From: Bacilli bacterium
GTDB lineage: Bacteria; Bacillota_I; Bacilli_A; RFN20; CAG-826
Reading direction: 5' to 3'
Assembly (NCBI GenBank): GCA_017626815.1
Contig: JAGAHY010000063.1
Span: forward strand, 1 to 60,574
DNA: 60,574 nucleotides
The notes under the pieces are model-generated. The model had not been told where the DNA came from. It made no database searches and saw only the letters and a program-made list of their open reading frames with translations. This document shows positions 1-60,574 of this stretch, in pieces (the first letter of the stretch is position 1; each line of letters begins with the position of its first letter). The translations under genes and the position numbers were made by a program.

Positions 1-48
1 GCGCACGACGTGCTCTATCGCTCTCTTGGTCTCGATCGTGGCGGGCAT
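1..48 (-). CDS. 5' end of a gene running off the window edge (MPATIETKRAIEHVVR...)
   Basis: Minus-strand ATG at 48, GAGG SD about 8 nt upstream, TATAAT at 72-67, frame open to the edge. Confidence 0.4.
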   Translation of the reverse strand, partial: MPATIETKRAIEHVVR

Positions 49-280
49 TTTCTTTTCCTCGCGCACATTATACGCGAAAGGGCCGGAAGCTTCCACATTT
101 AAGTTACGAAAGTTTCATGTTATTTATTTACAGTTCCTTAGTATTTCCAAAAAAGGAGGGGTTTTGCAAAACTTTGTACACTGTATAGACGAATCATCCC
201 TGCCTCTAAAATATTAATATTTTAAGGAATACAATATAGGAGATACGGGCCTCGAAGCCCTGTGGAAAGGCGGCAATATT

Positions 281-3200
281 ATGGAAAACGAAGAATCTTT
301 ACTTCCTCTTAGCGAAGAGAAAATCGATGAAACCTCCCCTTACGACCGCCTTAGCGTCTCTTGCGAGATCCTCAATGAGTTTTCCTATCCTTTATATCAT
401 GTCGACGCCTTAACCCGCGCGAGCAAGGGGCTTCCTTATACCCCTTGGTCCTTTTTCCAACGCCTGGAAGTCAAAAACCCCTCAGGGGAGACTCTGCCGG
501 GCCTCATGTTGGAATTCTCCTTTGAGTCGGAGGCTTTTGGGGTGGACGACATCGTCTTGCCGCCGCTACCTTCGCCTTCTTCTTCGCTACGCTTGCCTTA
601 TTTGAAGGTGAGCCTGTCCAAACTTCCTTCTTTGACCTCGACATTACCTTCCAGTGTTACCATAAAACTCATCCGTACCGATGATGGGCGCGTCCTTTGC
701 ACGCTGACGAAGGAATTCAAAATCCTTCCCTTAGGACAATTGACCCGCGATATCAATGACGATCCACGCATTTACGCCAAATATGTCACCCCGCTGGAGC
801 CCCGCGTCAAAGAACTTGCCAACAAGGCGGTCTTATATCATGACGGCACGCCTTTTTTAGCCTACCAAAACAAAGACGCCAACGACATGCTCAAAGAGCT
901 CAAAGCCCTCTATGATGCCTGCCATGACGCGAATATCCTTTATCAGAACCCTCCCGCCGGGGAATCGGTTTTCCAGCGCCTTCGCCTTCCTAGCGAGTGC
1001 CTCCGCGACAAAAAGGCGACCTGCATCGACATGACCTTGCTTTTCGCTTCGCTTGTTTTAGAAGTGGGGTATCATCCGATTCTTGTCGTCACCAAAGACC
1101 ACGCCTTCGTCGGCGTGTTCTTGAAAAACAACGATTCCTTCCAAGGCGGCAAGACCGAAAAGGTCAATGATCTCCATTCTCGGCTTGGAGGCGGCGCGGT
1201 TTTCCTCGAGACCACGTTGCTTTGTTCGGGCAGCAGCGCACCCTTCCAAGACGCCTTAAGCCAAGGGAAGGAGCACCTCACTTTATTTGAGGATAAAGAC
1301 ATCGTCGGCATCGACGTGGCCTGGTGTCATCGTTCCACCTATGGCCCGATCCCGAGCCTAGAAGAGGAAGTGGAGCTCGTCAATTACCTCAATGCCAAGG
1401 AAATTGAGGACAAAGACCTTTCGCCCCTTCTGGTGGAAGAGCACGACAGAGTCGACACCGGATTCCATTTCGACCGCTTTGAGACGTGGAAAATCAAACT
1501 CCTCGACCTCAGCGAGAAAAACCGACTCGTCCGTTTTAACATCGATCCTTCTTCCTGCGTCCGTTTGCTTAGCGCGGATGTCATTCAAAGCCTCCTTGGC
1601 CAAGATGAGCTCCGTTTGGTTTTGCCTGACGCCCCAAACGCCGATATCGTGGCCACGTTCATGACCGTCGGCAACGACGCATTCGATGCTTACCTGCAAA
1701 CTCTTTCCTCCGATCAAATTTTGGCTTTTGGCCTAGAAAGGACCTTGCAGACCTTGCTTAAGAAGGCCAAATCCGCCGAAGAGGAAACCGGTGCCTCGCC
1801 GTTATACCTTTGCCTCGGCATGCTTTCTTATACCTCCCCAAAATCGCGGAAAAGAAGCCGCGCGCCTTTCTTGCTTTTGCCCGTTTCCATCAAGAAAACG
1901 GGGATGGGGAAAAACTACGTCCTTTCCTATGACTTGGGCGATTTGACGGTCAACGAGACCTTCTTTGAATATTACAAATCGCAGGTGGACCGTGATGCCA
2001 ATTACGCTTCCCTGTATGGTTTTAATGACCTTTCCCGCTATGGCAATTTGTCCGCCACCTTCAAGTCGATGGGGGACGATATCACCTTAGACGAGAATTT
2101 CTTCTTCCTCAGCAACGTCTCCTTCGCCCATCAGGTGATGTGGCTCGACATGGAAAAACGCAAACAAGAACTCTACGATAACCTCATCGTCAAATCCATC
2201 GTCGATTCCCGTTCCTATATCCATGAAGAGACGATCGGGGAGGACGTGAACATCGATTTGCTGGAGAATTACCGCGATTTCGCGGCGCCTTTGTATTACG
2301 ATTCGAGCCAATTGAAAGCTATTTTGGATTGCGGCGATGGCAAATCCTTCATCCTCGACGGCCCGCCGGGGACGGGCAAATCCCAAACCATCGTCAACAT
2401 GATCGCCAACGCCTTCTACCAAGGCAGGAAAGTGCTTTTCGTCGCCGAGAAAAAAGCCGCTTTGGACGTGGTCGCCGACCGTCTGCAACGCCTTGGCCTA
2501 GGCAATTATTGTCTAGAACTTCATAGTTCAAAGGCCACCAAAGGCGATTTCTTCCGGAAACTTGGCAAAGTCATGGAATTCGGGCCGACGAAGAGCCCTG
2601 AGGAATACGAGAAGCTCTGCGAGGACCTCACCGCGAGGAAAAACGCCCTCCGCGCGACTTTAGACAAGATGCATGACACCTCGACTTGCCCTTATTCCTT
2701 ATATGATTCCATCCTCGCCACGCGGGAACTCCAATACCTCAAAGACCACATCATCCCTCTAAGCGAGGAATTCGTCCGCGGCTACGACGAAGAGAAGTCG
2801 CGGCGCGTCACCCAGCTATTGGATACCTTCCAAAGTCTAAGCAAAGAGGTTCCGCATTTTGAGACATCGCCACTTCGCGCCCTAGGGAAAAAGCAACTGA
2901 GCTTCATCCTCGATAAGCCCGTCCTCCTAGAGGACTTCGCCAAGGCCGATGCTTCTTTCGACACGTTCTTCATGGCCGTCAAAGCCTTCTTCTCCCGCCT
3001 TCCCTTTAAGGTGGAGATGAACCTTAAAAACATTGATTCGATGCTGGTTTTATTCCATTATGCCTATGAGGAGAAACTACTCCGCTCGGGCATGGACGCC
3101 TTCCTTCGCGGCAGCGCCGACCTCGAGGAGGCCTTGAAGAAAGCAAAACAGTTTAAGGACCATATCGCCTCGCTAGAAAAGCGTATGGACGCCTTGGCTA

Positions 3201-6043
3201 TCCTGGAAAACCTTGATGTCCAATCTTTGGTTTCCTCCTTCCGTAACGCGAATGGCATTTTCAAACGCCACGCCGTCTATAAGAACATCAAGGCGGAACT
3301 AACCCCCTATGTTCATGAAAACATCAGCGCCGAATCCTTAGGCAACCTAATGCTCGTCCTCGAGGATTTAAGTCGCCGTTACAAAGAACTCTCTTCCCTC
3401 GACGAAACGTTCCATTCCTATACCGGCAAAAATGCCTTCGCCGTCATCAAAGAATACGAGGAAATCCTCGCTTCCTACGAAAAGACCGATGAATATTTGC
3501 GGCTAAGCAACGAATTCGCCCGCTCCACCGCGGAATTTTTCGAGGCCACCTTATATTTCCTTTCCTTGGCGAAGACCCAAGATGTCGGCAACAAGATTTC
3601 CTATGATTCCTTAAAAGCGGCCCGCGAAGAATTCCAAGCCACCTTGGACCTGCTGCGGCAGAAGTACCTCCTGCGCGAAGAGATTCTGTCCAAAGGCGAC
3701 TATTTCACCAACCTCAAGTCGCTTCTTGCTTATGCCAAAGACGGTCGTCATTACGAAGAGGTCGTCTCCCTCATCAACGTCAATAAACTCGACGACGGCT
3801 TTGCGGAAGAAGGCCTTTCCGCCCTCCGCGACAAAGTCCTTTTCGGGGAGATCGCCAGCGAGGAAATGGCCGATTTACTCAAGCTTAGTCTGTGCGAGGA
3901 AAGTCTGCGCATCTATTTCGCGGATGAGGATGTCAATTCCTTCTCTTCGGCCTATTTCAATGACCAAATCGAGGCTTATAAGAAAGCCATCGACGAATAT
4001 AGCAAGGTCTGCGTGGAGGCGATTTCCGCGAAAATCTCTGCAAAATTCGCCCGAAATGATATGAATTACGCCCCAAGCGGGGCCATCGGCACCTTGCGCA
4101 GATTCTGCGCCAATAACGGTAGGGGGCTATCCATCCGCCGCGCTTTAACCGATTATGGCGAGGCGATTTTGGAATACCTCCCTTGCTTCTTGATGTCGCC
4201 ACTAAGCGCCGCGCAATACCTTTCCGTCGATAGCAAAGACAGTGCCTTTAATAAGTTCGACATCGTCATCTTCGACGAAGCCTCCCAGATCCCGACCCAT
4301 GAAGCCATCGGCCCCATCGCCAGGGGCAAATCCCTCATCGTCGCCGGCGACCCCAAACAGATGCCGCCTTCGCCATATTTCTCCGCAGGCTTGCAAATCG
4401 TCGATGATGATGAAGAGAATGATCTTGGCGCCTTCGCCGACTCGCCTTCGCTTTTAGACGAATGCCTGGCCATCTCTTTGCCGCGCCATCGCCTCAATTA
4501 CCATTACCGCAGCAAACACGAATCCTTAATCGAGTTCTCCAACGCCAATTTCTACCATGGCGGGCTTTATACCTTCCCTTCCTCCTCCACCAACGAAAGC
4601 GAAGTGCGGTTTGAGTTCGTCAAACCTAAGGTGGCGAAAAAGGATTCCTCCCTGAGCAATGAGGAAAAAGAGGCGATCCTGGATATCTTCAAAGACATCT
4701 ACACTTCGCCAAAGACGAAGATGCGCTCCCTCGGCGTCATCTGTTTCAATATCACCCAAGCCGAGAAAGTCAATGACGCCATCAGCGCCCTTCTTTCCCA
4801 AAACCCGCAGCTAAACGAAGCCTATGAGGCCGCCAAAAACAAAACCGGCGAACCTTATTTCGTCAAATCCATCGAGAACGTCCAAGGGGACGAACGCGAT
4901 ATCATCATCCTTTCCATCGGCTTTAGCCTAGGCAAAGACGGGCATCCCGTCATCCGCGGGCCGCTTGTGGCCGGGGACAACAATGGCTCCCGCCGCCTTA
5001 ATGTTGCCGCCAGTAGGGCGAAAGAAAGGATGTATATCGTCTCCACCATCAAATCCAGCCAGTTCCTTCCCGATTCCGAGATTAAAAACCCCGGCGCCAA
5101 ATGCCTCAAGAACTTCCTTAAATACGCGGAAGAAAGCGCCAATGGCGCGCTTAAAACCAGACGTTTGCCGCAGTCAAGTTTGCTGACTTACCTCAAGGCG
5201 GACTTAGAAAAGCGCGGTTATATCTGCCAAAGCAACGTCGGTAACGGCTGCTTCGCCGTCGACCTTGCCCTCCGCAAGCTGGAGCAAGACCATTATGAAC
5301 TTGGCATCATTTTTGATGAACGTGGATTATCCTCATCCATCACTTGCCGCGACAAACTCTACGTCCAAGAAAGCGTCCTCAACGCGATGAAATGGAAAAT
5401 CCTCCGTGTCTATGGGTTGGAGTATTTCAAGATGCCAAAGGCCACATTGGAGAAAATTGATCAGGCTTTTGCGGCGGATTATGTCCAAATCGAGCATCGT
5501 CTCGATGTGCAATTGCAGCAGGAAGACGCCTCCGTCCTCGGCGACGCCTATGGGGCGAAGGATTTCAAGTTGCCCGCTATCGTGCCGCTATATTATGATT
5601 CCGAATACGGCTTTGACCCGAGCATCGTCGAGATCATCGACGCCTTAATCACCGAAACTTCGCCGATTTCCTATAACCTTATCCGCGCCTATATCGCCTC
5701 CTGCGCCGACTTCCATCAGTTCAATCCCGAACGCGAAAAGCGCCTCAAAGCCATCCTCAACCAGCATTTCTACACCCGCCGCAAAGCGGAACAAGGCCAG
5801 TATTTCTATTACGCGGATGAAGAGATGAAGGTCTTTGGCTTCCGCAAGGCCGGCATCCGCGAGATCGAGGACATCTGCGATGAGGAAATCGTGTTGGCCA
5901 TGAACGCCATCCTCGAACGCGACCCCGGCATCACCCAAGATGACCTTTACCACCAATTGATGCTCGCCTTCGCCTTCAAGACGCACGCGCTGACGCGCAT
6001 CTATAAAGAACGCTTTGACTTAGCCTACCGTTCTTTAAGATAA
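281..6043 (+). CDS. DUF4011-domain SF1 (DNA2/NAM7-like) helicase with N-terminal transglutaminase-like region, C-terminal Vsr/MTES_1575-like domain and DUF3320-like tail; Hhe-type defence helicase
   Basis: ATCIDMTLLFAS...HAFVG (Cys/His); WKIKLLDLSEKNRL (DUF4011 start); GPPGTGKSQT; VAEKKAAL; DEASQ; GDPKQMPP; HYRS; ENVQGDERD; RLNVAASRAK; VDLAL...LGIIFD...WKILRV. Confidence 0.85.
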   Translation: MENEESLLPLSEEKIDETSPYDRLSVSCEILNEFSYPLYHVDALTRASKGLPYTPWSFFQRLEVKNPSGETLPGLMLEFSFESEAFGVDDIVLPPLPSPSSSLRLPYLKVSLSKLPSLTSTLPSSVTIKLIRTDDGRVLCTLTKEFKILPLGQLTRDINDDPRIYAKYVTPLEPRVKELANKAVLYHDGTPFLAYQNKDANDMLKELKALYDACHDANILYQNPPAGESVFQRLRLPSECLRDKKATCIDMTLLFASLVLEVGYHPILVVTKDHAFVGVFLKNNDSFQGGKTEKVNDLHSRLGGGAVFLETTLLCSGSSAPFQDALSQGKEHLTLFEDKDIVGIDVAWCHRSTYGPIPSLEEEVELVNYLNAKEIEDKDLSPLLVEEHDRVDTGFHFDRFETWKIKLLDLSEKNRLVRFNIDPSSCVRLLSADVIQSLLGQDELRLVLPDAPNADIVATFMTVGNDAFDAYLQTLSSDQILAFGLERTLQTLLKKAKSAEEETGASPLYLCLGMLSYTSPKSRKRSRAPFLLLPVSIKKTGMGKNYVLSYDLGDLTVNETFFEYYKSQVDRDANYASLYGFNDLSRYGNLSATFKSMGDDITLDENFFFLSNVSFAHQVMWLDMEKRKQELYDNLIVKSIVDSRSYIHEETIGEDVNIDLLENYRDFAAPLYYDSSQLKAILDCGDGKSFILDGPPGTGKSQTIVNMIANAFYQGRKVLFVAEKKAALDVVADRLQRLGLGNYCLELHSSKATKGDFFRKLGKVMEFGPTKSPEEYEKLCEDLTARKNALRATLDKMHDTSTCPYSLYDSILATRELQYLKDHIIPLSEEFVRGYDEEKSRRVTQLLDTFQSLSKEVPHFETSPLRALGKKQLSFILDKPVLLEDFAKADASFDTFFMAVKAFFSRLPFKVEMNLKNIDSMLVLFHYAYEEKLLRSGMDAFLRGSADLEEALKKAKQFKDHIASLEKRMDALAILENLDVQSLVSSFRNANGIFKRHAVYKNIKAELTPYVHENISAESLGNLMLVLEDLSRRYKELSSLDETFHSYTGKNAFAVIKEYEEILASYEKTDEYLRLSNEFARSTAEFFEATLYFLSLAKTQDVGNKISYDSLKAAREEFQATLDLLRQKYLLREEILSKGDYFTNLKSLLAYAKDGRHYEEVVSLINVNKLDDGFAEEGLSALRDKVLFGEIASEEMADLLKLSLCEESLRIYFADEDVNSFSSAYFNDQIEAYKKAIDEYSKVCVEAISAKISAKFARNDMNYAPSGAIGTLRRFCANNGRGLSIRRALTDYGEAILEYLPCFLMSPLSAAQYLSVDSKDSAFNKFDIVIFDEASQIPTHEAIGPIARGKSLIVAGDPKQMPPSPYFSAGLQIVDDDEENDLGAFADSPSLLDECLAISLPRHRLNYHYRSKHESLIEFSNANFYHGGLYTFPSSSTNESEVRFEFVKPKVAKKDSSLSNEEKEAILDIFKDIYTSPKTKMRSLGVICFNITQAEKVNDAISALLSQNPQLNEAYEAAKNKTGEPYFVKSIENVQGDERDIIILSIGFSLGKDGHPVIRGPLVAGDNNGSRRLNVAASRAKERMYIVSTIKSSQFLPDSEIKNPGAKCLKNFLKYAEESANGALKTRRLPQSSLLTYLKADLEKRGYICQSNVGNGCFAVDLALRKLEQDHYELGIIFDERGLSSSITCRDKLYVQESVLNAMKWKILRVYGLEYFKMPKATLEKIDQAFAADYVQIEHRLDVQLQQEDASVLGDAYGAKDFKLPAIVPLYYDSEYGFDPSIVEIIDALITETSPISYNLIRAYIASCADFHQFNPEREKRLKAILNQHFYTRRKAEQGQYFYYADEEMKVFGFRKAGIREIEDICDEEIVLAMNAILERDPGITQDDLYHQLMLAFAFKTHALTRIYKERFDLAYRSLR

Positions 6044-6051
6044 TACCGACT

Positions 6052-7362
6052 ATGGAACGCACATCTTCCCGATTGAAAGCCGGCGCCGCCATGTACAAAC
6101 AAACGTATATGGCCGTTACCGCCGAGGAAAGCAAGAAACTGATTCCCATCGAATACCCCAATAAGGTCACCAAATCGTTTTTCGTCGGCATCAAAAAGAG
6201 CCAAACCAAATGCGATGCCATCATCAAGGAAGTGACTTTTTTCCGGAAAGTCGACGGCTATAAGAACGTCAATAACAAGAAATACCGCATCTATTCCGCC
6301 GTCCAGACCAAGGAGAGGGAGATATTGATTCCTTTTTTCGCGACCGGCGCCTTCTTCCGCAGTCTCCCCAATCACCCTAATCCCACGTTGGCCGAGAACG
6401 CTTTGGCCATCGTCTCTTGTTTCGATGACCCTTTCCTTTATCCCCTTTACGCGCAGAAGAAATTCTTAGAACTCATCCATGAAGCGCGCATCAAGGAAAT
6501 CCGCAGCAACGCCGATGAGACGGCCAAAACCGATGCGGCCTTGGTGGAAAAGCTGCAAAGCGAATCCGCCAACAACACCCTCCTCATCCAAGAATACGAA
6601 AAGCAGTGGGACGTCTACCTCGAAAAGCAGTTCCGGGACATCGGCAAATTCGTCGATTATGGCTTTTTGCCCCATAAGAGGCTCAAAACCGTCTTAAGCT
6701 TTGGCCTATACCGTCCCTCTAACATCGCCAAAGGAAGTAGCCTCAAAGCCTATAAGAAGCAATTGAAGCTCGATGAAATCGATGGCCTCCTTTACCAAGC
6801 CATCCTCGACCATCACTGGTATAGCGATGAGCTTTGCCGCCAACGCCACGTCCAAGAACGCAACCTCGCCAAGCAAAAATACGACTTTGACCAAGAGCAG
6901 GCCCAATACGCCTTCGACTGTGCCAATCTTGGCGACCGTCTCAAAGACCCTAAGCCCAACGAGGATGTCGCGCCGCCAGAATTCCCTTACGACAAAGCCG
7001 AATATGAATTCGAGCTTCCCGAAAACCTCGTCGAGGAACAAGAAGGCATCGATTTCCTTCCCTTTGAGGACCCCAGTTTCTTCCAATACGAGGGGCTTTC
7101 GGTCGTCGGCATCGCCCTCATCCAGAACCTCGATGAACGATCTTATTGCATTGGCATCAGTTTCGACCTCGGCCTATCGATGCACAAAATCTTCGATAAA
7201 AACGGCTCTTTTGTGGAGCAAGGCCTAAGTTTGCAGCTCCGTAAAGCGGGTGGTTTATCCCATTTCCGCCTCGCGGTGAAGCCTTGCTATAGCAAAGAAG
7301 AACTCTACGATTCCTATTGCCGATTGCATAAAGCCTACCATGCGCGGTACATCACCTTATGA
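6052..7362 (+). CDS. Hypothetical protein with central helical/coiled-coil region and degenerate GIY-YIG-like C-terminal domain
   Basis: 436-aa ORF 8 nt after the helicase stop, overlapping the truB start (ATGA); C-terminus VGIALIQNLDERSYCIGISFDL...FRLAVKPCYSKEEL. Confidence 0.6.
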   Translation: MERTSSRLKAGAAMYKQTYMAVTAEESKKLIPIEYPNKVTKSFFVGIKKSQTKCDAIIKEVTFFRKVDGYKNVNNKKYRIYSAVQTKEREILIPFFATGAFFRSLPNHPNPTLAENALAIVSCFDDPFLYPLYAQKKFLELIHEARIKEIRSNADETAKTDAALVEKLQSESANNTLLIQEYEKQWDVYLEKQFRDIGKFVDYGFLPHKRLKTVLSFGLYRPSNIAKGSSLKAYKKQLKLDEIDGLLYQAILDHHWYSDELCRQRHVQERNLAKQKYDFDQEQAQYAFDCANLGDRLKDPKPNEDVAPPEFPYDKAEYEFELPENLVEEQEGIDFLPFEDPSFFQYEGLSVVGIALIQNLDERSYCIGISFDLGLSMHKIFDKNGSFVEQGLSLQLRKAGGLSHFRLAVKPCYSKEELYDSYCRLHKAYHARYITL

Positions 7363-8207
7363 CGAATATGGACGACGGACTATTGCTCATCGATAAAGAA
7401 GAAGGCGTCACCAGCCGTTACGTGGATAATGCCATCCAGCGCCTTTTCCATACCCGCAAAGTCGGGCATTTGGGCACTCTCGACCCCTTTGCCACGGGGC
7501 TTTTGATCGTCGCGGTCAACAAAGCCACAAAATACCTCCAATTCCTCCCCGATGAGGAAAAGACGTACCAAGCGCGGCTGATTTTAGGCAAAAAGACGGC
7601 TACCGGCGATAAAACTGGCGAGGTCATTGATGAATGCGACGTCCCTAACCTTGACCAGACGCGGATCCAAGACGTCCTTTCTTCCTTCCTTGGGGAATCA
7701 ACGCAAATCCCCCCGATGACTTCGGCCATCAAAATCGATGGGGTGGCCTTGTATAAATTGGCTCATAAAGGGAAGGAAATCGAGCGTCAGCCGCGGCTGG
7801 TTTCCATCCATGAGATTTCCTTACTCCATTATGAAGGCAATATCATCGATTTCCGCGCCAAAGTCTCTAAAGGCACCTATATCCGGACGTTGGGTGAAGA
7901 TATCGCCTCCGCGCTAGGGACGGTTGGCTATTTGGAGTCCTTACGCCGCCTTGAGGTGGGCAATATCACCCTGGAAGGGGCCAAAAAACTTTCCGAAGTG
8001 GATTCTTCCTGCTTCAAAGAGCCTTCGTCCTTTGTCGTTTATCCGCGTATCCACCTTCCTTTCTCTCTAGGCGTCAAGGCCCGTAATGGGGTGAAACTGA
8101 CCTTAGATAGCGACGCGGAGAAAGTCCTCCTCGAGGACGAACAAGGCGTCATCGCCATCTACGAAAAAGAAGGGCAGGGGCAATATCATTGCCTGCGGGG
8201 GTTATGA
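7359..8207 (+). CDS. truB: tRNA pseudouridine(55) synthase
   Basis: KVGHLGTLDPFATGLL, QIPPMTSAIK, SKGTYIRTL; adjacent to ribF. Confidence 0.97.
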   Translation: MTNMDDGLLLIDKEEGVTSRYVDNAIQRLFHTRKVGHLGTLDPFATGLLIVAVNKATKYLQFLPDEEKTYQARLILGKKTATGDKTGEVIDECDVPNLDQTRIQDVLSSFLGESTQIPPMTSAIKIDGVALYKLAHKGKEIERQPRLVSIHEISLLHYEGNIIDFRAKVSKGTYIRTLGEDIASALGTVGYLESLRRLEVGNITLEGAKKLSEVDSSCFKEPSSFVVYPRIHLPFSLGVKARNGVKLTLDSDAEKVLLEDEQGVIAIYEKEGQGQYHCLRGL

Positions 8208-9088
8208 TGGAAACCTTGCGCTTTACGTTATCTTCCCTCCCCGAAAAAGAGGAGAACTTATCCTTGGCTTTAGGCAACTTCGATGGCTGCCACAAGGGCC
8301 ATCAACGCCTCTTCGTGGAGACAAGTCTGCACGCGAAAGGGGTAGCCGCGGCCTTGTTTTTCTCTTCACCCTTCCAAAAAGGACCCTACTTAAGTAACGT
8401 CGAGGATAAGGTCCGTTACGCCTTAGTAAGCCGCCTCGACCGGCTTTACGTCCTCGAAAACGAGGCTTCTTTATTTGAATTGACCCCAGAAGAATTCATC
8501 CAGAAAGTCCTGCTTCCCTTAGGCACCAAGCGCGTGGTAGTAGGGGAGGATTTCCGTTTTGGCAAAGGGGGTCTAGGCACGCCAAAGACCTTAGAGGATT
8601 ATTTCGATGTCGACATCGTCCCTTTGCTTTACCAAGAGGAACGGAAAGTCTCTTCCTCTTCCATCAAGGAATTCTTGTCGTTAGGGCAGGTCGGCAAAGC
8701 TCGCGAATACCTCGGCAGGAGCTATGAAATCTCCGGCAAAGTGGTGACGGGTCTCCATAATGGCGAGAAACTTGGCTATCCAACGGCGAATATCGGCCTA
8801 TCCTTCGATTACCTATTGCCCCGTCCTGGCGTCTACGCGGGTTTCATCTATATCGGGGGCATCGCCCATAAGGCCATGATCAATGTCGGCGATAACCCCA
8901 CCATCGGCAAACTCGACCACCCCATCGTGGAAGTCCATATCCTCGATTATGACGAGGATTGTTATGGGCGGTTTGTCTATGTCGGTTTCCTCGCCTATAT
9001 CCGCGAGGAAATCAAATTCGCCTCTTTAGAGGAACTAAAAAAGCAGCTTCGCGTCGACGAAATTAACGTCCGCAAAGCCCTGAGCTAA
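8204..9088 (+). CDS. ribF: Bifunctional riboflavin kinase/FAD synthetase
   Basis: LGNFDGCHKGHQ, VGEDFRFG, LGYPTAN, GVY, EVHILD; start placed at the ATG overlapping the truB stop. Confidence 0.95.
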   Translation: MMETLRFTLSSLPEKEENLSLALGNFDGCHKGHQRLFVETSLHAKGVAAALFFSSPFQKGPYLSNVEDKVRYALVSRLDRLYVLENEASLFELTPEEFIQKVLLPLGTKRVVVGEDFRFGKGGLGTPKTLEDYFDVDIVPLLYQEERKVSSSSIKEFLSLGQVGKAREYLGRSYEISGKVVTGLHNGEKLGYPTANIGLSFDYLLPRPGVYAGFIYIGGIAHKAMINVGDNPTIGKLDHPIVEVHILDYDEDCYGRFVYVGFLAYIREEIKFASLEELKKQLRVDEINVRKALS

Positions 9089-10176
9089 GCTTTCTTTTCT
9101 TCGATTCCTATCCGCGGCGGCTCTTCTTTGGTGAAGGCCTTCACCGCGCTTTTGCCAAGGCACTTCAACACGAACTGGAAGAATTTCTTGTCGCTTTCGT
9201 CGAGAATTCGGTACTGGTGGAACAAGGGCCCGATTTGGCCTAAGAAAGACTTGAAGAAGCGGGTGAAGTTGGTGACGTCCATCTTGCCTAAGGCGCGGAA
9301 AAGAATATCGGAGAAACGCTTCTTTTCCTCGTCGCTAAGGCCGTTGACCCAGCCATTGAAGGCGCGGTCGACGTATTTGGAGGTCAAGGTGCGTTTTTTC
9401 AGGTACACGAAATCGTCGTCCTTGATGACCCAGGAGAAGGGGTTATGCTGCAATACCCCAAAACCCGTAGAACGGATGATGTTCATCTTGGCTTCATCTT
9501 CGAAGACGATACCCACGATGGAACATTGGGGAACGTATTTATGATGCTTGGCTAACCGCGCCTTCTTGCCCGCGAAGATATCCTTTTCGTGGAAGCCGGG
9601 GCCTTCGAAGGAATAGGCTCCCTCGATGCGTTCGACGGATTTGGCCTTGGCTAAGACGTAAGTCGCGATGTTGCCTCCTTTGGAATGGCCCGCGAGGATG
9701 ATGGGCTCACGATATTTGGCGTGGACGTGGTTAAAGAACTTCAAGGCCAAAGAATAAGAGGCGATCTCGTCGCTATAGGACATCATGAAATCTTCTTTCC
9801 AACCTTCGTAACTAGGGTCGGTGCCTTCATAGGCGATGAGGATGCGACCATCGATGCGGAAGGCCATCGCGGAGAACTGGACCGCTTTCTCGCGGTCCTT
9901 GGCGGCTTCGTATTCCAGCAATTCGACATCTTTATAACGGGGGCATCTGGCCATGGAACGGACGAAGATGACGGACTTATCGGGCATGAAGGATTCCTCG
10001 AAGGCGTCTTCTTTCTTGTAGTAGGGCAGATAAGCGATTTGGGGTAATGGGAAAGGCAGCGTCAGCGGCGCGTAGTCCCCATAGGTGAACCAAGCGAAAG
10101 CCAGGATGTCGAGGACCCCAAGAGGCAACTCATCGAAACCTCTTTTTTGCTTTTGAATGTAGCCCATTAGTTCCAT
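9085..10176 (-). CDS. DUF2974/Mbeg1-like alpha/beta hydrolase (lipase-like)
   Basis: QFSAM, YEGTD...GWKEDF, GHSKGG nucleophile elbow, FEGPG; start re-placed at ATG 10176, 8 nt after TACAAT. Confidence 0.85.
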   Translation of the reverse strand: MELMGYIQKQKRGFDELPLGVLDILAFAWFTYGDYAPLTLPFPLPQIAYLPYYKKEDAFEESFMPDKSVIFVRSMARCPRYKDVELLEYEAAKDREKAVQFSAMAFRIDGRILIAYEGTDPSYEGWKEDFMMSYSDEIASYSLALKFFNHVHAKYREPIILAGHSKGGNIATYVLAKAKSVERIEGAYSFEGPGFHEKDIFAGKKARLAKHHKYVPQCSIVGIVFEDEAKMNIIRSTGFGVLQHNPFSWVIKDDDFVYLKKRTLTSKYVDRAFNGWVNGLSDEEKKRFSDILFRALGKMDVTNFTRFFKSFLGQIGPLFHQYRILDESDKKFFQFVLKCLGKSAVKAFTKEEPPRIGIEEKKA

Positions 10177-10304
10177 ACACCCATATTGTATGCCCGCGTG
10201 AAAATAAGGACAACGAAAGCCAAGCAAAAAAGGGAAAAGTGCCCTAGAAAATCCAAAATATTGCCTTTTTGCTGGCGATTATTGGAAATTTGCAGACCTT
10301 TTGC

Positions 10305-10346
10305 AAAAAAAGAAAACCGTCGCTATCCTTAGCGGGTGACGACGGT
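10305..10346 (-). terminator. Probable intrinsic terminator of typA
   Basis: ACCGTCG/CGACGGT stem followed by a U-rich run on the minus strand. Confidence 0.6.
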
Positions 10347-10357
10347 CAGTGAACTCT

Positions 10358-12199
10358 TTATTGGTTGGCTTCCGCTTCCTTGAGAGCCTTTTGTTTGGCT
10401 TCCCATTTCTTGCGGTCCGGAGTGGAGAGGATGCGCTTCCTCATGCGGAAGGCGCTGGGGGTGACCTCCACGAGCTCATCGGAATTGATGTAGTCCAGGC
10501 ACGCCTCGAGGGTCATCTTCCTGGGGGACTTCAAGACGACGGTCTGGTCTTTGTTGGAGGAGCGGACGTTGGTTTGCGGCTTGACGGCGGTGACGTTGAC
10601 GGCGAGGTCGCTGGGGTAGCGGTGCTCACCGACGATCATGCCCTCATAGCAGACGGTGCCCGGGGTGATGAACATCGTGCCATGGTCCTCAATCTTCTCG
10701 ATGGAATAGGGGGTCGCGGGTCCTTTGTCGGTGGAGACGAGGACGCCGATGGGACGCTCGCCAACGCTATGGCCATACACCGGGCGATATTCGCGGAAGG
10801 TGTGGTTGATGATGCCATAGCCCTTGGTCAAGGTGAGGAAGTTGTTGACGAAGCCGAGCAAACCACAGCTAGGAATGACGTAGGTCAGCCGGGTTTGGCC
10901 GTTGCTCTCTAGCATGTCGATCATGGACGCGCCGCGGGTGCCGAGGGTCTCCATGATGTCGCCGACGAATTCGCTTGGGACGTCGATTTGGAGGTCTTCG
11001 TACGGTTCACATTTGACGCCATCGATTTCCTTGACGATGACGTGGGGCTTGGAGACTTCGAGTTCGTATCCTTCCCTGCGGAGGGTCTCGATTAAGACGC
11101 CAAGATGAAGCTCGCCACGGCCGGATACCGTCCAACTTTCGGTGTTGGGGATGCGGCTATAGCGGAGGGAGACGTCGCGCTGGACTTCCTGATAAAGGCG
11201 GTCTTCGATGACCCTGGCGGTCACGAATTTTCCTTCCTGTCCGCGAAGGGGGCTCGAATTGGTGCCGAATTCCATCTGCAAGGTCGGTTCGTCGACGCGA
11301 AGCGGGGGCAAGGGATCGTTATGGCCTTGGGCGCAGAAGGTCTCGCCGACGTTGGTGTCTTCGTTGCCGGCGATGGCGCAGATGTCACCGCATTCGACGG
11401 AATCGACTTCCACGCGGCGCAAGCCCATGAACGTATAGAGCTTCATGACCTTGAAATCTTTGGTGGTGCCATCGACGTGGACGGCGGTGAGGGTGTCGCC
11501 GACGTGGGCGGAGCCACCGCGGATGGTGCCGATGCCGATGCGTCCGACGAAGCCGTTATAGTCAAGCAACGCGGGCTGGAAGCGGAAAGGGGCGCTAGGA
11601 TCGCAAACCGGTTCGGGGATTTCCTTTAAGATCGTCTCGAAGACCGGCTCCATGCCTTTGGCTTGGGTGGAGGGGTCGGAGGAGAGGGAGGAGGTGCCGT
11701 TTAAGGCGCTGGTATAGACGACGGGGAAATCCAACATATCTTCCGGCGCGCCAAGCTGGATGAAGAGGTCGAGGACTTCGTCGACGGCTTTGTCCGGGTC
11801 GGCGTTAGGACGGTCGACTTTATTGATGACGACGATCGGTTTGATATGGTTCTCGAGGGCGTTTTTCAGGACGAAACGGGTCTGCGGCATCGTGCCTTCG
11901 AAGGCGTCGACGAGCAATAAACAGCCGTCCACCATGTGCATGATGCGCTCGACCTCGCCGCCGAAGTCGGCGTGCCCCGGGGTGTCGACGATGTTGATTT
12001 TGGTGTCTTTGTAGACGATGGAAGTCGTCTTGGCCAAAATCGTGATGCCGCGTTCTCTTTCTTGGGGATTGGAATCCATCACGCGGTCTTGGACTTCCTC
12101 GTTTTCGCGGAACGTGCCGGAAGAGGAGAGCAGGGAATTGACGAGAGTGGTTTTGCCATGGTCGACGTGGGCGATGATGGCGATGTTGCGCATTTTCAT
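10358..12199 (-). CDS. typA: Translational GTPase TypA/BipA
   Basis: [57 protein letters not shown]. Confidence 0.97.
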
Positions 12200-12321
12200 G
12201 GTGAGTACCTCCGAAAACCGCGCGTATTTTACCCTACGTATGCGCGCCGGTGAAGAATTTCTTTTATGTAACCCCTTGCAAAGCCTTTATCTTGGCCTAG
12301 AAAACCGCTACACTAGCGCTC

Positions 12322-13680
12322 ATGAAAGGTTTCGAACTCGGTCGTCACGTCAGCGTCAAACAACTATTATTGGGCGCCGCGCCTTCGGTATTGATGATGA
12401 TCTCCATCTCCGTCTATGGCGTGTTCGACGGCTTTTTCGTCTCCAATTTCGCGGGCAAGACGCCTTTCGCCGCCTTGAATCTCATCTATCCCGTGATCAT
12501 GATTTTGGGCTCGCTGGGGTTTATGATGGGAAGTGGCGGCAGCGCCTTGGTGGCGAAATGTCTTGGCGAAGGCAAACAAGAAGAGGCCAACCAGCAATTC
12601 TTTAACGCCGTCGCCGGGGCCATCGTCCTCGGGGTTGTCTCTAGTTTGGCGACTTATTTTGCCTTGCCCTCGTTGGCGATAGGCTTAGGGGCGGATGAGG
12701 CGATGCTCGAAGATTGCGTCAACTATGGCCGCATCATGGTCCTCGGGGTCACCGCCTTCAACCTCCAAAACCTGTTCCAGAACTTCATGGTCACATCCGG
12801 GAAGGGGAGGCTCGGCTTCCGCGTCACCTTACTTGCCGGAATCGTCAATATAGCCTTCGACGCCATCTTTATCGTCGGCTGCCGCATGGGGGTCGTCGGG
12901 GCGGCGATCGGGACGGTGCTCGGACAGGTCGTCGGCGCGGTCATACCGATCATTTACTTTTCGCGAAGGAATTCCTCTTCCTTGCGTCTAGCGCCCTGCA
13001 AACCGATGTGGGGCGCGCTAGGTAAGATGGTGGGGAATGGCATGAGCGAATTCGTCAATACCATCAGCGCCTCCGGCGTCTCTTTGGTCCTCAATGCTTC
13101 CTTGATGCAATACTTTGGGGAAGACGGGGTAGGGGCCTATGGCATCATCTGCTATGTTTGGCTGGTGTTCGCGGCCGTCTTCATCGGCTATAACGTCACC
13201 ATCGCCCCGCGCGTCTCCTATTGCCTTGGGGCGAAGGATTACCGCGAGCTGCGTAGTCTCTATGTCAAAAGCTTATGGATTCTATTGGCATTCGGCTTAT
13301 TGCAATTCGCCTTGGCCGAAGCTCTTGCGGTACCTTTAAGCCACGCCTTTGGCGGATATGACGAATCGTTGCTGCAACTGACCATCCGCGCCTCCTTGAT
13401 CTACGGGCTGACGTATCTTTTCTTAGGCGTAAATATGTTTGGCAGCGCCTTCTTCACCGCCCTCAATAACGGGGTGGTTTCGTTATTGCTTTCGTTTTTT
13501 CGCTTGGCGGTGCTTGAAATTGGCTCGGTGGCCATCTTGCCCCGGGTTTTTGGCGGCGAGGCCATCTGGTACGCGGTCCCGCTGGCGGAGGCGCTAGGGC
13601 TAGTGATGGTCGTGGCAGTGATGCAGTCTTTTTCCAAAAAATATGGCTACGACAAAAACTTTTCCCTCGTCAAGCATTAA
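12322..13680 (+). CDS. MATE family efflux transporter
   Basis: 452 aa, about 12 hydrophobic segments, YGVFDGFFV, NIAFDAIFI...MGVVGAAIGT. Confidence 0.9.
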   Translation: MKGFELGRHVSVKQLLLGAAPSVLMMISISVYGVFDGFFVSNFAGKTPFAALNLIYPVIMILGSLGFMMGSGGSALVAKCLGEGKQEEANQQFFNAVAGAIVLGVVSSLATYFALPSLAIGLGADEAMLEDCVNYGRIMVLGVTAFNLQNLFQNFMVTSGKGRLGFRVTLLAGIVNIAFDAIFIVGCRMGVVGAAIGTVLGQVVGAVIPIIYFSRRNSSSLRLAPCKPMWGALGKMVGNGMSEFVNTISASGVSLVLNASLMQYFGEDGVGAYGIICYVWLVFAAVFIGYNVTIAPRVSYCLGAKDYRELRSLYVKSLWILLAFGLLQFALAEALAVPLSHAFGGYDESLLQLTIRASLIYGLTYLFLGVNMFGSAFFTALNNGVVSLLLSFFRLAVLEIGSVAILPRVFGGEAIWYAVPLAEALGLVMVVAVMQSFSKKYGYDKNFSLVKH

Positions 13681-13712
13681 CGTAGCCCCATAAATCGGGT
13701 ATGATGTGCGCC

Positions 13713-14150
13713 ATGAGAACCAAGAAACCCATCGACCAGGACATCGAGAACATGTCCGCTTTGACCAAGACGCAGCGCGAGATGTCCTGCAAAGAAGCCT
13801 ATGAGCGTCTGAAAGAATATTTCCTCGCCCATGGCAAGAAGGAGAAAGACGCCTTCGCTTTCGTCAAAGACCTTTTCCGCCTTTGCGTCAGCGCCGACCG
13901 CGGCGTCCATGACGAGGAATTCGCCTTATACCGCGATATTTTCGACCCCGCCATGACCGAGAAGGCTTTCTTCAAGTTCACCAAATACGGAGGCGACCCC
14001 GATTTCGTCGATCGGATGGACGATTTCGTCGATTCGCTGGAGGAATCCGCCAAAAAAGACGTCTGCCACATCGCCTTGTGCATCCTTTGCTCCGATGGGC
14101 TGCCTAGCCGTGGCGAATATAATTTGCTCGTCCGCCTTTATGAGGATTAG
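13713..14150 (+). CDS. TerB-like helical protein
   Basis: Two xADG-like...E motifs (VSADRGVHDEE, CSDGLPSRGE); start 7 nt after TATGAT. Confidence 0.55.
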   Translation: MRTKKPIDQDIENMSALTKTQREMSCKEAYERLKEYFLAHGKKEKDAFAFVKDLFRLCVSADRGVHDEEFALYRDIFDPAMTEKAFFKFTKYGGDPDFVDRMDDFVDSLEESAKKDVCHIALCILCSDGLPSRGEYNLLVRLYED

Positions 14151-14153
14151 ATC

Positions 14154-14993
14154 ATGAAAAAAACGTTGTTGTCTTTGATTGCCTTGGCGCTAATTTCCTG
14201 TGGGGGCAGTGGGGAATCCCTATCCCGACAATCACTTCCTAGCTCCAGCGAGGAGTCTTCCCTTCCCTCAGCGGGTGAAACTACCCTAGAATCCAGCGTC
14301 CCATTCGCTTGGCCCAAAGTCACCGAACTCCCGGAAAGCGAATACAAAACCGCCTTCTTCCCCAATTATTTCAAACGCTTGCAGGCCTATGCTTCCTATA
14401 AAGCGGTCACCGAAGGCAAAACGGCCTCGACCGTCGACCAAAGCATCGCCGTCACCGTCCTCAAAAGCGGTGAATATGGCTACATGAAGAACCAATCCGA
14501 CAGTTTCTTCGTCCATACGAGCCACGAGGCCTATTACCATGGTCAGCAAACCTATTGCCGCGACAAAGACGCCGCCTTTGCTTTGATGGGCCTTGAAACC
14601 TACCTCAATACCTACGGCACATACCCCTTCGAGAATTCCGTGGAAGGCTATGATGTCCTCGGGGAGGGGTTAGTTTCCATCGAAAAAGCGGAAGTGGCGC
14701 AAGGCCACGGCTTCAAAATCACCCTCGACCCCAAGAAAGCGACCACCAACGTGCGCATCCAAATGAAGCGCTTCGGCGGACTTGACGAATATCCTTCCTT
14801 CAGTTCCATCGTCATCACCATGTCGGTGCAGGACGACTACACGCCCATCAAAGTGTCCGTGGACGCGCAATATAAAGCCAAGATGCTCTTCGAGGCCGAT
14901 TGCCACCAAACCTATGACGTCACCTATTCCGACTTCGGCCAGAATCTGGAGATCCCTGGCCTAGAAGACGCCAAAAAAGTCGAAGGTTTTTAA
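14154..14993 (+). CDS. Lipoprotein of unknown function
   Basis: MKK + hydrophobic stretch + LISC lipobox, Ser-rich linker. Confidence 0.75.
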   Translation: MKKTLLSLIALALISCGGSGESLSRQSLPSSSEESSLPSAGETTLESSVPFAWPKVTELPESEYKTAFFPNYFKRLQAYASYKAVTEGKTASTVDQSIAVTVLKSGEYGYMKNQSDSFFVHTSHEAYYHGQQTYCRDKDAAFALMGLETYLNTYGTYPFENSVEGYDVLGEGLVSIEKAEVAQGHGFKITLDPKKATTNVRIQMKRFGGLDEYPSFSSIVITMSVQDDYTPIKVSVDAQYKAKMLFEADCHQTYDVTYSDFGQNLEIPGLEDAKKVEGF

Positions 14994-15012
14994 TCTTAAC
15001 GATACGTAACCT

Positions 15013-15035
15013 AGGCCCTTTGCGGGGCCTTTTTT
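15013..15035 (+). terminator. Intrinsic terminator
   Basis: AGGCCCT-TTGC-GGGGCCT followed by a T run. Confidence 0.8.
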
Positions 15036-15134
15036 GACGACCTCAAGCCCAAATTACGAAACAAATGTTCTTATTCGCGATGTTTATGCGAAGAATCTCA
15101 ATAAAAACCACGCGTGTGCGATATAATGTCTAGC

Positions 15135-16469
15135 ATGAACGCGAAAAGTCGAAAACTTCACCTTAGCGCGCCCATTGTTTTCTTGCTGGTCTTGATTCCT
15201 TTTATCATCGTCTTGACCGCCGGTTTAGGGACGACATTGGCCGTCCAGTCCATCAATAGCCAAAAGGCCATGGTCTCCGACAAAACCATCGAGATGGCGA
15301 CCACCGCCGCCGAGCTCATCCGCCCTTACCGCGATGAAGTCGGCAGCATCCAAGAAGGGGATGAAGACACCCCAGCCTACCATCATGTCTATGACATCCT
15401 CGCCGCCTTCCGCATCGCTAACGCGGGCACTTCCGGCGAACTTGCCTTTATTTATGCCTGCCGCGAACGCGCCGACGGCACCTTCGAATTCACCATCGAT
15501 CCCTCACCAGACCCCGCCGAATTCGGCGAGGACCTCGAGGAAACCTATGCCCTCCGACAGGCCTCTTTGGGCACGGCCGCCTTCGATAGCGCCCCCTATA
15601 CCGACCGTTGGGGCACCTTCTATAGCGCCTATGCCCCCGTGTTTGATTCCAACAACAAAGTGGTGACGATCATCGGCATCGACGTATGGGCCAACTGGTT
15701 TGATAACGCGATTTGGTCCAACTCCCGTTCGATCATCATCGTCACCGCCATCGCCGTCGTCTCGGGCGCGGTCATCGCGGCGGTGCTGTTTGGCCGACTA
15801 AGCCGCCGCCTGCGCTTGCTTTTATCCGAATTCACCGACCTCGAAGACGATGTTCGCCTACTCACCGCCGACTTGAAAAAGTCCGAAGCCACCGAGGTTT
15901 CCGTCCCTGATGACGGAGATGAAGTGGTGGCCCTTCGCATGAAGATCCGGGCCGCGCAGAAAGAGCTTCATGACTACATCGAATACACCAAGCACGCCGC
16001 CTATGTCGATCCCCTCGCCAACGTCGGCAGCCGCGTTTCTTATACCGAGCGCATCGAAACCCTCGATGGCAGCACATTCTTCGGCGTCCTCGTCGTTGAC
16101 ATCAACGACTTGAAGCACATCAACGACACTTATGGCCATGATAAAGGCGACGCCGCCATCGTCGGCATCGCGGATGTCTTGAAGACGCAGTTCCCGGAGA
16201 AAGATATCTTCCGCATCGGTGGCGATGAATTGGTTGTCTTGATCTTCGAAAGTGCCGAGCAAGTTAAGCCTCGCTTGGTTTCCTTGACCGAGGCTTTGGC
16301 CGCCTTTAACCAGAATTCCGGAGTGCCTTTCGCCGTCTCCGCCTCCAAAGGAATCGCCTTCTTCCAAGAGGACGACCGCGGTTATCCTGACGTCTTCCGC
16401 CGCGCCGACGCCGCGATGTATGTGGAGAAAAACGAATATCACCGCACCCATAAGCCGTTTGAACGGTAA
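15135..16469 (+). CDS. Membrane sensor diguanylate cyclase (2 TM, extracellular Cache-like domain, GGDEF domain)
   Basis: DINDLKHINDTYGHDKGD, FRIGGDEL, ADAAMY; YTDRWGTFYSAYAPV sensor motif. Confidence 0.88.
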   Translation: MNAKSRKLHLSAPIVFLLVLIPFIIVLTAGLGTTLAVQSINSQKAMVSDKTIEMATTAAELIRPYRDEVGSIQEGDEDTPAYHHVYDILAAFRIANAGTSGELAFIYACRERADGTFEFTIDPSPDPAEFGEDLEETYALRQASLGTAAFDSAPYTDRWGTFYSAYAPVFDSNNKVVTIIGIDVWANWFDNAIWSNSRSIIIVTAIAVVSGAVIAAVLFGRLSRRLRLLLSEFTDLEDDVRLLTADLKKSEATEVSVPDDGDEVVALRMKIRAAQKELHDYIEYTKHAAYVDPLANVGSRVSYTERIETLDGSTFFGVLVVDINDLKHINDTYGHDKGDAAIVGIADVLKTQFPEKDIFRIGGDELVVLIFESAEQVKPRLVSLTEALAAFNQNSGVPFAVSASKGIAFFQEDDRGYPDVFRRADAAMYVEKNEYHRTHKPFER

Positions 16470-16612
16470 GCCTCGCATTTCTCGGATAAAACCCAAAAAT
16501 AGGCCGCTTTTGCGGGCCATTTTTTGATTTTCGGATCAGCGGTAGTGGCGCCATTTCCAACGATAAAGGCGAACCTTTATCTTGCCCTTTTCTTTAAAAA
16601 GAAAGAAAAACG

Positions 16613-16724
16613 TTGCATTCCCCATCCAATTCCGTATGATTACACCTGCGGCTAGACGAAGTCGGCATGTAACTCCTGCATCCGGCCTTGCCTCAGCTAA
16701 GTATTCACGAAAGGAGAAAACACC
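16613..16724 (+). promoter_or_regulatory. rpsO promoter and structured 5' leader (probable S15 autoregulatory element)
   Basis: TTGCAT-N16-TATGAT; nested stems GTCGG/CCGGC and ATGTA/TGCAT; AAGGAG SD. Confidence 0.55.
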
Positions 16725-16994
16725 ATGGCTTTGTCCAAAGAAACGACCGCCAACATCGTCAAGAAGTTCGGCAAAAACGACAAGGACACCGGCTCCACCG
16801 AAGTCCAAGTCGCCCTTCTCACCGAAAGGATCAAAGACCTCACCGCCCACCTCAAAGCGAACCAGCAAGACGCGGGTGCCCGTAGGTCCCTCCTCATCCT
16901 CGTCGGCAAGAGGCGTTCCTTGCTCGCTTACCTCAGCTCCACCAATCCTGAGGGCTATTCCGAGCTCATCAAGAAACTCGGCATCCGTAAGTAA
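16725..16994 (+). CDS. rpsO: 30S ribosomal protein S15
   Basis: DTGSTEVQVALLTERI...LVGKRRSLLAYL; 89 aa. Confidence 0.98.
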   Translation: MALSKETTANIVKKFGKNDKDTGSTEVQVALLTERIKDLTAHLKANQQDAGARRSLLILVGKRRSLLAYLSSTNPEGYSELIKKLGIRK

Positions 16995-17012
16995 TCGGGC
17001 GTCAACAAGACA

Positions 17013-17038
17013 AGCCACCTTCGGGTGGTTTTCTTTTT
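17013..17038 (+). terminator. rpsO intrinsic terminator
   Basis: AGCCACC-TTCG-GGTGGTT plus T-rich tail. Confidence 0.85.
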
Positions 17039-17116
17039 GCCCGATATCCTGTCTTCGCCCATTCCAGATCTCATTGACGCAGTGAAACAAGGAACTTTTG
17101 ACTTTTTTCGACTTTT

Positions 17117-17154
17117 TTTGTCAAATTCGCCCCTTTCCGGCATATAGGTTAAGT
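17117..17154 (+). promoter_or_regulatory. TTTGTCAA-N18-TATAGGTTAAGT motif (also upstream of comEA)
   Basis: Both boxes identical, with identical spacing, at 54182-54219. Confidence 0.45.
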
Positions 17155-17167
17155 GAAAGGAGCCATT

Positions 17168-18037
17168 ATGGACGGACCGAAAATGACATTGAAAGAAGAG
17201 GCTGTCGCCGCTGCGCATAAAAAACTTTGTCTCGCCGACGACGCGGCCATGACCGTGGTTCTTCAGAACAATCCGCGCCTAGCCAAGGCGATTCTTGTGC
17301 CGATCCTTGGTAGAAGCGACTTTGCCGTCGTCAAGGTGCAGACCCAAAAACACGTCGAGGGCTTCGATGGCCATAGCGTGAGGTTCGACTGCCTCATCCG
17401 CTTCCAAGACGGCACGCTCTGCGACCTCGAGATACAGAAAAGCGGGGGCGGGATGAACGCCGAGCGCGTTCAGACATACCAGGATGCCCTGGGCAGCCTC
17501 GCCCTGAGGAAGAGGGAAGACTACACTAAGCGCAAAAGGACGGTCCTCGTCGTCATCAATGACGGGGACCTGCTCGAGGCGGGCCTGCCGCTTTATGAGA
17601 TTAGGCCCATGGTATTGCAGACGGGCAAGCCGTTCCACGACAAAAGCGTCATCTACATCGCGAACCTGCGGGACAAGGACCCCACGACGGAGCTCGGCAG
17701 GCTTATGGCGGATTTGGAGTGCACGGAACCCGACAAAATGCAAATTGCACCTCTCCGGGAGGGACTGGAGATGATACAATCGGAGGCAGGAGAAGAAATG
17801 ATGGAAAGGGAAATGGAGAATCTCTACGAGAGGATCATGGCGGAAGGCCGCAGATTGGGCTTTGAGACCGGCCACAAAAAAGGTCAGAAGGAAGGCCGTT
17901 TAAAAGGCCAAAAGGAAGGCGGCTCTGAAATGCTCATCAAGCTCGTCCGCAGCGGCAAAATCACCGTCGAAGACGCGGCGGATGAACTCGGCATAAGCGT
18001 CGAGGACTTCGAAAGAATGATGAAGGCCAAAGCCTAG
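17168..18037 (+). CDS. Rpn family PD-(D/E)XK nuclease (PDDEXK_2, 'transposase-like')
   Basis: SVRFDCL...DLEIQ catalytic motif; C-terminal EG/KG-x-x repeats and HTH-like tail; AAGGAG SD before ATG 17168. Confidence 0.85.
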   Translation: MDGPKMTLKEEAVAAAHKKLCLADDAAMTVVLQNNPRLAKAILVPILGRSDFAVVKVQTQKHVEGFDGHSVRFDCLIRFQDGTLCDLEIQKSGGGMNAERVQTYQDALGSLALRKREDYTKRKRTVLVVINDGDLLEAGLPLYEIRPMVLQTGKPFHDKSVIYIANLRDKDPTTELGRLMADLECTEPDKMQIAPLREGLEMIQSEAGEEMMEREMENLYERIMAEGRRLGFETGHKKGQKEGRLKGQKEGGSEMLIKLVRSGKITVEDAADELGISVEDFERMMKAKA

Positions 18038-18053
18038 ACAAACCTCATCTTTT

Positions 18054-18079
18054 GACGCGCCCTTTTGGGTGTGTTTTTT
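18054..18079 (+). terminator. Intrinsic terminator after the rpn gene
   Basis: GACGCGCCC-TTTT-GGGTGTGTT plus T run. Confidence 0.7.
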
Positions 18080-18262
18080 ATTTGACTAGGAAATTGTATT
18101 TGACCTCCCCCGTAAGAAAACCGGCCTCCCTGGGCCGGCTTGGGGCTCCCGCATTCTTCTAGACGGAACTGTTCCATAAAACTGAAAAAGGTAAATACCG
18201 GATGTCGATGCTTATTCCTTGCTGATGCGAAATAGCCCGTTTTCCTCTGTTCACCATCGCCG

Positions 18263-21200
18263 TTACGCTGAGGGCTCGTCTAATTCGAAAAGCGATCCTT
18301 GGACGTAGCCGGTTTCGATGTCGGGGATGGCTTTGACCACGCATTCGAATAAGGCGATGATCAGCTGATAATCTTTCACTTGGCTGTTAGCAATGCGGAT
18401 GAGTTTGACCCCATAGTTGGCGCAGATATTCTCCTTGAGGCGGTCGTTTTTGGCGCTTTGCTTGGACCCGATATGCTCGCCGCCGTCGATTTCAAAGGCG
18501 ACGATGGTGCGGTAACGCCGTTTGACCATCCCTTCCGAAACTTGGATGATGACGTCGAATTCCTTTTTGCCGGTGAGTTGGAGGTCCGCCATCGCCAAAT
18601 TGGGGATGGCCTTCTTCATGGGGACGTTGCGTTCCACGCGCATGCGCTGTTTCCTTTTATTGAAATAAGGCGCGATGGTCTCGAAGAATTCTTTCTCGGA
18701 CTCGGAATCGTTGGAATAATTGGAGAAGGAGCGGTCGGTGATCGCGGGAACGATGGACTCTCCATTGGAATAGACATAGTCGGAAAGGGATTTGATGTCG
18801 TTATTTTCTTTGCCGCTAAGAAGGTTGATGGCCTCTTTGTCCCCAACGAAGACGAAACGTTCCTTCGCCCTAGTCACGGCGACATTGATGAGCTCGTGGT
18901 TGTTCTTAATCCAATCCATGGTCTTGCTGCCGGTGCGTGGGGACAATGCGGCGGAGAGAATAATAGTCGATTTCTCCGAGCCTTGGAGCATGTGGACGGT
19001 GCCCGCTTTGACCCCTTCGATTCCTTTGGCGCGAAGTAAGTCGTTGATGAGGTTGGCCTGGTTGACGAAAGGCGTGATGATGCCGACGTCCTCATAATGG
19101 TTCTTGGCGATGAGATTGACGATTCCCTCCGCTTCCTCGATGGAGGAATTGCGCTTGGTTTGGTGACGGATGTTCTTAACGTCGCAGTACACCAGTTTGC
19201 CTGGCGTGGCGTTTTCTAACTTCAATTGCCCTTGGTAGAAGCGGTCGTTGGAGAAACCGGCGATCTTTTTGCCGCACCGATAATGGTAGGAAAGCAAGAT
19301 GGACTTGGAATTCTCGTCTTTGCGCTGCATGGCCGAGAGAATGGAGTTGCTCATGTAGTCATAATCATCGCTGACCGCGTATTTGCCGCGGAGGCGTTCG
19401 TTGACCGCCGGCTCGATGACGGTGACGGGCTGAAGCTGGTTGACATCGCCGACAAGAAGCAAGGCTTTGGCGCGGATGACGGGGGTGAGGGAGGTGGCGA
19501 CGTTACATTGTCCCGCCTCATCCATGATGCAGAGATCGAAGTGGGGCTTGGGGGTGGCTAAGCGGTCGCTAGAAAGGTTCGTGGTGGCGATTAACGGGTA
19601 AATTTCTAAGAATTTACGCAGGTTTTCGGGGTCTTTGAGATAACGGTTTAAGCGCGAGGAAGCTTCGGCGAGGTCCTTGGTGAGGATGATGGAACGTAAC
19701 TCTTCGTTGACCGGGGAGAGCAATTTCTTCAGGCAGAGGACGCCCGAATAGAACATGTAATTATGGAAAGAGTCGCTGTCTTTGGCGGAGATGACGTAAT
19801 TCCCGATCATCTCGTTGCGGATTTTGGGAATGGCGGATAAGCGGGCGGACAAGATGGCCTTCTGCTTTTGGATTTCCTTGGCCATGGCGTCGTTTTTGGC
19901 GAGGGTTTCGATTTTGCTGAGCTTATCGAGGCGTTCTTTGACGTCGATGCGCTGCTCAAATTGAACCAAAAGGTCGCGAAGCTCGGAAAAACTCGATAGC
20001 GCGCCTTCTTTGCTGCGAAGCGTGGAGACTTCGTTGGCCTTAAGTTTTTCGTAGTCTTCGGCGCGGGAAAGATCCTCGCGGAGGGTGAGGATGGCTTTGA
20101 TGGTCTCTTGGCTGTTCCCCAACCGCAAAAAGGGGAGGCGGACGCTGACTGGCTTGCCTTGGTAGGTCCTGGAAAAGGTGGATCGCATCATTCTGGCGGC
20201 GATATCGTCGATGGGGTGGTTGTTATTGGAGCAGATCAGGACCTTTTTGGCGTTAGCGTAGGCGGAGAGGAGGACATTGAAAATGGTCTCCGTCTTGCCA
20301 GTCCCCGGCGGCCCTTGGACGTAGGTGACGGGGCTTACCATGGCGTTATAGACGACGCGCATTTGGTCGATGTTGACTTTGCTTTTGTCAAAGACGACGA
20401 CGCTGGCGTCTTTTTTAGGGCTGGCGATGGCGCGGTTGCGACCGAAGAAAGCCTTGATGGGCGTCTGCAGTTTCCCTTCTTTTTCTAATTCGGCGATGGA
20501 TTCGAACGTGGCGTCGACGTTATTGGAGAGCGCGCGTTCGATGAGGAAGATACTTGGCCTGGTGTTGACCATTTCGCCATGGCTGAAATTCTCCTCGATC
20601 ATGCGGATGAGGGCTTGCTTGGCTTCGTCGCTGCCGTTATAAGAGACGCAGAATTCCCTTTGGTCCATCTCCAAATACGACGACAGCGAGACTTTCTTGT
20701 CCTCGATGAGGAAAGAGGGGTTGATGGAGACGTCTTTCTCCACGCTTAGGGCTTTGGTGGCGAAGTTGAGGTTCAACTTATAGTAGGCGACCACATATTG
20801 CTTGCCGTTGATGTCGATGGAGAACGAATTGATGGCCATGTCCACGTAGCGGTAGTGGAATTCGGCTTCCGCCCTGGAACGTTTGAATAGGCGTTCCAAA
20901 ATCAGCTCGAAATCCTCGTCCGACAAGGTGATGGAGCGGTTCTTTTTGAGCTCGCGGATGTCGATCCCATCGAGCATCAACGTGTCTTTGATGTAGGGGT
21001 CGTTATCCATTTTGTAGCAATCGGAAAGATAGCCGAGGATATTGTTGTCGAAGGCTTCGGCTTCGAGGTAACTAAGCAACGCCTCATCTTTTTCGATGCG
21101 GCGAAGAAGCGAAGCGTCGCTAAGGTAAAAGCTTTGCTCGATGACCCTCGCGGAGAGGATGCCTTCGATGCGGATTTGGATGTCGCGGTCTTTTTTGAGG

Positions 21201-21379
21201 ATGTGCTGTTTCTTGAAGCAATTGAAAATGTCGCAGGATATCCGCCCGGACTTGATATCGATGTCCTTGATGCCGATGAAATAATCCGTGCGTTCTTGCT
21301 TTTGGTTGACGTAGTCGATGTCCAACCATTTGTTTTCGTTGACAGCGCGGTATATAGCCTGCTTGACGCTGAGCTTCAT
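18263..21379 (-). CDS. SF1 (DNA2/NAM7-like) helicase with N-terminal WYL-like domain and C-terminal DUF2726/Vsr-like nuclease
   Basis: AVNENKWLDIDYVN...IRIEGILSA (WYL-like); QGPPGTGKT; DEAGQ; GDVNQL; HYRC; HMLQGSEK; NVAVTRAK; FDVII...FEIDGGEH...DRLK...LIRI. Confidence 0.85.
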   Translation of the reverse strand: MKLSVKQAIYRAVNENKWLDIDYVNQKQERTDYFIGIKDIDIKSGRISCDIFNCFKKQHILKKDRDIQIRIEGILSARVIEQSFYLSDASLLRRIEKDEALLSYLEAEAFDNNILGYLSDCYKMDNDPYIKDTLMLDGIDIRELKKNRSITLSDEDFELILERLFKRSRAEAEFHYRYVDMAINSFSIDINGKQYVVAYYKLNLNFATKALSVEKDVSINPSFLIEDKKVSLSSYLEMDQREFCVSYNGSDEAKQALIRMIEENFSHGEMVNTRPSIFLIERALSNNVDATFESIAELEKEGKLQTPIKAFFGRNRAIASPKKDASVVVFDKSKVNIDQMRVVYNAMVSPVTYVQGPPGTGKTETIFNVLLSAYANAKKVLICSNNNHPIDDIAARMMRSTFSRTYQGKPVSVRLPFLRLGNSQETIKAILTLREDLSRAEDYEKLKANEVSTLRSKEGALSSFSELRDLLVQFEQRIDVKERLDKLSKIETLAKNDAMAKEIQKQKAILSARLSAIPKIRNEMIGNYVISAKDSDSFHNYMFYSGVLCLKKLLSPVNEELRSIILTKDLAEASSRLNRYLKDPENLRKFLEIYPLIATTNLSSDRLATPKPHFDLCIMDEAGQCNVATSLTPVIRAKALLLVGDVNQLQPVTVIEPAVNERLRGKYAVSDDYDYMSNSILSAMQRKDENSKSILLSYHYRCGKKIAGFSNDRFYQGQLKLENATPGKLVYCDVKNIRHQTKRNSSIEEAEGIVNLIAKNHYEDVGIITPFVNQANLINDLLRAKGIEGVKAGTVHMLQGSEKSTIILSAALSPRTGSKTMDWIKNNHELINVAVTRAKERFVFVGDKEAINLLSGKENNDIKSLSDYVYSNGESIVPAITDRSFSNYSNDSESEKEFFETIAPYFNKRKQRMRVERNVPMKKAIPNLAMADLQLTGKKEFDVIIQVSEGMVKRRYRTIVAFEIDGGEHIGSKQSAKNDRLKENICANYGVKLIRIANSQVKDYQLIIALFECVVKAIPDIETGYVQGSLFELDEPSA

Positions 21380-21710
21380 GCCCTAATGATATAGCAAATG
21401 ATGCTTCTTGACGAAAGAATTAGGCTAGATGGGCCTTTTCTCCAGCCTTCATCCGCGATTTCAAGGTAAATCGAAGAACGCTTTCGGGTCCGATGGCGGG
21501 AAAACGTCGTGACCTCACCCTGGCAGGAGACTTACTTTGACAAAAAATAAGACCTAGGTTTAACGTTCTCCAATCGGCGCGGGGGTTTGCATTTCCACCA
21601 TATAGGCATGGGGATTCAGGCAAAGCGAAACACATTCTTGATTTAAGGCTTCTTCTTTCACCCTTAAGGGTGTAAGATATCGCCGTTGTGAATTAAGAAA
21701 GAGAGTAACA

Positions 21711-23957
21711 ATGAAGAAAGTGTTTGAAACCGAATTCGCCGGACGCCACCTCAGCGTCGAGTTTGGCGAAATCGCAAAACAGGCCGACGGCTCGGCCTTC
21801 GTCCGTTTCGGTGACACGGTGGTACTTGGTACCGTCTGCTGCGCCGACGAACCCAAAGAGGGTGATTTCTTCCCCCTCACCGTCAACTATGAAGAAAAAT
21901 CCTACGCGGTTGGCAAAATCCCCGGCTCCTTCCTTCGCAGGGAAGGACGTGCAGGGGAGCACGCGACCTTAAGCGCCCGCCTCATCGACCGCCCGATCCG
22001 CCCGCTTTTCGCGGAAGGCTTCCGCAACGAAGTCCAAATCGTGGCCACCGTCATGTCCGTCGACCGCGACAATACCCCGGAGATGACCGGCATGCTCGCC
22101 GCCTCCTTGGCCCTTTGCACCTCCGACATCCCCTTTGACGGACCTGTCGCCGGCGTCTATGTCGGACGCGTGGATGGCAAGCTCATCATCGATCCTTCCG
22201 AGGAAGAGCGCGAGAAATCCGACATCGACCTCGCCGTCGCCGGCACCAGCGACGCCATCATGATGGTCGAAGCCGGCGCCGCCCAAGTCCCCGAAGAGGA
22301 GATGCTCGACGCCATCATGTTCGGCCACGAGGCCATCAAGGAACTCTGCGCCTTCCAAAAGAAAATCATCGATGAAATCGGCAAACCCAAGCGTGAGATC
22401 AGCCTCTATGCGCCCGATCCCGCCATCAAAGCCGACATCGAAGGCCGCATTGGCGAGCGTCTGGTCAAGGCCATCTCCATCTTCGACAAGCTCGAAAGGC
22501 AGCATGCCATCGACGCCCTCAAGAAAGAGATCACCGACGACTATGAGAAGCGCGAATACGAAGATGAGCACGACTACAAGATGTCCATGCTCATGGTCAA
22601 CGACATCCTCGAAGGCATGGTCGCCGCGGAAGTCCGCCGCCTCATCACCGACGAGAAGATCCGCCCCGACGGCCGCAAAGTCGACGAAATCCGTCCGTTG
22701 GACTGCCAAGTCGACCTCCTTCCCCGCGCCCACGGTTCGGCTATGTTCACCCGTGGTCAGACCCAAGTCATCGGCACCACGACCTTAGGGCCTTTAAGCG
22801 ACAAGCAACTCATCGATAACCTCACCGGCGAGACCGAGCGCCGCTTCATGCACCATTACAATTTCCCACCCTATTCCGTTGGCGAAATCGGCCGCATGGG
22901 CGCCCCTGGCCGCCGCGAAATCGGACACGGCAAACTCGGCGAGCGCGCCCTTAGCTATGTCCTCCCCTCCGAAGAGGAATTCCCGTACACCATCCGCTGC
23001 GTCGCCGACGTCGTCGAATCCAACGGCTCTTCCTCCCAGGCTTCCATCTGCGCCAACTGCATGTCCCTCATGTCCGCCGGCGTCCCCATCAAGGGCATCG
23101 TCTCCGGCATCGCCATGGGCCTCATCAGCTCCGGCCCGTTAGATGGCAACCATCCCTATACCATCCTCACCGATATCCAAGGCCTCGAAGACCACTTCGG
23201 TGACATGGACTTCAAATGCGCCGGCACCGAGAAGGGCCTCACCGCCCTCCAGATGGATATCAAGATCCACGGCGTCACCCGCGAAGTCCTCGCCGAGGCC
23301 CTCGCCCAAGCCAACAAAGCCCGCGCCGAAATCCGCGAAGCCATCAAGGCCTGCATCCCTGAGCCGCGCAAGGAAGTCTCCAAATACGCGCCTAAGATGA
23401 TCACCTTCAAGATTGACCCCGCGAAGATCCGCGAAGTCATCGGCAAAGGCGGCGAGACCATCCAAGGCATGATCCGCGCCTGCGACAACGCCACCATCGA
23501 CGTCGAAGATGACGGTACCGTCACCATCTACCACCATAACCAAGAGATGATCGCCAAGGCCAAAGCGATGATCGACGAGATCACCAAAGAAGCCCAAATC
23601 GGCGAAATCTACGAGGGTCAAGTCACCCGCGTCGAGGATTATGGCGCCTTCGTCAACCTCTTCGGCGAATGCGACGGCCTCTGCCACGTCTCCAGACTCA
23701 AATGGGACTATGTCGATAACGCCAACGACATCGTCAAAGTCGGCGATACCCTCAAAGTCGTGGTCATCGGCATTGAGATGGGCAAAGTCAAAGTCTCCCA
23801 CCGCGAATTCGAAGAGAAGCCCGAAGGCTTCGTCGAGCGTCCCGAACGCCCCGAAAAGCCCCGTGGCGGCAAGCCTCATGGCGGCCATAACGACCACCGT
23901 GGCGGCGGAGACCGCAAAGGCGGTAACCGCGGCGGCGATCGCGGCGGACGTCGTTAA
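21711..23957 (+). CDS. pnp: Polyribonucleotide nucleotidyltransferase
   Basis: DFFPLTVNYEEK, RLIDRPIRP, FTRGQTQ, RREIGHG, SNGSSS, GDMDFK, KH and S1 domains, RGG tail. Confidence 0.98.
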   Translation: MKKVFETEFAGRHLSVEFGEIAKQADGSAFVRFGDTVVLGTVCCADEPKEGDFFPLTVNYEEKSYAVGKIPGSFLRREGRAGEHATLSARLIDRPIRPLFAEGFRNEVQIVATVMSVDRDNTPEMTGMLAASLALCTSDIPFDGPVAGVYVGRVDGKLIIDPSEEEREKSDIDLAVAGTSDAIMMVEAGAAQVPEEEMLDAIMFGHEAIKELCAFQKKIIDEIGKPKREISLYAPDPAIKADIEGRIGERLVKAISIFDKLERQHAIDALKKEITDDYEKREYEDEHDYKMSMLMVNDILEGMVAAEVRRLITDEKIRPDGRKVDEIRPLDCQVDLLPRAHGSAMFTRGQTQVIGTTTLGPLSDKQLIDNLTGETERRFMHHYNFPPYSVGEIGRMGAPGRREIGHGKLGERALSYVLPSEEEFPYTIRCVADVVESNGSSSQASICANCMSLMSAGVPIKGIVSGIAMGLISSGPLDGNHPYTILTDIQGLEDHFGDMDFKCAGTEKGLTALQMDIKIHGVTREVLAEALAQANKARAEIREAIKACIPEPRKEVSKYAPKMITFKIDPAKIREVIGKGGETIQGMIRACDNATIDVEDDGTVTIYHHNQEMIAKAKAMIDEITKEAQIGEIYEGQVTRVEDYGAFVNLFGECDGLCHVSRLKWDYVDNANDIVKVGDTLKVVVIGIEMGKVKVSHREFEEKPEGFVERPERPEKPRGGKPHGGHNDHRGGGDRKGGNRGGDRGGRR

Positions 23958-23973
23958 TCCCAATTCAATTATG

Positions 23974-24007
23974 AAGCCTAGGTAAGCTCGTTCTTGCCTA
24001 GGCTTTT
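23974..24007 (+). terminator. Hairpin after pnp
   Basis: AAGCCTAGGTAAG/CTTGCCTAGGCTT 13-bp stem. Confidence 0.65.
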
Positions 24008-24062
24008 CATACTCTTGATAAGCAGTAAAAATTCCTTTACTATCTTTACAAAGGAGAAAAAC

Positions 24063-24320
24063 ATGATTGAAACAACAACGATTTCATCGAAAGGACAGGT
24101 TACTATTCCTGCTTCTTTTCGGGATAAATTAGGTTTATCCGCAGGCTCAAAAGTCGCGTTTATTGATGGTGAAGACGGGAATGTTTACGTCATGAATGCG
24201 TCTATTCTTTCCTTGAAACGGCTTCAAGACATCTTTCAAAAGGTGGCTGATGAAAAGCCTTTTGAGAATGAAGAGCAAGCCATGGCGTTTGCTATCGATA
24301 CGAGAAAGGGGCGCAAATAA
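24063..24320 (+). CDS. AbrB/MazE/SpoVT family antitoxin
   Basis: ISSKGQVTIPASFRDKLGL; AAGGAG SD. Confidence 0.88.
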   Translation: MIETTTISSKGQVTIPASFRDKLGLSAGSKVAFIDGEDGNVYVMNASILSLKRLQDIFQKVADEKPFENEEQAMAFAIDTRKGRK

Positions 24321-24325
24321 GCTTC

Positions 24326-24737
24326 ATGCGTGTCTTATTCGATACCAATGTATTGTTTTCTGCGCTAGTTTTCCCTTCCGGCCTTTGCCATAAAGCGCTT
24401 TCGACGGCTATTCTTCTCGGCGACGAAATCGTTATCCCTGACTACGTTAAGGAAGAACTGGTCGAAACCATTGAACGGAAGTTCCCGAATAAGATACCCG
24501 ATATTTTGCCTTTTTTAGAAACGATTAGCCATGTCTCGTTTTCGTCGAAAACGGTTTTTACCGAAAGGAATGCCTAAACTAAGAGATGAGAAAGATCAGC
24601 CGGTGCTCGCTGCCGCGATCATGACAGGCTGCGATTTCATTCTTACTGGCGATCGCGATTTTCTTGAATCGGGGATAAGCCGCCCACAACCAATTCACCC
24701 AAAAGATTATCTTGAGATTCTCTTGTTACGGTTCTAG
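24326..24737 (+). pseudogene. PIN-domain (VapC-like) toxin split by a +1 frameshift near 24555-24559
   Basis: N-half MRVLFDTNVLFSAL in one frame; C-half LRDEKDQPVLAAA...ILTGDRDFL in the next; junction at a T5 tract. Confidence 0.8.
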
Positions 24738-24814
24738 GGAAAGAATTCAAGACTCGACAGCCGCGTCAAGAAAAGCCGCGCCAATTCCGGCGCGGCAAGT
24801 CGATGGGGGCAGCG

Positions 24815-25909
24815 TTAGATCTTTAAATCCCTGAGGATGTTCCTTAAGGTATCGTCCTCGAGAAGCTTAGCGATGTCCGCCTCGTTATCGATGACGTAGT
24901 TTTTGAGGTGGTGGTGGAGGGCGTAATAGAGGTCGTTCTCGAATTCGCCGTTTTTGACGTAATCCCCATCTTCATAGCCTTCGCATTCCTCTTGCAGCAA
25001 GGCGATGACGAAACGCCGGAAGTAGGCTAGCAGCGCCTTCTCGATCCAGACGTCCATCTCCTTCGCGAAACCTTCCTTCTTTAATAAGGATATATATAGG
25101 GGGAGGCCGTCCTTCGCGTCATGGTGAAGGTCGGCGAAGGCGTAGTCGAAAGGATTCAGGGGCTGATGCTTTAAGGCATCGTCGATGCGGATGATGGTGA
25201 CTTTCTCCGGATGGGGGAATAAGGGCAAAAAAGTGGACATAAACAAATCGATGACTTCCTGATCGCGTTCAAGGACGGTGACGGAGTTGACCTCCTCCTT
25301 ATTCGCGGCCATGAACGTGAAGTAGCCCATGCCCAAGCCTAAAGTCACGACGTTGCCATGGGCTTTCTCAATGGGCCCCGCCATGGTATTGATCTCGTGG
25401 GGGATGAGGGACATGTAGACCGTGTCGCCTTTGCTTAAGGCGGGGAAGGGGAATTTCTCCTTGAAGAAGCCCACCGGGGAATAGGAGTTCTTCGCCGCGT
25501 CAAGGATGGGGCGCACCTCGTCATAGACGAAAAGTTCATAAGGTTCATAGGACTTCATCTCCAAGGTCCAATCGCCGATTTTCTTGTTCTTGAATGTTTC
25601 CTTGCATATGGCCTTGTAGTAGGGGTCATCACGATAATCCTGGACCCAAAGGCATTTGATTTCGTCAAAGCCATAGCCGACTTGCACCTCGGCGAAGGCT
25701 TCCTTTTCCTCTTGGCTAAGCAAGGGGATGACGGCTTTGCGGAAGGACAAACTAGGTTCCATGCCTTTCTCGATGAAAAGCTTGGCTTCCGCGCGCTTTT
25801 CCTTGGTGAGCTGGAAGAAATGGGTGTTGAGAATATAATCGGCGTTTTCGCCGCTTTCCTCTTCGAAGAAGACTTCGTCGAGGAGCTCCATATTGACGTT
25901 GAGTTTCAT
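24815..25909 (-). CDS. Class I SAM-dependent methyltransferase-like protein (spermidine-synthase-like fold)
   Basis: VVTLGLGMGY motif I, VTVLERD, FADL; start re-placed after GGAGG SD. Confidence 0.65.
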   Translation of the reverse strand: MKLNVNMELLDEVFFEEESGENADYILNTHFFQLTKEKRAEAKLFIEKGMEPSLSFRKAVIPLLSQEEKEAFAEVQVGYGFDEIKCLWVQDYRDDPYYKAICKETFKNKKIGDWTLEMKSYEPYELFVYDEVRPILDAAKNSYSPVGFFKEKFPFPALSKGDTVYMSLIPHEINTMAGPIEKAHGNVVTLGLGMGYFTFMAANKEEVNSVTVLERDQEVIDLFMSTFLPLFPHPEKVTIIRIDDALKHQPLNPFDYAFADLHHDAKDGLPLYISLLKKEGFAKEMDVWIEKALLAYFRRFVIALLQEECEGYEDGDYVKNGEFENDLYYALHHHLKNYVIDNEADIAKLLEDDTLRNILRDLKI

Positions 25910-26090
25910 GGGTGAGAACCTCCTTGCCTTAAAGGTAGCATAAACGGAAGGCGAAATGTTGCTTTTTGGGAAAACTTTCGTAAAAAACCCGTGCCTTTTC
26001 GCGGCCCTCAAGAAAAACCTCTTTTCTTTAAGAAATAATCCCTCTCATCGCTTTATAAACCTCAGCCAGAAGACTATAATTGAGCCACAT

Positions 26091-27518
26091 ATGGAAGACA
26101 TCATCATTATTGGTGGGGGAGCCGTCGGCGCTTTTATCGCCCGAAATCTCTCCCGTTACGACTGCGACGTCCTCGTAATCGAAAAAGAAAACGACGTCGG
26201 CGATGCGACTTCAATGGCCAATAGCGCCATCGTCCATAGCGGGTATGATCCCGTCCCAGGCACCAAGAAGGCCCGTTTTAATGTCGAAGGGAACCGCATG
26301 TTCCCTCTCCTTTCCGAGGAACTTGACGTCGAATTCGAGCCCTGTGGCTCTTTGACGTTGGCCACGGAGGAAAGCCAGTTGCCCATGCTTGAGGAACTAT
26401 ATAAGCGCGGGCAGGAAAACGGCGTCCCCGTGGAAATCCTCACCCCCGAGCAAGTCTTGGCCTTGGAGCCGAACGTCACCAAGGACGTCAAAGGGGCGCT
26501 TCGTTGCCCAACCGCGGGCATCATCAACCCCTTCACTTTAGTGGCCCATGCTTTTGAAAACGCCATCGATAACGGCGTGAAACTCCATTTAGGAGAAGAA
26601 GTGAAGGACATCCATAACCTTGGCGACCGCTTTGAGGTCATCACCTCCAAAGGCGCCTATCAAGCCAAGATGGTCATCAACGCCGCCGGCGTCGCCAGCG
26701 AGCAGATCGCGAAGATGATCGAGGATGTCCCTTGGTCCATCCACGCCCGCAAAGGCGAGTATTTCGTGCTGGACCATTTCGCGCCGAATTTCGTCAACCA
26801 TGTCCTCTTCCCCCTCCCCAGCGAGAAAGGCAAAGGCGTGCTTGTGACCCATACCACCTCGGGCAATTATTTAGTCGGCCCCAGCTCCGAATGGGTAGAC
26901 GACAAAGACGATACCTCCACCGATTCGCCGACGTTAGAAGCCGTCCGCGCCTCGGCCCTAACCATGGTCCCCAATATTCCGTTCCGGCAGCAAATCCGCA
27001 CCTTCGCGGGACTTCGTTCCACGCCCTCGACGCACGACTTCATCATCGAGCCCTCGAAAGCGGCCCCGAACTTCATCAACGTCGCCGGCATCGAATCCCC
27101 GGGGCTAGTCTCCTCGCCCGCCATCGGCAAATACGTGGCCGAGGAACTTGTGGCCCCCAAGCTAGGCCTCAAAGAGAAGGCTAACTATAACCCCAGAGTC
27201 CGCAAATACGTCTGTGTCCACAAACTTTCCCAAGAAGGCAAGGAGCGTCTTGTCGCGGAAAACCCGCACTTTGGCGAGATGATCTGCAACTGCGAGAAGA
27301 TTTCCCTCGGCGAGATCGAGGATGTCTTGTCCCGTTCTCTCCCCGCCCTCACCATCAAAGCCATCAAGAAACGCACCAGGGCCGGCTTTGGCAAATGCCA
27401 AGGTGGCTTTTGCCAGCCCAAAGTCCTCTTCCTTTTGGCGAAGAAACTTGGCGTCTCGCCCATGGAGGTCCTCTACGACCGCGAGGGCAGCGAAATCTTA
27501 GATAAGGAGAGCAAATAA
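26091..27518 (+). CDS. FAD-dependent oxidoreductase with C-terminal BFD-like [2Fe-2S] domain (GlpA/LhgO-like, probable glycerol-3-phosphate dehydrogenase)
   Basis: IIGGGAVG, SMANSAIVHSG, GIESPGL, CNCE...RTRAGFGKCQGGFC. Confidence 0.85.
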   Translation: MEDIIIIGGGAVGAFIARNLSRYDCDVLVIEKENDVGDATSMANSAIVHSGYDPVPGTKKARFNVEGNRMFPLLSEELDVEFEPCGSLTLATEESQLPMLEELYKRGQENGVPVEILTPEQVLALEPNVTKDVKGALRCPTAGIINPFTLVAHAFENAIDNGVKLHLGEEVKDIHNLGDRFEVITSKGAYQAKMVINAAGVASEQIAKMIEDVPWSIHARKGEYFVLDHFAPNFVNHVLFPLPSEKGKGVLVTHTTSGNYLVGPSSEWVDDKDDTSTDSPTLEAVRASALTMVPNIPFRQQIRTFAGLRSTPSTHDFIIEPSKAAPNFINVAGIESPGLVSSPAIGKYVAEELVAPKLGLKEKANYNPRVRKYVCVHKLSQEGKERLVAENPHFGEMICNCEKISLGEIEDVLSRSLPALTIKAIKKRTRAGFGKCQGGFCQPKVLFLLAKKLGVSPMEVLYDREGSEILDKESK

Positions 27519-28774
27519 TGGAAACGCGCGAACTCGTCATCATCGGCGGCGGCAGCGCCGGCATGGCCGCGGCCATTAGCGCCTACGACCAAGGCATCCG
27601 CGACATCCTTATCTTGGAGCGCGGCCCATTCCTCGGCGGCATCTTGAACCAATGCATCCATAATGGCTTCGGGCTCACCTATTTCAAAGAGGAGCTTACC
27701 GGGCCCGAATTCCTCACCCGTTTTGTCAACGAAACCAAGAAGCGGGGCATCGAATACAAACTCAATTGCAACGTAACCTCCCTTAGCCGCGACAAAGTCG
27801 TGTCCTATATTTCCCAAGAGGGGGCGAAGCAAATCCAGGCCAAAGCCATCATCATGGCCACGGGCTGCTACGAACGTAACGCCGGCGCCATCGGCATCCC
27901 CGGCGAGCGCCCCGCGGGCGTCATCACCGCCGGCCAAGCCCAGCTTTACCTCAACGAATACGGCTACCTCGTGGGCAAGAAAGTATTCATCTTAGGCTCG
28001 GGCGACATCGGCTTGATTATGGCCAGGCGCATGACCTTAGAAGGCGCCAAAGTCTTAGGCGTGGCCGAAATCATGCCTTATTCCAACGGCCTAAACCGCA
28101 ACATCCAGCAATGCCTCATCGACTTCGATATCCCTCTTTACCTCAGCCACACCGTCTCCAAAATCATCGGCAAAGGCAAACTCGAGGCCATCGAAATCTC
28201 CAAAGTCGACGAGAAAATGCGTCCCATCCCAGGCACCGAGAGACGTTTTGAATGCGATACCTTGATGCTTTCCATCGGCCTCATCCCCAATAATGATCTG
28301 CTCGATAACATCGGCGTTTCCGTCTCTTCCACCCGCGGCTCCAAAGTCAACGAGCACATGGAGACGGAGATCCCGGGCGTCTTCTCTTGCGGCAACGTCC
28401 TCCACGTCCATGACCTCGTCGACTATGTCGTCGAGGAAGGCAAAGTGGCGGGGCTTGGCGCCGCCAAATACCTCCAAGGCCAGCTCCCCACCCACGAAAA
28501 CGTCCTATACACCAAAGCGGGGGAGGGGATTGGCTATGTCGTTCCTTCCTGCATCGACCTCGCCAATGCCGAAGATAAAGTCCAACTCAAATTCCGCGTC
28601 CGCAAGCCGCGCAAAGACGTCTACGTCGAGTATCGCCTCGGGGATAAAGTGCTCCGCCGCATGCTCAAACCCGCGATCATCCCCAGCGAGATGGAAATCA
28701 TCTCCCTGGACAAGAAATTGCTTGAAGGAGAAGGGGAACTCACCGTCTCCCTCGTCGAAAAGGAGGCAAAATAA
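27518..28774 (+). CDS. Pyridine nucleotide-disulfide family FAD/NAD(P) oxidoreductase
   Basis: IIGGGSAG, GGILNQCIHNGFG, ATGCYER, GSGDIG, CGNVLHVHDLVD. Confidence 0.85.
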   Translation: METRELVIIGGGSAGMAAAISAYDQGIRDILILERGPFLGGILNQCIHNGFGLTYFKEELTGPEFLTRFVNETKKRGIEYKLNCNVTSLSRDKVVSYISQEGAKQIQAKAIIMATGCYERNAGAIGIPGERPAGVITAGQAQLYLNEYGYLVGKKVFILGSGDIGLIMARRMTLEGAKVLGVAEIMPYSNGLNRNIQQCLIDFDIPLYLSHTVSKIIGKGKLEAIEISKVDEKMRPIPGTERRFECDTLMLSIGLIPNNDLLDNIGVSVSSTRGSKVNEHMETEIPGVFSCGNVLHVHDLVDYVVEEGKVAGLGAAKYLQGQLPTHENVLYTKAGEGIGYVVPSCIDLANAEDKVQLKFRVRKPRKDVYVEYRLGDKVLRRMLKPAIIPSEMEIISLDKKLLEGEGELTVSLVEKEAK

Positions 28775-28776
28775 CC

Positions 28777-29124
28777 ATGGCCACCTCATTAACCTGCATC
28801 ATCTGCCCCCGCGGCTGTCATCTTACCGTGGACGATAATCTCAACGTCAGCGGCAATTTCTGCCCCCGCGGAGCATCCTACGCCAAGCAAGAGCTCCTCG
28901 ACCCGCGGCGCACCCTCACCACGACCGTCCGCTGCAAGTCCAAACTGCTCGAAGTCTGCCCCGTCAAGACCAACGGAGCCATCCCTAAGGGCATGCTCCT
29001 AGAGGCCATGGCGGAAGTCAACAAGCTGAACATCCTCCCGCCCGTCCATATCGGGGACGTCCTCATCAAGGACTTACTCGGCACCGGCATCGACCTCGTC
29101 GCCACCCGCGACATCGACGAATAA
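28777..29124 (+). CDS. DUF1667 small Cys-rich (Fe-S) protein
   Basis: CIICPRGC...GNFCPRG...P.RTLTTTV; usual third gene of this operon type. Confidence 0.85.
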   Translation: MATSLTCIICPRGCHLTVDDNLNVSGNFCPRGASYAKQELLDPRRTLTTTVRCKSKLLEVCPVKTNGAIPKGMLLEAMAEVNKLNILPPVHIGDVLIKDLLGTGIDLVATRDIDE

Positions 29125-29130
29125 CTTTCC

Positions 29131-29166
29131 ATCCTGGTTCCCCGGAAAGAGCCAGGATTTTTCTTT
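29131..29166 (+). terminator. Intrinsic terminator
   Basis: ATCCTGGTTC/GAGCCAGGAT stem plus T run. Confidence 0.75.
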
Positions 29167-29380
29167 GGAAACTCCTACGAAATCGGAGGCTTTTTCGGTT
29201 TCTTGTATCGATACTTAGATATCGGCGACGATCCTTTGGGGCGTCCCTAAGCATCAAGATTAAGCCTTGGCTGCCCCCTGTTTTCAAAAACTGAATCCGC
29301 TTCCCTAAGTGCAGCCGGTTTCCACCTCAAAACCGTCTCGTTTTCCGTGGCGGCAAAAGGCATTTTCATGCGCCTGAAAT

Positions 29381-29394
29381 TTGAAGCGTTTTCA
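29381..29394. promoter_or_regulatory. cre/LacI-type operator candidate
   Basis: Reverse complement reads TGAAAACGCTTCAA. Confidence 0.35.
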
Positions 29395-29475
29395 TGTGTG
29401 AAAAATGGCCCTAACGTCTTTAATAAAACGTTGTTTTACGTTACAATTTTGCTAAGCACCAAAGAGGTATCATTT

Positions 29476-30018
29476 TTGCGTATCATTCTAGCCAGCGACA
29501 TCCATGGACGACTTCTCGCCGCCAAGCGGTTTGAGCAGATCGTCAACAGCCTGAAGCCCGAACGGGTCGTTTTGCTTGGCGACTATCTCTATAACGGGCC
29601 AAGAAACGGCGTCCCCTCGGACTACGACCCGATGGCCACTTGCTCCATCCTCAACCGCATGGCGCGCAAAGTCATCGGCATCCGCGGCAACTGCGATTCC
29701 CGCATCGACGAGACGTTGCTCCGCTTCCCCATCACCGACGCGAAAGTCGTCTACCTCAATGGCTTCCGCTGCGACCTCATCCATGGCGACCTCACCACCA
29801 GCGACCTCATCTCGGTCGAACGCGGGGACGTCGTGATGTATGGCCACACGCACCTACCCTTGCTCCACAAGGCCGACGGCGTCACCTATATCAACCCCGG
29901 ATCCATCTCCTTCCCCAAAGGCGGCAACCCCGCCACCTACGGGATCATGGATGGGGGCCACGTCGAGATCCGCAAACTCGACGATGACGTCGCCATCCTC
30001 TCCATGGACATCATTTGA
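29476..30018 (+). CDS. YfcE-family metallophosphodiesterase
   Basis: SDIHG, LGDYLYNGPRN, RGNCD, HG, GHTH, NPGS; TTG start after AGAGG SD. Confidence 0.88.
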   Translation: MRIILASDIHGRLLAAKRFEQIVNSLKPERVVLLGDYLYNGPRNGVPSDYDPMATCSILNRMARKVIGIRGNCDSRIDETLLRFPITDAKVVYLNGFRCDLIHGDLTTSDLISVERGDVVMYGHTHLPLLHKADGVTYINPGSISFPKGGNPATYGIMDGGHVEIRKLDDDVAILSMDII

Positions 30019-30034
30019 AAAGGATAAGCACGAT

Positions 30035-31708
30035 ATGAACGACAAAATCAGGATATTTGCATTAGGCGGTCTCGACGAAGAAGGCAAAAACTGCCTCGTC
30101 ATCGAGATCAATGACGACATCTTCGTCGTCGAAGGCGGCGTCATGGAACCCGACAAGACGATGCCTGGCATCGACTATGTCATCCCCAGATACGACTACC
30201 TCGTCGAGAACAAATCCCGTCTGCGGGCTTATTTCCTCTTGCACGGGCACGACGATGAAATCGGCGCGCTTCCCTATATGTATCCCGAGGCCCCGGCCCC
30301 GGTATATGGCTCGGCGGTCACTTTGGCGATGCTCAAGATTTTCACCGCCCATGTCAAAAAAGACCCCAAGATGTACGAGCTTCGCCCCGTCGAGGCGACC
30401 TCGACCTTCAAAGTCGCGGGCAGGGAGATCAATTTCTTCCACACCGCCCACAATATCGCCGATAGCAGTGGCATGGCCATCGCCACGAGTTTAGGCAACA
30501 TCGTCATCACCGGCGATTTCGTCGTCGAAAACGCGGCCGATCCTTCGTTCCTTAACGACATGAACGCCATCGCCAGACTCGCCGAGAAGCCGACGTTGGC
30601 CTTGCTTCCCGAATCCATCTACGCCGAGCGTCCGGGCTACACGGCCCCGCTATATAAGCTCACGCCCCATATCGACGGCATCTTCAAAAACGCCCAGGGC
30701 CGCATCTTCGTGTCGGTCTTTAGCACTAACTTATATAACATCACCGAAATCATTCGCCTGACCGTCGCCCATCGGCGCAAAATCGCCTGCTATGACGCGG
30801 GCACCCTCGACACCATCCGCGCGATGCAGGACTGCGGGTCCTTGCAAATCCCCAGGGATTCCTTCGTCTCCACCGACGATATCCTCCGTCAGAAAGACAG
30901 CGACCTCGTCATCTTAATGACCGGCTTTGGCTCCAAACTCTTCCGCAAGATCGCCTTGCTGGCTTCGGGCCAAAACGAGGATAAGCGCATCAAGGTCAAG
31001 GAGACCGATTCCTTCATCATCGCCTCCCCAAGCGACGACAACACCGAAATCGAGTTCACCGACGCGGCCGACGAGCTCTTCCGCACCAACGCCGAAGTGT
31101 TCATCGTCCCTAAGAAGACCTTCCTCCGCATGCATGCCTCCGAGGAGGACCTGCGCATGATGGCCTCCATCTTCAAACCCAAATACTACATCCCCATCAA
31201 AGGCTTCTATAAGTCCTTGCTCAAAAACGCCATGTCGGCCCTTTCCATGGGCATCAACCTGAGCCACCAAAACGTCTTCGTCATCGAAAACGGCATGTCC
31301 GTCCTCATCGACGAGAAAGGCGGCCGCGTCTTCGATGAGAAGATTCCCCATGGCGACTTGATGATCGACGGCGATGGAGTAGGGGACATCTCCCACAGCG
31401 TCCTTCAGGACCGTCAAAAGCTCGCCGAAGGCGTCATCATCATCTCCCTCGCCATCTCCAAAGGCGAAGCCCGCATCGTGGCCGGCCCCGAGGTGCAGAT
31501 GAGGGGCCTATTGGTCGCCAAAGACGCCGATGGGTTGCAACGTGAAGTCAGCCGCCTCACCATGGGCACCGTCGAGGATTTCCTCTCCTCGCCGCTATAT
31601 AACATCGAGGAAATCAAGCAAAACGTCTACGAAAAGGTACTGCGCATGGTGCGCCGCGTCACCGGCAAAGAGCCGATGGTGCTGCCCTTGTTCGTCGAAG
31701 TTGAATAA
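30035..31708 (+). CDS. rnj: Ribonuclease J (J2-like, degenerate active site)
   Basis: ALGGLDEEGKN, PGIDYVIP, HGHDDEIG (canonical HGHEDHIG), C-terminal EPMVLP. Confidence 0.88.
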   Translation: MNDKIRIFALGGLDEEGKNCLVIEINDDIFVVEGGVMEPDKTMPGIDYVIPRYDYLVENKSRLRAYFLLHGHDDEIGALPYMYPEAPAPVYGSAVTLAMLKIFTAHVKKDPKMYELRPVEATSTFKVAGREINFFHTAHNIADSSGMAIATSLGNIVITGDFVVENAADPSFLNDMNAIARLAEKPTLALLPESIYAERPGYTAPLYKLTPHIDGIFKNAQGRIFVSVFSTNLYNITEIIRLTVAHRRKIACYDAGTLDTIRAMQDCGSLQIPRDSFVSTDDILRQKDSDLVILMTGFGSKLFRKIALLASGQNEDKRIKVKETDSFIIASPSDDNTEIEFTDAADELFRTNAEVFIVPKKTFLRMHASEEDLRMMASIFKPKYYIPIKGFYKSLLKNAMSALSMGINLSHQNVFVIENGMSVLIDEKGGRVFDEKIPHGDLMIDGDGVGDISHSVLQDRQKLAEGVIIISLAISKGEARIVAGPEVQMRGLLVAKDADGLQREVSRLTMGTVEDFLSSPLYNIEEIKQNVYEKVLRMVRRVTGKEPMVLPLFVEVE

Positions 31709-31764
31709 ATCACTTCATCCCTTATTTGTTTCCCCTTAGCCATCCTTTTCTCTCGCCTAAACCT

Positions 31765-34700
31765 ATGAAACCCAAGAAAACCTTCTCCAAAACCAAAGTA
31801 TTACTCGCCTTGGGCGCCGCGATTTTCCTTTTCGGCGCCTTATTGTTGCTTTCCCCCTTCACCCATGTGCGTTACGTCGCCTTCCCCGTCCATTACCTCG
31901 TCGGCGACGTGGGCTTATGGATCATTGGGTTTTTGCTGCTATTCTCCGGCGCGCATTTGATGCTATCGAAGTGGTGGCGCAAATTCCGCCTCAATGAAAT
32001 CGTGGCGATGGTTTTCTTTAGTTTAGGTCTTTGGTTTCTTCTCTCCTGCGCCTTAGGGGGCGAAGTCTATGCTTCCTTAGACGCCTCCGCGTTCCAAGAG
32101 AAACTCTCCGCCGCCTACGCTAGCGGCGGGCAGGCGTTATATTTCGACGCCCATCTCCTCGGTGGGACCTTCGGGACGGCGCTGCTTTTTGGCATTTACC
32201 CCGTCTGGCGTTACCTGCCTTATGTGATTTCGGGTTTATTGCTGGCCGTCGGTATCGTCTCCTTCTTCCTGCCGATGCTCCGCAAAGGGGAAGACAAACC
32301 CCGCAAAGAGAATGCGAGGAACCTCCGCCGCGAAGAACAATCCCTCATCCGCCAGGAAGAAGAAGGGGAATACGCGATCGAAGCCAACGACCCTCTTCCT
32401 TTCCAACCTCAGACCTTGGCCACCGAAGCCACTTTCCCCTCTTCCCCGGAGCTTTCCTTCAGCTCTGCCAGCGAAGAAGCCGTCGATTCCCCCTCGGGGA
32501 TGGATGGCTATGTTTTCGCCCCGGCTGGCGGCTCGACCTTGCCCTCAAGGAAGCAACTCCGCGCCGAACGGGCCGAAAAAGCCATCAAGATCACCGGCGA
32601 CCCGACCCCTGAAATGTCGCCTTACGCGCCTAAGGAGATCATCTCCCCCGCGCCGATGAGCTACGCCCAAAACCCCATCAAATCCACCGGGCTTCAGGAA
32701 GCCGTCTTTTGTCCCGCCGCTCCCACGGAGGCGCAGATGCCAGCCCAATCCGCCCCCGCCCAGGCCGCGCAGCCTAAGCCCGCGCCCGCAGCGCCGGCGC
32801 AGCCCCAGCAAAGGCCGACCACCACGTTCCAGCAGATGCAGCAAAAGCCCGCAGAACCCGCGTCAAAGCCCGAAGAAAAGCCTCTTTCGCCTAAATTTGA
32901 GCCTAAGCCGCAGCCCGCCCTTGCGGAAACCAAACCCGAACCCGAGCCCGTGGTCGAAGAAAAACCCGCCTCTTTCGCGCCTTCTTTCCTCGACAAGAAA
33001 CCCGCTCCCGCGACGAAGCCGATGCCGACGGCGCCCATCAAGCCCATCCTCCCCGCCGAAGAACCCGCCGAGGAAGAAGAAGTGGCCGCGCCTATCCCCA
33101 CCAAGCCCATCGCCAAGCCGCTTCCCACCGCGCCGCTGCACGTCGAGCCCGAGATGACCCCCGTCACCGCCATCGACGAAGACGAGGAAGACCCATATGT
33201 GCCACCCAGCAACGACCCCATCGTCATCGCCCCCAAATCCGCGGGCATTTTGACCCCCGAGACCATGGCCCCGGAAGCGCCAAAGCCTCAGCCGGCTTCG
33301 GCCTCGATCCCCGATTACGATATCCCCGAGGAGCCCAAGGAAGAAGACGACACCGAAGGTCCTTTACCCGATTACATCTTCCCTGGCCCCGAGCTTCTTT
33401 CCGACGGCCCTGGCGGCACCGACATCGCCAGAATGCAGGAAGAAGCGGAGCAAAAGTCCCATCTCATCGACCAAATCTTCGCGGACTTCGGCGTCGGCGC
33501 CCATGTCACCGACTTCCTTATCGGCCCCTCCATCACCCGCTATTCCATCGCCGCCGACCCTGGCGTCTCCATCGCCTCGATCGCCCGTTATATCCCTGAC
33601 CTCGAGGTGCGTATGGGCGGCGTGGCCGTGCGCTTTGTCGAGCGCGTCCTCGGCCAAGCCTGCTCCGCTTTGGAAGTCCCTAACGAATCCCGCCGCGTCG
33701 TCCCCTTCAAGGAAGTCTTCGTCGGATTGCCGCCGCGCAAGGAGACCGCCGATTTGCGCATCCCCTTCGGTTTGGATATCGCCGGCGCCTTAAAAGAAGC
33801 CGATTTGGCCAAGTTCCCGCATATGCTCGTGGCCGGCACTTCCGGCTCTGGTAAATCCATCTTCGCGCACGGCATCTTGATGTCCCTCATCATGCGCAAC
33901 CGCCCCGAGAACCTAAAGCTGGTCTTAATCGACCCTAAGCGCGGCGTCGAAATGGCCCCCTATAAAGACATGCCGCACCTCCTTTGCCCGATCGTCAAAG
34001 AAGCCAAACCCGCGCGCAACTGCCTCAAAAAGCTCTGCGACCTCATGGACGAACGCTACAAGAAGTTTGAGGAGAAAGAAGTCCGCGACATCAAGGACTA
34101 TAACGCCGAATACGCCCTTCCTAACGGCAAAAAGCGCATGCCTTACATCGTCGTTTTCGTCGATGAATTCGCGGATTTGGTCGGCGAATGCAAAGAAATC
34201 AGCGAATACGTCCTGCGCATCGCCCAAAAGGCCCGCGCGTGCGGCATCCACCTCATCGTTGCCACCCAACGCCCCGACGTCAAAGTCATCACCGGCACCA
34301 TCAAGTCCAACTTGCTTTGCCGCGTCGCTTTGACCGTCGCTAGCGCCACCGACTCGCAGACGATCTTAGGCATGAGCGGCGCCGAGGAACTTTATGGCTA
34401 TGGCGACATGCTCATCGATTGCCAAGAGCTCAGCAAGCGTGACTTCGTCCGCGCCCAGGGCTGCCTTACCACCATCAAGGAGATGAAGAACGTCTGCGAC
34501 TTCGTCCGCAAGCAGTTGCCGGCCAACTACGATCCCGACTTCCTTAACCTCGAAGATGACGAGGATGGCGATTCCTCCTCCGGCCCCGAGATTCGCGATG
34601 GCGGCTATGCCCCGATCGCCGCGCCGCAGCTTTCCTCCCAGGAGATGCGCAAAATCTCCGACGAGGAGAAGTACCAATACGTCAAATCCGTCATCATGAC

Positions 34701-34887
34701 CCGCGACTATTGCTCGATTTCCATGATCCAGAGGGAATTCGAGGTCGGCTTCCCCCGCGCGGGCAAGATCCTCAACCGCCTCCAGCAAGAAGGCATCGTG
34801 GCCACCCCCGGCGACACGCCCAATAACTCCAAAGGCTGCCGCGTCTTGGTCCATGAAGACCCCGGAATCAACGGCGGTGGGGCTTGA
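31765..34887 (+). CDS. ftsK: DNA translocase FtsK/SpoIIIE
   Basis: N-terminal TM domain, Pro/Glu-rich linker, PHMLVAGTSGSGKS, DEFAD, ATQRP, gamma domain SMIQREFEVGFPRA. Confidence 0.95.
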   Translation: MKPKKTFSKTKVLLALGAAIFLFGALLLLSPFTHVRYVAFPVHYLVGDVGLWIIGFLLLFSGAHLMLSKWWRKFRLNEIVAMVFFSLGLWFLLSCALGGEVYASLDASAFQEKLSAAYASGGQALYFDAHLLGGTFGTALLFGIYPVWRYLPYVISGLLLAVGIVSFFLPMLRKGEDKPRKENARNLRREEQSLIRQEEEGEYAIEANDPLPFQPQTLATEATFPSSPELSFSSASEEAVDSPSGMDGYVFAPAGGSTLPSRKQLRAERAEKAIKITGDPTPEMSPYAPKEIISPAPMSYAQNPIKSTGLQEAVFCPAAPTEAQMPAQSAPAQAAQPKPAPAAPAQPQQRPTTTFQQMQQKPAEPASKPEEKPLSPKFEPKPQPALAETKPEPEPVVEEKPASFAPSFLDKKPAPATKPMPTAPIKPILPAEEPAEEEEVAAPIPTKPIAKPLPTAPLHVEPEMTPVTAIDEDEEDPYVPPSNDPIVIAPKSAGILTPETMAPEAPKPQPASASIPDYDIPEEPKEEDDTEGPLPDYIFPGPELLSDGPGGTDIARMQEEAEQKSHLIDQIFADFGVGAHVTDFLIGPSITRYSIAADPGVSIASIARYIPDLEVRMGGVAVRFVERVLGQACSALEVPNESRRVVPFKEVFVGLPPRKETADLRIPFGLDIAGALKEADLAKFPHMLVAGTSGSGKSIFAHGILMSLIMRNRPENLKLVLIDPKRGVEMAPYKDMPHLLCPIVKEAKPARNCLKKLCDLMDERYKKFEEKEVRDIKDYNAEYALPNGKKRMPYIVVFVDEFADLVGECKEISEYVLRIAQKARACGIHLIVATQRPDVKVITGTIKSNLLCRVALTVASATDSQTILGMSGAEELYGYGDMLIDCQELSKRDFVRAQGCLTTIKEMKNVCDFVRKQLPANYDPDFLNLEDDEDGDSSSGPEIRDGGYAPIAAPQLSSQEMRKISDEEKYQYVKSVIMTRDYCSISMIQREFEVGFPRAGKILNRLQQEGIVATPGDTPNNSKGCRVLVHEDPGINGGGA

Positions 34888-34911
34888 TTCCCATACCCCT
34901 AAAGGGTATAT

Positions 34912-34925
34912 TTAAGCGCTTTTCC
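34912..34925. promoter_or_regulatory. LacI/CcpA-type operator candidate upstream of pullulanase
   Basis: TTAAGCGCTTTTCC with palindromic AAGCGCTT core. Confidence 0.4.
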
Positions 34926-34948
34926 TCACAGAAAACTTCATTATTGAT

Positions 34949-37048
34949 ATGAAAGATACCTACCTCAACGCTAAATTGGTCGAACCGGATTTGCTCCGAC
35001 TCGTCGTGTTCTCTTCCCTTCCTTGGGAGCGCATCGAACCCGTTTTGCTGATCGATGGCGTCCCCGGGCGGAAGATGAAGCCTACGCGACTCAACACCCT
35101 TTCGACCTTGGCCATCGCCGATTTCCGGCTGGATGCGCCGCTAGAGCTCGGCCATTCCTATTTCTTCGTCATGCCCCAATATGGCGGCGTCCCCGTCGAC
35201 GTCAGCGAAGCCACGCGCTTCCCGGGTTTTGACGAGCATTATTACTATGATGGGGATGACCTGGGCGCGACGTATTCGAAAAAAGACACGCGCTTCGCCT
35301 TATGGGCGCCTTTGGCCAGCCACGTCGTGCTGGCTTTCCGCGACAAACCGAGCGAACCTTTTGTCCCCGTGAACATGGTGCGCACGGACAAAGGCGTCTA
35401 CCGCGCCATCCTCCCTGGCGACCATGAACTTGCCGAATACCATTATTTCGTGACCAACAGCGAAGTCACCCGCAAAGTCACCGACCCCTACGCGAAAGCC
35501 TCGACCTTAAACGGCGAGGAATCGGTGGTGGCCGACTTCAGTAAACTCAAAGTCCCTTCGCACCGCGAGAATCTGCCTTTGCTGGATTCCTATACCGACG
35601 CGGTCATCTACGAGGCCCACGTCCGCGACATGACCATCTCCCCAGACACTGACATCGTCCATAAAGGGACGTTCCTCGGCATGGTGGAGAAGGGCAGGAA
35701 GACCAAAGGCGGCCATCCGGCTGGCTTAGACCATCTTCTCGCCCTCGGCGTGACCCACATCCAATTGCTGCCGATCTATGACTATAAGTCCGTGGATGAA
35801 GCCCATCCCGGGACCACCTATAACTGGGGTTATGACCCCGCCCAATATTTCGTGCCCGAAGGCAGCTACGCCTCGAAGCTTAGCGACCCTTATTCCCGCA
35901 TCATCGACTGCAAGAAGATGATCTCCGCCTTCCACGAATCCCGCATCCGCGTCATCATGGACGTCGTCTATAACCACGTCTACGAATACGAATCGAGCGT
36001 CTTCGAGGCGGTCGTGCCCAATTTCTATTTCCGTCACAAGCAAAACGGCAAGATGGCGAATACGTCGGGGTGCGGCGATGACCTCGCCTCCGAACGCCCG
36101 ATGGTGCGCAAGATGATCGTCGACGCGTGCCGCTTCTGGATCGAGGAATATGGGATCGATGGCTTCCGCTTCGACCTCATGGGCATCCTCGACGTCGAGA
36201 CCTTGAACCAAATCGCCAAGATGGCCAAAGCCCACGACAAATCCTTCATCCTCTATGGCGAAGGCTGGAACATGGGCGGGGAGGTCCATAAACCCCTCGG
36301 CCACATGGGCAATTACCGCGACATGCCCGATTATGGTTTCTTCAACGACTGGTACCGCGAATCCTTCAAGAGGTTGCTCATCGAGGACCGCGGCGTGGTC
36401 AACGATTGCAAGAACCTTCTCTGCGGGTCCTGCGTCGATTTCATCGTCGGGGCCAAATTCCTTAACGCCAACCAGACCATCAACTACGTCGAATGCCACG
36501 ATAACGCGACTTTATTCGATTTCCTTAGCGCCCGCCGCGGCGATTTAAGCGAGCAGGAGAAGCTGCGCCTTGTCCAGCTTGCCAACCTCACCATCCTCTC
36601 TTCCTTCGGCGTGCCTTTCTTCCACATGGGGCAGGAAATCGGCCTAACGAAGTTCGGCGAAGACAACACCTACAACAAAGGCGACCATTATAACCAGATG
36701 GACTATGGCCTCCTCGATAGCCGTTACCCGATGGTGGAGACCTTAGCCAAGGCCATCCGCCTGCGCAAGAAGCTGCGCGCCCTCCATGTGTTTGACCCCC
36801 GCGTCATCATGCCCTCGGTCAACGTCTATGACGAAGGCGAGGTCATCCGCGTCAATTACGTCGACGCCAACCTCATCGCGCCACTGAAGACCCTCGATAT
36901 CCTCATCAACCCCTCGCCGCGGGAATACCGTTGCTCCGTGGCCCTGGATTCCGAAATCGAGATCGGGGAAGGGCGGATCACGCCTAAGGACGACCATTCC
37001 GAAGTGCTCGTCCCCGGCAGAAGCCTGCTCATCGTCACATCCAAATAA
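34949..37048 (+). CDS. pulA: Type I pullulanase (GH13), no signal peptide
   Basis: YNWGYDP, DVVYNH, GFRFDLMG, YGEGW, YVECHDN. Confidence 0.92.
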   Translation: MKDTYLNAKLVEPDLLRLVVFSSLPWERIEPVLLIDGVPGRKMKPTRLNTLSTLAIADFRLDAPLELGHSYFFVMPQYGGVPVDVSEATRFPGFDEHYYYDGDDLGATYSKKDTRFALWAPLASHVVLAFRDKPSEPFVPVNMVRTDKGVYRAILPGDHELAEYHYFVTNSEVTRKVTDPYAKASTLNGEESVVADFSKLKVPSHRENLPLLDSYTDAVIYEAHVRDMTISPDTDIVHKGTFLGMVEKGRKTKGGHPAGLDHLLALGVTHIQLLPIYDYKSVDEAHPGTTYNWGYDPAQYFVPEGSYASKLSDPYSRIIDCKKMISAFHESRIRVIMDVVYNHVYEYESSVFEAVVPNFYFRHKQNGKMANTSGCGDDLASERPMVRKMIVDACRFWIEEYGIDGFRFDLMGILDVETLNQIAKMAKAHDKSFILYGEGWNMGGEVHKPLGHMGNYRDMPDYGFFNDWYRESFKRLLIEDRGVVNDCKNLLCGSCVDFIVGAKFLNANQTINYVECHDNATLFDFLSARRGDLSEQEKLRLVQLANLTILSSFGVPFFHMGQEIGLTKFGEDNTYNKGDHYNQMDYGLLDSRYPMVETLAKAIRLRKKLRALHVFDPRVIMPSVNVYDEGEVIRVNYVDANLIAPLKTLDILINPSPREYRCSVALDSEIEIGEGRITPKDDHSEVLVPGRSLLIVTSK

Positions 37049-37065
37049 CCCAAGGAGGAGAACCC

Positions 37066-37395
37066 ATGTTATCCAGCGTCTATTTGACCGGTCGCCTTGG
37101 CGAAGTCCTCGCCGACGACTTACGTTACGTCGAACTCGACGACCTCGTCCCCGGACCGGATTCCCGTTTCGATGTCCATCGTATCCCCGTGCGCAACCCC
37201 CGCGGCGTCAATTCCGAGTTCATGCGCGCCAAAGCGGGGCTATACGTCGTCATCAAGGGACGTCTTTCCACCGATGAGCGCATCGGCTTGCTCGTGGTCT
37301 CCGAACTGGAAGAAGTGCTCGGGCCCTTAGCCATCACGCCCATGCAGATGCCTCCCTTAAGCGAGGAAGAAAATGATTATGAAGAAGACCGCTGA
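37066..37395 (+). CDS. Small SSB-like OB-fold protein with acidic tail
   Basis: VYLTGRLG N-terminus, G.YVVIKGRL, EEENDYEED tail; AAGGAGGAG SD. Confidence 0.5.
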   Translation: MLSSVYLTGRLGEVLADDLRYVELDDLVPGPDSRFDVHRIPVRNPRGVNSEFMRAKAGLYVVIKGRLSTDERIGLLVVSELEEVLGPLAITPMQMPPLSEEENDYEEDR

Positions 37396-37412
37396 GGCGG
37401 TTTTCTTTTTTT
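37387..37412 (+). terminator. Intrinsic terminator
   Basis: GACCGC-TGAG-GCGGTT plus T run. Confidence 0.75.
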
Positions 37413-37525
37413 GGCGGGAGAAAGCCTATAGACGCGGCGCGAAAATCGTGGTGACAGGGGGAAATCTTCCACAAAAACGGGGTCTTTTCCTTTTTCGTAA
37501 TGAAAACTAGGTATATCATATAGCC

Positions 37526-38338
37526 GTGGTAAGTTTTCTGAAGTACGCACGCATCGGCATCATCTGCATCTGGAGGGTAATCTTCGATTATTTCACCTGG
37601 ATTTTGCCTTATTCCAGACATCCGGAAAAATACCCGTTGGAGAAGCGCTACCGCAAAGCCCGCGGCCTGATTCTCTATTTGCTGCGCCATTACCGTTTTG
37701 AGCCAAGGCTAATCAACCCCGAAATTCTGGCCACCGATAAACCCGTGGTCTACGTGGCCAACCACCTTTCCGCGCTCGACCCGTTGATGCTCATTGCCTT
37801 ATCGCCGCGCCCGGTTTCCTTCATCGCCAAGAAAGAAGCGAAGAAAATCCCCGCCGCGGGGCGTCTCATCACCGCGATCAATGGCCTTTTCCTCGACCGC
37901 GATGACCCCTTCCAAGCCGTGAAAGTGTTCCGCCAAGCGGTCAAAAACATGGAAGAGACGGGCATTTCCTACGGCATCTTCCCCGAAGGCACGCGCAACA
38001 AAGACCCCTATAGCGCAAGGACCCTCGATTTCCATCCAGGCGCCTTAAAACTCGCCTACAAAGCCAAATGCCCGATCCGCCTCTATGCCCAATTCGGCAG
38101 TTTCCACGCCATGGATAACGTCGCGGGTAGAAGTCATCTTTGGACGATCCGCGGCGTCAAATCCATCGAATATGACGAATATCAGGACGTGAAGTCGGTG
38201 CTTTTGGCGACCCACCTTCGTTCCCAAATCGAAGAATATCTGCCTTCCCTCGCCCAAGAGGACAAGAAATATTACGACACGAAGCAACAGAAGCATCGGC
38301 CTTCCAAGTGGCAGGAAAAGTTACCCAAGACGGAGTAA
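37526..38338 (+). CDS. plsC: 1-acyl-sn-glycerol-3-phosphate acyltransferase
   Basis: NHLSALD, FIAKKE, FLDR, FPEGTR. Confidence 0.9.
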   Translation: MVSFLKYARIGIICIWRVIFDYFTWILPYSRHPEKYPLEKRYRKARGLILYLLRHYRFEPRLINPEILATDKPVVYVANHLSALDPLMLIALSPRPVSFIAKKEAKKIPAAGRLITAINGLFLDRDDPFQAVKVFRQAVKNMEETGISYGIFPEGTRNKDPYSARTLDFHPGALKLAYKAKCPIRLYAQFGSFHAMDNVAGRSHLWTIRGVKSIEYDEYQDVKSVLLATHLRSQIEEYLPSLAQEDKKYYDTKQQKHRPSKWQEKLPKTE

Positions 38339-38342
38339 GAGC

Positions 38343-38759
38343 ATGAGAGACGTCCGCGAAGAAACCCCCAATAAAGGCGAGTCGTTATTTAAGACGCTCG
38401 CAGTCGCCATGATCATCGCCGCCGTGATGTCCTTCGTGGCCATGTTTTTCCCGTTACGTAACCTCGCCCCGGAAGGCGCGGGGGCCCCATATTACCTGCC
38501 TTATGCCTTGCCTTATGGCATCGTCAATTTGATTATCGCGGGATTAGGCGTGTTCTTCACCACCAACGCGAAAGAGAAACCAGGGCTTTATTTCCCTGGC
38601 TTCATCATCGGCATCGTGGCCGGTGGCTTATTGACCTTAGAGGCCCTGCCCATCGGCATTTTTCTCCATAACGTCGAATTCTGCATCTCGGTCGCGGTGA
38701 TCGGCGCCTGCGTGATCGCCATCGCCATCACCGGCCTAAAAGCCCTTAAAGGCGACTAA
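38343..38759 (+). CDS. Small 4-TM membrane protein
   Basis: Four hydrophobic segments; 4 nt after plsC. Confidence 0.7.
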   Translation: MRDVREETPNKGESLFKTLAVAMIIAAVMSFVAMFFPLRNLAPEGAGAPYYLPYALPYGIVNLIIAGLGVFFTTNAKEKPGLYFPGFIIGIVAGGLLTLEALPIGIFLHNVEFCISVAVIGACVIAIAITGLKALKGD

Positions 38760-40036
38760 TAACGCCGTCTTAATCCCTTGGGGTAGTGGTTCTTCGCGGT
38801 TCCCTTGACGAGCTTAACGTAACCTAAGGGGATCCCTAGATAGGAAACCACCGCGTAACCGTCTTCCCCTTGGAGAGGGAATGTCTCGCCCGCAAGATAA
38901 CGCAGGGCGTTTTCTTTTTCTAGGGGGATGGAGGCTTTGGCAAAGCTCGCAAGGGCATGGTCAGGCTGGAAGGGGGTCTTTTCTTCGCCGATGCGGACTC
39001 CATAACGAAGCAAGGAAAGCTTTGGGGTTTTCATGGCTTCGGGAAGCGCGTAGGCGCTATCTTGATGGGAAAGGTAATCATAGCCTTCTAGGCCGTATTC
39101 AAAGGCCGGTTTCTGCAATGTTTTTGGCAGTTGATGTATCTTTTCCTGCTTATGCGCCACCTTATCGCCTTTATGTCTTAATAGGCATAAAAACTGTCCT
39201 TCGCCCGCGTAACGATGCGGGAACAGATGGATGCCCTGCGGCAAATCGGGGTGGTGGTAAAAGGAGGGGTCATCGGGTAAAAAGACAGCTTCAAAGTCTT
39301 CATGACGCTTCAAGAAGGAAAGGATGATTTCTTCATCTTCCTCATAGGAGAAGGAGCAGGTGGAATACATGATGCGGCCGCCCGAAACCAACATTTTCGC
39401 CGCGGATTCTAAAAGGGACTTTTGGATGGATTGCGTCTTTAAGACTTTTTCATACGTCCAATCGTCAAATAGGCGCCTATCTTTGCGGAACATCGCCGAG
39501 CCCGAGCAGGGGGCATCGAGCAAAATCGCGTCAAAATAGTCTTCGTAATTATCCTCAATCCCGACGAAATCCCCGGAAGTCACGACGACGTTTCCTAAGC
39601 CTAAACGTTCGACGTTGCCGGAATTCTCTTTGCTGCGGGGGTAGGAGATGTCGTTGGATAAAATGGTGCCGTTATTTCCTAAAAGCAGGCTTAAGACGCT
39701 GGTTTTGCCTCCAGGGGCGGCACACATATCCAAAATCCGTTCGCCTTTTTGGGGAGAAAGGAAATAAGGGGGCAACATGCTTGCGGCGTTCATGATATAA
39801 AAGGCGCCTAAATTAAATAGCATGCTTTTCCCAAGGGGATATTCCTCTTCGTCGTAATAGAAGGCGTTTTCGATGAAAGGGTGGGGTTTTAGATGCGGGT
39901 AAAGCGAAAGGAGGGTCTCCTTATTTACCTTATTATTAAGGTATAGGGAATGGATGGCTTTGCCTTGCTGGGCGAGGCGAAGTTCCTGGATTTCTTTTTC
40001 AGGATAATATGGGGTTAAGGAAGCGTAAAAATCCAT
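38756..40036 (-). CDS. rsmF: RsmF/NOL1/NOP2 RNA m5C methyltransferase
   Basis: LDMCAAPGGKT, DAPCSGS, YSTCS, KNHYPKGLR C-terminus. Confidence 0.88.
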   Translation of the reverse strand: MDFYASLTPYYPEKEIQELRLAQQGKAIHSLYLNNKVNKETLLSLYPHLKPHPFIENAFYYDEEEYPLGKSMLFNLGAFYIMNAASMLPPYFLSPQKGERILDMCAAPGGKTSVLSLLLGNNGTILSNDISYPRSKENSGNVERLGLGNVVVTSGDFVGIEDNYEDYFDAILLDAPCSGSAMFRKDRRLFDDWTYEKVLKTQSIQKSLLESAAKMLVSGGRIMYSTCSFSYEEDEEIILSFLKRHEDFEAVFLPDDPSFYHHPDLPQGIHLFPHRYAGEGQFLCLLRHKGDKVAHKQEKIHQLPKTLQKPAFEYGLEGYDYLSHQDSAYALPEAMKTPKLSLLRYGVRIGEEKTPFQPDHALASFAKASIPLEKENALRYLAGETFPLQGEDGYAVVSYLGIPLGYVKLVKGTAKNHYPKGLRRRY

Positions 40037-40074
40037 CGCTTTATCGTAGGGAAATTTGACGTTATAGGCAAGAA

Positions 40075-40185
40075 AGAAAATGGTGGCGGGATAGGGAAAC
40101 TACGTCGCTTGCGCCGGATAAAACCTCGTCGATTTTTCATAAAGAATCGATGCTAGGCCTTAACCAAGCCCCGAAATCCAAAAAA
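40075..40185. repeat. ~110-bp direct repeat, copy 1
   Basis: Aligns to 42550-42659 with 9 differences counted by eye; 36-bp identical core ATAGGGAAACTACGTCGCTTGCGCCGGATAAAACCT. Confidence 0.95.
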
Positions 40186-40261
40186 AAGGTCAAAATTTGC
40201 ACAGTGTTGGTGAAAGCCTAGATTTTTCCGCGCGTTTTTGACATGAACTTGCGTACAACCT

Positions 40262-41626
40262 TTATTCCGCCAACGTAAAGATATAGTTGTCGGAAAAACG
40301 CCCTATTAACTTTTCGGTGTTTTCAAAGGTTTCCTTGAATTCGTCGTCCAATTTGCCTGAAATGTACTTATCTCTTAGCTGACCTTTATCGACTAAAACC
40401 CATTTCAATTCTTTGAAGGAATATTTTGCAAACGCGATCCACTGGGGGTAGTTGATGGCCATCGGGTTCTTAGTAAAGTAAACCTTGCCTGCATTGATTG
40501 CTGTTGCGGCCGTATGCGCGATAAATAGCATCGACGCGAGTTTCGGGTGTTTCTCGCGATTCAAAGAGAACGGAATGGACTCTTTTATTGAGAAACCTGC
40601 GCGGATTCTTCTAATGGCGTAGCAAATCCGGACGATGACTTCCGTTAAAAGCACGGGGATGGACGCGGAGCAGAAATGGATGAAGTCATATCCTTCGTAA
40701 TACATGCCTTGGACGATTTCGGCGATGGTTTGCTCTTCTTCGCCGATACTTCCAAACTGCAACAAGTTGAATAAGCCCATCAAAGGCGCCGGAAGTCCCA
40801 TGGGGGTGGTAATGTCGGATTTGAAGTGGATAAACTGCTTCGCGATTGCGGAAAAGATGTTGGTTTCTTTTCGATCCGCGTAATTGCTCATGATTTGGGA
40901 GACAATCTTGCCCTTCTTATCAATGGTCGTCATCCGGCCCGTCATGATATCAAAAACACCGACAATAAAACCGAGCAGCGGATCATGGCCGAGCGAAAGC
41001 ATTCTATGGTAGTAGGCCGAAAGTCCTTCTACATGCACGGTCGTATACCGATTATCTTGGGCGTCGAAAGATACTTTGCTAATACTGGAATTGGCAAGCT
41101 TTTCCATTTCTTCGGGTGGGAATGCTTTGTCAAAGCGTTGACGGATAACGTTAGATAGCGGGCCCGCCTTTAATCCATCGGGTGTGGCGTGAGGGATGCC
41201 GACCATTAGGATATCGATCGCACCGGACAAGATTCCTGCGATGGCACAGATGGAATAATCGATTAAATCCATGTGGTGCATAGCGTTGAAGTCACTCGCC
41301 AATGCCCTTATGTAGTCTTCATTCTCCTGGAGTTCTTTTTCGGAGAAGAAATCCGTTAGTTCTTTATATTGAGCGTTGTCTGCGGACGCCTTCGTAAGCA
41401 ATTGCTCCCATGTAGGGATAACGATTTCCGTCTTTCTGGAAGACACTGAAGGCTGCGCCTTTTGCGGTGGCAAAGCAATGCCTAAAGATTTCAACAACGC
41501 TTCGCTTTCGGCAATTGCCTTTTCGTCCACCTTGGGAATTTCAATTTCCGAAAGGCTTTTCTCTTGATGCGATAAAACGGTGTTTAGTTCAATCTCTTCC
41601 TGAGTGTAACTATATTTCTTTTTCAT
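40262..41626 (-). CDS. Hypothetical protein with several hydrophobic segments (cassette gene B)
   Basis: 454 aa; HRMLSLGHDPLLGFIVGVFDIMTG, HFKSDITTPMGLPAP; AT-richer codon use; overlaps the gene A stop. Confidence 0.8.
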   Translation of the reverse strand: MKKKYSYTQEEIELNTVLSHQEKSLSEIEIPKVDEKAIAESEALLKSLGIALPPQKAQPSVSSRKTEIVIPTWEQLLTKASADNAQYKELTDFFSEKELQENEDYIRALASDFNAMHHMDLIDYSICAIAGILSGAIDILMVGIPHATPDGLKAGPLSNVIRQRFDKAFPPEEMEKLANSSISKVSFDAQDNRYTTVHVEGLSAYYHRMLSLGHDPLLGFIVGVFDIMTGRMTTIDKKGKIVSQIMSNYADRKETNIFSAIAKQFIHFKSDITTPMGLPAPLMGLFNLLQFGSIGEEEQTIAEIVQGMYYEGYDFIHFCSASIPVLLTEVIVRICYAIRRIRAGFSIKESIPFSLNREKHPKLASMLFIAHTAATAINAGKVYFTKNPMAINYPQWIAFAKYSFKELKWVLVDKGQLRDKYISGKLDDEFKETFENTEKLIGRFSDNYIFTLAE

Positions 41627-42201
41627 TGCGCTTGGATGCCAAGGTCATGTTGCAAATCCTTGAGGGCTTGGGTCAATAGAATATTCAAGCCTTGAAGATA
41701 GTCGAGCCTTTCCTTTGTGGCATTGAGCTCGTCTTTTAAAGCCTCGATTATGGCCTCGTGCTTACGGACGACTTCTTGATAGAGCCGTTCTTTTTCTTTC
41801 TTTAACTGCTTGCTTTTCAGATGGACGGTTAAACCAACACCGCCTGCGGCTAAAGCGGCCACTGGCGCAGCGAGAACAAAGATGCCTGCGACCATGCCGC
41901 CTCCGACAAGTGTGCCGGCGGCCGCTAGTCCAGAGGTGATTCCTACGGCGCTAAGGCCGACGGTTCCTAGCCCATATAACGCGGCGAAAGAGACTGCACC
42001 GCCTATACCCGCACCAACAGCGCCGGCAATGACTTCGCGCATGGGGCTATCTTTTGCCGTTCGCATTTTATCGGCTGTTGCAAACGTCACTTCATTCACA
42101 ACGTCGACGACGGGCTGAAGAGCGGCTGTGTCTTTAAATTTCATGTCCCTCTTCCTCGGCGCTTTATTTTTCACAACGTGAGTCGTTGCTTCATTTCCCA
42201 T
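41623..42201 (-). CDS. Gly/Ala-rich hydrophobic hairpin (glycine-zipper-like) plus coiled-coil protein (cassette gene A)
   Basis: AGAVGAGIGG...GITSGLAAAG...GGGMVAG followed by an amphipathic helix; start chosen at ATG 42201 (AGGGG SD), alternative start 42270. Confidence 0.8.
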   Translation of the reverse strand: MGNEATTHVVKNKAPRKRDMKFKDTAALQPVVDVVNEVTFATADKMRTAKDSPMREVIAGAVGAGIGGAVSFAALYGLGTVGLSAVGITSGLAAAGTLVGGGMVAGIFVLAAPVAALAAGGVGLTVHLKSKQLKKEKERLYQEVVRKHEAIIEALKDELNATKERLDYLQGLNILLTQALKDLQHDLGIQAQ

Positions 42202-42549
42202 GTTTTGAACCCCTGTTTTTTCTAATGATACTTTTATCTCATCCGTTCGGAAACAATTTATAGCCTTCATTCCTTCCTATGAAGAACGTAACTACCCGCC
42301 CGCTGCCTGAATAATCTCTTTTAGATAAGGCTCTTTTTGCCACACCATGACACCGAATGGGCAAATTATGTACATCGGTGTGACGCAATTGGGCTCGCAA
42401 GCGCTTGCTCGGATTGGTAAAACCATGCATGGAAAAAGGCCTCCTTCGAACGGAAGATGGTAGTTGTGGAAAACGACCATATTATATTCGATGGGAAGCC
42501 ACTTTTTAGTTCCTAGCAAGCCAATTCCTAAAAAGCCTAGAAAGTCAAT

Positions 42550-42659
42550 AGAAAATGGTGACGGAATAGGGAAACTACGTCGCTTGCGCCGGATAAAACC
42601 TTGTCGTTTTTCACAAAGAATCGATGCTAGGCCATAGCAAAGCCCTGAAATCCAAAAAA
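42550..42659. repeat. ~110-bp direct repeat, copy 2
   Basis: Matches 40075-40185. Confidence 0.95.
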
Positions 42660-42760
42660 TCCAAAATGGCTTCGCGAAATCATCGTTCCTGGAACGCTAA
42701 GCGAAAAACGGACGCAAACACATCGAAACCTTGCCATTATCATGGTATGATTCTTCCCGT

Positions 42761-44065
42761 ATGAGAATGGTAGATATAATCGAACGTAAACGCGATGGCC
42801 ACGCGCTTACGGAAGAAGAGATTCGTTTCTTTGTCAAAGGCTACTCCTGCGGGGAAATCCCCGATTATCAGGCCTCGGCTTTGACGATGGCCATTTATTT
42901 CCGCGGCATGAATAAGGAAGAGACCGCGATTTTGACCGACGCGATGATGCATTCGGGCGAAACCGTGGACCTTTCCGTCATCCCCGGCATCAAAGTCGAT
43001 AAACATAGCACGGGCGGCGTCGGCGATAAGACCTCCCTCGTGGTCGGGCCTTTGGTGGCCGCCTGCGGCGCCAAGATCGCCAAGATGTCGGGCAGGGGCT
43101 TAGGCCATACCGGCGGCACGCTAGACAAGATGGAGTCGATCCCGGGCATGAACGTCTTCGTGGATAAGGAAGACTTCATCCGTCAGTTAAACGACATCGG
43201 CATCGCCATCATCGGCCAGACGGCCAAAATCGACCCCGCGGACAAGAAGCTTTACGCCCTCCGCGACGTCACCGCGACCGTCGAGTCCATCCCCTTAATC
43301 GCCTCGAGCATCATGTCGAAGAAGCTCGCCTCGGGCAGCGACGCCATTTTGCTCGACGTCAAATTCGGCACCGGCGCCTTCATGAAAACCCTGGAAGACG
43401 CGCGTAAATTAGCCCGCGCGATGGTCGAAATCGGCGATTCGCTCGGCCGCGATACGCGCGCTGTCTTAACCGACATGAACCAGCCTTTAGGCAAGGCCGT
43501 CGGCAATTCCCTCGAAGTCATCGAGGCCATCAACACCTTGCAAGGCAAAGGCCCCAGGGATTTGGTGGATCTCGCGATCGATTCGGGCGCGATCATCTTG
43601 GAGCAAGCCCATTTGGTCCAAACTTACGAAGAAGGCTGCGAACGCATCATGAAAGCCATCGATGACCGTTCGGGCTTCCGTAAGCTCGTCGAACTCGTCA
43701 AGGCCCAAGGCGGCGATCCTTCCTATATCGAAAACCCCGATAAGTTCGAAAAAGCCAAATACATCATCCCCGTGGTCTCTAGCCGCGCTGGCTATGTGCA
43801 CCGCATCGATTCCCTTTCCATCGGACTTGCCGCCATGAAATTCGGCGCCGGACGCGCGACCATGGACGATGTCATCGACATGTCCGCGGGCATTTACTTG
43901 GAAAAGAAAGTCGGGGACAAAGTCGAATCCGGCGATGTCCTTTGCTATTGCCATACCAACAAAACGGACATCAAAGACATCCTAAAGGAAGTGGAAGAGG
44001 CGTTCCTCGTCGACGAGAAGAAAGTCGTCCTCGAGCCCATCGTCTACGATTATATCCACGCTTGA
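42761..44065 (+). CDS. pdp: Pyrimidine-nucleoside phosphorylase
   Basis: DKHSTGGVGDK, KMSGRGLGHTGGTLDK, SIMSKK. Confidence 0.95.
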   Translation: MRMVDIIERKRDGHALTEEEIRFFVKGYSCGEIPDYQASALTMAIYFRGMNKEETAILTDAMMHSGETVDLSVIPGIKVDKHSTGGVGDKTSLVVGPLVAACGAKIAKMSGRGLGHTGGTLDKMESIPGMNVFVDKEDFIRQLNDIGIAIIGQTAKIDPADKKLYALRDVTATVESIPLIASSIMSKKLASGSDAILLDVKFGTGAFMKTLEDARKLARAMVEIGDSLGRDTRAVLTDMNQPLGKAVGNSLEVIEAINTLQGKGPRDLVDLAIDSGAIILEQAHLVQTYEEGCERIMKAIDDRSGFRKLVELVKAQGGDPSYIENPDKFEKAKYIIPVVSSRAGYVHRIDSLSIGLAAMKFGAGRATMDDVIDMSAGIYLEKKVGDKVESGDVLCYCHTNKTDIKDILKEVEEAFLVDEKKVVLEPIVYDYIHA

Positions 44066-44067
44066 TT

Positions 44068-44520
44068 ATGAGAGTCGTCTTGCAAGTCGTCACGGACGCT
44101 TCCGTGACCATCAATCAGGAAAAAGTCGCCCACATCGATAAGGGCTTCCTTTGCTTCGTCGGCTTCACCGAAGGCGATGACCTTAACCTCGCCAAGAAAA
44201 TGGCCGATAAAATCTGCAAGCTGCGGGTTTTCCCCGATGAAAACGGCAAAACCAACCGCAGCCTCAACGATGTCGGCGGGAAGATCTTAAGCGTCTCCCA
44301 GTTCACCCTCTACGCCTCGGTGAAAGAAGGCAATCGCCCGAGTTTTACGAATTGCCTCAACAAAGATATCGCCGCATGCCTCTATGAGGATTTCTTCACT
44401 TACCTCAAGTCGGTCGCCCCTGGTGCGGAATCCGGCGTCTTCCACGCGGATATGGACGTGGGTCTTGTCAACAACGGGCCCTTTACCTTAATCTTAGATT
44501 CCAAGGAGCTTTTCCAATGA
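44068..44520 (+). CDS. dtd: D-aminoacyl-tRNA deacylase
   Basis: MRVVLQ, SQFTL, GNRPSF, NNGPFT. Confidence 0.95.
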   Translation: MRVVLQVVTDASVTINQEKVAHIDKGFLCFVGFTEGDDLNLAKKMADKICKLRVFPDENGKTNRSLNDVGGKILSVSQFTLYASVKEGNRPSFTNCLNKDIAACLYEDFFTYLKSVAPGAESGVFHADMDVGLVNNGPFTLILDSKELFQ

Positions 44521-45656
44521 AAGTCTTGGTCGGGCTTAGCGGTGGCGTCGATAGCGCCATCGCCGCGTATCTACTGAAGAAGCAGGGCTATGAAGTCAGC
44601 GGTGGCTTCATGCGCAACTGGGACGCCTTGGCCAATAACGACTATCTGGGCAATCCCACCATCGGCAACAGCCAATGCCCCCAGGAAGTCGACTACTATG
44701 ACGCGGTCGAAGTCGCGAAGAAGCTCGATATTCCCTTGCTTCGCGCCGATTTCGTGAAGGAATATTGGGATAACGTCTTCTCCTTTTTCTTAAGCGAATA
44801 CGAAAAAGGCAGGACCCCAAATCCCGATGTGTTCTGCAACAAATACATCAAATTCGATTCCTTCTACGAATTCGCTTTGTCCCAGGGATTCACCAAAATC
44901 GCCATGGGCCATTACGCTAAACTGGGAAAAGACCAGTGGGGGAACCCACGATTATTCAAAGCCGCCGACCGTAACAAAGACCAGACTTATTTCCTTTGTC
45001 AGATCTCGGATAAGCAAGTCGCGAGTTGCTTTTTCCCGCTCGGTGACATCGATAAACCCGAAGTCCGTCGCCTCGCCCACGAGTTAAACCTCAACTCCGT
45101 CATGGACAAGAAAGATTCCACCGGGGTGTGCTTCATCGGCGAACGTCACTTCAAGCAGTTCCTCCAAAACTACATGCCCGCGAAGCCTGGCAAAGTCGTG
45201 CTGCTTCCCAAAAACAAGGAAATCGGCACCCATAGCGGCGTCTATTTCTATACGATTGGCCAACATAAAGGCCTGGGCATCGGTGGCGTCAAAGGGGAAG
45301 AAGAAGGGGGCTACTTCGTGGTCAAGAAAGACGTGAAGAACAATATCCTCTACGTCTGCCAGCTTAAAGACCGTTACCTGTTGTCCTCGACGTCCTGCGA
45401 TATCTCCCATCTGAATCTTCAAGGTCCCGTCGAAGGAAACGATATCGAAGTCTCCGTCAAATTCCGTTACCGTCAAGCCGACCAGCCCGCCATCCTCCAT
45501 ATGGAGGAAGGGGGCAACGCCAAACTCGAATATTCCTTCCATCCGGTGGAGGCGGTCACGCCAGGGCAGATCGCGGCCATCTACCAAGGGGATATGCTCC
45601 TTGGCGGGGGCATCATCGAGGCCACTTACCGCGATGGGGGGCGTACCGACATCTAA
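44517..45656 (+). CDS. mnmA: tRNA 2-thiouridylase
   Basis: SGGVDS, TPNPDVFCN, KDQTYFL, DSTGVCFIG, TPGQ. Confidence 0.97.
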   Translation: MKVLVGLSGGVDSAIAAYLLKKQGYEVSGGFMRNWDALANNDYLGNPTIGNSQCPQEVDYYDAVEVAKKLDIPLLRADFVKEYWDNVFSFFLSEYEKGRTPNPDVFCNKYIKFDSFYEFALSQGFTKIAMGHYAKLGKDQWGNPRLFKAADRNKDQTYFLCQISDKQVASCFFPLGDIDKPEVRRLAHELNLNSVMDKKDSTGVCFIGERHFKQFLQNYMPAKPGKVVLLPKNKEIGTHSGVYFYTIGQHKGLGIGGVKGEEEGGYFVVKKDVKNNILYVCQLKDRYLLSSTSCDISHLNLQGPVEGNDIEVSVKFRYRQADQPAILHMEEGGNAKLEYSFHPVEAVTPGQIAAIYQGDMLLGGGIIEATYRDGGRTDI

Positions 45657-45729
45657 GTCAAAAAGCGCCGAAAAATGGCGCTTTTCCGTATCCGTTGCAA
45701 ACCCAAAAAACATAACTATAATCCAAACC

Positions 45730-46908
45730 ATGGCCACCCCAGACTTCCCCGAAAGCGAATATAACCCTACGCCCGATAAGCCATTACGTTACCCGGGAAT
45801 TGTAGGTATTTCTTTGCTTTTGGCCGCGCTAGGATCTTCGCTTTTGTCCCAAGCCATCAGCAATCAGCCGTGGCGCCTGTTTTTCCTTATCTTATGTCTT
45901 TGCTTGCTTATCGGCGCCATCGTCTTCGGCGCGCTTGGGGTGAAGAAATCGATCAACTTTTATCATGCGCTTTCCATCGTCACCACCGCCTTAAGCGGCC
46001 TCTCCCTCGTGGGTTTCCTTATTGTCCCCGCGTTTGGGCTTGCCCTAGGCGCCGACATCTTTTGGCCATCGTCGGCTTCGATGAAAGAAAGCGAATACAG
46101 CAACGTCATCAACGCGCTTTCCGAAAAAAGATACCCGTTGATGCTCTTGGATGGGCGGACGGGGAATGCCTATCAAGATAGTCAAAAGGCGTTCCTGCCG
46201 TCTCTTAAAGAACTAAAACTGACGGAGGTGGAGGAACAATCCCTCCACGAGGATTTCGCCTTCGCGAATGCCTTCGATGGCAATCAGCCAACCTATCGCG
46301 TCAGCGTCGATGCAGCTAAAGGCTACCTCAAATCCCAATATTCTAGCGGGGGAACCTGGTCCAAGGCGACGAGCCATACGTATCGGGTTCGCGATTTTGG
46401 GAAACTGAAACAGGACGTCTATTCCTTCGCCCGCGAGGAAGAGGACCGCGAGTATTCTGCGGAGTGGGAGAAATTTCAAAGCTACGCCGAATTCGCGGAA
46501 GTCTTCCGTGGGAATAACGCCATATTTTCCTGCAACCCCGATTGCCGCACTTTTGACGCCGCCCGCATCCGCGAGTCGGGGACGGAGCTAAAGAAATTGA
46601 CCTTCACCCCGAAAGAGGAGACGAAGCGTTATATCGACCTCCTCGATGACCCGATCCATTACCATGAAAACTATCTTGTCTTCGGCCGCTCCATCGTCCC
46701 GACTGATGGCACTTACGTCGAATATCGCCTTCTGTTCCAGCAAAAACGGTGTTTCCTTCTCGTCCGTGCCACGCAGACCTACCTTACCCCACGCGAAGGT
46801 TTCAGCGAGCGGGAAACGCACCAATTTGCCTATTGCCAGGAATACGTTTTATCCGACGAAGACTATCAGACTGCGCTTAATATCTTGCGCTCCGCGCTAG
46901 ATTGCTGA
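45730..46908 (+). CDS. Membrane protein (3 N-terminal TM plus soluble domain), unknown function
   Basis: Hydrophobic N-terminus; TTGCAA-N16-TATAAT ending 7 nt before ATG 45730. Confidence 0.65.
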   Translation: MATPDFPESEYNPTPDKPLRYPGIVGISLLLAALGSSLLSQAISNQPWRLFFLILCLCLLIGAIVFGALGVKKSINFYHALSIVTTALSGLSLVGFLIVPAFGLALGADIFWPSSASMKESEYSNVINALSEKRYPLMLLDGRTGNAYQDSQKAFLPSLKELKLTEVEEQSLHEDFAFANAFDGNQPTYRVSVDAAKGYLKSQYSSGGTWSKATSHTYRVRDFGKLKQDVYSFAREEEDREYSAEWEKFQSYAEFAEVFRGNNAIFSCNPDCRTFDAARIRESGTELKKLTFTPKEETKRYIDLLDDPIHYHENYLVFGRSIVPTDGTYVEYRLLFQQKRCFLLVRATQTYLTPREGFSERETHQFAYCQEYVLSDEDYQTALNILRSALDC

Positions 46909-46957
46909 TAAAAGAAACCTAATTCGTCTCTAAGCGCCAAAATAGCGTACATTGTTT

Positions 46958-46971
46958 TGAAAGCGCTTTCC
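46958..46971. promoter_or_regulatory. cre/LacI-type operator
   Basis: TGAAAGCGCTTTCC, near-perfect palindrome upstream of a carbohydrate-binding lipoprotein. Confidence 0.55.
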
Positions 46972-47082
46972 GCGGAAAACCCACGGAAGCAGGGAAAAGA
47001 GTTGTAAATGATTCTCAAGTAGTGCGACTTTGCTACAATTCATGCCATTAAAACGGGTATAACCCGTCAACGAGGAGAAAAA

Positions 47083-48009
47083 ATGAAGAAAATCTTAAAA
47101 TTGGGCTTATCTGCGTTAGCCCTCTCCGTCCTTGCGGCCTGCGGCAATTCCGGCTCTTCTGAAGCGAGTAAAGCCACGGGCTCGTCCAGCGAAGAGAGCA
47201 AGTCCACCGGCCTTTCCACCGAAAGCAGCAAGGCCACTGGTTTATCCACCGAAGAGTCCCACGACACCGAAGACTTCAGCGACGACACCGAAGACTTCAG
47301 CGACGACACCGAGGACTTCAGCGACGACACCGAGGACTTCAGCGACGACACCGAAGACTTCAGTGACGATACCGAGGACTTCAGCGACGACACCGAAGAA
47401 TACAGCGACGAGAGTGACTTCTCTTCCGAAGAATCCGGTATGCCCGCTTTATATCTTGCCGGTACCTTCAACGACTGGACTAAGTACGACGACACCTATG
47501 CGCTTGAATGGGACGAGCTTACGGAAATGTATAGCATCGAAGACGTGGGCCTCAAAGCCAACGCCCAATTCAAAGTCATGGGTCTTGTCGACGGGGAAGA
47601 AAAATGGTACCCCAATGACAACGTCACAGTTGCTGAGGCGGGTCAATACGACATTGATTTTGATCCCGTGACCCATTACGTCACTACGATTTGGGTTGGC
47701 GAATACGAAGGCGATATCGAAGAAGTCACCTATCATCTCTCCGGTTCTTTCAATGGTTGGGCAGTGCATGACCATAATTACCAGTTGAGTTATGACGCAT
47801 CGGCTGATTACTACGCGATCGAAGGGATTTTATTTGAGGAAGGTTACGCACTGAAAGTCACGGATTCCGACGGACACTGGTATCCTGATGGCATGGGCAA
47901 CGATTATTTGGTCCAAGAAGAAGGCATCTACGATGTCCATTTCGATCCTAAAGGCGGCCATGATGGCTGGCACTCTGGCTTCTTCGAGGTCGTCCCGACT
48001 GAGAATTAA
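47083..48009 (+). CDS. Lipoprotein with acidic repeat stalk and two SusE/SusF-like carbohydrate-binding modules
   Basis: LAAC lipobox; two copies of Y/H-L-x-G-x-FN-x-W...K-V...WYP...G-x-YD-x-x-FDP. Confidence 0.7.
   Translation: MKKILKLGLSALALSVLAACGNSGSSEASKATGSSSEESKSTGLSTESSKATGLSTEESHDTEDFSDDTEDFSDDTEDFSDDTEDFSDDTEDFSDDTEDFSDDTEEYSDESDFSSEESGMPALYLAGTFNDWTKYDDTYALEWDELTEMYSIEDVGLKANAQFKVMGLVDGEEKWYPNDNVTVAEAGQYDIDFDPVTHYVTTIWVGEYEGDIEEVTYHLSGSFNGWAVHDHNYQLSYDASADYYAIEGILFEEGYALKVTDSDGHWYPDGMGNDYLVQEEGIYDVHFDPKGGHDGWHSGFFEVVPTEN
47167..47256 (+). repeat. Three imperfect 30-bp coding repeats (SKxTGxSxEx)
   Basis: SKATGSSSEE/SKSTGLSTES/SKATGLSTEE. Confidence 0.75.
47263..47409 (+). repeat. 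21-bp coding tandem repeat x7 (DTEDFSD x6 + DTEEYSD)
   Basis: GACACCGARGACTTCAGCGAC units read directly. Confidence 0.95.
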
Positions 48010-48029
48010 TTTCCACTAAATGAACACTT

Positions 48030-48057
48030 AGGCTCTTGCCTCGGCAGGGGCCTTTTT
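48030..48057 (+). terminator. Intrinsic terminator
   Basis: AGGCTCTTGC...GCAGGGGCCT plus T run. Confidence 0.75.
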
Positions 48058-48089
48058 CGCTACCAAGAAGCGGAAGTGGCGAGTTTCTC

Positions 48090-48118
48090 TTGTACCTCGC
48101 CTATTAGGCGACTAAGAT
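48090..48118 (+). promoter_or_regulatory. SigA-type promoter of the alaS leader
   Basis: TTGTAC-N17-TAAGAT. Confidence 0.6.
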
Positions 48119-48124
48119 ATGTCC

Positions 48125-48267
48125 ATCGGGAACTTGCCACTCCCCCTTACGCGGGTAATGCCGCCGTCGTTGACGCGTTAAGTCATTAATTGAGCGCACC
48201 GCTAGGTGAAGAAGGATGGTACCGCGCCACTAGGCGTTCCTTCGTCCGGGGGCGTTTTTATTTTTTT
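48125..48267 (+). ncRNA. T-box riboswitch (Ala), compact
   Basis: Antiterminator GAAGGA-TGGTACC-GCGCC...GGCGT-TCCTTC (48211-48243); overlapping terminator plus T run; candidate GCC specifier at 48136-48138. Confidence 0.85.
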
Positions 48268-48280
48268 GGAGGTTACCTCA

Positions 48281-50884
48281 ATGAGAAAAATGACAGGAGC
48301 CGAAATCCGCAAGACCTGGATTTCCTTCTTCAAAGGCAAAGGCCATGCCTATATTCCCGGCGTCAATCTGATTCCCCAAGGCGACAAGTCGCTTTTGTGG
48401 GTCAACGCCGGCGTCACTGGCCTAAAGAAATACTTCGATGGCTCGTTAATCCCGCCATCCCGCCGCATCGTCAACGTCCAGAAGTGCATCCGCACCAACG
48501 ACATCGAAAACGTCGGCCATACCGCTAGGCATCATACCTTCTTTGAGATGCTTGGCAATTTCTCCATCGGCGACTATTTCCGCGACGAGGTCATCCCTTG
48601 GGCGTTTGAGATCCTCACCAGCGAGGAAGTCGGCTTCGGCATTCCCGCGGAGAAACTCTACATCACCTATCAGCCCGACGACAAAGCGACCTTGGAACTC
48701 TGGGTCAAATGCGGCATGGCCCGCGACCACATGATCCCCATGGAATCCAATTTCTGGGAGATCGGCGAAGGTCCCTGCGGCCCCGACACCGAGATGTTCT
48801 TCGACCGCGGCGAGGCCTATGATCCCAAGCACATCGGGGTCGACTTGCTCCGCAACGACATCGAAAACGACCGTTATATCGAGATTTGGAACATCGTCTT
48901 CTCGCAGTATAACTCCGTCGCCGGCGTCGCTAGGAAAGACTACAAGGAACTGCCGTCGAAAAACATCGATACCGGCAGCGGCTTGGAACGTATCGCCTGC
49001 GTGTTGCAAGGCACCGACACCAACTTCGAGACCGATTTGTTCTTCCCCATCATCGAGGAGGCCATGAAGATCTCGGGCAAGCCTTACGAAGGGGAGAATT
49101 TGATGAGCTACCGCGTCATCGCCGACCACGCGAGGAGCCTTACCTTCGCCTTAAGCGATGGGGCCTATTTCTCCAATGAGGGTAGGGGCTATGTCCTCCG
49201 CCGCATCATCCGCCGCGCGATGCGCTATGGACAGAAACTGGGCATCCGCGAGCCGTTTATGTACCGCCTGGTGCCGGTAGTCTGCGACCTCGCCCATGAT
49301 TTCTATCCCGAATTAGCCGACCACGCCGAGATGGTCGCGAAGATGATCAAGTCCGAGGAAGACAAATTCCTCAAGACCCTCTCTTCCGGCGAAGCCATGC
49401 TTCTTGAGGCCATCAAAGGCAAGAAGGAACTCTCTGGCGAAGACGCCTTCCGCCTCTACGATACCTTCGGCTTCCCCTTGGACATGACCAAGGAAATCTG
49501 CTTAGAAGCCGGGGTAGGGGTCGATGAAGAAGGCTTTGACGCCTTGATGAAACAACAGAAGGAAAGAGCCCGCGCGGCCAGGGAGAACACCGAATCCTTC
49601 CATAAACAATCCAAAGACCTCTTGGCCTTTGAGACGCCTTCCACCTTCACTTACGAAGAAACCTGCGTCGCCGCCAAAGTCACCGGGCTTTTCAAAGACG
49701 GCGTCGCCGTCGAGGAATTAGACGAGGAAGGCGAAGTGGCCTTAGACCTCACGCCTTTCTATGCCGAAAGCGGCGGCCAAGTCAGCGACAAAGGCACCTT
49801 GGTGGGCGAGAATTTCTCCGCCCAGGTCTCCGCGGTAGGCAAAGCGCCCCGCGGCCAGCACCTCCATCACGTCAACGTCGAATTCGGCAGCCTCCATAAA
49901 GGCGACGAAGTGACCGCCAAAATCGACGCCACCAAGCGCGCCTTGACCGCCAGGAACCATTCGGCCACCCATTTGCTTCACGCCGCCATCGGCGAAGTCT
50001 TAGGCGGCCACGTCGATCAGAAAGGTTCCTATGTCGATGAGGATATCTTGCGCTTCGACTATACCGCGATGAGCAAGACCTCGGCTGAGGATTTACGTAA
50101 AATCGAAGGGCTCGTCAACCGCAAAATCTTAGAAGCCATCGAGGAAAAGACCCTCATCCTCCCCATCGAGGAAGCCAAGAAACTCGGCGCCGAGATGGAA
50201 TTCTCCGAGAAATACGGCGATACCGTCAGGGTCGTCACCTTCGGCGAATTCTCCAAGGAATTCTGCGGCGGCACCCATGTCGCCAATTCCGCCGACATCG
50301 GCCTCTTCGTCCTCGAATACGACACCGCCGTCTCCAGCGGCGTCCGCCGCATCCAAGGCCGCACTTCCTTCGGCGCGTACCGCTATCTCGCCGATAAGGC
50401 CCTTGCCTTAGCGGATGTCTCCGCGGAGTTTGGCGGGGCCAAAGACGCTGAGCTCGTGGGCCGCGTGGAAGGCTTGAAAGAGCAGCTTGTCGCCGCCAAC
50501 AAGACCATCGCCTCCCTCAAGGACAAAATTGCCAGCGCCTCGGCTACCAACCTCGAGTTCGAAACGATCAACAACGTATACTTCATCGCCAAAATCTTCG
50601 ATGGCATGGGCCGCGATGACCTGCTTAAAGTCGGCGACTCCCTCAAGACCAAGCATGCGGATTACCTGCTCTTCTTGGTGGGTAAGTCCGACGCGGGCAT
50701 CGCCCTTACGGCTTTTGCCGGCGGCGAAGGCTTGAAAAAGCTTGGCGCGGGCAACGCCATCAAGAAAGCCGCCCCCTTGCTCAAAGGCAATGGCGGTGGC
50801 CGCCCCGAGATGGCCCAAGGCTCCGCCAAGGACCTTAGCGCCTATGAGGAGGCTACGAAACTCCTCCGCGAAGCGTTAAAATAA
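48281..50884 (+). CDS. alaS: Alanine--tRNA ligase
   Basis: RHHTFFEMLGNFS, IDTGSGLER, HSATHLLH, EFCGGTH, GGGRP; GGAGG SD before ATG 48281. Confidence 0.98.
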   Translation: MRKMTGAEIRKTWISFFKGKGHAYIPGVNLIPQGDKSLLWVNAGVTGLKKYFDGSLIPPSRRIVNVQKCIRTNDIENVGHTARHHTFFEMLGNFSIGDYFRDEVIPWAFEILTSEEVGFGIPAEKLYITYQPDDKATLELWVKCGMARDHMIPMESNFWEIGEGPCGPDTEMFFDRGEAYDPKHIGVDLLRNDIENDRYIEIWNIVFSQYNSVAGVARKDYKELPSKNIDTGSGLERIACVLQGTDTNFETDLFFPIIEEAMKISGKPYEGENLMSYRVIADHARSLTFALSDGAYFSNEGRGYVLRRIIRRAMRYGQKLGIREPFMYRLVPVVCDLAHDFYPELADHAEMVAKMIKSEEDKFLKTLSSGEAMLLEAIKGKKELSGEDAFRLYDTFGFPLDMTKEICLEAGVGVDEEGFDALMKQQKERARAARENTESFHKQSKDLLAFETPSTFTYEETCVAAKVTGLFKDGVAVEELDEEGEVALDLTPFYAESGGQVSDKGTLVGENFSAQVSAVGKAPRGQHLHHVNVEFGSLHKGDEVTAKIDATKRALTARNHSATHLLHAAIGEVLGGHVDQKGSYVDEDILRFDYTAMSKTSAEDLRKIEGLVNRKILEAIEEKTLILPIEEAKKLGAEMEFSEKYGDTVRVVTFGEFSKEFCGGTHVANSADIGLFVLEYDTAVSSGVRRIQGRTSFGAYRYLADKALALADVSAEFGGAKDAELVGRVEGLKEQLVAANKTIASLKDKIASASATNLEFETINNVYFIAKIFDGMGRDDLLKVGDSLKTKHADYLLFLVGKSDAGIALTAFAGGEGLKKLGAGNAIKKAAPLLKGNGGGRPEMAQGSAKDLSAYEEATKLLREALK

Positions 50885-50904
50885 GTTACCTAGGAGGTCC
50901 ACCC

Positions 50905-51180
50905 ATGATTGAGATCAAAAACGACAACGATATGGTCATCACCCGCGACGACGGGACGGAAGTGTTGATGAAAATCCTCTTCTATTTCCATAACGACCAG
51001 CGCAACAAAGACTACTATTTCCTTTACGAGGAAGGTAACGAAGACGAAGTCATCGTCATGGGCACTTCCGACGGGGAATCCCTCGAGGATTTAAGCGAGG
51101 AGGAGTTCGACGAAGCCGAACAAGTCTTCGAAGCCTACGAGCAAGATCCGACCATCCAAACCCTCAAGGAAGGGGAATAA
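50905..51180 (+). CDS. DUF1292 acidic protein
   Basis: Acidic 91-aa protein, KDYYFL...EEEFDEAEQVF; typical position downstream of alaS. Confidence 0.75.
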   Translation: MIEIKNDNDMVITRDDGTEVLMKILFYFHNDQRNKDYYFLYEEGNEDEVIVMGTSDGESLEDLSEEEFDEAEQVFEAYEQDPTIQTLKEGE

Positions 51181-51256
51181 GCACAATTAGGAGCAAATAA
51201 CCTTGTCCGAGGTTTATGCAGAGCATATAATTCACGGGCAAGGCAGGAATCACACC

Positions 51257-51745
51257 ATGGCAGATAAAAAAATCATCCTCACGCCGGAAGCGCGTGAACA
51301 ATTAGAAAAAGAATACCGCGACCTCATCGACGTCCAGCGTCCCGATGTCATCGAAAAGCTCTCGTTGGCCCGTAGCCAAGGCGACCTTTCCGAAAACGCC
51401 GACTATGACGCCGCGCGTGACCGTCAGGCCCAAATCGAATCCCGCATCGCCCAAATCGAGGAGATCCTCAATAACGCCGTCTCCGCCGAAGAAGCGGGGC
51501 TTGGCGCCAACTCCAAGAAGATCGGCATCGGCGACGTCGTCGAGTTCGAGGAAGTGGCCACTGGCGAAAAGGCGACCGTCCGCATCGTCGGCCAAGTCGG
51601 CGCCGACCCCTTCGCGGTCCCTCCGACCATCTCCAACGAATCGCCCATCGGCTTAGCCCTCATCGGCTCTGAGCCCGGCAAGACCGCTTGGGTCGAATCC
51701 CAAGAACGTTACGAGATCCGCATCCTTTCCTCCGAACGTAAATAA
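51257..51745 (+). CDS. greA: Transcription elongation factor GreA
   Basis: ARSQGDLSENADY, ISNESPIG. Confidence 0.95.
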   Translation: MADKKIILTPEAREQLEKEYRDLIDVQRPDVIEKLSLARSQGDLSENADYDAARDRQAQIESRIAQIEEILNNAVSAEEAGLGANSKKIGIGDVVEFEEVATGEKATVRIVGQVGADPFAVPPTISNESPIGLALIGSEPGKTAWVESQERYEIRILSSERK

Positions 51746-51767
51746 ACGTTCAAACAGTTTGACAAAC

Positions 51768-51793
51768 AGGGTATCCGTAGGGGTGCCCTTTTA
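51768..51793 (+). terminator. Intrinsic terminator
   Basis: AGGGTATCC-GTAG-GGGTGCCCT plus T run. Confidence 0.7.
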
Positions 51794-51902
51794 TTTACCA
51801 AGGAGGAAATTCAATCGGCTTTTTGGATTCTCTCCGCGTTAAAAACGCGAATTTAAACAAGTTTTGAAACTATTTGGCCGATTTTCCACTCTTATTTCAT
51901 AT

Positions 51903-52388
51903 ATGACCAACGCAACAAAGCACAAAGACGAAAACTATTACAGGTCGATCTACGAGGATTACAAACCATTGGTCGTTTTCATTGCCTCCATCTACCTGAC
52001 GAATAAAGATTATGTCGATGACGTCGTGCAGGAAGTCTTCCTTGAGACCTATGCCCATGAAGGCGCGATCAAGGACCTGAAGAACTATATCGGCGCCTTG
52101 GCAAAAAACAAGGCGCTCGCCATCAACAAAGCCAACGGATTCGCCACCAATGAGGGTGGCATGGATGATTTCCTCGTCTCCAACCTCAACGAGAATGAGA
52201 CTTTCGCCTCAATTGTGGAGGAGTTGCTTTCGGTTTTGAGCTCGACGGAAGCCGACATCCTCCTTCTCCATCTTTATGGCGGGTATTCCTTCAAGGAAAT
52301 CGCGGAAAAGATGAAGAGCAACGAAAACACCGTCAAAAGCAAATACTTCCGCGCATTAAGAAAATGCAGAAAGGAGCTTCGCCGATGA
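51903..52388 (+). CDS. ECF RNA polymerase sigma factor
   Basis: DDVVQEVFL (region 2), GYSFKEIAEKM...NTVKSKYFRA (region 4). Confidence 0.88.
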   Translation: MTNATKHKDENYYRSIYEDYKPLVVFIASIYLTNKDYVDDVVQEVFLETYAHEGAIKDLKNYIGALAKNKALAINKANGFATNEGGMDDFLVSNLNENETFASIVEELLSVLSSTEADILLLHLYGGYSFKEIAEKMKSNENTVKSKYFRALRKCRKELRR

Positions 52389-54013
52389 ATAACACAGAGA
52401 AAAAACTAACCGCCTTCCTTTCTGCCTCGCTGCCAAGCGGCCATAGTTATGACCGCCTTGAAGGCGCGGAACGTAAACTCCTTCAAAAGCCCAAGTCCAA
52501 ATGGAAAATCGGCCTTGCCGTCGCTATCCCATCCGCCGCCATTATCGGTGTCGTTGCGGTCACGGTCTCTTTGGGTGTCTTCCTCGCCGAACCACCCAAG
52601 CCTTTGGAAACCGGTAAGCTGAAGGACTTCTCTTCCATCAAAGGCTTTGGCATCCGCGCGAAAGAGACGGAAAATGTGGCCAAAACGGCATTTTTAAACC
52701 CAAAACGCCTCGTATCCAGTAGCACAATGACCGGCACACCGGTGAAGTTCTACCAATATAACCTGCAGGGGAACTATGAAGAGGCCATTGTCTTCAACGA
52801 AGGGGACACTCAAGTCCGTGACTACCACGTTGCCGAGTACTACGAAACCCATGACTTCGTGACCGCCTTCCTTTGCAGCGAAGCCGTTGGGAAAAAGTAT
52901 ACCTATTCCCCCTATTATAGTTCCTATACTTATTCCAATGAGTCCAATAGCATCGCGCTTTGGACTGGGCCTAATCCTTGGCGCGAAGAACGCGGTGGAA
53001 AACTCTATCCGTATCTCATTTCCAAGAGGACGGGCAAAATCTATAGCGGGGACATCCCCGATAAAACCTATGGAGCCTATCGGCTTAGCGGAGACCTCGC
53101 GGGAAGCAGCAGCGGAAAGAATCCCTATGACCTTAATTTCTATGGATATGAGGATGGCTGCGTTTTCTTTGCCGCGGAGGAAGGCTGGATGGATAACTCC
53201 GCCATGTTCCTGGTGAAAGAAGAGGAAGGGGGATTAAAGTTCCAGCGGGTGCTAACGGGGACGCAGTATCAAGCCTTGAAAAAACTTGGCAGCGGCGCAA
53301 GCGGCTTCTTCGTCGACCGCTTTGGCAATCCCTTCCACGAAAGCGCCGGTGCCGTCATTGGGGGAAGAGTCGTCGAAAACACCTGCCTCGATCCCTATAA
53401 CAACACGATTTACCAAGTGGAATTTGAGGACGGCCATGCGCGATTCTCCTATCTGAACAAGAACGGGGAATTCATCCTTGACCCGAAGAAAGAAGGCAGC
53501 TTCATTTTCGGGGGCGTCAGCCTTCCAACGGATAAAGAAATCGACAATATCTTCGATCTTGGCCGCATCTACTACCGTGGCGAGGATTATGTCATCACCG
53601 ATTCGCCCTCAGGTTCATCCTATAAACTGACTTTCCTCGCGAAAGGGGCCGACGCGGATTACCGAGACTACACGATCGAACCTTTGCCCGTTGACCTGGA
53701 CATCGATTGGGGAAACGTGAACCATGGAGGCAATGTCATCGCCCAAGGAGACACCCTCTACACGTTTGATTCGGCCCAGCAGCAAATCTTTCAAATCGAT
53801 TGCAAAACCCTCGCCTACGAGGCTTTTGATATCGGCGATGATGATTGGAAGATTGATGAATTTGGCCTGGAACCTAATGGCGATATCTGGGTGAAAGGCT
53901 ACTCTAAAGACCTCAAAGAAGTGGTCGGTTATATCGTCGATGGCCAATTTACCTACGAAAAACGGGGTGAAGACGCCGATGGATACGTCTATTACGTCAG
54001 ACCGCTGAATTAA
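52385..54013 (+). CDS. Probable anti-sigma/sensor: short cytoplasmic N-terminus, 1 TM, large beta-rich extracellular domain
   Basis: ATGA overlap with the sigma gene; single TM; aromatic, beta-rich ectodomain. Confidence 0.6.
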   Translation: MNNTEKKLTAFLSASLPSGHSYDRLEGAERKLLQKPKSKWKIGLAVAIPSAAIIGVVAVTVSLGVFLAEPPKPLETGKLKDFSSIKGFGIRAKETENVAKTAFLNPKRLVSSSTMTGTPVKFYQYNLQGNYEEAIVFNEGDTQVRDYHVAEYYETHDFVTAFLCSEAVGKKYTYSPYYSSYTYSNESNSIALWTGPNPWREERGGKLYPYLISKRTGKIYSGDIPDKTYGAYRLSGDLAGSSSGKNPYDLNFYGYEDGCVFFAAEEGWMDNSAMFLVKEEEGGLKFQRVLTGTQYQALKKLGSGASGFFVDRFGNPFHESAGAVIGGRVVENTCLDPYNNTIYQVEFEDGHARFSYLNKNGEFILDPKKEGSFIFGGVSLPTDKEIDNIFDLGRIYYRGEDYVITDSPSGSSYKLTFLAKGADADYRDYTIEPLPVDLDIDWGNVNHGGNVIAQGDTLYTFDSAQQQIFQIDCKTLAYEAFDIGDDDWKIDEFGLEPNGDIWVKGYSKDLKEVVGYIVDGQFTYEKRGEDADGYVYYVRPLN

Positions 54014-54063
54014 CCATTTCGAAGGCCTAAAAAGGCTATCGGTCAGAAATAGGCGCGACAACT

Positions 54064-54085
54064 AGGTCACCTCGGTGGCCTTTTT
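54064..54085 (+). terminator. Intrinsic terminator
   Basis: AGGTCAC-CTCG-GTGGCCT plus T run. Confidence 0.7.
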
Positions 54086-54181
54086 GAATGGTGGGAACAA
54101 AAAAGTCCTGTAGAATACCGCATCAATGGAATCAGTAATAATGACGCTATTCCTAGACACTGTCTAAAATAATGAAAGTCG

Positions 54182-54219
54182 TTTGTCAATTTTGGCCTGA
54201 ATCTTTCTATAGGTTAAGT
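54182..54219 (+). promoter_or_regulatory. TTTGTCAA-N18-TATAGGTTAAGT motif upstream of comEA
   Basis: Same boxes and spacing as at 17117-17154. Confidence 0.45.
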
Positions 54220-54233
54220 AGGAGGTTCAAAAT

Positions 54234-54773
54234 ATGAAAACCATTCTCATCATCTGCATCGTCGCGGCCATCGGCTTGGTCGGCTTTGGCGCGGTTCATT
54301 ACATGACCACCAACGTGGGCAATAGCCCAACCTCGCAAGTCGACTCCGTCGCCGCCGACGCCTTAAGCGTCACCATCTCGGGAGAAGTCAACTATCCTGG
54401 CGCCTATGTCGTCGCCAAAGGGAGCAAGCTCCTCGACCTCATCAACGCCGCCGGCGGCACCAACTCCAACGCCGACTCCCTAGCCTTCAACACCGATTAC
54501 GCCATCGAGAACAAGGGCACCTATTTCATCGCGCCGCTCTACGATAATTCCAATACCTGCAGCGCCTCGCCCATCGTCAAGACCAACATCAACATGGATG
54601 ACGTCGAAACCATGCAATCCATCGCCGGTTTCACCAAAACCGTAGCCAACGCCATCGTCTCTTACCGCGCCTCCGCGCCATTTAAAGCCATCGAGGAAAT
54701 CAAGAACGTCTCCGGCGTCGGAGCGGCGACTTATGAAAAGGTGAAGGCCAAGATCGTCCTTCGCGCCGCCTAA
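54234..54773 (+). CDS. comEA: Competence DNA receptor ComEA (SLBB + HhH)
   Basis: N-terminal TM, ISGEVNYPGAY...AAGG, NIN...FKAIEEIKNVSGVG. Confidence 0.9.
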   Translation: MKTILIICIVAAIGLVGFGAVHYMTTNVGNSPTSQVDSVAADALSVTISGEVNYPGAYVVAKGSKLLDLINAAGGTNSNADSLAFNTDYAIENKGTYFIAPLYDNSNTCSASPIVKTNINMDDVETMQSIAGFTKTVANAIVSYRASAPFKAIEEIKNVSGVGAATYEKVKAKIVLRAA

Positions 54774-54775
54774 GC

Positions 54776-56797
54776 GTGAACGCCCTTTTTCTCTTAATCG
54801 GCTCCATCCTTGGGCTCTACCTCGGCCATAGCGATGATCCCGTTCGCCTGGTGATTGTCGCCTTGGCCCTGGTGGTGGCCTTCTTTTGGGCCAAAAGCAG
54901 GGGAGCGTTAGTCTATTTGCTTATCCCTACCTTTATTTGCTTTGGCCTATCCGCGGCTTTGTTTTGGATTCCTTACCCGGAGGGGACGAGCGAATTTGAC
55001 GCGGTCGTGATCCGCCAGAGCGACAACTATGTTCTCGTGCAGCATTTCTTCCGACGTTATTATGTCTCCTGCAAAGGTAACCATTATGAAGTGGGGGATA
55101 TCCTCCATCTTCGAGGCAAAGTGACGCCTTTTTTGTCCACGACTTATGAGTCGCGCTTCGACTTTGGGGCCTACCTTAAGGATTATGGGGTCCGTTATGA
55201 ACTTGCTTCCCCAAAAATAGCCACCAATTTCCAGACGCCTTTTCGCTTACGCGCCTTTGAGCTAGGCTTCCTCAACCATTTTAGTCCAAGCGGCAAAGCC
55301 ATGCTGGACTCGTTGCTTTTTGGGAAGAAGGATTATTCTTCCTCCTTGATTGAGAAAGCCTCCTCGATGAACCTGATCTTCGTCCTTTCCTCTTCGGGGA
55401 TGCTTTATACCTTATTCTTAGGGGTGGTGAAGAAAGTCCTTTGCTGGAAAATCAAAGAGGGAACCGCGGATGTGGTCGTGGTCTTCCTTGGGTTGTTCTT
55501 CCTGCCGTTTGGGTTTAAGAAAATCGGCATCTTACGCGCCTTTTTGGTGCGCGCCATCAAACTTTTCAATATCCACATCCTCAAGAAGGAACTTTCCTAT
55601 TTATCTCGGTTAGGAATCGCGGGCCTCGTCATTTTGCTATTGGACATCCATAACGCCTTTAACACCGGCTTCCTCATCGGCATGGGCATCTGCTTATTGA
55701 TGGTCGTGGTCCGTCCTTATATCGAGCATAAGAAAAAAGCGGTGGAGAAAGTGCGTTCCTCCTTGGTCATCCGCGTCTTTTTGATCCCGCTTACCTTAAC
55801 CGGGGGAGGCGTCCACCTGTTTGGGATGCTGTTCATGTTCATGCTACTGCCGTTAAGTGGGTTTATCGTGACGTTAGGCTATCTTTCCTTAGTAACCGTC
55901 CCCTTTACGGGCCTATTCAATGGGCTAGGGGATTTCATGGTTTATTTATTAACCCGATTTGAGGCGGTGGACCTAGCGTTCCCTTTGCCCGCGCTTAGCG
56001 TGGCGGGGGTAGGGATATTCTACGCGGTGCTTTTCGTTTCTTTGTTCTTACATGAAAGCGCGATGCACCTTAGCCGCAACATCCTCGTCTTTTCCTCGAT
56101 TGGCTTATATGTCTGCTCCCTTGTCCCCATCGTCCCTTATCTCACGAATTCAGTCAGTTTCATCAACGTTGGGCAGGGGGATTGCGCCCTAATCCAAAGT
56201 GGCAACGTCAACGTCCTTATCGACACCGGAGGGGTGACGTCTTTTGATATCGCGGAAGAATGTTTGCTTCCTTATTTCCGGAAGCGGCGCATCTACCATC
56301 TAGACGCGATCATCGCCTCCCATCAAGACTATGACCATATGGGTGGGGTGGAGACGTTACTAAAGAAATTCAAGGTCGGGACGTATATCAAAGACCCGAC
56401 CCCCTTTCCGGTGAGTTTCGGTAATCTCACCTTCTATAATTACAATAACTACGATGCGACCGAGGAAAACGATAAATCCCTGGTCTTATCCCTAGATTTC
56501 ATGGGCAAAAACTGGATTTTCACCGGGGATGCCCCAATCTGGATCGAGAAGAAAATCATCGCCGATTACCCGCATCTAGACTGCGATATCCTCAAAGTCG
56601 GCCACCATGGCAGCGACACCTCCACCTGCGCGGAATGGCTCGACGCGATCACCCCGCGAACCGCCATCATCTCCTGCGGGGCGAAGAATAAATACGGCCA
56701 TCCGATTCCTTCCGTCCTCAAGCTCTTGGAAGAACGTCATATCGAGATTCGGCGCACGGACTTAGAAGGGACGATCGTGTATTCAAGCCTGAGGTGA
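54776..56797 (+). CDS. comEC: Competence channel ComEC/Rec2
   Basis: Multi-TM competence domain; MBL domain NVGQGD, SHQDYDHMGG, TGD, KVGHHGS, YGHP. Confidence 0.92.
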   Translation: MNALFLLIGSILGLYLGHSDDPVRLVIVALALVVAFFWAKSRGALVYLLIPTFICFGLSAALFWIPYPEGTSEFDAVVIRQSDNYVLVQHFFRRYYVSCKGNHYEVGDILHLRGKVTPFLSTTYESRFDFGAYLKDYGVRYELASPKIATNFQTPFRLRAFELGFLNHFSPSGKAMLDSLLFGKKDYSSSLIEKASSMNLIFVLSSSGMLYTLFLGVVKKVLCWKIKEGTADVVVVFLGLFFLPFGFKKIGILRAFLVRAIKLFNIHILKKELSYLSRLGIAGLVILLLDIHNAFNTGFLIGMGICLLMVVVRPYIEHKKKAVEKVRSSLVIRVFLIPLTLTGGGVHLFGMLFMFMLLPLSGFIVTLGYLSLVTVPFTGLFNGLGDFMVYLLTRFEAVDLAFPLPALSVAGVGIFYAVLFVSLFLHESAMHLSRNILVFSSIGLYVCSLVPIVPYLTNSVSFINVGQGDCALIQSGNVNVLIDTGGVTSFDIAEECLLPYFRKRRIYHLDAIIASHQDYDHMGGVETLLKKFKVGTYIKDPTPFPVSFGNLTFYNYNNYDATEENDKSLVLSLDFMGKNWIFTGDAPIWIEKKIIADYPHLDCDILKVGHHGSDTSTCAEWLDAITPRTAIISCGAKNKYGHPIPSVLKLLEERHIEIRRTDLEGTIVYSSLR

Positions 56798-57037
56798 ATC
56801 TAAGGCATTCCGCGAAGATAAGGCCGCTAGTTGCGGCGGAGATTTTCCTTCCTTTGGGGAAACTAACGATAGCGTCATGCCCATAAAGGCACAACAAAGC
56901 GAAGTCCTATGTCTTGAAGCAAAGCGCTGGGATCGCCTCCGCTTTCGTTGGCTTGGCAAAAGAATCATAGCCATGGGTACCGATGCAAAAGAAAAACGCA
57001 CCACCGCCGATCGATGGTACGTTTCGGAACACTACGA

Positions 57038-59113
57038 TTACCAAATCGCCAGGCGATCCTCCGGGGCGACGTACATGCCATCCCCGGGCTTGACGTCATA
57101 GGTTTTGAGGAATTCGTCGAATTGGCTTAGCGTGACGTTGATGCGGAGATATTCTTCGGGGTGGATATCGGTGGCGATGCGCTTGATGAGAAAATCGCGC
57201 GTCGCCTGGATGGCGAAGTTATCCGCGAAGGCGCGGAAGAATTCGTCATAATTAAACGATTCTTGCTTTTCGGCGAGCCGTAACATGACCCGGACCCCAC
57301 CCATATCGGCGATGACTTCGCCCGTGAGGTTGGCGCCGTCATAATTATGGTCATGGAAGCCATGGAGATAGTTGGTGTAATAGTCGGCGATTTTATTGAC
57401 TTTGCCTTGGAAGGAGGCACGGTCCTCCGCCGTCCACCAATCATGCCTTTTGCCGTTTTTGTCGAAATTCGCGCCGGTGGAATCGAAACCATGGCTGATT
57501 TCGTGCCCGATGACCACGCCAATGTAACCATATAGCTGCTCGGTGGAAAGGTTTTCGGCCTCGATGTAGGAGGAGCAGACGCCATGGTAGATGGCGAAAG
57601 CGTTATCGGATGTGGAATACGCCGCGTTGACGGTGGTGGTGGACGTCCCGTTAACGAGAATATTGCCCGACCAAGGGCAAGAAGCCAAAATCCCCGCGTA
57701 CCAGTCGTAATAATCCTCGGCTAAACCGAAGGCGTCGGTGGCGGTGACCTTGAAAAGCTTGTCCTCATCCATGAAACCGTCGCCATAGAAGGACATGTGC
57801 CACATATTGCTCAGCTTGTCTTTGGCGGCTTGCTTGGTTTCCTCCCCGAGCCATTCCTGCTCGTCGAAAAGGATTTGGTATTCGTCGATGATGTCGCCGA
57901 TTAGATCATCGATGCGCTGCTTTGTGGAGGGTTTGACGAACTTGTCGATATAGACTTGGTCAAAGGCTTTCGGGAAGGCTTCGAGATAAAGCGCGCGGGC
58001 GACTTCATCGTCGCTGCTATCCGCGTTATATTTAGCGGATTCGAATCCTTGAAGGGAAGCGAAATGATTCACGAACAGGTCGCGGTAATCCGATGCGCCG
58101 ATGAAGAAACGGCTATCAAACAATTTGCTTAGGGCAAGATATTCGGCGAGGGCCTCTAGGCTGATGGAGCCGACGGAGGTTAAATAACGGTAGGCTTGAT
58201 CGTTTAGCACGACCTCCGTATCCGGGCCCAACCCGAGGTCGAGCAACGCCGATTTCAAATCGATGGAACCGAAGTCGAAGTTCATTTGGCCAAGGGTGGT
58301 TTCATGGTCGTCAAGGGAAGCTTCCGTGGTGGCGATGATGGCGTTCATCGCCGTGCCGGTGGCGGACAGGAAAAGCTTTTCCGTCGGTTCTTCGTCAATG
58401 CCAAATAATTTTAAGTAGGCGGCGAGCGCCAGACGGTAATCCGTCGCTTTCTTCGTGGTTTGAGCCAAATAAAGGAAGTAAGATAAGCTGAAATTTTGCG
58501 CGCTAAACAGGAAGGAGACGTGGACTTTCCCGGATTCATCGATTTCCGCGGTGACAAGCCGGGAATTCCCTTGGAAGATGGCCTTGCTCGCGGATAGGCT
58601 TTTGGCGGCGGAAGCGGAGGCCTTCGGGTCTAAAAGGTCGGCGACGCTTTCGCGGATTTTGTCTTTCGCGCCCGTTTTTAGCAAGCGGAGGATGGCTTGG
58701 ACGTCGGCGTTATCGCCGTTAAATATTTCCTTGATGCTATCCTCGGTGAAACTTTTGGATTCCATGATTTTGCCGCCAGATCGGTCAACCCCCTTGGGCA
58801 AGGGGTTTTCCGTGAAAGCCTCGTAATTGGCGTGGCCGAAGAAATCGTGCTTGGCTTCGGGCTTTTCCACTTTGCCTAGCATCCCCGGAATATTGCTGTT
58901 GATCCACGGGTAGCCTTCGATTTCGGAAAGGTCCTTGACGCTACTTTTCAAGGTGTAGTGACCATAGGCCATTTTCGTGGGCTCTGAGGATGAGCAGGGT
59001 TCATAGACGGGGCAACTAGACTCGGAAACGGCGGAGGCGGGCGAAGATTGCCCGCCGCAGGAAGTCAGGGCGAGCAACGCCACGGCGGAAAGAACTAAGT
59101 GGGTGTGTTTCAT
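57038..59113 (-). CDS. M13 family (PepO/neprilysin-like) zinc endopeptidase, lipoprotein
   Basis: LTSC lipobox; VNAAY, HEISH, GEVIAD, HP...RIN. Confidence 0.9.
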   Translation of the reverse strand: MKHTHLVLSAVALLALTSCGGQSSPASAVSESSCPVYEPCSSSEPTKMAYGHYTLKSSVKDLSEIEGYPWINSNIPGMLGKVEKPEAKHDFFGHANYEAFTENPLPKGVDRSGGKIMESKSFTEDSIKEIFNGDNADVQAILRLLKTGAKDKIRESVADLLDPKASASAAKSLSASKAIFQGNSRLVTAEIDESGKVHVSFLFSAQNFSLSYFLYLAQTTKKATDYRLALAAYLKLFGIDEEPTEKLFLSATGTAMNAIIATTEASLDDHETTLGQMNFDFGSIDLKSALLDLGLGPDTEVVLNDQAYRYLTSVGSISLEALAEYLALSKLFDSRFFIGASDYRDLFVNHFASLQGFESAKYNADSSDDEVARALYLEAFPKAFDQVYIDKFVKPSTKQRIDDLIGDIIDEYQILFDEQEWLGEETKQAAKDKLSNMWHMSFYGDGFMDEDKLFKVTATDAFGLAEDYYDWYAGILASCPWSGNILVNGTSTTTVNAAYSTSDNAFAIYHGVCSSYIEAENLSTEQLYGYIGVVIGHEISHGFDSTGANFDKNGKRHDWWTAEDRASFQGKVNKIADYYTNYLHGFHDHNYDGANLTGEVIADMGGVRVMLRLAEKQESFNYDEFFRAFADNFAIQATRDFLIKRIATDIHPEEYLRINVTLSQFDEFLKTYDVKPGDGMYVAPEDRLAIW

Positions 59114-59394
59114 GGATGGTTCTCCTATTGACCCTATAAGGATAGCTAGATGGATGGAATTGTCATCTCATACGCATAGATTGATACGTTGTCCCCACAT
59201 CTTCAAGGTGGAAAGCGGTTCATTCCGGGAATGGATTCGACTGTTTTGGAAACTTTATCCATCACCAAGCGGTTTTTTTGGCGTTACCGGAACGAAATCA
59301 TGAGATTTCTCATTTCCCCATTGTGAAACGAGAATGTCTTGGGTATCTTAAACGTATTCAAGAAGCCTAAATGAGCAAAAGGACTTTAAAACTT

Positions 59395-60258
59395 ATGAAA
59401 AATAAAGCCATTACGACCCTCATGGGACTCGCCTGCATCGGCGCTATGCTTTCCTGTGGGGAAAGCGTCGCCCCCGCCTCCACCCCCGCGCCGTCCGCGG
59501 TCTCCGGCGTCGTTTCCGACGAATCGTCTGCGCCTATCTTTAATGATGCCTATACCGATATCGATGCCATCGCTTTGGAGTCCGGCGAATATATGGTCGC
59601 CGACACCGTCTACGCCTTCGACAAGGCAAACAAGAGAATCGCCGTCGCCAAATACGCGGACTATGATGCCTATAAGGCCAAACAAGGAACATCGCTATTT
59701 GACGGCGCCGTCCGCTTTGTGAAAGTCACATCGATGATGCTTGGTACCTTCGATGCCGTCTATTTTGAAATTGGGGATACCATCTACCTTCTCCACCGCG
59801 ACGCTTCGAACCGCATCTGCGTCTCCACTCGTTCCGGCACCGCTTGGTCGACCTCCGGCGCCGTGGCCGTCAGCGAGATCCCCCTCTTCTCCATGGGCAA
59901 TTATGTCTCCGACAAGCAAACCCAGAACAAAGCGGATGAGCAAGGAAACTATATTTATGATTCCGCCGGCGGCACGATCCGCGAGGAATTCTACCTCTTC
60001 CTCGAGCTTACCGAGACCAAAGCCTCAATTTACCTAAGCGATAACCCGACCACCCATGGCGAGACCCCGCTCCATTTTGTGGAAAACTACAAGACCCGGA
60101 TCGTCAGCGGAAAACTTCAGATCAAGATCCCCCACAAAGACGGGGACTTTGACTGCAGCCTCACCTCGCACTCCGAGAACGAAATCAAATTCGTGAACTC
60201 CATGGAGAGAAAAGGCGACTATTCCTGCTCGGGCACGTTTACCAAGATCGCCAAATAA
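59395..60258 (+). CDS. Lipoprotein of unknown function
   Basis: MLSC lipobox plus Ser/Pro linker; alternative start 59371. Confidence 0.7.
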   Translation: MKNKAITTLMGLACIGAMLSCGESVAPASTPAPSAVSGVVSDESSAPIFNDAYTDIDAIALESGEYMVADTVYAFDKANKRIAVAKYADYDAYKAKQGTSLFDGAVRFVKVTSMMLGTFDAVYFEIGDTIYLLHRDASNRICVSTRSGTAWSTSGAVAVSEIPLFSMGNYVSDKQTQNKADEQGNYIYDSAGGTIREEFYLFLELTETKASIYLSDNPTTHGETPLHFVENYKTRIVSGKLQIKIPHKDGDFDCSLTSHSENEIKFVNSMERKGDYSCSGTFTKIAK

Positions 60259-60468
60259 CCCATAAGCCCCAAAGCGTAACGGCGTCTTTGCTTCCTGCGT
60301 TGACCCATGCTTTGGGGTTTTCTTGCGCCTAAAGATGCGGCATCCTGCTTTTTTCGTTACGGGGCGAGGAATGCGAAATGGGCGACTTATCTATCTTTAC
60401 TCGCGCGCGCAAAGGCTAGATAATTAACCTATGATCACATCTTTGACAGTTTATAATTGCTCCAATTA

Positions 60469-60497
60469 AAAAAAGTTCGATTTGCTCGAACTTTTTT
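60469..60497. terminator. Bidirectional terminator-like hairpin at the start of an AT-rich region
   Basis: AAAAAAGTTCGA-TTTGC-TCGAACTTTTTT perfect 12-bp stem. Confidence 0.7.
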
Positions 60498-60574
60498 GAT
60501 GACTTTTCACTTCAATGAAATGTAGCAATACTTTTTCATCTAAATTTTTTTCTAAATTCTTTATTCAGGTATGA

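Follow-up and report, generated by a model that had tools for sequence, protein, structure and literature searches.

What are two overlapping genes, bracketed by long direct repeats, doing between the housekeeping genes rsmF and pdp of a Bacilli bacterium, and how did they come to be there? The host organism is a metagenome-derived one only, and the question arises from a 60,574-nt stretch of its DNA (the window), in which the two minus-strand genes, here called A and B, lie as listed in Table 1. A preliminary description, made from the sequence alone, had read the segment as a possible exchangeable cassette slot carrying a candidate undescribed two-component, membrane-acting system.

Table 1. 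Features of the rsmF-pdp interval, in window coordinates.
Feature	Position	Strand	Evidence
rsmF (16S rRNA m5C methyltransferase), left housekeeping flank	38756..40036	-	Pfam Methyltr_RsmB-F 6.8e-45, Methyltranf_PUA 1.6e-17
Gap between rsmF start and repeat copy 1, 38 bp	40037..40074	.	Sequence
Direct repeat copy 1, 111 nt	40075..40185	+	Self-alignment, genome BLAST
Spacer, copy 1 to gene B stop, 76 bp	40186..40261	.	
Gene B, BnzB family, 454 aa	40262..41626	-	PADLOC PDLC03834
Gene A, short BnzA-like membrane protein, ORF 215 aa	41623..42270	-	PADLOC PDLC03833, hydropathy, model
Gene A upstream region	42271..42549	-	Contigs of other runs, motif scan
Direct repeat copy 2, 110 nt	42550..42659	+	Self-alignment, genome BLAST
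Promoter-like site for pdp, TCGAAA-17-TATGAT with upstream TG	42723..42751	+	9 nt before conserved ATG at 42761
pdp (pyrimidine-nucleoside phosphorylase), right housekeeping flank	42761..44065	+	Pfam Glycos_transf_3 1.6e-47, PYNP_C 5.4e-22

The naming of the flanks as rsmF and pdp agrees with the Pfam matches of both. The rsmF gene shares the strand of the inserted genes, which it follows in the direction of transcription. The gap before its start is probably native rsmF-proximal intergenic DNA; similar ...TATCGTA... text adjoins the rsmF start in relatives, and a promoter-like TTGCCT-17-TACGAT was spotted by eye on the minus strand of the gap, a candidate promoter at a place where the consensus scan made no call. 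On the other side, the pdp start was moved from 42731, that of the long ORF, to the conserved MRMVD start at 42761; alignments with relatives start at residues 9–11 of the long ORF, and an extended −10 box was seen by eye at the equivalent spot before ATGAGAATGG in relatives.

Within the insert, the reading frames of genes A and B overlap by 4 nt, in agreement with the translational coupling that had been claimed. The spacer behind gene B has no terminator-like site, and its first 45 bp (40186–40230) are outside the cassette core that is common with sequencing run X6 (see below). Upstream of gene A, 42271–42394 are part of this core and 42395–42549 form a separate piece, found on its own in run X8. 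The upstream region also contains a TATAAT box (~42482–42487, by eye), a terminator-like hairpin (42456–42440) and a 58-nt motif (42493–42550), matched at 80% downstream of mnmA in the closest relative. The segment had been called visibly AT-richer; its GC content is lower, but only modestly so, at ~46.5%, where the genome has 49.6%, the window 53.0% and rsmF 48.8%. An Rfam match to CRISPR-DR58 inside rsmF (search of 38000–45000) reached 23 bits, short of the gathering score of 38, and was taken as chance.

Gene B is the more readily placed of the two. It matches the PADLOC BnzB model with an E-value of 1.3e-66 (223.7 bits), residues 17–435 aligning to profile positions 54–502 of 504, and all 12 B homologues tried from other loci match the same model (E 1e-62 to 1e-67). 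Judged by sequence, it is a full-length BnzB. Homologues number more than 2,600; the N-terminal ~115 residues are variable and the core, 120–410, is highly conserved. The GHDP and HxxSD motifs pointed out earlier in the 454-residue protein fall within this core, where at least 97% of 104 homologues retain G213-H214-D215-P216 and H267/K269/D271. Hydropathy gives one strong hydrophobic helix, at 118–150. Searches of Pfam, NCBIfam and PHROGs returned nothing meaningful, a sequence profile search of the PDB gave no match at E ≤ 1, and the ESM Atlas matched only clusters named 'hypothetical protein'. Longer fused forms of B (796–2270 aa) yielded none at E ≤ 1e-10, which is weak evidence. An AlphaFold2 model from a 21-sequence alignment has a mean pLDDT of 48.7, with the core 161–323 below 50; since this leaves the fold without a usable model, a sensor or enzyme role for gene B would be a guess.

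Gene A matches the PADLOC BnzA model (E 2.5e-10) at profile positions 308–416 only, that is, 109 of 544 positions, which correspond to the predicted transmembrane part; partial matches of this kind occur in short and long relatives alike. No Pfam family reaches its cut-off, TerB has no Pfam match at E ≤ 0.1, and NCBIfam and PHROGs hold nothing meaningful. The membrane region, which begins after about 76 residues, is a Gly/Ala-rich, glycine-zipper-type hydrophobic stretch at 77–153 (maximal Kyte-Doolittle value 2.18) followed by a charged helical tail. The AlphaFold2 model (pLDDT 78.6; helices 78–89, 95–106, 109–119 and 127–180) is helical; of the Gly/Ala-zipper hairpin and coiled coil described earlier, the Gly/Ala-rich hydrophobic stretch and a helical tail are upheld. 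With this model, Foldseek found no match at E ≤ 0.001 and VIA-align found generic helical matches only (best Z 7.3). Homology begins at about residue 27–39, so that translation may in fact start at M24 or M43. Upstream of 42270 there are stop codons in frame and no significant similarity, and thus no trace of a decayed longer N-terminus. The gene A family comprises 679 representative clusters at E ≤ 0.001, with the short form more frequent than any other: 54 of the top 150 representatives measure 175–199 aa. TerB was found in none of 18 relatives scanned, 13 of them at least 280 aa long; the N-terminal domains on longer relatives were ADP-ribosylglycohydrolase, Hsp70-like and ankyrin. By these predictions, gene A corresponds to BnzA reduced to its membrane module, in which a hydrophobic hairpin with glycine zippers is joined to a helical tail, and TerB is lacking.

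Since both genes match PADLOC Bunzi models, the pair is not undescribed, nor are its genes without a named family, as had been thought; it is a predicted minimal, TerB-less pair of Bunzi type and as such a variant of a known system. What stands of the earlier claim is a two-component, membrane-associated system of anti-phage type. Bunzi, consisting of BnzA and BnzB, is reported as protective in the available part of Millman et al. (bioRxiv 10.1101/2022.05.11.491447), where BnzA is described as having, besides its TerB domain, a lipid-interacting domain and two transmembrane helices. 'Membrane surveillance' is the mode proposed in the portions of the literature at hand, which group with Bunzi, as further candidates for this mode, the TerB-containing defence systems Shango and Dionysus. 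Like A and B, Bunzi has two adjacent co-directional genes, with homologues in defence islands and on mobile elements, whereas the canonical BnzA carries TerB and gene A does not. Shango and Dionysus have only TerB in common with the canonical BnzA, and this is what is absent here; no PADLOC match to their components was found at the locus. Among 400 genomes of the phylum, the BnzA model matched five, of which only G000 and G278 on the membrane part, and none over its full length. With gene A covering 109 of 544 positions, Bunzi might be missed here by automated callers that demand a minimum coverage, and the profile-based callers now in use may under-count it.

Whether A and B keep company elsewhere, and whether they do so among defence genes, had been suggested as checks, and both came out in favour. 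An A homologue is located just upstream of the B homologue at 79 of 80 other genome loci, and at the single exception the contig ends 392 nt upstream. Two genes make up the operon at 49 of these loci and three at 28, where a small paralogue of the A tail is found between A and B; A is cut by a contig end at two and missing at one. The hosts include many gut and oral bacteria, and the range takes in Bacillota, Actinomycetota, and Bacteroidota- and Chloroflexota-labelled genomes, plasmids (a Limosilactobacillus plasmid among them), prophage DNA and two phage records; B homologues are present on 26 IMG/VR loci. Most copies are chromosomal and outside lysis cassettes. Clear defence genes lie within 6 kb of the pair at 7 of 12 loci scanned, which is a neighbour count and not a statistical enrichment. 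They are Dsr1, AbiU, AbiEii with PDC-S01, two HEC-06/GmrSD-like genes, type I restriction-modification, Fic/SoFic/PDC-S04 and PDC-M14A; PADLOC matches to mad2 and mad3 were set aside as ABC or methyltransferase cross-hits. A copy in the same genus adjoins a GmrSD gene. No defence gene adjoins the pair in the present window, where the closest candidate, PDC-S37 at 281–6043, is 34 kb away.

How the pair reached this site is a separate question, and relatives provide the first part of the answer. The genes rsmF and pdp are directly adjacent, with neither cargo nor repeat, in 31 of 34 genus genomes examined (one of the three exceptions has sequence too short to tell); they are adjacent and divergent at 26 of 29 genus loci and at all eight of the closest, across gaps of 38–155 bp. 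From this adjacency we conclude that the 2.6-kb segment is an insertion and not a general cassette slot. A one-repeat empty allele, which an exchangeable slot had been expected to leave in relatives, was not seen in the genus genomes, whose species representatives are distant, with pdp DNA at most 80% identical. The site is not wholly invariant, because G016 (82% complete, 6% contamination) has a co-directional ORF of no known function, not rsmF, upstream of pdp. A search of 40 relatives did not find gene B. Of the 57 other genomes of the genus, just two, G072 and G042, contain Bunzi-like DNA; both copies occupy other sites and fall, in a quick tree, on other branches. Metagenome contigs fetched by RsmF belong to relatives at no more than 45% identity. 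We think it likely that a minimal anti-phage operon of Bunzi type was acquired horizontally and inserted in the short divergent rsmF-pdp intergenic region; this would be an ordinary defence-gene insertion, not a new kind of element.

The second part of the answer concerns the repeats, for which our alignment agrees exactly with the preliminary description: 111 against 110 nt, with eight substitutions and one indel making nine differences; the longest stretch without any of them is 36 nt (40091–40126). Local pairings are 94% identical for 40075–40136/42550–42611 and 91% for 40133–40185/42607–42659. The second copy is found in the 2,420,696-base genome with an E-value of 1.9e-39, far above chance, and the genome-wide search that had been proposed gave no third copy. 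A search of 40 relatives gave no copy of the repeat, its exact 36-nt core is absent from the metagenome and viral contig collections searched, and short-word BLAST of all seven intergenic pieces brought up no other repeats. At 72 other A+B loci only one direct repeat of at least 100 nt was seen, asymmetrically placed, in Streptococcus mitis. A MITE or insertion sequence was rejected, the repeats being direct rather than inverted, in two copies only and with no transposase. An integron attC site was likewise rejected, there being no attC-like fold and no integron integrase or cassette array nearby. Integron cassettes, including CALIN arrays, do resemble the locus in having promoter-poor cargo between direct-orientation repeats of ~60–140 nt with no recombinase inside. 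Unlike them, the locus is a single cassette with two repeat copies in the genome, with no attC-like hairpin and no intI or tyrosine recombinase in 60 kb.

Contigs of other sequencing runs (Logan) speak to the concern that the repeats might be an assembly artefact. Independent contigs bridge three of the four repeat junctions; the remaining one, from copy 1 into the cassette (40137–40218), is uncovered among the contigs listed, as are 40137–40182 in X1 and X5. In X6, another metagenome, a 3458-nt contig carries 40231–42394 at ~98% identity between flanks that do not resemble the window (the left one runs for 1115 nt beyond 40231), and this copy in another context suggests recent mobility of the core. 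The flanks in X6 are 4–6% different; there the rsmF-side contig takes in the first 14 nt of the repeat (to 40088) and the pdp-side contig begins inside it, at 42608. The X5 contig enters the cassette at 40183 out of unlike sequence, and copy 2 in this run has the copy-1 state at two of nine diagnostic positions (42561 A>G; A inserted after 42606). An X8 contig ends exactly at 42549. A contig joining across the cassette, or a one-repeat allele, was found in none of four runs, which is weak evidence because contigs drop rare variants. Of the mobility claimed for the cassette, some is suggested for its core by X6; an excision joint was not seen.

For the origin of the repeats, our leading reading, which we hold about as readily as we doubt, is that they are native intergenic DNA, duplicated when the cassette was inserted with the assistance of homology and independently of a recombinase. 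A single crossover through a ~92%-identical stretch on incoming DNA from a related strain would have this effect, and both flanking genes would keep their own upstream DNA. Campbell-type integration by a single crossover, a process familiar from suicide plasmids and from homology-facilitated recombination, needs no dedicated recombinase and leaves the insert flanked by direct repeats of the shared stretch, as alike as donor and recipient had been. The correspondence with our locus is a likeness only, neither the donor arrangement nor the empty site having been seen here. Several observations support a native repeat: contigs on the rsmF and pdp sides in X6 reach the repeat though the cassette is elsewhere; the 8% divergence of the copies is about the level between strains, as in the X6 flanks; copy 2 shows mixed states in X5; and the competence genes comEA and comEC are present in the window. 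Against it, an ancestral gap with a single repeat would measure 249 bp, more than in any of the eight closest relatives, and the one-repeat empty allele was not seen in metagenome contigs or in run contigs. The repeats mark both ends of the insert and give no sign of driving excision now.

Alternatively, the repeats could be attL/attR scars of a small mobilisable cassette served by a recombinase elsewhere, in which case the site would be a reusable slot and a ~2.47-kb circle could be excised. The cargo is flanked exactly by direct repeats with their identical core, their inner edges act as sequence junctions in X5 and X8, which also fits a site-specific event, the cassette core occurs in the different context of X6, and the gene upstream of pdp differs in G016. 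We nevertheless consider this unlikely. As had been noted from the start, no integrase, transposase or recombinase is nearby (no Pfam match among 43 ORFs scanned in the 60.5-kb window), and no tRNA is within the window. The two repeat copies have no counterpart in the 40 relatives or, for the core, in contig collections; folded as single-stranded DNA on both strands, they show no attC-type hairpin (z −0.10 and 0.06 for copy 1, 0.83 and 0.80 for copy 2). The empty gaps in the 31 genus genomes have no room for a 110-bp site, a flanking repeat of this length is confined to 1 of the 72 other loci, and the contigs show no joint across the cassette, a weak point given that rare forms would be invisible. 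Furthermore, a single precise site would not be expected to give the different cassette boundaries seen in different contexts (40231 and 42394 in X6, 40183 in X5). The exchangeable slot of the preliminary description is therefore not borne out.

It is also possible, but in our judgment quite improbable, that both copies came with the insert as the terminal redundancy of slightly more than one unit of a ~2.47-kb circle or concatemer, taken up by illegitimate recombination. A small plasmid or an excised circle would be an example of such a source, and the pair is known from plasmids and phages. The native gap without either copy would then be 38 + 101 = 139 bp, inside the 38–155 bp of relatives, and the GC content of the repeats (45.9% for copy 1, 43.6% for copy 2) is like that of the insert. 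However, copies of this origin should start out identical, whereas they differ by 8%, compared with ~2% between cassettes in different contexts. In addition, the X6 contig is unlike the present sequence where the left repeat should begin, and the repeat ends in X6 sit on the rsmF- and pdp-side contigs with the cassette elsewhere.

As to function, action at the membrane is suggested by the hydropathy of both proteins, by the helical model of A and by the 'membrane surveillance' of the literature, as far as it was available. The pair would be a membrane-acting abortive-infection device, in which gene A would oligomerise through its glycine zippers to make a membrane lesion or channel, while gene B, with its one strong hydrophobic helix and conserved polar core, would sense infection and gate or activate gene A. 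A pore-forming role for gene A is suggested by its composition and by what is generally known of glycine zippers. In longer relatives, swappable N-terminal domains of A (the three kinds named above and, per the literature, TerB) would add sensing or control. That the pair has no part in defence, and is instead a holin-like lysis or lysis-control pair, a toxin-antitoxin or an envelope-stress membrane module on mobile DNA, we regard as very improbable: the three-gene form does lie a few genes from an endolysin in an Acutalibacteraceae phage record, gene A has a weak match to a PHROG 'membrane protein, moron' family (E 0.022), a lactococcal plasmid homologue of Bunzi gave no protection against the phages tested according to the accessible part of PMC11381338, and a defence role of the short form is itself a prediction, but gene B matches along its full length the BnzB of a system reported as protective, defence neighbours are frequent, and most copies sit on chromosomes away from lysis genes.

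Bunzi is a validated but poorly understood system, which the literature searched describes through the TerB domain of BnzA. The present locus and its relatives show a large, widely transferred Bunzi branch without TerB, and they point experiments to the membrane module of A and BnzB as the effector core. We would put forward, as a doubtful generalization, that the Bunzi core consists of a glycine-zipper membrane protein and BnzB, with the N-terminal domains of A as interchangeable sensors and the bare core in the present window, and that a core of 2.2–2.4 kb moves between genomes and sites without a recombinase, by homology-assisted insertion, leaving long imperfect direct repeats of the duplicated target. 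If this is true, small defence operons could land between housekeeping genes without the machinery of mobile elements. The repeat-flanked, recombinase-free insertion between rsmF and pdp offers a small, clean case of how a lone defence operon may be acquired.

The segment between rsmF and pdp is a real, well-delimited insertion that carries a minimal, TerB-less version of a known defence family. Pfam, NCBIfam and PHROGs supplied no name for gene A or gene B; PADLOC matches both, gene B to BnzB (E 1.3e-66, profile positions 54-502 of 504) and gene A to BnzA (E 2.5e-10, profile positions 308-416 of 544 only). The pair is therefore not the undescribed two-component system of the preliminary description, which had assigned neither gene to a named family.

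Bunzi is a defence system reported in bioRxiv 10.1101/2022.05.11.491447, passages of which give BnzA a TerB domain, two predicted transmembrane helices and a lipid-interacting domain, and suggest membrane surveillance. Corresponding passages of PMC10952713, 10.1101/2024.10.26.620412, 10.1101/2025.09.30.679545 and PMC12926258 give the same account of BnzA and no mechanism, and a passage of PMC11381338 records that a homologue on a lactococcal plasmid did not protect against the phages tried. Neither a TerB-less form nor a mechanism was found in such passages, whose silence does not prove absence. Gene B resembles BnzB nearly end to end, whereas gene A, unlike the BnzA described in those passages, has no TerB match in Pfam.

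Gene A comprises about 76 residues, a Gly/Ala-rich hydrophobic stretch (77-153) and a charged helical tail, and its AlphaFold2 model (mean pLDDT 78.6) places helices at 48-66, 78-119, 127-180 and 186-210. Upstream of its ATG the frame is interrupted by stop codons, and no trace of a longer form is left there. Among cluster representatives, searched exhaustively, 679 relatives reach E <= 0.001; 54 of the best 150 are 175-199 aa long, and where a relative is longer the A module forms its C-terminus, the region before it being ADP-ribosylglycohydrolase (two proteins), Hsp70-like (two) or ankyrin repeats (one). TerB was seen in 0 of 18 relatives scanned, and PADLOC BnzA matches always fell at profile positions ~270-424. 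Gene B has a variable N-terminal region of 115 residues and a strongly conserved core (120-410); at least 97% of 104 homologues retain G213-H214-D215-P216 and H267/K269/D271 (these are the protein of the window and those of 103 of 108 loci, the other five having no uninterrupted alignment of at least 400 aa). Sequence searches found no solved relative and no longer fused form, and the structure model (pLDDT 48.7) is unreliable.

The two genes travel together at nearly all loci examined. Among 7,999 candidates scored, at least 2,642 gene B homologues were found at E <= 1e-5; among the matches listed they are 445-463 aa long and 61-78% identical, and wherever the source names them the label is 'hypothetical protein'. 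An A homologue lies just upstream of B at 79 of 80 genome loci fetched by B alignment, the sole exception having just 392 nt of contig there. Two genes are present at 49 loci and three at 28, and at two A is cut by a contig end; the extra ORF of the three-gene form (~100-130 aa), placed between A and B, shows weak paralogy to the final membrane helix plus tail of A (35% over 84 aa, E 2e-6). Record titles name Lachnospiraceae, Streptococcus, Enterococcus, Erysipelotrichaceae, Veillonella, Atopobiaceae, Flexilinea and some Bacteroides-labelled MAG contigs as hosts. In sampled genomes of the phylum, the BnzB model matches 8 of 401 (six strongly) and the BnzA model 5 of 400, in only two of these at the membrane part. 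In genome G329 the order is B, then a 369-aa coil/glycine-zipper/coil protein not detected by the BnzA model. From the forms seen across loci, the constant theme is BnzB with a glycine-zipper membrane partner, extra domains being variable.

A PADLOC scan of 12 neighbourhoods (150 ORFs) matched every B protein to BnzB and found clear defence neighbours within 6 kb at seven: Dsr1; AbiU; AbiEii with PDC-S01; two HEC-06/GmrSD-like genes; type I R-M; Fic/SoFic; and PDC-M14A. Matches to mad2 and mad3 were rejected as methyltransferase or ABC-ATPase cross-matches. Two Limosilactobacillus mucosae plasmid records carry the pair beside an integrase and an IS256 transposase, an Acutalibacteraceae phage genome has the three-gene form near its endolysin, and 26 IMG/VR loci contain gene B homologues. 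The pair is also in a Streptococcus suis phage record (L170, MN270261.1), where annotated ESAT-6-like and Tet(M) genes flank it, so that this 'phage' resembles a composite mobile element. Neither rsmF nor pdp lies near any other Bunzi-like locus, and DNA similarity of the window to such loci ends inside the coding part (40336-42123).

Positions of the insertion, its surroundings and comparison features
Feature	Record	Position	Strand	Remarks
Helicase-nuclease gene	window	281-6043	+	1920 aa; DUF4011, AAA_11/AAA_12 helicase, REase_MTES_1575
Upf1-like helicase gene	window	18263-21379	-	1038 aa; AAA_11/AAA_12
MazE/AbrB-type antitoxin-like gene	window	23994-24320	+	small; PF04014, 1.5e-09
rsmF	window	38756-40036	-	RsmF (Pfam)
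Repeat copy 1	window	40075-40185		111 nt
Repeat copy 2	window	42550-42659		110 nt
First repeat segment	window	40075-40136/42550-42611		94%
Second repeat segment	window	40133-40185/42607-42659		91%
Longest identical run	window	40091-40126		36 nt
Gene B	window	40262-41626	-	454 aa
Gene A	window	41623-42270	-	
58-nt motif	window	42493-42550	-	non-coding; just inside copy 2
pdp	window	42761-44065	+	pyrimidine-nucleoside phosphorylase (Pfam)
ComEA-like and ComEC-like genes	window	54234-56797	+	HHH_3, SLBB; Competence, Lactamase_B
Extra ORF, three-gene form	L094	5651-5998		
Extra ORF, three-gene form	L139	6225-6572		phage record
BnzB-like gene and following gene (369-aa protein) of G329	L172	1399-3959		BnzB-like protein 482 aa; best PADLOC model match, E 1.2e-108
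ORF upstream of pdp, G016	L008	1-831		co-directional, unknown; open at contig start, 276 aa seen
Match to 58-nt motif, G061	L140	5179-5237		80%; closest relative

In nearly all genus relatives examined the flanking genes simply adjoin. RsmF lies directly beside pdp, divergently, at 26 of 29 genus loci fetched through Pdp. The exceptions are L025, uninformative with just 173 nt upstream of pdp; L007, with a divergent ORF whose first ~35 residues are RsmF-like by eye, with no significant match; and L008 of genome G016 (82% complete, 6% contamination), with a co-directional unknown ORF upstream of pdp and rsmF-like DNA on another contig, whether through rearrangement or as an artefact of binning or assembly. 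With five more genomes (G064, G061, G043, G070 and G057), the adjacency holds in 31 of 34 genus genomes examined, and the gap is 38-155 bp at the eight closest loci. Neither gene B nor the repeat was found in 40 relatives. The genus genomes examined do not support the exchangeable cassette slot once envisaged. Bunzi-like DNA occurs in only two of 57 other genus genomes, G072 and G042, at other sites and with B 57% and 61% identical. In a quick tree (quick search only, root arbitrary) the B of the window clusters with those of two Acutalibacteraceae-labelled MAGs (SH-aLRT 99), apart from the G072 and G042 copies, a pattern that would fit at least three separate acquisitions in the genus.

The direct repeats are real and lie exactly where they had been placed. 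They were detected as two adjoining segments, and in global alignment the copies differ by eight substitutions and one 1-nt indel. A search of the source genome (2,420,696 bases, 202 contigs, ~91% complete) found these two copies and no third, and short-word BLAST found no other copies of all seven non-coding interval pieces. The repeat has no Rfam match, and as single-stranded DNA neither strand folds significantly (z from -0.10 to 0.83). Since a flanking direct repeat of at least 100 nt occurs at just 1 of 72 other loci of the gene pair, the repeats belong to this insertion and do not characterise the pair.

Logan contigs of four public sequencing runs were placed on 38500-44500. Those of X1, possibly the source sample, cover 38500-40120, 40219-42595 and 42566-44500, breaking at the repeats as expected of a 31-mer graph. 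In X5 (98-99% identical to the window), contigs run from rsmF into copy 1 (to 40136), from gene A into copy 2 (42168-42611) and from copy 2 to pdp (42584-43647), so that three of the four repeat junctions are seen independently; no contig listed covers 40137-40182, and another matches the window from 40183 onward and is unlike it before. The X5 copy 2 has the copy-1 state at 2 of 9 diagnostic positions, so that repeat alleles are shuffled between strains. In X6 (flanks ~95% identical), the sole cassette contig (3458 nt) matches 40231-42394 at ~98% between unlike sequences, a short contig on the rsmF side reaches 14 nt into copy 1 before ending, and one on the pdp side begins within copy 2, at 42608. 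A 221-nt contig of X8 matches only 42387-42549, ending exactly at the repeat edge. No contig in the four runs joins across the cassette. The inner repeat edges are real junctions, and these contigs suggest that the cassette core has recently been moving between contexts.

The repeats may be native DNA that was duplicated at insertion. In favour of this, in X6 both repeat ends are attached to the flanking genes with the cassette elsewhere, the 8% divergence of the copies is of between-strain size, a recombinase is absent and the window has comEA and comEC competence genes; however, the gap with one repeat would be 249 bp, longer than that of any close relative. Natural transformation may operate in this organism and could have brought in the insert. 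No integrase, transposase or recombinase domain was found among 43 larger window ORFs and no tRNA in the whole window, bearing out the earlier impression. The insert is AT-richer as described, but mildly so (46.5% GC; genome 49.6%, window 53.0%).

The locus forms a mosaic in which rsmF is followed by copy 1, 45 bp, the cassette core, 155 bp, copy 2 and finally pdp. Genes A and B, copy 1 and rsmF share the minus strand and no terminator-like site was found downstream of gene B, so read-through into rsmF is possible; the rsmF upstream region may survive in copy 1. The pdp start conserved in relatives, ATGAGAATGG, is at 42761 in the window, preceded by an extended -10 box. Within the source genome the 58-nt motif is found a single time, in the window; its G061 match sits where mnmA and a 780-aa gene converge, and 13 nt of it recur in inverted orientation in the flank of the X6 cassette contig that is unlike the window.

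Elsewhere in the window, 34 kb from the pair, the 1920-aa protein has a nearly full-length match to PADLOC candidate defence family PDC-S37 (E 6.4e-230), as well as one to Hhe, and is likely a single-gene helicase-nuclease defence protein. The Upf1-like helicase has partial PADLOC matches to Mokosh components MkoC (6.6e-54) and MkoA.

Glycine-zipper helices are known to assemble into homo-oligomeric channels. Gene A is little beyond a glycine-zipper hairpin and coiled tail, translationally coupled to gene B, and we therefore favour an abortive-infection device. Gene B would sense infection and then permit gene A to breach the membrane or depolarise it; further control would come from the N-terminal domains that A has in larger relatives. 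The finding is modestly interesting for its repeat-flanked, recombinase-free insertion and for the modular family to which gene A belongs.
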